A DNA stretch of 43,743 nt, from positions 9,931 to 53,673 of the forward strand of contig NW_014040543.1 in assembly GCF_001186125.1 (NCBI RefSeq), written 5' to 3'. The DNA comes from Sphaeroforma arctica JP610 (taxonomy: Eukaryota). Positions 1 to 43,743 of the stretch are shown piece after piece (position 1 is the stretch's first letter; every line of letters starts with the position of its first letter). The notes under the pieces are model-generated. The model searched no databases. It was not told the origin of the DNA and worked only from the letters and a program-made list of their open reading frames with translations. The translations under genes were made by a program, and so were the position numbers.

Positions 1-117
1 CGCTTGGAATAAATTTTTATCTCCGAATGTTCATGGTGAGCTTAGCAATATGTTTCTTATTTTTATTTCTCTGCTTTATTTTACTGCTATACTGATAGAT
101 TCCGCCTGAACGTATCC

Positions 118-3100
118 ATGAAAGATCCCGCGTCTATTAGAGTGGACGAGTACAACGCGGCATTGGTTATACAGAGCTTTTGGCGTCACTGCCGATCTAA
201 GAATAGGTACATAATTTGACTGTACAATTTCATGATTTTGCTACCTTGCATGTCAGTGAGCAGGAATTTTAAATTTGTCAGCTTTGTACCAGTTTCCTGG
301 TTGATGCACGGAAACATGTCTATACATTGGTCATTGACGCTATCAATCTGATTTGAGAATTCTTGAGTGTGGCACCTGGCGTTTGTTTTACCTGTATGTG
401 TTTATTTTGAACACGGGCTTAGGTGGGTGTAGGTTATATTGAATCGTTATACCGCCTCCTTACTGTTAGCTTAAACTTACTATGATCTACAGATTCCGCA
501 ATCTTGTACGACTAGTTATCGAACAACAGGCACACTCGTTTACGTGCGCAGCCATCGAAAGTCTCAAGCAAAACAAAATTGCCGGAAAGAATAAAACCGG
601 CAATGAAGGCAGTTCCGATCCGATGTTGCAGTCCTCTCTCAAGCACTCTGGCGTACCAACACATGGTATGTCGAACAGCTGCTGTGGATCAAAGATTATT
701 TTGTGACCGTTACCGTTACTTTTATCTTTCTCAGTCATTCGTTGCTGCTTGTGTGAGATATAGATAACCCCGACCGCGCCTTGTCCGTTTGTATTTACAT
801 ACAAACAAAGTACAGGTGCGTGTACATAGTTCACTAATTCGAATGGTAGACCTTGATCTACAGACGCGACAGAATTTTCCAAGTGTATACTTTTCTGTAG
901 CGAGCAAAACATGCTTGACTTCGCATAAATACATGTTATGATGATCGTAGCCTACGATCAGATATTCAATTGTTTTTGGCACCAAAGTACTGAAACGCTC
1001 ACTTATACTCTCGCAGGCGAATTGGATACCCCAACCTCAGAGTCTGCCATTGACAGTTCCGATGGTTGCTTCGTCTTCGATGACAACGAGTCCTATGATA
1101 TTTCAAGACTTGATCTGTGCGTCGATTTGTTGCTGAAAATAGGATTACGCCTGTTCAATATCAAACCCTTGAAAGGTCTAAGTTTCCTGTTTGACCACGG
1201 ATTGTGTCTGAATGATGCCACATCCGTCGCGACGCTATTTATAGCCGAACCGTTACTCAGCAAAACAGCGGTATGTCCTACATTTTGAGGCCATTTACGA
1301 GTGAAACGACTCGCACTATCGACCTGCAACTCTACCTATGGGTCAAGTTTTTGTTATACATGTAGACTCGATCGTTTGTATGTACATCGGTGGCCTTTTT
1401 AGTGGTTTACGGCCGTTCTAAAGATGTCTGGCCAGGTGCACATGCATCCTTTACTGCATCTGAGACTCATATTCTTTCACTGTCTCTCAGGTGGGAGAGT
1501 TATTGGGTGACACCAATCCGGGGTGTATGAAAGTTTTACAGGCGCTGATAGACACTCAGGATTACCAAGGCAAGGCCTTTGTTGACTCACTCAGACAGTT
1601 CCTAGATATATTTCGGCTTCCAGGTATGTGCGGCGTGTTCATAAGATTGTACGATGTGGGTTCGAAGCACTCGCGTTGCCAGTGTACATCATATCAGCAA
1701 CCGCAGGAATTGAATACTGCCAACTTATACTCCAGGTCAAATCTTCAACAACTCAGTTATGCTTTCCCATTTACCATGCATTAGGCGAGGCACAGAAGAT
1801 CGACCGGATAATGGAAATGTGGGCTAAGAAGTATCATAGGTTAGTTTCGTGTCTTCGATGTATTCTGTCTCCGTGTCCACCGTTTGCTGTCTGTTTTGCT
1901 ACCGAATAAAATGTGGAGCGGAGGAATGTCACGGGATATACGAGGTTTCCCTAATAGAGAAGGCTTGTATCGCGAACCGTGTGTCCGTTAGGTAACGATG
2001 AGAGTCTGGCGGTGTTGTCTTTTAGACCTGAGAAGAATGAAAGATAGGTGTGCTTCCCACGACTGTATTCAAATACCTCTCCTTGCAGTGTATTTGGGTG
2101 GTATAAAGTTCGTCCGCATGCAAGTTACGTACTCCAAGCCGATTTGCTATGTTGAAAATTTATATGTAAGGCCCAACAGTTTACAGGCACGTCGGTAGAA
2201 ACAACTTATAACGCTGCCCGCGAAGTGAGTTCTGCATGAAACCGTCAAAGTGCATGGGCTTGAACCAGCCTCATCGTTTCGTGCGTTCGCAAGGTATAGT
2301 AGCGTTAGAGGCGATGGCCATGACTAACAGGATACTTGGGGGTATTTATTTACTTGCAGGCAAAATCCTGGAGTATTTCAATCGGAAGATACGGCATATG
2401 TCCTGGCATTCAGTACGATTATGTTGAATACAGACCAGCACAATGCAAATGTTCTCCACCGCATGAGTGTGGCTGATTTCATCAAAAACAATCGAGGACT
2501 AGGTAGATGCATTGGTTTGTTTAAATGTCCAAAACAGAATGCAAGTTCAGTTCGAGTGATTCCGTTGTGTTTTTGCGTTCACTGAATTTCTATCAGGCCT
2601 GTGTCAGACATCTGTAATCGTATATCTGCTATTCTAACACTTTTGGGGGGGGGATGGGAAAAGCATGTAAATGTGATGTTGTATTCGCGTTTTGTCATCT
2701 TAGTTCTCTGCATCTATTTAGCCTAAGACATCATCGGCCTTTGTAAATGCCCCCGTGTGCCCATATACACAGATCATGGTGCTGATTTGCCAGATGAGTT
2801 CTTGCGCAGTATCTTCCAAAACATTCGACAGCAGGAGATCGAAGTGCAAGATTCAAATTTGGCGTGCCTAATAGGCATCTCGAATTGCGTGACCAGCATG
2901 CCGCCGAACTTTTCTCTTGTCGAGGCCTATCGAATACTGAAGGGAGAGGTATGTGTGAGATCTATGTGGAGTCTTGCGGTTTGATCTGATCCGGCGCTTG
3001 AGCTGATCAAATATTATTTACTATAAAGCTTGGACTTTAGGAGATACACCAACATAACGTGTAGTGGAATTTTCGGCTAAACGTTGTTCCATACTTTTGC

Positions 3101-3290
3101 GATATGATATTTGGTCGGTAGTTCCTATTTATGCACGTATCTTCGCAATTGAGGTTTAGTTCTGACACACATGTGTGTTTGATTCTATATATACATATAT
3201 ATTTATATTTATATATATAATATATATATATACTTCTGTATATATATATATACTAATGTATATGTATGTAACTGTTTATATATATATACA

Positions 3291-3355
<65 letters not shown>

Positions 3356-3407
3356 TATATATATATTCTATATTCTATATTATATATATATATATGTGTA
3401 TTATATA

Positions 3408-3446
<39 letters not shown>

Positions 3447-6015
3447 GTGTGTGTGGGTGGGTGGGTGTGTCTGTGTATGCACCCTAGGTGAAGATATATG
3501 TTGAATATTGCTAGTTCAATCTGTATTGGTGTCTTTGCCATTGTTAAGAAAAAAACCATAGATTCGCAGACAACTAAATCCAACGTTCAATTTTCTATTC
3601 ACCAAAGGTCGAAGTTCAGGAGATAAGTAAAGCCAGTGGCTTCCGCAAAACATACGGTAAAGACAAACGACAAATATTTTATTTCAACGATCTCATAGTC
3701 GTGACAACGCTCAGCAAAAGTGGCTCCTCGTAAGTTTTAACTTTGCCTTCGGATGGAGTTCGTTAGCTTGTATGTATGTTTGCAATGTGTAGAAATTTCG
3801 GTTTGCAGAATTTCCCACGGTGGGGTTTTGATACTACATAGGAGATATTTATGGATAACAGTTTTTAGAAGTCGCTGTCCGAGCCTACTTTACCAGTTGG
3901 GATCTATCTGATGAGTCATTAACCCCTTCAAACTTCCTTTCCTTTTTCCAGGGTTAAATATCGGAAACATTTCTCGCTTCATCGTTCGCAGTTGAAAATA
4001 CTGCCCATAAATGTACAGGCTTCGGTATGGGGATCATGTCAGATTACCTTATTTGTTGACAACTTCGTAGTTTACTCACTCCGTATTCATCGCCGTCTTT
4101 TGGCGTGATCTCCCCGTGCAAAAAAAAATCGACAAAAAAAACACTGTCTGATAATAACTTCCAAAGTTCGGAGTTGATGAAGGTTCTTTGGAGGTCGCTT
4201 ATCTCATCACAGAGAAACGATGACTAGTTGATTTATACAGTTTCGCTGCGCATGTATATTATACCTTTTTGAATAGTTGTATCTAATGGCAGCTGACGTC
4301 TTGCACAGGCAAATCAAAACACAACCGTTTTGTATTTCCTAGAAGTACGAAAATATTTGCACATCACTGTCCAAAAGAAAATAGTCATAGCATCTACAGG
4401 TCCGTGTGCTACTTTAGCACGATGACGTCAAGACTGACTTATGCGCTAACCTTGATCTGTGTTTTGTATTGAATTCAGTCACTATCACCGCTGTGTAATC
4501 AAATGCTTTTAATAGACTTGATCGACCCCGGCTACCATATGACATTTATATTCAATGGACGCAAGGCTGCTACTGATTTCTTAAATTATTTCAAGTAAGA
4601 GTTTGTATGCATTTCTTGCTACGATTTTACTGATGGTGTTCTAGGTACGAGTTCATACACTCTCTTTGCGATATGATTAAATATTTACGATGTCGTTAAC
4701 GACAGCCTCTTGAGAATAACCCTATCTTTTCTCATCGTATCGACGTGTGCCATTATAACCAATGGTTACATTGTATCTCCAGGGTCAACTGCAGACTTAC
4801 TCGATATGTTCATGGCAATGAATTGATAAAGAATGGCTACGATTTAGCGAATATGCCGCCGTAAGTGCCATTGTTTAAATTATCTTCTGGTCGTGTTTCT
4901 CAAATTTGTTCCAAGCCTAGATGGAGATTTGTCGTATTTTCGCGAGTTGTTTATATCTCGCTTTTATATTTTGCAGGCTTGTCGAGGCGTGGAATTGTGA
5001 GGAAACTTTAGCGTTTGAAAATAAGTGGAATAATTCGGCGCGAGGGACTGCCCTGCAACGCGCGAAGTATGTCAATATAGCATTGCCTAAACGCCCCTAG
5101 GACAGTTCCCAAGTTATCACATGCTTCTTTGCGACAGCTATGAGAAACGAATAGTTTCACTACGCGAGGTCAATATTCGGGGGTATAAATATATCGTAGA
5201 TTAGCGATATTCTACCAAATGAACCCCATGTGGTTTAAGTGGAACACTGAGTGCGGAACCCCTGGATCGATGTTCGCGTCATTGATTTTGCAAATGTGCC
5301 TCAATGGACCTTCCTTCCCCCATGTGTGTATGGACGTGTTGTTTTATGCGATTTTATCCTCATGTTCTGTGGCACCTACGTATTCGAGAATACACGAGGA
5401 GAATTCGGCTCCAAACCTGGGCAGTATAGCGCTGAGTCGCGTGATACGTTGTCTGCATGAGCTGCTATTTGTTTGTCAACTCTAATACAGACATATTGTC
5501 CCAGACGTTCGCAGCTCTTTATCGACGTTCTTACAATATATTATTGCTCCACCCCTGTGCTCTGTGCATTTTCAACAGGAGCTCGTCGGTCAGTAGTCGC
5601 ATGGGTCAGCGCGCCAGTATAGTGGGAGGGGCCGTGGAGGGTGTGGTGAACTCATTATTCCGGAGCAGTTCCAGCGACTCGCAAATGCACCTGAAAAAGA
5701 ATAGAAGGTATGTTCATTCTTCACCCCCTTTTTTTTGTCGCTTTCGGCTGGCTGGCTATCGAACAGGACCCGAATCATGCCACTCGTGTATAATGAAAAT
5801 TGTGATTATCTTTTGTCATATGGGTACTGGAATCGTTTCAAGTCCTGATTTTTGCTGCTTTTAATTGCATCTCCACATTCGGGATGATTTTATTTCTGCT
5901 CAGTTGAACAAACCTCATTTCTCCTCACAGTGCTAGGACAGGGTTGTCATCAACCTTGTCAGCTAAGGGTTATGGCCACTTGGATGTCACGCCATTAAGT
6001 GCCTCGAAGGAATAG
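118..6015 (+). CDS. IQSEC: IQ-motif/Sec7/PH-domain ARF guanine-nucleotide exchange factor (IQSEC/BRAG family), about 14 coding exons
   Basis: Phase-consistent GT-AG exons read by eye: 118-206 (IQ motif [15 protein letters not shown]), 493-665, 1017-1270 ([16 protein letters not shown]), 1491-1623 + 1785-1839 (Sec7 glutamic finger [15 protein letters not shown]), 2360-2502 ([19 protein letters not shown]...FIKNNRG), 2773-2948, 3608-3729 ([13 protein letters not shown], like the IQSEC PH motif REIFLFNDLLVVT), 3952-4024, 4309-4399, 4516-4594, 4783-4860, 4977-5066, 5579-5707, 5931-6015 (TAG). The start codon and 3' exons are less certain than the Sec7/PH core. Confidence 0.88.
3187..3470. repeat. 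Intronic (TA)n/(TATG)n/(TG)n microsatellite
   Basis: About 280 bp of near-pure TA, TATG and GT dinucleotide/tetranucleotide runs inside the IQSEC intron 2949-3607. Confidence 0.95.
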
Positions 6016-6651
6016 TCTAAATAATATAATTACCATAGTCACACAAGGGTCCCTTGCAAATTCGATTGATTGGTATTGGCGGTAGTCAGTCAGTTTCAAT
6101 GTGAGCCATCTATTTTGAGCTATCAATTACGTACCCCCGCCGCTCGACGTTCAGTCTTCTGAAAAATCGCTTGAAATACTATTCAGTTTGAGACTATTTG
6201 CAAAGAATTTTTGAAAATATATAACAAGCTGCTTGATGTGTCCGATGATATTGTCACGATGCAATTCACATCATTCATAATCAATTTCGCTTGAAACTAA
6301 GCAGAGGGTTTGCACCGAAATCCGACCAGACTATCCTTACCCATAGGACATATCCATAGGATTAGATGGGAACTAGGTGCCCTAATTGTTTGGTGATTTG
6401 ACCTAAATCGCAATTTCTGAAGTACTTTTATCAATTTATCTAAATTGTCTTGAATATTTGAGGATTAGATTCGCATGGTTTGCTTATTTATCTAAATACC
6501 AGCTGATTTCCGTAAATCTGCGGCACCACCGTTGGTGAGAATTGGTCCACCAAGTACCAACCAGCTCTGTTCTCTTCGGTATTTTACGGGAACATCAGTC
6601 TACGTATGTTGCCAGCAAGTGGATGCACCACGATGCTAATGACTACTACGA

Positions 6652-9600
6652 TCACAGCACATCCTTCGGGAGTCCCATTTCAATAGTGAGATCCTCATAC
6701 TCCTCCCGCCCTTTTCGATATACCTGAGCATAACGTTTAGCCGACTTCTTCAAAGGTACACCCTGCTGGCGATAAACCTCGAGACTACCCACCCTAATCA
6801 TCACCGATACTTCATCAGACAGTCCGGCATCAGATAGAGCAGCCATCACTTTTTTCCACACCGGCTCGACCACTTCGAAGTGCGCGTCTTGCATGCGTTC
6901 ACACAGTGACAATGCCGCACAAGCACCCCTCCTCTGAGCACAGTTTGCGGCGGCAACATACAACAGTTGAGCAGTAGGCATTACCTTGGCTCTATACACA
7001 TCATTGACAATGTCTAAAACATCTACAGATTTTCCAAGCTTTACCTGGGCTTTAAGGGCGTTCATGTACGCCCCGTCAGAATGATGAACTCCGTCTGTAT
7101 GATAGGATGTGTCCGCTGCTCTCCCTCCGTTAGTGCGGAAATTTTTCATAATCATCTCCTGAAACTTCGGATACAACTCTACGATTGTCTGCCACTTACT
7201 GCCCTTCTCTAAAGCGCGAAAGTACATATCATATGTACTCCTGTCTGGACTGATGTTGAGTACGGGTAGAATTCTCTCGATTAGATATCTGGACATCTGT
7301 ATTTGTCTATTCCGGACCATTTTCAGCAAATGGCTATTAGCAGTCCCTATGTCCACTATGGCTACAGAGTCGTCGGTCAACAGCTTGACACATCTGAACA
7401 TGGTGCCCAGCTGTGACTGGCTGTCCGCCTTCTGGGATTTGCTAGTGATGAACTTATGTACCATCTGACTGGTTTTTCCCCCAGGTTTTATACCGTAGCG
7501 AACCTGCAACAGGAATGCGCTTTCGGCGAGTTTATAGTCTCCAATCGCCGCACAACTGTTGATCATAGTGTCAAATAGCTTAGCTTGATGGCTGACATCA
7601 TTGCTATTACCCGACGTTAGACATCGCTGTTGCATCCCTATGTCCAATATGTGTCGCAGATCCGCCAATATGGACTCCTTCGGCCTGAGTGTGGCACTTT
7701 TCATCGTCTGACTATGAGTATTTGAGGCTGTATGATGCTTGATATCCGAGACTTCCTTATATGAAGCTGTGCCCTTTATGAATATCTCTAGCCACATGCA
7801 TACGATGCGCGTCGATAAATTGCTTTGATTCATACTCTTACAAATACCTGCCACGTCATTGAAAGCGCCCACACGTAACGATTCCAGCACGACACTCTCA
7901 ATCAGTTGTTCTGCCGTGTCTCCCAGGGTAGTATCATGCGACTCCGAGAGTAGAGTGGTGAGTAAGGTGGCACTGAACGATAGGTTACGCCACGTCCGTT
8001 TCTTTAGGTATTTGTAGGTTCGCATGCCATCCACCACACCCTGATACATCAAGTCATGTCTACTGAAATGATAGGCCAGCCTTTGTGAATACATATTCGT
8101 CCCTTCTGTACGTACGCGAGTATGCTCATCTGGATTCGCACTTACCGATGACACAATGGAAATATTCGTGCTTACACTGTCTTCGTCTGTTTTCCCCCGG
8201 CATACCTGGTTCTTAAGCACGCCTATGTGTCTATCTGTGTCATTCGCACATGAATCACCACTCGATCTATCTCCTCGGCTCGTTTCCCAAAGACGCGACA
8301 CGGCGTGGATTCGTAAGTATCTGTCGCACATACTTAGAATATCCCTAGCATGCGCCCCATTTCCTTGCTGTGCACAAACCCTCATCATTTTAGAGAACGC
8401 CTGTTGATCCTCCAGGCGCTCGCGGGCACACAATTTATCAGTCCGAGATCTGAATCTCTGTAAATATACCTTCAAAGCGTCAATGCCTTCGAGGCGAGAA
8501 CCAAGCGATGCGCACACGTGTATGAAGGCGAGCTGGGTGGCAGGTGATCGATCCGTTGGTCGAATGTGTGATATGCACATTAACAAGCGTCTACTTTGCT
8601 CGTTTGATTGTGCAATTGTCGGCCACAGAGCGACCGGTTTCGCGTTCGACAGAGATTCGACTCCATTCGCTGTGGGCACTTGCCTCCTACCCTGTATGCT
8701 TCCGCTATGCTTGCGCTCAGAACCTGAGAGCTTCGTGGTCGCAGGAGCAGCAGCCCGAGCACCCTCCACAACTATGGTACTCGCAACTTTAGTGGTATCG
8801 TCCTTACTCATAGCGTCCACGACCTGTACATTGATGCTGTTGATGTTTAGCTCTACTCTGAAAACACACATTTTGTGCTCGTACAAGTAGTCAAGCATAC
8901 TCATCAAGCGTTGTTGAACTGGCGTGACCACGTTTGTTTTGCCCTTGAGTCGCCCACTCTTAGGGGCCGCCTGCGCAAGTATCTCTCGCAATCCCAATTG
9001 ACACAACGCATCAAAGTCAAGAGCAGGCACATCTTGGCTCGTAGTCGCGCACGTCCGCGCCCTTCCCTCAGATTGCGACGCCCCTCTAGACTGTATAGAC
9101 ATCCTTCCGGTTGCTTGCGTTTGTACGCCAAAGCGATCAACTGCACTGTATGGTGGCCTGCCTGACATCGCACCCTTAGCCAGCACCAAAACCTGTTCTA
9201 TTTTGTTCCAATCACCCGTCCTCGCGCATGTTTTTAACGCGTACTGGGACATAAAATCGGTGCTTGCCACCAATGTATTAGCCAGTCCGCAGAACTCCTG
9301 CCCAGTCCGTTCAAGGAGAATCGCACTTCCCCCATCGTAGTCAGTGGTAGATGATACGGCTTTGTGCGTGCCGTACGCACTTAAGTACTCTCGGAGCGTC
9401 TGAACGGCCTCCTTACTGTTGCCTTTCCGATCGCAAATATGCATCTTTACTTGATATGCGGTGGGTGACAATAATCTTTGACCACTGCCTTCCACGTTGT
9501 TGTTATCGTTTGCGATTGCCTGCATTTCATTCAACACCGTCAAGGCAGTTGGAATGTGCCTCTCATGCATACATATGCTCAGGAGCTGGTCATAGTGGCT

Positions 9601-12600
9601 TGTTCCCACGGAAACTGCATTTTTATTCGCACTGCTCAGATACTTTTGGGCGCGCCGTAGCTTCGCAGACGGCTTCCCCAGCGATACAGCACTGTCATTG
9701 ACCTGTACCGCACGCCTCACGCCTTCCTGCCAGCTGTATTTATAATTAGCGAGTGCCCGGGAGAGCGCGGTGTCTAGATCTTCCAAGGAAGATATGTTAA
9801 TGGGCTGCTGATGCAATGGAAGATGACTCGTTCGCTTCGTATTGGACCCGATTGGCTCGTGTGATGGACTCTGTTGCACTTCGCTTGTCGGTGGCGGAAC
9901 TGGATTTAAACGCGAGTGCCTATACCTCGCAGAATCCGATAGGACAATTCTTTGAGCCAGATTGTTAGCAGTACCCGTTGTGCTGCTTTCAGGTAGGAAT
10001 GATACATGTGTGTCCCGCGTTTTAGAAATAATCGATGACACTTCTGTTGCGTTGTAGTTGGTGGTGTCCGGACTTGATTGCTTAGCAGCAACGACTGGAT
10101 ACGCTTTACGTTTTGCTGCGGACTTACGAATCGTAGTCGAAGACGGACTGTATGTATGTATTACTTTCACAGCGGGTGGTAAAGAATCTAGGTTTTTTGC
10201 ATCCGTATAATTGCCCCGATATGTGATGAAGCGGAATGGGCTGAAATTCACGGTAGCACTGTGAAGGTGACTATTTTTTGCGACATGAAAGTATGTCTGC
10301 CAAGTATTGGGTCGACTATATACTGCCTGTTGGACAGTAAAAGCACTGAAACTGCGACATGATGCGAACCCCATTTTGCAGCGAAGTTGGCCATCGAATA
10401 TGATAGGTCTCGGCGGCGATATTGCGAACTGATTTGACCATGGCGGTCTCCCTCGACTTGTATGGAAAGATCGCCCGCAATGCTTGATCAGGGGTTTTGT
10501 ACTTGCGCTCCGCTTTGGTAATCGATCGAGTTCCCTCCCATCGTATAAGCAAAAGGAGACACTTGATCTATCGATCAAGTTCGAAAAAGATCGTTGAGAT
10601 ACCACTCCCACTCGTCGACTCTCGGGCGTGCGTGATTTAGAGCCCGCCTGCGGCGTGCCTGCAATTGGTTTCCCGTGCTCGCCCATCATGGCGTTGATTT
10701 TCGACATAGCTGATTCGAATGAGACGTCAGTTTCTGAATTCGGACTGGTATCCGCCCGTGTATGCCCGTTATTGTGTAAACTATGATGCGAGATTTCTGC
10801 TGACTCCGATCCTGTGGAATGGCCATATACATTGGAGTGCTGCTCGCCAGTCAAGCCGCGTACATCACCTCCAGTGTTATTAGCAGATTGAAACTTGTGA
10901 TAATCGTTCATGATTAGCCTGAGAGAGTCTAAATGTCCGTGCTCGGATAACACTTGTATAATGTTGTGGTATGTAATCCCATCCCTCTGTGGCAGGCGTG
11001 TATTCTGGGTATCTACATGCGAGGCACGAGAAATGCGTGGACCAGTATCCACCCTTCTATCAGCGGATAACCCCGCTTGCACATCTGGCGTATAATTGAA
11101 AAAATACTCGCACTCACTCAAGCTTTTGAACACTCGCATGGCTTCGTGTGGGCGACCACCCATGCTCAGCAGTAGCAGCGATATATTGTAAGTTGCAATA
11201 TCCGGTTTGGGAGACCCCATAAAAGACTTCCTCGTGCCGCCTCGGACGATTTCTGTCGTGAATTCACTCTCTCGTAGTTGTTGCGTATCCGTATTCGATT
11301 GTGTGAGAGTATAGAATATTCTCAACGCGTGCCGCCACTGGCCCATTTCATAAAGCGCAGTCAGCGCCGCATTGTACACTTTTATACCTGGTGCCAGTTC
11401 CTCCGCGGTAGTACCCACATAACCCGTCAATCTGTGCGATTTAGCATTAGGTTCTCGAATATACCCGTATTCAGCTAACTTTGTCCCCGATATACTAGCC
11501 TTGAGGTCGCCATTATTTGTTGAAAGAGTTCTAACGGAGCCCCAATTGACTTTCTCAGTCACTTGAAATCGATCGATAATCCGTATCACCTCCTGCCACA
11601 TATCCAGTTGTGTGAAAGCATTGAAGATCGCAACGTATCCATCCTCGCTAGGTCGTACATCATTAGCGCGCATCTCTCCGAATACATCCACCGCTCGCGC
11701 TTGCCGGCCCCCGCCCACGCATGCAGTCAGGGCTGATGTGTATGCGGTTGCGTTGAGTTTAAGTTTCCTTCCGCGCATCTCATCGAACCATCGCAATGCC
11801 TCAGTGTACCGACCACTGCTGTTCGCCGCATCTATTACGCCAGTGTATGAGATAGCACCCATGGATGTGCCATCACGCTGGCCAGCACAAAACATCTGGA
11901 CAGCCTCGTCAAAGCATCCGGCTCGGGCATACGCAGAGATTGCTGTGTTGTATGTGACAACGTCCCGTTTAACACCGTGCTCCCTCATTTTCTGCAAGAC
12001 TTGCGGTAATTTCTTCAGAACTCCTCCTGATCCGTATGCATGCATCAACGTGTTGTAGCTACGCGTGCTCTGCTCTAGCGTCGAAGATGCTGAAAGTGTT
12101 TCAAAGAACACCAGGGCTCGCTTCCATTCGCCTGAGCGAGTGAGCGCATCCACGCCCACCGCGATTGTTTCGGAATTCGGTCGGAGATCAGACTGTGGTT
12201 TGCTGTGCCACATACCTAAGACCACATCAGCCATAGCGTCATAGTGCCCCGTCGCGCAACAAAGTCGAAGCATCTTGTGATAAGTGTCCCGCTTAGGAGC
12301 TAAGCGTAGAGTTTGTGTTGATTGCGCTGTTGGATATGGGTGATCTGGTATGTGTATGTTCCCCATGGTCTGCTTGGGGTCAACGACTATGGGTTGTTCT
12401 GTATGTAGGCCATTGAGTGTATCCGCTTCCAATGATCTTCTTATCCGCCCATTGTGTCCATGAAAGAGAGAAGATCTGTGTATAGGTGAAGATCGGGCAG
12501 CCGGATTGGCCGGCACAAATGTATGTTCCAGCATACGAAATAAATGCGCACCGGATTCGAAATCTCCCACATGTGCGTATGCTGAAAGCAATGCGTTCAC

Positions 12601-14347
12601 TGTGCTCAGGTCGTGCGTATACGCCGGATTAGAGGCAAGTTCATTTTTGTAAAATCTGAGGGCCTCATGCGGGCGATCAGGCACCATTCCAGCTAACAGC
12701 GCGTTACCCATTGACGCGAATGTAACTTTGCCCTTACCCGTACTTTTACCTCCTGTGATCTTTGCACCGCGGATTTGAGTACTACATACGGCGCCACTCG
12801 AAACCACACTCTCCTTTACCTCTACCCCGCTCACGCTACCTGCGGCATGAACCATCACAAACACACGGGATCGAGCCGTGAGGTCTACTGCTGAGGCATT
12901 CCCACAGTATGCACTCCACACCTTCAGCGCGTCATCTACGCGACCACACCTACCTAGCACACAGATCATTTCATCTGGCTCCAAAGGGCTGTGCAGGACT
13001 TGTAATGGCCTTTTACGGTCATAAAGTGGATACCCAGACATTGCATGCACCACTTCCGCTATGCATTCGACTTGACTGGTGTATTTTAAGCTGTATTTAT
13101 ACAGCAGAAATAGACTTTTTAGTAAGAGGCGAAATACAGCAAAGCACGAGTCTATCGACAACATCGTCAACGCCACCTTGTAATAGTTGGTTTGCTGTCA
13201 ATTTTTACTGTTCCCTGAATGTACGAATGTAAGATGACTCGCAGACCCACTATAAGGGCTAACCGAAAAATGACGCATATTCACATACGTGTATAGATAT
13301 TTCTCACTACATAATGTCAGAATGCACTCCTACATGCAGTACAACCCTATTTCTTGACCAATAGTTGGATCGACTCGCGGCGACTATGCGTCACTATTTA
13401 TATTACATGCACAGAGTACTTAGCTACAAATAATTGACACATGCAGATGGAGTTTCAGCCATATTCAAGTGCAAGAAAAGCTGCTATGGTTCACGTACTC
13501 GATCACCAAAACAGCTCACTTCAACTTACCTTTTGGTTGCTAGTACACACATGCGTTCGTTCACAGGCAGTCGGTGTTGCATCGCCGCTTGAAATACCTC
13601 CCAACACTCCACAAAGCGCTTCTCCTTCTTGCAGAGATCCATCACAAAGGCACAATGAACATCTGTAACGGCACCATTGTTCTGTTTCAGCCCTCTCTTT
13701 ATCAAGTGGATCGCATTCTTCCACTGGTCTTTCTCGGGAGGCCTTTCGTTCCTGCGTACGACTTTACCACCCACAATCACCCAATTAGTACCCTGTGTGT
13801 TTACTTTGCGCTTCGATGTGTTTGTTTTGCGCTTAGTGGAGTGTGGAAAGTGGTTCGACAAGTCATCTCCCTGCACCCCTCCGGCCCCAGACGGCTCTTG
13901 AGATCTGATGTATTCCTTATCGCGGTCGTGCGCTCGTTTATAAGACACAGACTCTGATACCCCTTCCCAGGTGCGTAATTTATAGTCTATATCTCGGCGG
14001 GTAAGCAATTTCTCGGTTGTCAGGTCGGACTTGTGTGGTGATTGATGGTTACTAGCGCTACTATGGTCTAGTTTACTACTGTATAATCTTCTGCCTATCT
14101 CTGCAAACGGCAACCCTTGATCATGAATGCGCGAACATCTGTTGAACATATCTTGTGGAGAACCTCCAGTCAGCGTACTATCTGGTGTCCACAAGATAGA
14201 GCCAGCAGATTGAGTCTGAGTGGCTGTAACACACGCATTAAATGCACTATAACATGCTTCCGTTCGCCTTCGTGTGCGTGAGTATGTGTGACTGCATATG
14301 TGTATATATCTGTTGCACAGTAAGCGCCCGTATACTACTGTATTCAT
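6652..14347 (-). CDS. Large pentatricopeptide-repeat (PPR) protein, ~2,418 aa, two coding exons (14347-13530 and 13090-6652)
   Basis: Tandem 35-aa PPR motifs, e.g. TRSYNTLMHAYGSGG..., DVVTYNTAISAYARAGCFDEAVQMF, AISYTGVIDAANSSGRYTEALRWFDEMRGRKLKLNATAYTSALTAC. A second, more diverged cluster lies near the C-terminus (LFDTMINSCAAIGDYKLAESAF; PDRSTYDMYFRALEKGSKWQ). Phase-2 intron 13529-13091 (GTAAG...TACAG) joins ...VLATK-S-LKYTSQVECIAEVV in frame. First ATG at 14347; an upstream exon is not excluded. Confidence 0.88.
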
Positions 14348-15108
14348 CCTTGCATCAGAAGCTTTGCACGGCAAGCAAATACCCCTGTTAATAGTCTATC
14401 AGTCTAAATTGGTGCTGTGCTTGAGTATATGAAGTAGCATCAGCAGCTACCTTTGTAAAGTAGAGTAGATTCGACAAAATAAAGCATCGCAAAGTGATTA
14501 TGTTGAAGAAGGCAGCAATATTATAATGCTGTACCCCTGATACTCAAATTTCTCGGTAGTATGTTCAACCTCTACATATAGATGCGATAATGTGAAGTCA
14601 GTGATCTATTTGGACGTCACCTGGAGGTAATAATGTTCTAACGACTAGGTATAGGTGCGTGAGCTGCCATATCAATATATTAACAATACATCTATGTGCT
14701 ACTAATACATCTCTGGGTACTGTGACCGAACCCACTTGTCGGTGACTGGGTTTGGTCTCTGCGTTCGTGGAGAGATATTATAGTGATCACATACACATTG
14801 AAATCATATCTATATAAAACCAAATCTATATCCATTTTGTAAATATTTTTACCTATCCGTGTGCACGAACATATTTTGACATCATGACAAATATTTGTGT
14901 AAATGTACATCATGATATATAAAATATATATAACAACGTATGTATGAATATACGCCGGCAGAACCGATAGACAGCAAAGGCCCAATAGACCCCGAAAGTT
15001 ACCTAATTCTATGCCCCATATTACTTGTGTATAGACTGCAGAGTGTAGACCCTTCATACAATCGCTGGCTACAGCTTGAATACAATTTACTATTTCTTCT
15101 CGTTAAGT
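14348..15108. promoter_or_regulatory. Probable shared/bidirectional promoter region between the divergent PPR and thioredoxin-like genes
   Basis: Head-to-head start codons ~760 bp apart, with AT-rich TATA-like tracts (e.g. TATATAAAA near 14810 and 14916). Inferred from gene geometry only. Confidence 0.4.
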
Positions 15109-16918
15109 ATGAGTAGACGAATTGCTGCTTTTGCAGCCATCGGTGTAGTAGGAACATGCGTGGGGGCCTACGTCTTGCAATCAACCCAGCAATCATCACC
15201 TAGTGAGCCCAAGAAGAAGGGTTTGCCTGTATCTCAATTACCCAGTGATATGTCCAAGTACGATCCAGATGATCCCATGGTACAACTAGCACTCAAGCTA
15301 AGGGAAGAGGGTGCAGTATTATATACAACCGATTGGTGTGGCCCGTGTAAAAGACAAAAAGATGCGTTTGGCGATGCTCAGGACCTGCTGCCGCAGGTGG
15401 ACTGCTCGCGCATGGACGGTCGACGTGGCTTCAAACCTGAGTGTCTGAAGGTGTGTTCGCTCGTATATCGTATGAGTACCTTGTGGTGTGTGTTCGCTCT
15501 TATATCGTATGAGTACCTTGTGGTGTGTGTACACATTCTATCTGATATACAATGGCATGTGTATGCGTATTTACTTGGTGTACTGTTGCATACGACGCGA
15601 TCCCCGTAAGAGTTAGTAAGGTTTGTTTGGCTATACTCAGGATCTTCTCTTGGATTACTCACGCCTCGAAGTTTGGCGTGGTTTTAGCTCCGAGTGTCTG
15701 GGGGTGTGTATACATTCATATCGTATGTGCAATGTACGTGTGTATGCGTTTTTACCAATCGCAGTGTTGCCTCTGACTGATTGGTATGGCCGGTGCAAGA
15801 GACAGAAAGGTGCGCTGAATATGTGTGTGTTTCTATGTAAGATGTGCAGTTGTATGTGTACACTCGCGGAGATAACACTAGCAGGACCTGCGAGCAAACC
15901 ACATATTTTATACGATGCAGCGTTGTACACGAACCAATTGATGTAGTCCGTGCAAGTGACAAAAAGGCGCGCTGAATATGTGTGTTTTTCTATGTAAGAT
16001 GTGCAGTTTTTATTTTTACACTCGCGGAGATAAAACTAGCAAGACCTGCGGGCAAACCATCTATTTTATACGATGCAGCGTTGTACACGAACCAATTGAT
16101 ATGGTCCGTGCAAGTGACGAAAAGGTGCGCTGAACGTGTGTGTGCTTTCGTGTCGTACGTGTAGTTGTGTGCGTTTTTGTTTTGTGTCTGTAATTGTGTG
16201 TGTGTTATATTGTGTGCGTAAATGTGTTCGTTTTTGTATCGTGTGTGTAAATGTGTGCGTGTTATATCGTGTGTGTAATTGTGTACGTGTACACATGTAT
16301 TTACTAAGGTGGTATTGTTTATGACCGATTTTTGTGGTCTGTGTAATAGACGGAAAGATGTGTTGGGTGATACTCAGGACCCTTCGCCACATGTGGACTG
16401 CTCACACTTCGCTTGTGTAAGCAGCTTTTTGTGTGTGTGTGTACTTGCATGTGCGGCAGCGTCATGTGTATAGATATGTGAGTTCAGTGATGATATATTT
16501 GGGATGCGAGCGCAGCTATGGCCTTGAAGGCTTCATAGTCTGGTCTGTCAAAAATATGCGTTGGTGACCGCACCTGTACCATTTTCCTATCAATTGAAGG
16601 TCTGTTGGTTTTTGGCGTGTCAATAATCATGTCAATATTTATACTCACTGAGGAAACTGTGTTGTCAACTTATAAAGATTAGAGCCCGCTTGAAAATCAA
16701 TAGACACTGCACCTCGTACATGTATGTCTAACGTATCGAGATCACGACCGACCAAGCATCAGCAATCTAACCTGTAGACGTTTCTGATACTGCAGCTCGG
16801 TATTAGAACAGTACCCTCATGGAAACGATCAGACGGCTCCTTCATTCCCGGAGATCCGAATCTAAACAAACTGCAAAAGAATATGCTCAGCTCGTCTACC
16901 AATTTCCAATTACATTAA
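15109..16918 (+). CDS. Small thioredoxin/glutaredoxin-like protein (~154 aa) with N-terminal hydrophobic anchor; two exons (15109-15450, 16796-16918)
   Basis: Exon 1: MSRRIAAFAAIGVVGTCVGAYVL (hydrophobic segment), then GAVLYTTDWCGPCKRQKDAFG...VDCS...PECLK|GT. Exon 2 after CTGCAG: LGIRTVPSWKRSDGSFIPGDPNLNKL...TAA, which supplies the cis-Pro (TVP) motif. Both junctions are phase 0. Confidence 0.82.
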
Positions 16919-18434
16919 AATTAGTATATTCAATTTCAATTTCTTCGCTCCTGTCTATAAGTCGTACGAATTTGTCGTTCCTTTGATTGCTAGGAACCGC
17001 TAGCATACCATATCCTCTTGTTTTGGCCCTTGCTTTATTATAGCCCTTGATGTTCGCAAAAGATTGAACTTATTCGAACCTGCCCCATAGTGTATATTTC
17101 TCGCTGTGTCTCGTACTTAGGTCCTGTTGCCAGAAATTTGTCGTTGCCTGATTTATTAAGCACGACCAACTCAATTTTTTGTTATTGCGTAATTACGTGT
17201 GTGACTTCTCATATACACTATGGAATGTGCTGCATTGAAAAATAAATGGATTGCTTCGATGTGTATATCATCCACTGTGTATTGCCCTAAGTATGTCCTC
17301 CAGAAGTGTATAGATGCCCATACATGGCCATAACAAACTCTATACTTCGATAGTGTATAATCGCAAATGCGAAAGCTTGAACTATCACCTATGCCAAAAG
17401 AATGATCATGAAGAACTCGTGATTACGAACAAACAAAGTCTGGTTTTTTCTTCTACATAGGACGATAGCTGAGTTTGACTATGGCGTCCCACGATCGCGC
17501 GTGTTGGGAGGTTGCGTGCGTCTGCCTCGGATTTCTATCTATAGATACGAGTGCAACAATTTTCTTCTCTTATACACATTTTGCACTAAAAACGTTATTT
17601 TCAATTTAATATTGATATTCAAACCTTAAGAGTTACACAGGTGTAGAATGAGATTTACTGCAGATGCATATTCATGTGTAAACGTTTCGATGGACGCATA
17701 TGAGTACTTTCCGTAGCTGTATGTAAATGAGTGTTACGAATAAGACGACGAGGCGTAGTCAAAAGCATATAAATGTTCGGCGAACGTGTTGCCCTTCTAG
17801 TGTGTTAAGACGTCGCATACCTCGTGCCTATTTCAAATCGCAAAACTGGATACATTCAATGTAATTCAAGAGTCTTGTATTAAATTTATGCGTTGATATT
17901 GGAAGTTCTGAAATAACTCTGCTTTGGAACGAATACGAATGCGAAGGTGCCAGGAAGGAGTGTAATAAAAAAAGGATCCGTTCAAAAATCGGGGCGAATC
18001 TCTAAAATCTCATGAATTTCATCTGCAATTCACAATCCTTGACGACAATTGCATATAAATACTGTATCCCGTAAATTCCTTTTTTGTTTCTCGTCGAAAA
18101 AGTCGTTAACCTTTTTAACTGCGCATTACAGCAAATTGACGTGTATTACATCTCAAATGATTGGTATGCCATGATAATATTATGTGCTCCATTTTTTTCT
18201 GACGGGGCCGCCTCTGCCAACCAAGAAATCAATCACAAACAAGTTGTCGAAAAAAACACTAAAACAGACCGCCGGACGGGAATTACACGACTTCTCGAGT
18301 ACCGGATAGCACAAGCAATGGACCATTTAACGCACCAGCGCTGCCAGAGAGTATGTGAATAGCTTACGAGCGTGTAAGGCGAGCTCATAAAAACCATTGT
18401 TTCCCAATTTTGTCGACAATACTAAAATTTAATT

Positions 18435-18506
18435 GGCGGCGTCCAGGAATCGAACCTGGGACCTCTACCACCCGAAGGTAGAATCGTACCACTAGACCAA
18501 CGCCGT
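18435..18506 (-). tRNA. trnP: tRNA-Pro (anticodon CGG), intronless, with an A1-C72 mismatch
   Basis: Reverse complement ACGGCGT TG GTCT AGTGGTA CGAT T CTACC TT CGG GT GGTAG AGGTC CCAGG TTCGATT CCTGG ACGCCGC C: 72 nt, perfect anticodon and T stems, intact A and B boxes, and a TTTT Pol III terminator a few bases downstream (plus-strand aaaa at 18424-18427). Confidence 0.93.
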
Positions 18507-19799
18507 ATGTTTTTAGTCTGACATTACATTATCTATAGCACTGTAAAATTATTTATATCTATTCGGTTGGTTTGCAACGTAAGTTAAAATTGGAATATAT
18601 GATCTGGCTTCTGAACATGGCGATCAGTTCAAGCAGACTTCACTGGCATAACAACTATACGCTAATTTGATATTTTATATATGATCTTATTTGATTGAGA
18701 AAGCAGTTCCACAGCGACGGATCATCGAGTTAGGAAACCCTACGGTGACATCTGCACGCCACACTTAGCCACTTTATTACCACTGTGGTTGTAGATAATC
18801 GGAACGGATGTAATCTGGCACAACCTAAGTCGATGATTGAACTTCTTACTGGCTGATCATCGAGCAACTATTTATCACGTCTAATATTAGAAAAGTGATG
18901 TTACAACTACAAGTAGGTATATAATTGAAGAGACAAGGGCAACTTGGAATCCCTAAGAGACTCCCTGCTGTTGGTTTTGGCGTGCACCGATACCATTGAT
19001 AATGAAACATTAATGTACCTGACCTAGACATTCGACTGATTTGATTACTCCACGTAACTTTATCACAACTCGCAGATGTCGAAGAAAAAGGTTAAAATAA
19101 CATTAATACATTTAAGTCTTATAGGTCGACTCTGCCACTTATCTGTTATCTCTTTACAATTTTAATGACCTGCCTTTCCCGGCCAATCCATTAGGCTGAT
19201 GTAACGCGCTTCATTACCAGTGGTTTAACCGATCGAGAACCACACCTTGTAAGTCGCTTTACGTCTTTTTATGTTGTATCACCTACCAACATATATAGAT
19301 TTATCGCGATATGAAATCACTATTAAATACCAGGCTGACACGCATGCAAACTGTTATTACTCACAAGTTATCACCACGGATCGATTATAGCACATGAAAG
19401 CTCCGCTGGTTTCCGGGGTTAAAATTAGGGACGCACTGTAAGCTAGAATACTGGAGTAGATCGATAAGAATAGTTTATCGATATCGAATCGAACCTGATA
19501 ACTACTACGTATTCTTACAAAGCGAGAGCAAAAATCTCCCTGCTGATAGTTCACACTTGAATTGATCATAGCATTAGCAAAAGTGTTTTTATAGAAACAG
19601 CCGTGTTACTTCTAATACGAATTAATTCTGCATCTGCTAGTAGTGTTTAAAGAATTAGGACTGATAGTATTGTTTGTGATCAACATCTTGAATACGTACA
19701 AGGAACATGCAAATGTTTGGGTAGTTGCAAACAATGACAAACCGAATTCGCGGAATGGATATAAATATTCAATACATAGCAGGCAATTAACTTATTTTA

Positions 19800-19965
19800 C
19801 CGGGCAATACTGCCGAGAGTGAGCTCATTGTTACTTCCGCGACGATTTAAAGGCACACGCTGATGATTTGATCATTTCGAACTGAAAAAGACTAAGCAGC
19901 GCGTATAGCACCAGTATATGTCATGATATTAAGCTGCTCGTACTTGAGATGATTCAGAATGTAAC
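19800..19965 (+). repeat. Left arm of diverged inverted repeat (putative TIR)
   Basis: Colinear match, roughly 70% by eye, to the reverse complement of 34480-34645. A partial direct copy of its inner half is at ~20613-20700. Confidence 0.75.
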
Positions 19966-20009
19966 CAATCATACAACTACGACTCATGTGGTCCTCGAAG
20001 ATGGGCAAT

Positions 20010-21225
20010 GGTGATTGTACATATTTGTGTGCTGCCAAAAGATTGCTCATCATGTTTCCGATGCGAATATTTATTCTCTTAAAGATGGTTTGCGTGTGTC
20101 AATCGACATCTTTTTTTTCTCTCACAAAATATCAGTTGGGATTTACATGCATGTGAGTACTCGATCACTTTACGGGAGTCCCTCCACAAGTTACACGCAT
20201 CAAACTAAAACCAACTAAAGGGGTGAATACAAAATATCGAAGATTGGCAGTGGTGATTGTACATATTTGTGTACTGAACAAAAGATTGCTCATCATGTTT
20301 CCGATACGAATATTTAATCTCTTAAAGATGGTCATGTTTCCTATGCGAATATTTAATCTCTTCAAGATGGTTCGCGTCTGTCACTCGATATCTTATTTTC
20401 TCTCAAAAAATAACAGTTGGGATTTATATACATTTGAGTACCCTGTATCTTTACGAGAGTCCCTGTACAAGTTACACGTATCAAACTAAAACCAAATAGA
20501 GGGCTCAATACTAGATAGACGGGATACATAGAACATACCCCTACACTTCAGTCGCTATCAATATCATGGTAAGTTGAGGAATCACCTCTTAGAAAAGATA
20601 ATTTGATAATCATGAACTAAAGAGGACTAATCAGCCTGTATAGCACCAGTATATGCCATGATAATAAGTTGCTCGCACTTATTGAGATGATTCAGAATTG
20701 TATCTGCAGTATGTTTCACAAAGAGTGTGCCAATTAAAGGTTAAAAGTCGTCCCGGTTATATAATATTACATTTCGGTTTCGATTCAAACTTTGAATTTC
20801 TTAAAGATTGTTCGTGTGTCACGAGATAACTCTTTTTACTCCGGCAAAATATCAGTTAGGAATTATACATATTTGAGTACCTTTTATTTTTACGGGAGTC
20901 CTTCTTCAAGTTGCATGCACCAAATTACAATAAAATTACAGGTTGAACGATCAATAAACAAATACATGAAACAGAAACCTACACTTCAGTCGCAATTCAT
21001 ACAATAGCGAGTTGATAAATCACCTCAAAGGTACGACATTGGTTCTATAATTTGCATATACCGTTTGAAAGATTATAAATCTAGCAAATTTTAACTAAGA
21101 GGTTAACTAAGAGGTTGCCAAGTAAGTGTTAAAAGCCAGCTCAGCTGTAGAATATTTTGGTCGGTTTCTATTCACACTTCGAATCTTTTAAAGATTGTCC
21201 GTGTGCGCAAGTTACACGCATCAAT
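20010..21225 (+). repeat. Satellite array, block 1 (3-4 partial units)
   Basis: Recurrent modules CTTAAAGATTGTCCGTGTGTCACGAGATAAC, CAGTTGGG..CATTTGAGTAC, TTTACGGGAGTCC..CAAGTTACACGCATCAAA and CCTACACTTCAGTCGCTA, shared with blocks 2 and 3. Confidence 0.85.
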
Positions 21226-21234
21226 GTATAATCA

Positions 21235-21560
21235 TGTAGAGTATGAAGAGTAGCTGAAAGGTACGAGACAATAGGATGCAATAGACCTCTTCTCAAGTAC
21301 GGTTATCTCAGCTAGGAAAAGTCCTTAGTCTGAGAGAACCGAACTGAGTCTTTATTCGTGCTTTCATTAGACTCAGGATTTACTTGAGTGTTTCTCTCAC
21401 ACGCGGGAGTCCCGGTATATCTTACCGATTCTACCGCTGATATTTCTGATGACCCTAATACCAGAAATATTCCAATCCTAATTCCAAAACTCAGTATTTG
21501 ATTATTCTGGGTTTTGGGATTTAGATTGGCTTTTTGATAATCTGGTCCCTAGATGCTACA
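21235..21560 (-). repeat. 3' LTR (326 bp) of the Ty3/gypsy element
   Basis: Inverted termini TGTAG...CTACA; abuts the polypurine tract; minus-strand AATAAA at 21351-21356. No second LTR is present to confirm the outer boundary. Confidence 0.78.
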
Positions 21561-21572
21561 GCCCCCCAACTT
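21561..21572 (-). promoter_or_regulatory. Polypurine tract (plus-strand primer)
   Basis: Minus strand reads AAGTTGGGGGGC immediately before the LTR start TGTAGCA. Confidence 0.75.
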
Positions 21573-21932
21573 TATGCTTCTTAGCCTGCGTAGGAGTAGA
21601 AAGTGACATCTTACATTACTAGATTATCTAGAGGTTGGTGTTTGTATACAGGGAAAAACTTGTTCCTTAGTGGGCATAAGATGAAAAACCTGCCACCATT
21701 ATCTATTACATATTACCGATTAATTAAATTTATACTATAGCAGGAGTTCACTACCACGCTCATCGGAGTCAGTCTTGACCGGTGCTCTCGGTTGATCTCA
21801 ACTTGGCTTAGGAAAACGCATCTCAACGGTGGTTCTCAGCCGAGTCTCTGGTCCTTGTCCCTCTGGTGTGTGGGGGGAGCATGCTTCTAGGCGAGAAAAG
21901 TGGGAGTGTCTTGTGGTATCAGTGAGACTTGC

Positions 21933-24900
21933 TTAGGTTCCCCGACTCGTGCTCTGTCTGTGGCTCGCTGATCTTTCATCAGTACTCGTTGTCGTTGGCT
22001 TCTTTGGCCTTGACTGCCTTCGTTTACGTCTCCGGCGTTGACGGTATGTTTTAATGACATCAGCATCTGCAATGTCTGATTCATGCGTCCAGGTACGCTC
22101 ATCATCTGTCTATTGCAGTAGGTACTCCTGGGATCCATCACCTCGTATGGACGGCCTGTCATCGACTATCGATGAGAACTGTGTCTCTTCGTTTGGTTGT
22201 ACTTGATTGTTGGTGATAAATGCTTCCGGATCATTGGCCCTTTTTACGAGTCCAAGTAGCTCATCACTGATCGAGTCAGGATATTCGGGGGCTTTAGTCC
22301 CATCAAGGTTACAGACAAAATACCCGTTGCCCTCCCTGCATACTATTTTGTATGGTCCGCCATTTGGTGCTGTTAACTTGTTCATCTCACCTTGATAGCA
22401 GACCATGACAAGGTCCCCTTCTTAGAAGTTTACATGCTTCTGTTGGTATTTTCAATCGTATGCTGCTCGCATCTTCTCTTGATATTGTGCAACATTGCTC
22501 TCTAGTTGTAGCCTAATGGTTTCTTCTAGATATTGTAGTCGCTCCTTCCAAGATACTGTTGTACCGGGTGCGGTCACTAGCTCATTGTAGTCCGTGAGTT
22601 GATTTTGTCTGCGACCAAAGTACACATTAAAGCGCGGATACTTGTGTCTTCTGGATGTACGCAGATTATGGCCCATTTGTACGAATGGAAGTCGTGAACA
22701 CCAATTACCTGGGTTCTGTTCAACGAATTTCCGTAACAATGGCATGAGGTCTCTATGTGATCGTTCGTTCGCGCCTAAGACTTTAGGTTGATACGGCCGA
22801 GAGACTAGGTGTTGCATTGGCGCTTGTTCAACAACTTTTGAAAGTATGCTGTTAACATATTCAGTGCCTTGGTCCGTTTGTATGATTTGTGGGAATCCAT
22901 GTTCACACATGATTGGTACCAGAGTGCGTGCTATAGTAGCCGCGGATTTGTCCATCATTGGACGTAGAATGACGTATGACGAGTATACGTCAAGGTATAC
23001 TAACACATATGTGTGTCCTCTATTATCATCCAATAGTGGCCCTATGGTATCCACTTGGACTCTGTCGCTTGTGTATGCGGCTGTAATTGATTGTAAGGTA
23101 TAAAATCCTTTCTTGTGTATTTTATTTTTGAGACATGATATACATCCATCAATGAACTTGTGTACATGTTGTTGTATATCATCCCAATCATGTCCATCAG
23201 ATTGCAACTTGTGTACCGTTTCCTCAGGAGTGTAATGTCCCAAGTTGTGGTATTGCTCAATGATGTTGACATGTGTCTCATATTCTGTTGTATGTGGTGC
23301 GTCTCCAATGTGAACTGGTTCTGACGCTGCAACGTGTATAGCAGGTTGTTCCCGCGTTGAATCGAAGTATGGAGACCTAGCTCCTATCTTTGCGACTAAT
23401 ATGACACCCCATGAGGTCTTGCCGCAAGCCTTCTTGCCCTCTTTGAGGAACGTGTTGTGAGTGTTTTCCACTAGCAGCGGGCCTTCTTCTGATAAAGACA
23501 AGAACTTTGGAAATCACGAGGTATTGGTGTAATATGGTACACATATTGTGATACTGGTTGCCTCTTCAATGATTTTTTCGAGGACATCAGGTATGAGTTC
23601 CCATGGTGGATTCGCCCATGCTTTAACTTCTTGCGCCCATTTTTGGTTTAGCGCATTCTGCTCTTTGGTGTAGTATTTATCCGTGTGTGCATTGTGTGCT
23701 AATGCAAACAGATCCACTGTGAACTTCCCAAATCTTCGTTCCGCTTCTTGGTAGAATCTGGGATGTAACATCCAGTCTATAGCCGAGATGCTTACGGGCA
23801 TGTTCGTTTCCAAGGTGGTGTACTCTTGGCTATTATGTGTTGCCTCATTCGCCTGTTGTAATACTTTTGACTCTTTGGTACTAAAAGTATCTTCATGTAG
23901 ACGTGACAACATATCTGCCATCTGGTTGTCCTTGCCTGGGACATGTATGATGGAGAAGTGGTGGTGGAACGTTCTTGCTATCCACTTGGCTATCATTGGG
24001 TGTAACGTCTGTCGATTGTTCATTTGCGTGAGCGCTTTGTGATCTGTCCACAGTGTTATGTCCCCCCTTTTGATGTATTCCGAAAAATGTTCTAGGCTAT
24101 ATACAAGTGCTAGTAGCTCTTTGGTATTTGTGCCATATCGTTGTTGTACTGGATTCAATCCTTTTGAGAAGTAGAGAATGTCCCTTCTGACTCCATCGAT
24201 GACTTGAAATAAACACCCTCCTATGCCATAGTCACTAGCATCGTTCATAATTTGAAACGGTACCCCATCAACCGGGTATGCTAACGTCGCTGAACAGGCG
24301 ATGGCTTCTTTGAGTTCTTCCCACTTCTTGATTAGTTCCGGTGTCCATAACATGGATATGTTCTGGTTAATTTTTCCTTTCATTAGGTTCCGAAAGTGTT
24401 TCGTTGTGTGGGCAAAGTTGGGGACATTGTCTCGCATGTAATTTGCTAGTCCCACTGCTTTGTGCAGATCTCTTTTTGTTCTGGGTAGTGGCCAGTCCAT
24501 CATTCTTTTCTGTTTCTCAGGGTCTGCTTTGAGGCCCTGTGTGGTGACTTTCACCCCAAGAATGTTGTCCACTTTGACCGCAAAGGCACACTTGTTGTGG
24601 TCGAGTCGGAAGTTTGTGCTATTTAGTCGCCTGATTACTTCACGAACTGCCTTGCGATGTTCTTCTTCTGTAAGACTCGCAATGACTATGTCATATACAT
24701 ACACTTGCACTCCTGTGATATTTATGAGCAGATTTGCCATGACTCTCTGGAATTGTGCTGTGGGTGAGTGTAGTCCAAATGGCACAGTCTTGAATCGAGT
24801 ATTGCGCTCCTCTCCACGAGAATGTGAAGAAGTGTTGGCTTGCTTCGTCTACTAGGAAGTGGTGAAATCCACCTGTGAGATCGATATTTGAAAAGAATTG

Positions 24901-25803
24901 CGCTCCTTGTAGGTTGTGTAATACTTCCTTTATTTTTGGTAACACAAACTTGTCTTGTTCGTATTGGTAGTTGATCTCACGTAAGTCTAGACAGGTCCTG
25001 ACTTTTTTGAGTAGACCTGTTTGGTCATGTTCACCTGTTGACAACAACGGTAGATTCACCGTTGTTGGTTTGTCTCGTTTGTATATATGGCCATCGTGGA
25101 GCCATCGTTGCACATTCTCATCCGTTTGCGAAATGTATTTGTGTGGAACAAAGTTGACTTTAGCATGCCTCATTTGTCTGACGTTGATTTCATTTGCAGG
25201 TACCGTGACTGTGGAGCCTGGTAGGTTGCAATGAACGTCAGGAGGTATATTTGTGTTGGTGTCCAGGAAGTCTGTCAGTGACTCTCTGAAACCTTCTTGT
25301 TCATGCTCTGAGTCCTCTTCATGTGGTGTGAGGAGTGATTCACACGTTGCATCTGTTGGTATAAGTGGGTTGATTAATACCGCTATATATATACTTATGT
25401 ATGGTAGAATGTCCATACCTAGAAGTATTGGTGTTTTCTTTTTAGGCAAGTCCAATACTTCAAAGCATTGAAAGGTTTTTCTGCCTCCGTAGTCAATGTC
25501 ACAAACTTCTGTTGCTCCAATGCGTTGTATTCTTGCATCTGTTTGTGCTAGTTGTATGTAACCCGGTTGCGTTCTAACAGAAAGATATAATTCTGATACT
25601 ACACTTGTGTCCATGCATGAGCGTTGTGCGCCCGAGTCTACTAGTGCATTGTATGTATTGCCATTGATTTGTATGTCAATGTGTAAACGTTGGTCTCGTG
25701 GTGCGGGAAGTAAAGATAAAGGCTGATAATATATATCATATGCATTTATTAACAGCGTTTCTTCGTCTGTGAATACATTGAGTATGTCAGCCAGGTCAAT
25801 CAT
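21933..25803 (-). pseudogene. pol: pol pseudogene: aspartic protease-RT-RNase H-DNA adenine MTase-integrase-chromodomain
   Basis: PR ALVDSGAQRS; RT RTCLDLREIN, IDLTGGFHH, PFGL, YVYD (a decayed YxDD); RH NDASDYGIGGCL, ELLALV, TDHKAL, ADMLSR; IN HHCC (YHNLGH...CISC) and DDE (VDTIGP, TDQGTEY, NERSH); GGPYKIV; chromodomain EYLLQ*...TW. One frameshift near 24790 and in-frame stops at 23514, 22452, 22422 and 22110; terminal TAA at 21933-35. Confidence 0.92.
23382..23777 (-). other. Dam-like (phage/DIRS-type) DNA N6-adenine methyltransferase domain within pol
   Basis: DWMLHPRFYQEAERRFGKFTVDLFALAHNAHTDKYYTKEQNALNQKWAQEVKAWANPPWELIPDVLEKIIEEATSITICVPYYTNTS*FPKFLSLSEEGPLLV...KTSWGVILVAKIG. SAM-binding DLFA at 23714-23703 and catalytic NPPW at 23612-23601. 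Confidence 0.85.
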
Positions 25804-26183
25804 GTTTGCTTCCGCCCACCAGTGTTTTCAGTGTGCATCACCTTCAATGATGTCCTCCACCTTGCCAGATGTAATGGATAGTCTTGCTATCTGCACCTCC
25901 TTCTTGGCTTGTTGTGCAGCCTTCTCAGCTTGATCACCTTCTTCTCGGGACATTCACTGTACCGATGTGGGGCTGGCGATTCATGACAGTAAGGACATGC
26001 ACGTTCTTCACGTACTCCCTTCTTTTTCTGTGTCTACCCTCCTTGATTGTGCTGGTTGTGCGTACCATTGTCTATCTTGTGACGTTTGTTGGCGTTCGTA
26101 GAGTTATCCTCCACCTGCGCGTTCGCCTGCGTATTGTTGCGTTTATTTGCATTGTTTGCAGCTCGCGCCTGATACCTCAATTA

Positions 26184-26667
26184 TTCAGTGGAGCCAGTGG
26201 CTGTGAATGTGATGAGGCGCTTCATGGCATTCCAAAATCGACAGTGGCTACCGGTTATTTGTCTGGAATATACTCGCCGACATCTAGGAGACTTTGACGT
26301 AGTTCCTTTAGTTGCTGTATACTTTGTTCAGTGGAGCCAGTGGCTGTGAATGTGATGAGGCGCTTCATGGCATTCCATAATCGACAGTGGCTACCGGTTA
26401 GTTGTCTGGAATATACTCGCCGACATCTAGGAGACCTTGACGTAGTTCCTTTAGTTGCTGTATACTTTGTTCAGTGGAGCCAGTGGCTGTGAATGTGAAG
26501 AGGCGCTTCATGGCATTACAAAATCGACAGTGGCTACCGGTTATTTGTCTGGAATATATTCGCCGACATCTAGGAGACCTTGACGTAGTTCCTCTAGTTG
26601 CTGTATACTTTGCTCAGTGGAGCCAGTGGCTGTGAATGTGACGAGGCGCTTCATGGCATTCCAAAAT
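26184..26667. repeat. 143-bp tandem repeat, ~3.4 copies, inside gag
   Basis: CAGTGGAGCCAGTGGCTGTGAATGTG starts at 26186, 26329, 26472 and 26615 (exact 143-bp period); the copies differ by only a few substitutions. Confidence 0.95.
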
Positions 26668-26753
26668 TGGCCGTGGCCACCTGTATTGTTGGTAACACAA
26701 ATGTAATTAAATAATTCAGACGATGTTTTAGAGTAATTATTTTGGTAAACACT

Positions 26754-27488
26754 GGTGACGATTTCCTCTTTGATGGAATCCATCATTGTACGTCTGCACC
26801 GGGCATTAGCGAGTGTATCAACAATACAGAGCTGCTCACAATATGGATGTAGTCTATGGAGTACGCCGAAGTGCACAAGTTCTATTTTGAGGCCCCATGA
26901 TTCATTTGCTGAAAGTTTCCCAACTCTCAAGTTTAGTGCGGTTGTATATGTCCTTATACTTGGGGAACACCTTGGTCGGTGGCGGTAATACCATATTTTT
27001 CGGCTAGCATGATGAATTTACCTCGATTTCATTGATTTTGGTAACAGTGGTGACCAGTTCCTCTTTGATGGAATCTATCATTATACGTCTGCACCAGGCA
27101 TTAGCGAGTGTCTCAACAATACAGAGCTGCTCACAACCTGGATGTAGTCTATGAAGTACGCCGAAATGCGCAAGTTCTGTTTTGAGACCCATGATCCAGT
27201 GACCAGTTCCTCTTTGATGGAATCTATCATTATACGTCTGCACCAGGCATTAGCGAGTGTCTCAACAATACAGAGCTGCTCACAATCTGGATGTAGTCTA
27301 TGAAGTACGCCGAAGTGCGCAAGTTCTATTTTGAGACCCATGATCCATTTACTGAAGTTTTCCCAATTCTCAAGTTTAGCGCGGTTGTATATGTCCTTAT
27401 ACTAGGGGCACTCAGAGAGGGGAACACCTGGGTCGGTGGCGGTAATACCATTTTTTTTTGTTGGCATAGCATGATGAATTTACCTCGA
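26754..27488. repeat. Compound duplication inside gag (two ~275-290-bp copies flanking a 149-bp partial copy)
   Basis: GTGAC...TTCCTCTTTGATGGAATC recurs near 26755, 27050 and 27199; the three ORFs here share LKxELxHFGVLHRLHPxCEQLCIV. Confidence 0.9.
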
Positions 27489-27947
27489 TAACACCGGAGT
27501 CTTTGAGTTAGTGATCTTGTCCAATGCCTCTTGCAGTTCAATACGGGTAGTATCGAGCTTAAGTTGAAGAACAGAGAAGTTGTCGGTAGATTTCTCGGAC
27601 TGCCCGTAGAGACGCAATTCAGTTTTTTAGGCGATCTGTTAGTTTTTTGGGATCGATTTGTAGTGTTTCGTGTTTAGCTAGAAGCACTTTATGTTCATCG
27701 CCTAACTGCACATTATAACGTTTGTAGTTATCGAGATCGGCTTGAACATATTTGCGTTGTTTGTTTGCGTGATATAGATCACTACGTGTCATTGTAAGTT
27801 GTGCTATTGCTTTCGCAGTAGAGCCGAACATTTCATCGTAGGAGATGCGGATATCCTTGATAACGTTGTTGATGGCATCCATGTGACCGTTGGCAGATTC
27901 GAGAGTGGTATATACGGGTAGTTCCGGCCAGAATTCTCATGTCCAAC

Positions 27948-30900
27948 AGGTCCTAGTAATTTGTATATATCGTTAAATTTCACTAAGAGTTTGTCAGGTT
28001 AATTGTAAAGGCCCTATCGACTCTACCACAATACTTTTGGTCGCGATTTAAACTTGTGAATCGATTAGAATGTCCGTGTGCTTCACGAGATACATTTTCT
28101 GTGAAAGAATCAAATAAACAGATGCATAAAACAGGAGCCTACACTCCAGTCGCTATTCGTAACATAGTTAGTTGATGGATCATCTTATATGTACAAAGGC
28201 GTGGGTCATATATTTCGCATAAATCGTTTGAAATATATACAGCACATATTCAATTCACTAAGAGTTTCTCAAGTTAATGTTGAAAGCCGTCTCGACTCTA
28301 GAATATTAGGGTTAGATTGTGTGTATAATGAGATAACTCTAATTACTTTGATAAAATATCCGCTGATATCTATATGCAGTTGAGAATCGGTTTTCTTTAC
28401 GGAAGTCCCACTTCAAGTTGCACGCATCTATCAACCTACTGATGGATTCTACACTAAATAATTAGATATATAAAATACCCATACTGCGGTCGTTATCCGA
28501 GCATAGCAAGTTGATGGATCACCTCATAGATACAACGACACGGGTCCTATACTTTGCATAAAATATTGTAAACATAGCAGGTATTCACTTGAGAGTTTGC
28601 CAAGTTAATGTTGAAAGCGCCCTCGGCTAAAAAATAAAACGTTTGGTTTTGATTCCAACCTATAATTTCTTATATATTGTCCGTGTGTATCACGTGACAA
28701 CTTTTCTCAGATAAAATCAAATAGACAAATGCAAAATGATAGCCTTCCACTTTAGTCGCCATTCATAAAATAATAAGTTGATGAAATATACCTCATGAAT
28801 TCAAAGACACGGGTCCTATACTATGCATCAATTGTTTGTAAGATTGTAGATAAATCCAGTAAATTTTTACTAAGAGTTTGCCAATTCAATGTTGTAAGCC
28901 CTCTCGGCACAGAATAATACGATTGGTTTTTATTCAAAGTATATAATTTCTTGAAGCTCGTCCGTGTGTGTCACGAGATAAGCTCTTGTTATTCTGACAA
29001 ATATCAGTTGGGAATTGTACATTTGAGTATCGCTTTTCTTCACGGAAATCCTGATTCAAGTTACACGCATCAAATGACAACCAACTAATGGGTCGGACAC
29101 TGAATAAACGGATACTTAAGAAACCTACGCTTCAGTTGCTATCCATCACATAATATGTTGATGATTTGATTCATAGATACAAAGACGCTGTTTCAATACT
29201 TTCACATAAACCGCTTAAAATATCGTAAAATTAGTAAATATTTCAATAAACATGATACGTTTGGTTTTGATTGAAATTTTTAACCTCTCAAAGATTGTCC
29301 TGTGTGTCACGACATACCTCTTGTTATCTCTGACAACGTATCAGTTGCTATCCATAAAGTAGTAAGTTGATAGGATACTTCATAGGTACAGAGAAACATA
29401 GGTCCTATAGTTATTTGAAATTCTAGAAATCCAGGAAATATTGACTAAGAGTTTGTCAAGTTAATGATGAATGACTTATCAGCTACAGAATAATACGGTT
29501 GGTTTCGATTCAATATATTTTCTTTTTAAAGATTGTCTGTGTGTGTCACGAGAAATTTTTTGATATTCTGACGAATATAATTCGGGATATATATGCATTT
29601 GAGTACCTTATCTCTTTACTGGAGTCCATCTACAAGTTACACGAACCAAATGACAACCAACTGATGTGTTGAATACATCATTTCAGCCGCTATTCACATC
29701 ATAGTAAGTTGATGGATCACCTCAATGATATAAAAACATGGGTCCTATATTTTGCATAAATCGCTTAAAATATTGTATACCCAGCAAATTCTAACTAGAT
29801 TGGCGATAGAATAGTACGGTTTTGATTCAAACTTTCAAATATCGTAAAGATTGTCCATTGTGTCACGACATAACTCTATATTTTTCTGACAAAATATAAG
29901 TTGCGGAATAAATGCATTTGAGTACGCTTTCCCTTTACGAGAGTTCCTCTAGAAATGAGACGGAGCAAATTACAACCAACTGATGGTTTGAACACCAAAT
30001 AAACAGATACGTAAAACAGACTCATCCACTTCAGTTGCTATCCATAACGTAATAAATTGATGGATCACATCATAGATGCAACGGCATGGGTCCTGCATGG
30101 ACAAATCTGTTGGAATATCGTCAATTCAACAATACTTCACTGAGAGTTTGCCAAGTTAATGATGAAATATTTCTCGATTTTGATATCATGTTTTGGTTCG
30201 ATCCAAACTTTAAATATCTTAAAGATTGTTCGTTTATGGAGAAATCGGTTGGAATATTCTAAATCCAGCAAATCTTCACTAAATTTGCCAAGTTAATGAT
30301 GAAATATCTCTCGACTCTAAACCGATACGTTTGGGTTCGGTCCAAACTTCAAGGATCTTAAGGATTGTCCATGTGTTTCACGAGATATGTTTTCTGCGAT
30401 AAAATCAAATAAACAAATGCATAGCAGAATCCTACACTTCATTTGCTGTTCATAGTATAGTAAGTTGATGGTCACCTCATAAATACAAAGACGCAGTACC
30501 TATAATTCGCATAATTCATTTGAAATCCAGGTAACTTTCAGTAAGAATTTGTTAAGTCAATGTTGGAAGTCCTTTCGGCTATATAGTAATAAGTTTGGTT
30601 TCGATTCAACCTTTTAATACCTTTTCAACTCTGTCTGTTGTGATACAACGTAACTCTTAATTTCTCTGACAAAATGTCAGTTGTTATATGCATCTGAGTA
30701 CTCTTTCTGCTTACGAGAGTCCCTCTATAAGTTAGACACAGCAAGTTACGACCAAATGATGGGTTCGAACTCTAAATAACTAGATACACATAACATACCT
30801 CTGTACCCCAGTCGCTATATAACATAATAGGGTGATTTATCACCTCATAGATACAAAACATGGGTCCTATGTGCATAAATTGTTTGAAACATTGTATATC

Positions 30901-31140
30901 CAGCAAAGCCCTCTCCGCTATAGAATAATAGATACGGTTGTTTTTGCTTTAAACTTAGAATAACTTGAACAGTGTTCGTGTGTGTCACGAGATAGGTCTT
31001 CTGATAAACAAACTAAATAAACACATCGATACTACAGAAACCTACACTTCAATCGCTATTCATAACAAAGTAAGTTGACAGATCACTTTATAGATACAAA
31101 GACATGGGTTCTATACTTTGAACTAATCGGTTGAAATAAG
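27948..31140 (+). repeat. Satellite array, block 2 (~10 units of ~250-370 bp)
   Basis: Anchor GAGTTTGCCAAGTTAATG(T/A)TGAAA, with variants, at 27987, 28262, 28593, 28874, 29449, 30144, ~30283 and ~30545. The other modules recur in a fixed order. Confidence 0.92.
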
Positions 31141-31148
31141 GAAAATAA

Positions 31149-33212
31149 TTTTTTTTTCAATTTGGTTAGAGATTTATATGTATACTTGTACATCAGGCTT
31201 CATAGTCGTTGGAGAGGTTCTGGGAAATTGAAGGGAAGTTGAGATTGTCGAACTGTCGCGAGAAGCTCGGGGCGAGTGATGCAACGATGGAAGACATACG
31301 GTGCGTTAGTTCACGGCGATGGATACAGCATACATCTACCACCGGGTGAGAACTAAAACCTGTGTGCCATTGCGTGAAATAAAGCTGGCCCACACTTGTA
31401 GTGATAATATGGGCTGAGTCGGTCTGAGATATTTTGAACGTGATACCAAGGAGGGTGAGTTTGTCAATCGCAATTCTGTTTCGGAGCGAAGTTGGGGGCT
31501 ATCCGACACTACACCACACAACTGATGTAATTGTAATATCCTGGCTAACTATAGCGGGAAGTATCATAGGTGGTACCAGAAGTCTCGAAGATTTGGTCTG
31601 TACCGAAATATGAAAATAGTGCTTCAGTAAAGTGATGAGACGGGGTATGGGGAACATCAATCTATCGACCAGTACTGGATGGGGATAAATTGGTGCCTAT
31701 TGTTCATGGAGGAAGAAAGCTTCCGAGATGTTCGTGGAGAGTCCATATGCCGTGGTAATCATGCCGATCCTGTAGTTGTTGTAGTAAGTTCGGTCCAATT
31801 GAATTAGGGCCACCAGAATACGCCTTATTAGAGAACTGATACAAGCAAAGTGGATGGACGTAAAGGTTTTATCTCCGGGGCATATAGGACAGAGGCACCC
31901 ACCGGTACGATAGTCAAGCAATTGGAACAGTAATGTGTTGGTTGCTATCATGGCACAAATGGGTATTGGAATTTGGTTAGAGATTTATATGTCTACATGT
32001 ACATCAGGCTTCATAGTCGTTGGAGAGGTTCTGGGAAATTGAAGGGAAGTTGAGATTGTCGAACTGTCGCGAGAAGCTCGGGGCGAGTGATGCAACGATG
32101 GAAGACATACGGTGCGTTAGTTCACGGCGATGGATACGGCATACATCTACCACCGGGTGAGAACTAAAACCTGTGTGCCATTGCGTGAAATAAAGCTGGC
32201 CCACACTTGTAGTGATAATATGGGCTGAGTCGGTCTGAGATATTTTGAACGTGATACCAAGAAGGGTGAGGTTGTCAATCGCAATTCTGTTTCGGAGCGA
32301 AGTTGGGGGCTATCCGACACTACACCACACAACTGATGTAATTGTAATATCCTGGCTAGCTATAGCGGGAAGTATCATAGGTGGTACCAGAAGTCTCGAA
32401 GATTTGGTCTGTACCGAAATATGAAAATAGTGCTTCAGTAAAGTGATGAGACGGGGTATGGGGAGCATCAATCTATCGACCAGTACTGGATGGGGATAAA
32501 TTGGTGCCTATTGTTCATGGAGGAAGAAAGCTTCCGAGACGTTCGTGGAGAGTCCATATGCCGTGGTAATCATGCCGATCCTGTAGTTGTTGTAGTAAGT
32601 TCGGTCCAATTGAATTAGGGCCACCAGAATACGCCTTATCAGAGAACTGATACAAGCAAAGTGGATGGACGTAGAGGTCTTATCTCCGGGGCATATAGGA
32701 CAGAGGCACCCACCGGTACGATAGTCAAGCAATTGGAACAGTAATGTGTTGGTTGCTATCATGGCACAAATGGGGATTAGAGTGTGTTCGCGGCAGTGGG
32801 TAAAGCTACTATGGGATGGCTTGTCCTGGTCCGTGATGGGAGGTTCTCCCTTTATAAGTCGGTAGTAGTATTGACGGGCGAGCCTTGCCTGCTATCTCCT
32901 TGGTTGTGAGACGTTGTAGGGTATTATGTCGGATCTGCTCGCGAAGCTTACGGAGTTCCTTGTGTTAAGGTGTACACCCGCCCTTTGATTCTAGAAAAGC
33001 GTAAATACTGAACGGAAATTTGTCCGGAGGTCTGTTACGTGTCCAAGCGGGTCTTGTAAGTGGGGCGAGTGGGTTTGTACTGTTGATTGAGTCAAGATGT
33101 AGTCCCAGGCAGTCACCAAGGTACTCCGCAAATTGACGTGCTGGAAGTAAACAGCAAAAGCGAAGAACTGTATGCGCTGGTATGGAAGTTTTGGGAATAT
33201 AGTGCCTGATAT
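31149..33212 (-). mobile_element. 5'-truncated LINE-like (non-LTR) retroelement 3' end with its terminal 811 bp tandemly duplicated
   Basis: Decayed minus-strand coding frame with a CPICPGDKTSTSIHFAC (CCHC-type) motif typical of LINE ORF2 C-termini. A9 tail at 31157-31149. Near-identical direct repeat 31159-31969 / 31970-32779. No RT motif lies in the retained part, so the class is inferred. Confidence 0.62.
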
Positions 33213-34445
33213 AATCCTATACTTTGCGTAAATCGGTTGATATGTTGTAAAACCAGTAAATTTTTACTTGGAGTTTACCAAGTTGATGTTAAAAGCAGTT
33301 TTGGCTATAGAAGTATACGGATGGTGTCGATTCATACTTCTTATCTCAAATATTTTCTTTGTGTGTCTCGAGTCAAATAAACAGATACGTAAAACTTAAA
33401 CCTACACTTTAGTCACTATCCATAACATAGTCATTTGATGGATCATCTCATAAATACAAAGGTATCGGTCCTATAGTTGCATAAATTGGTTAAAATTGTA
33501 AATCGAGCAAACTGTCACTAAGAGTTTGCCAAGTTAATGTTAAATACATTTCGGATTCAGAATAATACGTTTTGTTTCGATTCAAACTTGTAATTTCTTA
33601 AAGATAAAAAAAGGAGATAACTCTTGTTATTCTGACAAAATAGCAGTTGGGGTATATGTGCGTTTGATTACCTTTTTATTATTACGGAAGTCCCTCTCAA
33701 TATACAAGCACACAATTACAACCAACTGATGATTTGGTCATTAAATAAGCATATACAAAAAAATGTATCACCTCAAAGATATAAAGATATGGATCCAGTA
33801 CTTTGCATAAATCGTGTCAAAGACTGTAAATCCAGCAAATTTAACTAGGAGTTTGCCTAGTTGCTGTTGAAAGTCCTATCAGCTCTAGAATAATACGTTT
33901 GGTTTCGTTTCAAACTTTTATTCTTTTAAAAATGGTTCGTTGAGTCACGACATAACTTGTTTTCTCTGACATTTTTCTCTCTCCGGCAGTTCGACGACAA
34001 TCTTAACTTCCCTCAAATCTTCACAGAATTCTCTAACGAATATGGAGTCTGATGTGCATATAGACATATAATAATTTACCCAAATTGAAATAAATAATAT
34101 TACCCCTAGTTGCGAAACAAATGCATTTGAGTACGCTTTCTCTTTACTGGAGTCCCTATATAAGGTAGACACAGCAAACTACAATCAACTGATGGTTTGA
34201 ACACAAAAAAATACAGATACATAACATAGTAAGCTGATGGATCAACTCATAGATACAAAGGTACGGGCCCTATACTTCGCATAGATCGGTTGAAACATTG
34301 TAGATCCAGCAAATTCTCACTAAGAGGTTGCCAAGTTAATGTTAAAAACCCTATCGGGTATAGAATGACACGTTCGGTTTCGATTCAAACTTTAACCTCC
34401 TATAGACTGTCCGTGTAATCACAAGATAACTCTTGGTTTCTGACT
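33213..34445 (+). repeat. Satellite array, block 3 (~4 units)
   Basis: Same anchor at 33271, 33522, 33849 and 34324, in the same orientation as blocks 1 and 2. Confidence 0.9.
33975..34100 (+). mobile_element. Short 3'-terminal fragment of the same LINE-like family, in the opposite orientation
   Basis: CAGTTCGACGACAATCTTAACTTCCCT...TGATGTGCATATAGACAT...CCAAATTGAAATAAATAA matches the reverse complement of 31158-31262 and interrupts a satellite unit just after TCTCTGACA. Confidence 0.75.
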
Positions 34446-34479
34446 AATTTCCGGTGTGGTCAGCGGGATATGTAATGCA

Positions 34480-34645
34480 AATTGTATCTTGAATTCATAT
34501 CATAAAAAGCAAGCTCAATACCATGACATAGGCGGGTGCTACTCACGTTGCCTCGTCCTTTTCGGTTCGGGTTCATCAAATCAAGTGTGTGCTTCTAGAT
34601 GATCACGAAATTATCAATGGCCTTACTCTTGGCAGTATTAGCCCG
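34480..34645 (-). repeat. Right arm of diverged inverted repeat (putative TIR)
   Basis: Reverse complement aligns with 19800-19965. A degenerate ~37-bp direct copy of its outer end recurs at ~34704-34740. Confidence 0.75.
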
Positions 34646-36884
34646 TATTGTTGGTTCGTGTATATCAAACCAGTAGGAGTGGGCCTTTTAATCCCCCCGA
34701 GAGTATCAACGGCCTAGCTCTTGGCCGTATTGGCAAATATATAACTTACTGATCGGTCAGTGTTGACGAATTAATGTCGTGCACTCGGTCGAATATTTAC
34801 ATATGTCGGATGACTGTACAATAAGGCATTCATGTGAGGTTTTTATACATTGCTCCAAGAACTTGAAGAGTAGTCTTGTGACAGTACACAAAAATGTATA
34901 ATCACCCTCGCCACAAATCCGAGGACCGAAGGAACCGTAGTTGTATGATCAGTTGCATGTCAAAATTCATCTCATTGGATACTGCCACAAGAATTCTCAT
35001 GACTACATTTCATTGTACGAAAACCTCAGATATATGCCCTATTGAAATGTCTTATTACAAACGACACTATTCGACCGAGTGTACGATATTAATTCGTCCC
35101 TTTGACTGATTTGTATTGTTCTCGTTTTACAGCGCACCTGTATCAAAGGCGATATTTTCTTCGTCAGCGATATTTCAAAGGCCCCGTACGTGTAGCCCGA
35201 TCTGCGAGAATCACTACTAGATCTGGTACCAGATTTCACCTATCGCATAGAATCAGCACACCATAATAATTTCCACCACACGACTCAGGGCAAATCAATA
35301 GTAACATTGTAAATTACTTTATGTAAGGGCATCTCACTATGGCCATGTCTTCACTATGATGCAACGAGCGGGCACCGTTATCGCCTGTTTGGAAAAGGCA
35401 TTTATATTTCAACTTCAACTAGAAAAATCAAAGTAATTCAGTATCTTCAAATATTGAATCAGGGGTCCCAGTAGAACTCCCGAGGAAGCTGAGCATTGGA
35501 ATTTTAACCACCTGCGAAAACCTGAGATACAACATATTGATATTACTTGATGATTGTGGACCTGGATGAAAGTAGCATGACCGATACAATCATATACATA
35601 TTGCCGACTTCACACATGATACCACTCGAACCATATTCATAAAATTCGATTTGAAGCTGTACCAATAGATGTTCATTTGGAGTCAACAGGAATAAGACGG
35701 AGTCGATTTGCGCTACCACACGCCTATACAGGCACGTCGGAAAACTTTAGAGTCAAACGAATTAAAGCGTAGTCGAGGTGGGTATGTGATGTCTATGCAG
35801 GCACATGGTAGACGAAAACTGTCTGAAATGTTTGATACATAGTCAATGGTGCGAATAATCGGTATACGCATATAATTGGGCATAAAGCGACCCTTACGCA
35901 CATCAAAGCAGCACTACATTATGATCTTGTTAGAAAATCCAATAGTTGACGCTGTGTTTTCAGGTGTGCTTGATGCGATAGACATGTATATTTTGGCGCA
36001 TTATGATGGAAGATATCGGAATCTCCATAGTAGCCGAAAGAAGTTCTAATTGTCGTGTTTTGCTTTTGCGGATGGGGCGGAATACGCGACTATCATTTCC
36101 GCCAAATGGAAATCTTCGTTCGCAGAGCACATATGCGAACAGTATACTTCCGTGCAAGCCACACATGTATTGGTCATTTGTATCGTTGTTGTACATGCAT
36201 GCACACAACCGCTTCATATACACTCGTTTAGAATTATCTTTTTATTTTTACAAAACCTTGGCGCAAGCGGGTATCATGTCCGCCATAATAACACTGCTAA
36301 CTTAACGCACAAAAAGGGCGGGCATCAGTATATATACACAGGTGTACGAAAGGCTATATATTACTTCCTTCAGGAAAGCAAATATACCTAAAACAGCTAT
36401 TTCGTAACAAAAAAAATGTATCTCGATATGTAAAACTCCTTGGGCTGGTAGACCGCCTTAGCCGCAAAGATCCACTCATTTTCAATATCGTTTGAATAAA
36501 CTGTAAGCATATTTTAGATGTGACATTCAGCTGCTCGATGAATTTAAGCAGTTGTTTTTCATATTGAATCGTTAGACGTACACATGACACACGAGAGTTA
36601 GTTCCGAACCCTTCACATCGCAGAACCAAAAACAATACCCGAAGTGAAATCAGGCACGTTGACCACTTTGTTAGTGGGAACGCTTTAAAAAAAAACAAAA
36701 AAAAACTCACATTTAAGCCGTGTTTGTCACGGAATGTAAACACAGCGTAGCGAGCAGGTAAAGATAGACTCCAGCGGGACATGATTTTGATATAAAACAC
36801 AACTCGAGGTATGAGACCGTATCGGTTCTGATGTGTCAGTCAGCAGGACATAAGTTTAATTTCGAATACTAGTACGACCAATCT

Positions 36885-39800
36885 CTAGTAGTGCAAACGG
36901 GACAGGTTTTGTCGTGCTTCCGCCAAGCCTTGCTTCGTCATAACCATGCGTTGTTCGAGCTTGTCTGCATTGCTATCAATCCACTGCAAACTCTCCAAGT
37001 AGCAATTAAGGATATCTACGACTTTGTCTATCGTATTTTCTTGATTCGGATCCTGTGTAGTACTGTTCACTGTCTCTATGACGCCGCGAAGTTGTTCGTC
37101 CACCTGAGTGTGTGAATATGAGAAAGAAATAAATGAAGAAAATAGTATATGGAGAAGATTTACGACGAAATTTAATTTGTAGACGTTTATAGACCTAAGT
37201 GTGTTCCCTTTACAACTACTGCGAGCGTGATTTAGCATATATAATTCTGACTCAGAAGACAGCAATGAAATGAAGCGTTGCCGTTCACTGTATCTGACAC
37301 TATAGTGCACAAATACATTCTCATCGCTTGTGCGATGCAATATACTAGCACAATTGGTATGCATGTGAGGATGTTGCAGCAGGTCAAAGCAACTAATAGT
37401 CTCATATACATTCTCAAACAAATGCATTGCCTTTGACATTGAATACGCGACCAAGATAGATGCACGGCGAGCACACACAACCACCACTCGATACACAAGC
37501 GGGAGACGCTGTAGGTACAATCACCTTGTTTAGTTGCCGATTCACGTCCTCCAGAGTTTCTAACATTGTCTTCCGATCTGAAGGGTTGGCCCCGCTTGTG
37601 TAAGCCTGCCCTCTCGCATTCATTTTCGCACCATTCATACGCGCTTGGCTTTTCTGTTCGTTTATGTATTCGCCTATGTCTTTTTGGTGGGCATCGATGT
37701 AGTCTATTTCCTGATTGAGCCTCTTCTGCATGGTTTTGACCTCTTCTAATTCACCGAAAACACCCTCAATCTATTAAATGATTCAGAGCAATCAGAAACG
37801 CAAATGCCCAGCGCATGAACACGGATACAGGCCCATGATGATCATGATGTTGGTTGTTCCCCAATGCACACGTGCGAATCATATAATATGTACACAACAT
37901 ATACCTAGGTGGCGCTAGAGAGCATTCATGCTGTATTCAACATCGAAGTTGAGTCGCACAGACTCGGACACAAAACAGTACAGACCAGAGTTTACATACG
38001 GCTACACTACGATAGGGTCCAAATCATTTCACTCAAAGACCCCTATACCTACCGCGTCTTGATTTTTGATGAGCATTTGATCTAGATTTCGAATATCCAG
38101 CGCGTGCCTACAATAATCTTGTGTATGCATCTCCAACTTGCGATTGAATGAGTCGACAATTTCTTGTACTTTCATGTTTGTAATCTCTGATGGCTTGGTC
38201 GTTGGGGCTGGGGCGGTATCAGCGGCAGCAGGTGCTGGTGCAGCCGTGGCCGATTGTGCTGTACTGGAAGACGCCGTGGTACCTAGTCGGGTTTGACGAG
38301 GATTAAATTAGTATCGCAGGGGTTTACCAGTCTAGCTTATTGCATATTGCAATCAGGGTTATGAGCCTGCGCCCGAGATGTACACATGGGACGAAGTGAT
38401 ATTTCCCCTCGAGTACGAGAAGATACAGCGTGGCGGTTTCTCTCACTTGATTTGAAGTATTTGTAATGAACATACGTGTTTGCGTGGTATTCGCACGTTG
38501 TGAGCATATTGATTTATAACAGACGCACATAGTATACATTGTTTGATATTGTATTGATTCGTTTGAATATAAATTGGACGAGAAATATGTGCATCGGTGT
38601 CCGTAGTTTAGATACTGATCATGGAATATTCATGCTGGATACAAGTGCATGTACATTTGATAATTAAGAATACACAGTTTGTTCAGAGGCAAAATTTCGT
38701 AAGTGTAGTATGTGAATGGCTGTAGTTCGAGCTTGATCGAAAGCTTACAATGAAGATATAAGTGCATAAAGACTGCAATATGGCGATCGTTCTATGCACA
38801 TCGGACTGTATAAAGTGCATACACACGTGTAGAATCGTTCACGAGTTGGGAAGCTCATTATCAGTGTGAAGCTGAGGACCCACACCCTCACAAGAAAATG
38901 ACCACATGTATATTCGAGTACAAGCACTAAATACAGAGACTGCCGGGCAGCTAAACCATCAGTGTTTAATAACAGCTAAACATGATTTATCATACCTGGT
39001 GCGGGGGCTTTAAATGTATCTGCCCCATTGGCAGCTGGTGCTGTCGTGGAGCCTGTCGCAGTTGTTCCGTGGGCCGTAGTGGAAGTGGAAGTGGAGGCTG
39101 CAGGAGCTATAGCATAGAGTCAAGATATAAAACGCGGCCTTAAGGAATGGCGGAATATGTAGCAAAGTGCAATCATTTACAAACGATCAAAACAAATAGC
39201 GTAGCTAAACGCAGCCAATGACGAGCACACGATGGAGATGATGCCTAGCATATTTTCAAAATAGCACAAATACACGCAGGATTACGCGCACATAATTGTA
39301 ATGTCTGTACGATATGCAATTAAAGGACAAACAGAAAAGTAAAATACAGACAAAAGCACGAATTCATTCGACTACATCGTATGTTGAAGTGGTTTCAAAT
39401 ACAAACACACAATTGCAAAGAAAATGTATAAAAAGGTTCTCGGGTTACCGGTACACTCCTACCTACGATGCACTACACGCGTGCACATACGTGTTTATTC
39501 TCCATCTGCGGTGTACTTTCTATGCTACGTTTGTGCCACAGTCTGGCGCAGATTAATAAGCATTTTTAACCTAATCACATACAAGTGCTTCCATAGTAAT
39601 TCAGTCAAATGTTTGTATTTAATGCAGTACGGACAACTCATCTTGAATCCAAACCACGCACACCCCCTTATATGTCGACTTGGCGACATCAAAAGTCAGC
39701 AGATATGGGAAGCCCATAAGCAACATGCATGCAAACGAATGCTAACGCACCTGCACTAGAGAACAAGCCTCTCTTTGGAGCAGCACCCGAACCCGATGCC

Positions 39801-42800
39801 GGCGCCCCCATATTGAATGCGGGCGCAGTGGCTCCTGTGCCAGGAATAAATCGACCGATAGTATGAGTAACAGAATCAAGATTGACTGTGAGATCGTGTT
39901 GCTCACGGTAGTTGACTGACCGCTGAACGCACCCTAGCCCATGTCGCTGTGCCGCCCTATGGGTCTCTAGTGTGTAAAATGATGAATCACTCACATAACT
40001 TTTGTCGGGACACGCACAAACGCATGATGGAATACTAGACTGGCAAGCACACAGACAAAGTCACACAGCGCGGCAAAACTCGAGCCGACGACCAATCTAG
40101 TAAATGATGGTTCTGTGGCAAGTTCTCACATGGACGAAGGCAAGGCATTGTATTGGTGATTCTCCCATACATGAGCACAAAAGGAACAAGCACAAATAAA
40201 ACTACCACGTTCCGACGGATTCGCATCCAGAATAAAATCGCAAAAACAATCCGTGGCTGATCATAGCAGGAGCTAGATTACAACAGCATTAAGACATAGC
40301 TCCCCTGAATTCACACCATAAATCACCAACGCAAGCTGGTTCCAATCGACATGTCATACGACAACGCTAACCCACAACACAGATACTCAATTACCGTTTG
40401 TGGCGGGAGCAGAGGCACCGAAGCTAATACCAGCCGGTCTAGCAGCAGTGTCAGTAGAACCTACGGCACCTCCCAATGTTGAAGAGGCTGCGCCGGCGGC
40501 TGGTTTGGGCGCATTTGATGTTCCACCGAACAATCCGGTAGCAGGAGTTGTGGTGGTGGTGCCTGAGAAATGTATTGTAGTTGCCCAACAATGACTCTTT
40601 GTGCTGGTTGTGATATTGATTGGGAAAGCGATAGGGTGAAACGAAGTTGTTCTTGAAAGATACAAGGCATTTCCGCCGAGGTAGCCCGCAGTGGTCCTTA
40701 TATGTACTAAAAAAAATAGATCAGAAATTTAAATACACAGTGGTGTTGTGGTATGATCACACTCGTCACATCCCCAAAGTCACACAAAAATTTGATCTCG
40801 TCACAGACAATCGAAATCCCCCCCCCCAAAAAAAAATATAGAAGTGACATTGTGTGTGAAACGGAAGTGTTTGAGATACAAATCCCAAAGATACAACTAT
40901 ACGTAGCTACACTCTCCAACCAGAAAGTTTTCTGTCCCGTTTGGTCCCACCTTTAAACCATAACCCAAAACAAAAGCCGGCACCATAACAAACAAACCAA
41001 TGAATATAATAGGTACAGCTCAATAGAATTCACTGTAGACATTGACACACACACACCTCCCGCAGCACCAAAAGTCAGCCCAGAAGTAGCAGGCTTCTGT
41101 GCATTAGCATTGACCGCTCCGAAACTCAGCCCTCCCGCGGCAGGTGCAGGTGCAGTTGCAGCCGCAGTTGTGGTTGCGGGTGCACCACCACCGAATAAAT
41201 TGGTCTGAGGGGCTGCAGAGCTTGTCCCTGTGGCACTGGGAGCGGCCCCACTAAAGAGACCACCAGCAGGCGCACCTGAGAGAAGAGCCATAAAGGGTTA
41301 ATATGAGGATAATACCAATCATGCGGGTCAAGATAGGCTCTACCAGAGACACAATACCGTCAACTGCATAAAACCATCTGGTCAACATGAGGCAACGACA
41401 ATACTTCACTAGCAAATCGGAGTAGTTTATTGTAGAAAGTATGAACGGCGAGCATAGATAGAAGTAAGAGAATTTTCTGCACGTACCAGTGCCTGAAGCT
41501 GGTGCACCGCTTCCGAAGGAAAGCGCGGTGGGTGGCTGTCCTGCGGTGGTGGAAGCGGCCGGTTTGGCTCCGAAGCCAGGGAAGCTACCTACACATGGTA
41601 AGTTTGTCGAAGTTTGTCGCGGATTAGCCTCAAGAATGGCGAGACTGTACTTTAAATGCGAGTGTGGCCAGTATTTGAATATGTATGCCGTCGAAAAAGA
41701 CAATTTAACATATAGAATAGCTTATTGGGACAAAGTAACAACATAAATTCTCTTTGGTCCGAACGCATATAGGCTGATTGTTTGGACTAGTCTATAGTAA
41801 TGGCCCAGTATAGCGATTCAGTAGGATTCGTTTATACGCGGTCGTGCTCATCCCGCTCGAACGTTGAATAACACGCAATTGTGCAGTGATCGTTCGTAAA
41901 ACCCTGGAGGCCACCTCTGAATACTCACTGACTGAAATTTAGATGCTAGTTACACACTGACTCACTCGACAATACGCATATTGTTGAGTAACCTTTACCG
42001 GGCCCTCACCTATCTCAGAACACAACCCCCCAAGATATATTAAAACGAACGCACCATCAGCGAAAGGCAGTATATATTACTCGACAAACACCATTAGAAT
42101 GACGACTAGCAAAGAAAATTACATGATTGTCTGTGAGGCGCTACACAGAAATTTACTTCGAATTTGCTTTACCTGCTGACGGCGCAGATTTCGTCGCGGG
42201 TGCTCCACCGAATAAACCTCCATTACCAGGGGCTGCCGCGGCCGCACCTGAACAAAAATACAAAGAAATTTTGAAAGGCATTCATACGGAGGCGGTTATT
42301 TGGGTATGAAAACAGTCAATTTATTGGTAGGTCCAAAAGCTACCATTCACTCCAAGCATTCGCACCAAGACCTGTCCAACAACTTAACGTTTTCTACACC
42401 TTTCGGTTGACGGCGGCTATAACATTAATAGCAGACAAGAGCGCAGCACCTATCTGGACTAATTAGAATTATACGCGCAACATAGACTATATGTCGGCAA
42501 GGGAGCAGAAAAATCCACCACGTCCACATAACACACCCCCGGTAGCAGCAGGCGTACCAAATCCACTTGTTGCAGGTGCAGGTGCTGCCCCCCCGCCGAA
42601 GCCACCGAGTGTCCCTGACTGAGTCGTGCCTTGCGTGCTCGTCTTAGGCACACCAAACCCACTGAAGCCAGTTTTAGCGTGTGTGCCACTAACTGCCCCA
42701 GCCCCAAAAGACGGGGCCGCGGTTGCACCTGTTGCTGCTGTATTTTGGGTGCAGATAGCAAGGGTTGGACTTTTGGCTTTATGCGAGCTTGGAAGGCCTT

Positions 42801-43625
42801 AGCATAGTGTCGAATTCATGTCTGTTTATAGTTGTCGCGATATTCCATATTTGGTGCGGCGTGGTCACGAATAGGAGACACATCGTAGTATTTGCAACGT
42901 AAAAAGTATATAATAAACAACTATAGAACTGGGCTCCACAATACCGCCGATGCATTCCTATATGAATACAAGCCACGCCAGGTGCTCGCGCGCAAGTGCA
43001 AGTTGAGCACACTACAGGATAGCCCACGACGGGCCAGAAGCAATTGCTGGAAGTCAGGGAATGCACAACAATAGTACTTCTCAGTAAGGCATTCTTGATA
43101 AACAGGAACAAGCCTCAACTAGGACAGTGTCTTCATCCTCCAAATATTTTACTATCGGCTTATGCAAGTCTATCAGACGGTTTAGCACCAGGTACTACAA
43201 GCCACACAAGGTAATGTATTGCAATATTCGCAAAACACTTGCACTTGCAATGCACAAGTAAGCCACAACTGCATCGGCCTCAAAACGGGACTAAAGTCAA
43301 TATACATGTCTTACCAATTGAAATGGGTTATGAGCTCGAATCGTCGTGGATGTGATGTGTTTGGGCGCAATGCGGAGGAAACAGATGTCGAAACGGGTCT
43401 CGTGTGCTTACAACAAATATCACACATTCGATGCAGAGATGACAAAAATGGCTGACAACGAATGGTGCACATCACATACAGACGGATTGTGTGCGTATGT
43501 ATGTAATATCACAAACTATGTATGCCTATATGTCATTTCCAAGTACCAGGTTGGGGAGCTGCGAAAGAGAAACCCGGTGTACCACCGGTAGCACTTCCGC
43601 CGGAGGTCGCTCCAAAATTGAAAGA
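36885..43625 (-). CDS. NUP62: Nucleoporin Nup62/Nsp1 (FG-repeat N-terminus plus Nsp1_C coiled coil); 5' partial, start exon beyond the window
   Basis: FG exons: 43625-43574 (SFNFG), ~42737-42537, ~42247-42173, ~41587-41487, ~41275-41057, ~40562-40396, ~39835-39752, ~39107-38996. Coiled-coil exons: 38282-38053 (KVQEIVDSFNRKLE...LDQMLIKN), 37770-37525 (QKRLNQEIDYIDAHQKDI) and 37103-36885 (VDILNCYLESLQWIDSNADKLE, like Nup62 ILNAHMDSLQWIDQN). Confidence 0.92.
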
Positions 43626-43700
43626 CTGCAAATGGAAAGAAGTCAGACGAGATACAAATGAGCAGAAATACCCGATTTTGATTTGTTTAGTGGGTCAGAA

Positions 43701-43731
43701 GGAGATAGATAGAGAGAGAGAGAGAGAGAGG
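43701..43731. repeat. (GA)n microsatellite in a Nup62 intron
   Basis: GATAGATAGAGAGAGAGAGAGAGAGAG run. Confidence 0.9.
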
Positions 43732-43743
43732 GAGGGGGTGAGC

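What the first reader, a model, noticed from the sequence alone, without database searches (positions are those of the whole stretch)
21933..25803. Ty3/gypsy chromovirus with a DNA adenine methyltransferase built into pol between RNase H and integrase
Seen: after the RNase H end (ADMLSRL) and a ~35-aa linker, pol continues in the same frame into DW...VDLFA...NAL...W...WANPPW.LI..VL.KI...ICVP...*FP.F...W (23777-23382). It then continues, still in frame, into HHCC/DDE integrase, a GPY motif and a chromodomain. The ORF track splits this only because of one TGA at 23514 where Trp is expected. Established: DLFA plus NPP(W/F/Y) is the signature of phage-Dam-like amino-methyltransferases; in retroelements this domain is characteristic of DIRS (tyrosine recombinase, no protease, no DDE integrase), and canonical Ty3/gypsy pol is PR-RT-RH-IN(-chromo). 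Inference: this is an LTR lineage that captured an N6mA (or N4mC) writer, perhaps from a DIRS where MT also follows RH. It could methylate its own cDNA or integration site to mark it as active chromatin or shield it from host surveillance, while the chromodomain reads histone marks. I cannot confirm that the architecture is undescribed.
Basis: partly seen in the sequence, partly recalled or inferred. Interest (0 to 1): 0.9.

Follow-up and report, generated by a model that had tools for sequence, protein, structure and literature searches.

The report
Methylase-carrying retrotransposon with an overlooked chromodomain
This is a broken copy of a many-copy gypsy-type jumping gene, likely from the animal-related protist Sphaeroforma, whose main protein carries a phage-type domain predicted to methylate adenine in DNA and a divergent chromodomain; such elements were described in a 2026 preprint, which reported this lineage as lacking the chromodomain.

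Summary
On the minus strand, pol runs protease, RT, RNase H, Dam-like methyltransferase (Pfam PF05869, E 2e-16), HHCC/DDE integrase, GPY, chromodomain-like domain, then a purine-rich tract and a 326-bp TG..CA LTR. This copy is dead: a frameshift, an altered RT motif, four internal stops, no 5' LTR. Three stop-free relatives (two 1288 aa, one 995 aa lacking the N-terminus) keep the order and all catalytic motifs, so it is a family trait. The only named close relatives are Sphaeroforma arctica proteins. The architecture is not new: a May 2026 preprint describes DAM-LTRs, including an ichthyosporean lineage with S. arctica, and this scan met such elements before in other genomes. One point departs from that text, which says the ichthyosporean lineage lacks chromodomains: here one is present below Pfam's cut-off, supported by HP1-family sequence hits and a predicted chromo fold. 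It keeps one of three aromatic-cage residues, so canonical methyl-lysine reading is unlikely. Methylase activity is unproven (the preprint's E. coli test was negative). Chromovirus-clade membership stayed inconclusive, and DIRS origin of the methylase was not tested here.

The parts
21235..21560 (-). 3' LTR, 326 bp, starts TGTAG and ends CTACA on the minus strand; the only LTR in the window
   Evidence: Terminal letters; contigs of four runs leave the sequence at 21234-21235 and 21560 with mixed flanks (table 7); no second copy
21561..21582 (-). Purine-rich tract directly before the LTR (polypurine-tract-like)
   Evidence: Sequence
21933..22037 (-). Basic tail of pol (RRRRKRR at 22037-22017, possible nuclear localisation signal) and terminal stop
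   Evidence: basic run also in P0002, P0003, P0011
22026..22187 (-). Divergent chromodomain; a stop at 22112-22110 interrupts it in this copy
   Evidence: Pfam Chromo E 0.011; family profile hits PDB HP1-beta chromodomain E 4.8e-4; fold of intact relative
22347..22358 (-). GPY motif of the integrase C-terminal region; stops nearby at 22454-22452 and 22424-22422
22755..23063 (-). Integrase catalytic core, D-D-E intact
   Evidence: Pfam rve E 5e-13
23118..23267 (-). Integrase HHCC zinc finger
   Evidence: Pfam Integrase_H2C2 E 2e-6
23382..23777 (-). Dam-like amino-methyltransferase domain (DLFA and NPPW motifs); one stop at 23516-23514 in this copy
   Evidence: Pfam Dam E 2.4e-16; PHROG 111; TIGR01712
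23898..24260 (-). RNase H, four acidic residues intact
   Evidence: Pfam RT_RNaseH E 1e-23
24549..25008 (-). Reverse transcriptase (Pfam-matched part), split by a frameshift near 24795; active-site motif altered
25405..25680 (-). Aspartic protease (LVDSGA)
   Evidence: Pfam gag-asp_proteas E 2e-11
25830..27936 (-). Decayed gag-like region with internal tandem duplications (143 bp x 3.5; 149 bp x 2) and a C-x2-C-x6-H-x4-C knuckle-like motif at 25997-25950; 5' LTR missing
   Evidence: Translation; repeats; diverged contigs match out to 27936 (records 7 and 14). No Pfam gag hit in the pieces scanned, so 'gag' rests on position and the knuckle motif

Best explanation
This is a dead, 5'-truncated copy of a multi-copy Ty3/gypsy LTR retrotransposon family, likely of Sphaeroforma, whose pol carries a Dam-like domain that is predicted to put N6-methyladenine on the element's own newly made DNA, and a divergent chromodomain that likely helps integrase bind chromatin without a methyl-lysine cage. 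Shown: domain order, conservation in intact relatives, LTR, many insertion flanks, decay of this copy. Inferred: because the methylase is part of pol it would be packaged with RT and integrase and would act in cis on the RNA:DNA intermediate or cDNA; after integration the host's AMT1 would maintain the ApT mark and keep the new copy in transcription-permissive chromatin (the preprint's model, not tested here). Odds: membership among DAM-LTRs about 0.95; same lineage as the preprint's ichthyosporean DAM-LTRs about 0.8; chromodomain fold about 0.9; active adenine methylase acting in cis about 0.55.
For: Three stop-free relatives share the order RT-RH-Dam-IN-chromo-like: P0002 and P0003 (1288 aa, 72-75% identical to the window's pol) and P0011 (995 aa, starts inside RT, 57-60%). 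All three keep DLFA, NPPW, RT, RNase H and integrase catalytic residues. Methylase identity is 79% between P0002 and P0003 and 59% between P0002 and P0011, against 44% and 19% for the linker after it. Of the 40 best-supported differences between this copy and other copies' contigs over 23330-23830 (64 more not shown), the 21 in the motif-bearing half of the domain fall 16 at third codon positions (p 7e-5). Four of five shorter hits are named S. arctica JP610 proteins, 54-69% identical to the window; three of them run from the methylase into the integrase N-terminus. Best solved-structure sequence hit is Ty3 Gag-Pol, E 1.8e-65. Chromodomain: 45 of 49 residues identical between P0002 and P0003; profile hit to HP1-beta chromodomain E 4.8e-4; model pLDDT 75 with three strands and a helix; all 36 Foldseek rows shown are chromodomain-bearing proteins; best VIA Z 7.2, rmsd 3.4 over 57 residues. 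The preprint reports more 6mA and more expression on DAM-LTRs than on other LTRs in S. arctica.
Against: No activity has been shown: the preprint's DAM domains gave no 6mA gain in dam-minus E. coli, and it states that eukaryotic DAMs lack part of the prokaryotic catalytic region. The methylase diverges faster than RT, RNase H and integrase core (79% against 89-95% for P0002/P0003). In the C-terminal half of the domain only 5 of 15 differences fall at third positions. My model of the domain was poor (pLDDT 55) and did not confirm a Rossmann fold. The preprint's text says the ichthyosporean lineage lacks chromodomains, so this could be another family. Chromo scores stay under Pfam's cut-off in the three sequences that hit (E 0.004-0.015) and P0003 gave no Chromo row; no Foldseek row reaches E 0.001 and no VIA row reaches Z 8. 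The 6mA enrichment in the preprint could be laid down by the host alone.
Confidence: 0.6

Rival explanations
1. The Dam-like domain is kept as a non-catalytic or weakly catalytic module: it binds nucleic acid or SAM, or spaces RNase H from integrase, and any 6mA on the copies comes from host AMT1.
For: Negative E. coli assay in the preprint; faster divergence than the other enzymatic domains; unchecked earlier notes of this scan describe DAM-LTRs that lost the catalytic motif yet keep the domain.
Against: NPPW is intact in the window copy, all three intact relatives and three of the four S. arctica fragments, the fourth starting at PW; DLFA is intact in five of the six rows that cover it.
Confidence: 0.22
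2. The domain is active but on another target: the element's genomic RNA, the RNA strand of the hybrid, or cytosine N4. It would shield the intermediate from host surveillance rather than seed a chromatin mark.
For: NPP(W/F/Y) enzymes include N4-cytosine and RNA methylases (established knowledge, recalled); failure on E. coli double-stranded DNA fits another substrate, as the preprint notes for hybrids.
Against: All family-level hits name DNA N6-adenine methyltransferases or DNA methyltransferases, and DAM-LTRs are reported to co-occur with AMT1 (9 of 13 species).
Confidence: 0.13
3. The domain is a passenger: a DIRS fragment that landed in frame once and is carried along without selection.
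For: The nearest relative in the RT tree, P0012, has a low-complexity stretch and no Dam match at this place, so this position tolerates inserts.
Against: Kept in frame with intact motifs across relatives that differ at about 40% of residues; third-position bias in the motif half.
Confidence: 0.04
4. The element is a DIRS-type element or an assembly chimera, not a gypsy element.
For: RT-RH-MT order is the DIRS pol order (PMC3783388).
Against: Protease and DDE integrase are present, both absent from DIRS; TG..CA LTR with purine tract; the same order in three independent proteins from three sources.
Confidence: 0.01

Closest known systems
Ichthyosporean DAM-LTR lineage (Pirum gemmata, Abeoforma whisleri, Sphaeroforma arctica; Fernandez-Moreno et al., bioRxiv 10.64898/2026.05.21.726589)
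   Same: Ty3/gypsy pol with a Dam (PF05869) domain and conserved Asn-Pro-Pro triplet; the only named close relatives found are S. arctica proteins.
   Different: The preprint's text says this lineage lacks chromodomains; the family here has a divergent one, scoring below the preprint's E 1e-5 domain threshold. The text does not give the Dam position for this lineage; figures and supplements were not seen.
Chlorophyta DAM-chromovirus-like and Chloro-Ochrophyta DAM-LTR clades (same preprint)
   Same: Dam plus chromodomain in the first; Dam between RT and integrase in the second.
   Different: Algal hosts; described as separate captures. Relationship to this family was not tested, as their sequences were not at hand.
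DIRS retrotransposons (RT-RH-MT pol, tyrosine recombinase, inverted repeats; PMC3783388)
   Same: The same Pfam Dam family placed directly after RNase H.
   Different: Here protease, DDE integrase and a direct-type TG..CA LTR are present; no tyrosine recombinase was seen in the ORFs scanned.
Chromoviruses with group II chromodomains (plants; PMC3350952)
   Same: Integrase C-terminal chromodomain lacking the first and third cage aromatics.
   Different: That 2012 paper says group II was identified only in plant gypsy elements; the family profile here does not hit the four Pfam-chromo elements in my set, so the likeness may be convergent.

Membership tests
Ty3/gypsy LTR retrotransposon | pol order PR-RT-RH-IN with HHCC and DDE integrase | tested here: met
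Ty3/gypsy LTR retrotransposon | TG..CA LTR with polypurine tract | tested here: met
   One LTR at 21235-21560
Ty3/gypsy LTR retrotransposon | Two direct LTRs, primer binding site and target-site duplication | tested here: inconclusive
   This copy has lost its 5' end; no genome or relative's DNA was available
Ty3/gypsy LTR retrotransposon | RT of the Ty3/gypsy type | tested here: met
   Best PDB hit Ty3 Gag-Pol E 1.8e-65; the 52 more distant hits are RT/RNase H/integrase-type proteins. No DIRS RT was in the tree
DAM-LTR (preprint 2026) | Dam PF05869 domain at E under 1e-5 in a non-DIRS LTR element | tested here: met
   E 2e-12 to 2e-16 in the window copy and three relatives
DAM-LTR (preprint 2026) | Conserved Asn-Pro-Pro catalytic triplet | tested here: met
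Ichthyosporean DAM-LTR lineage | Ichthyosporean host | tested here: inconclusive
   Named relatives are S. arctica JP610, 54-69% identical; the window's host was not shown directly
Ichthyosporean DAM-LTR lineage | No chromodomain (as described in the text) | tested here: not met
   A divergent chromodomain is present; it would be missed at E 1e-5
Ichthyosporean DAM-LTR lineage | Placement in that clade of the Dam tree | not testable with these tools
Chromovirus | Chromodomain at the integrase C-terminus | tested here: met
Chromovirus | RT groups with the chromovirus clade | tested here: inconclusive
   The free tree places the family apart from five plant-type or Pfam-chromo elements, but the AU test does not reject grouping them, p 0.33 and 0.42; no curated references
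Group I (HP1-like) retrotransposon chromodomain | Three aromatic cage residues (Y24, W45, Y48) | tested here: not met
   Only the Trp aligns; Ser stands at the first position and a three-residue deletion covers the third (definition)
DIRS | Tyrosine recombinase; no protease, no DDE integrase | tested here: not met
   Protease and DDE integrase present (definition)
Active DNA N6-adenine methyltransferase | Rossmann-type SAM-binding fold | tested here: inconclusive
   Model pLDDT 55; structure searches uninformative
Active DNA N6-adenine methyltransferase | Methyl transfer to adenine in DNA | not testable with these tools
   Needs an assay; the preprint's E. coli test of related domains was negative

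The most novel reading that the evidence does not exclude
The Sphaeroforma DAM-LTR is a writer-plus-targeter element that the first description missed: a cage-less, group-II-like chromodomain, arisen outside plants, steers integration into repeat-rich silent chromatin (this copy sits inside a degenerate repeat array), while the packaged Dam domain pre-marks the cDNA with 6mA so that host AMT1 turns each insertion into an active island. The element would hide where it does little harm and still switch itself on.
Probability: 0.2. Interest if true: 0.7.

Novelty: new variant of a known kind. Interest (0 to 1): 0.33.

Why it matters
The class is published, so the headline claim is not new. What remains is a likely correction: the ichthyosporean DAM-LTR family seems to carry a chromodomain that fixed-threshold scans miss, so 'chromodomain-less' DAM-LTR counts may be too high and the Dam-plus-chromo pairing more general. 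S. arctica can be cultured and has a 6mA methylome, and stop-free natural pol proteins exist, so the open question (does a retrotransposon methylate its own cDNA to win active chromatin?) can be tested there.

Tried and rejected
No whole genome is held, so intact two-LTR copies, insertion-site bias and true dN/dS could not be measured. The deep profile search for methylase relatives never ran, so there is no Dam tree and the DIRS origin rests on the preprint; an Atlas feature search gave only unnamed eukaryotic clusters and one with 14% Dam at score 0.93, a lead only. Metagenome scans: 0 of 68 and 0 of 589 candidate stretches confirmed. Viral contigs: 6 of 75 stretches, distant RT-IN elements at 24-29% identity, not analysed further. 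Methylase fold: low confidence; Foldseek gave nothing at E 0.001; VIA gave 25 rows at Z 2.0-2.7, about 16 titled as methyltransferases including T4 Dam, too weak to count. No RNA holder listed, which says nothing on expression. Search for a 5' LTR remnant: best local score 25, within shuffled range. ApT, CpG and GATC content showed no clear element-specific signal beyond mild CpG depletion. AU test of the family with P0048 did not finish. Exact look-up of two versions of the host PPR protein found neither. Two translations were in the wrong frame and were discarded (eighth protein). No earlier notes exist on this genome or on look-alike sequence. Contig depth was not used as copy number. Repbase and GyDB could not be checked.
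Full report
Observation. The minus strand from 25806 to 21933 encodes a Ty3/gypsy-type pol. Pfam finds protease, RT, RNase H, Dam (PF05869, E 2.4e-16, 60 bits against a cut-off of 28), integrase zinc finger and integrase core in that order. PHROG 111 'DNA methyltransferase' (E 3.7e-18) and TIGR01712 phage N-6-adenine-methyltransferase (E 4.8e-13, under its whole-protein cut-off) agree. A related S. arctica fragment matches 243 of 50,697 phage records weakly; the 12 rows shown are 23-40% identical and 3 are annotated as adenine methyltransferases.

State of this copy. It is dead. It has a frameshift near 24795, an RT motif reading YVYD, and stops at 23516-23514, 22454-22452, 22424-22422 and 22112-22110; the last one interrupts the chromodomain. 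The gag-like region carries tandem duplications. A 326-bp LTR at 21235-21560 begins TGTAG, ends CTACA and follows a purine-rich tract. Contigs of four public runs leave the sequence at exactly these two ends with mixed flanking letters (for example 33 and 42 contigs at 21560, agreement 0.36-0.37), as expected for many insertion sites. No 5' LTR remains; contigs in two runs cross the truncated 5' end without a difference (records 6 and 13), although these runs may be the assembly's own source. Most other copies' contigs in three of four runs do not share the stop inside the methylase.

A family trait. Searches returned three stop-free relatives: P0002 and P0003 (1288 aa; 2 hits among 669 candidates; 72-75% identical to the window) and P0011 (995 aa). 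All have RT-RH-Dam-IN order and intact catalytic residues, DLFA and NPPW included. Among the 55 hits, 4 carry a precomputed Dam domain: these three and P0048, where it lies before the protease. Of 5 shorter hits among 70 candidates, 4 are named Sphaeroforma arctica JP610 proteins, 54-69% identical to the window; S. arctica is an ichthyosporean. The host is therefore likely Sphaeroforma, but this is inferred. The methylase is more conserved than the linker after it (79% against 44%; 59% against 19%) but less than RT, RNase H and integrase core. Of the 40 best-supported differences between this copy and other copies (64 more not shown), 21 of the 36 inside the domain fall at third codon positions: 16 of 21 in the motif half, only 5 of 15 in the C-terminal half. 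This is a rough sign of purifying selection, not a dN/dS. My fold of the domain was too poor to confirm a Rossmann fold.

The chromodomain. Pfam Chromo hits the window piece, P0002 and P0011 at E 0.011, 0.015 and 0.004, all below the cut-off; P0003 gave no row. Other tests agree that the fold is real. A three-sequence profile hits the HP1-beta chromodomain at E 4.8e-4. The isolated stretch of P0002 gives 18 PDB hits at E up to 10, the best at E 0.004, and 17 of them are chromodomain-bearing proteins by name. The Atlas gives Chromo clusters at 0.91-0.92. AlphaFold2 gives three strands and a helix at pLDDT 75; all 36 Foldseek rows shown are chromodomain-bearing proteins, though none reaches E 0.001; VIA's best is the Oxpecker chromodomain, Z 7.2, rmsd 3.4 over 57 residues, with none at Z 8. 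The domain is 92% identical between P0002 and P0003 and 49% to P0011. Against HP1 it keeps the cage Trp, has Ser at the first aromatic position and a three-residue deletion over the third. That is the pattern described for group II retrotransposon chromodomains, said in 2012 to be known only from plants (PMC3350952). HP1-type reading of H3K9me is therefore unlikely.

Phylogeny. An RT-RNase H tree used 50 of the 55 proteins; P0057, P0058, P0060, P0062 and P0063 were dropped as partial or unmatched, and the window copy was left out for its frameshift. The three relatives form one clade (SH-aLRT 100), sister to P0012 (98), away from P0048 and from the plant-type chromo elements (quick search, LG+G4, no outgroup). 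P0012 has no Dam match. The AU test does not reject joining the family with five plant-type or Pfam-chromo elements (p 0.33; 0.42 with P0012), so 'chromovirus' as a clade is unsettled. No DIRS sequences were at hand, so the donor was not tested.

How it likely works. Shown: the architecture, its conservation and the family's spread. Inferred: as part of pol the methylase would be packaged with RT and integrase and would methylate adenine on the element's own cDNA or RNA:DNA intermediate; host AMT1 would then maintain the mark and favour transcription of the new copy; the chromodomain and basic tail would help integrase reach and bind chromatin. I put active cis methylation at about 0.55. The main rivals are a non-catalytic role (0.22) and another substrate (0.13). 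This copy lies between two blocks of one degenerate repeat family of about 250-300 bp, which fits targeting to repeat-rich chromatin, but it is one insertion.

What is known. bioRxiv 10.64898/2026.05.21.726589 (whole main text read; figures and supplements not seen, and its Fig. 2b shows architectures that bear on the chromodomain claim) describes five DAM-LTR lineages. It reports chromodomain-bearing LTRs as 30.9% of DAM-TEs, an algal clade with Dam between RT and integrase, an ichthyosporean lineage including S. arctica that 'lacks chromodomains', a domain threshold of E 1e-5, raised 6mA and expression on DAM-LTRs in S. arctica, and a negative E. coli assay. From PMC5890265, PMC3783388, PMC3350952, PMC11673190, PMC4007536 and PMC6875170 I saw passages only; PMC11244446 only as a listing. 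Seven searches found no other report of a chromodomain in an ichthyosporean DAM-LTR; the library lacks most subscription papers, and Repbase and GyDB were not checked. This scan has noted DAM-LTRs in other genomes (unchecked notes).

Verdict. A real feature, a known class, and a probable small correction to its first description. Novelty: new variant of a known kind. Interest 0.33.

Noticed in passing
window 19800-21230 and 27975-34450: A degenerate repeat family of about 250-300 bp (65-80% identity, 18 further blastn matches to one unit) surrounds the element on both sides; no Rfam match. Satellite-like or a decayed non-autonomous element.
   Followed up: partly
window 6652-13197 (-): A 2181-codon stop-free frame with pentatricopeptide repeats (PPR_2 E 2e-34), unusually long and apparently intron-free.
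   Followed up: partly
window 18435-18506 (-): tRNA-Pro(CGG) gene.
   Followed up: no
window 15049-15609 (+): Exon of a small thioredoxin/glutaredoxin-like protein with a WCGPC motif (Pfam Thioredoxin E 0.044).
   Followed up: no
window about 36900-41700 (-): Exon pieces with FG-rich and coiled-coil sequence that look like a nucleoporin of the Nup62/Nsp1 type (name recalled; Pfam did not confirm it on the one piece scanned).
   Followed up: no
window 26181-26684 and 26755-27489: Fresh tandem duplications (94-98% identity) of 143-bp and 149-bp pieces inside the gag-like region.
   Followed up: no
protein P0048: An unnamed gypsy pol with a Dam-like domain at the N-terminus, before the protease, reading HPPY at the catalytic motif; its RT lies apart from this family, which fits a separate capture.
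   Followed up: partly
protein P0032: An unnamed gypsy pol with a C5 cytosine methylase match (E 8e-6) between RNase H and integrase and a C-terminal PHD finger (E 2e-11): another writer-plus-reader layout at the same insertion point.
   Followed up: no
window 31129-31428 and 31940-32239: A 300-bp direct repeat pair, 94% identical, 811 bp apart; a possible small LTR-like element.
   Followed up: no
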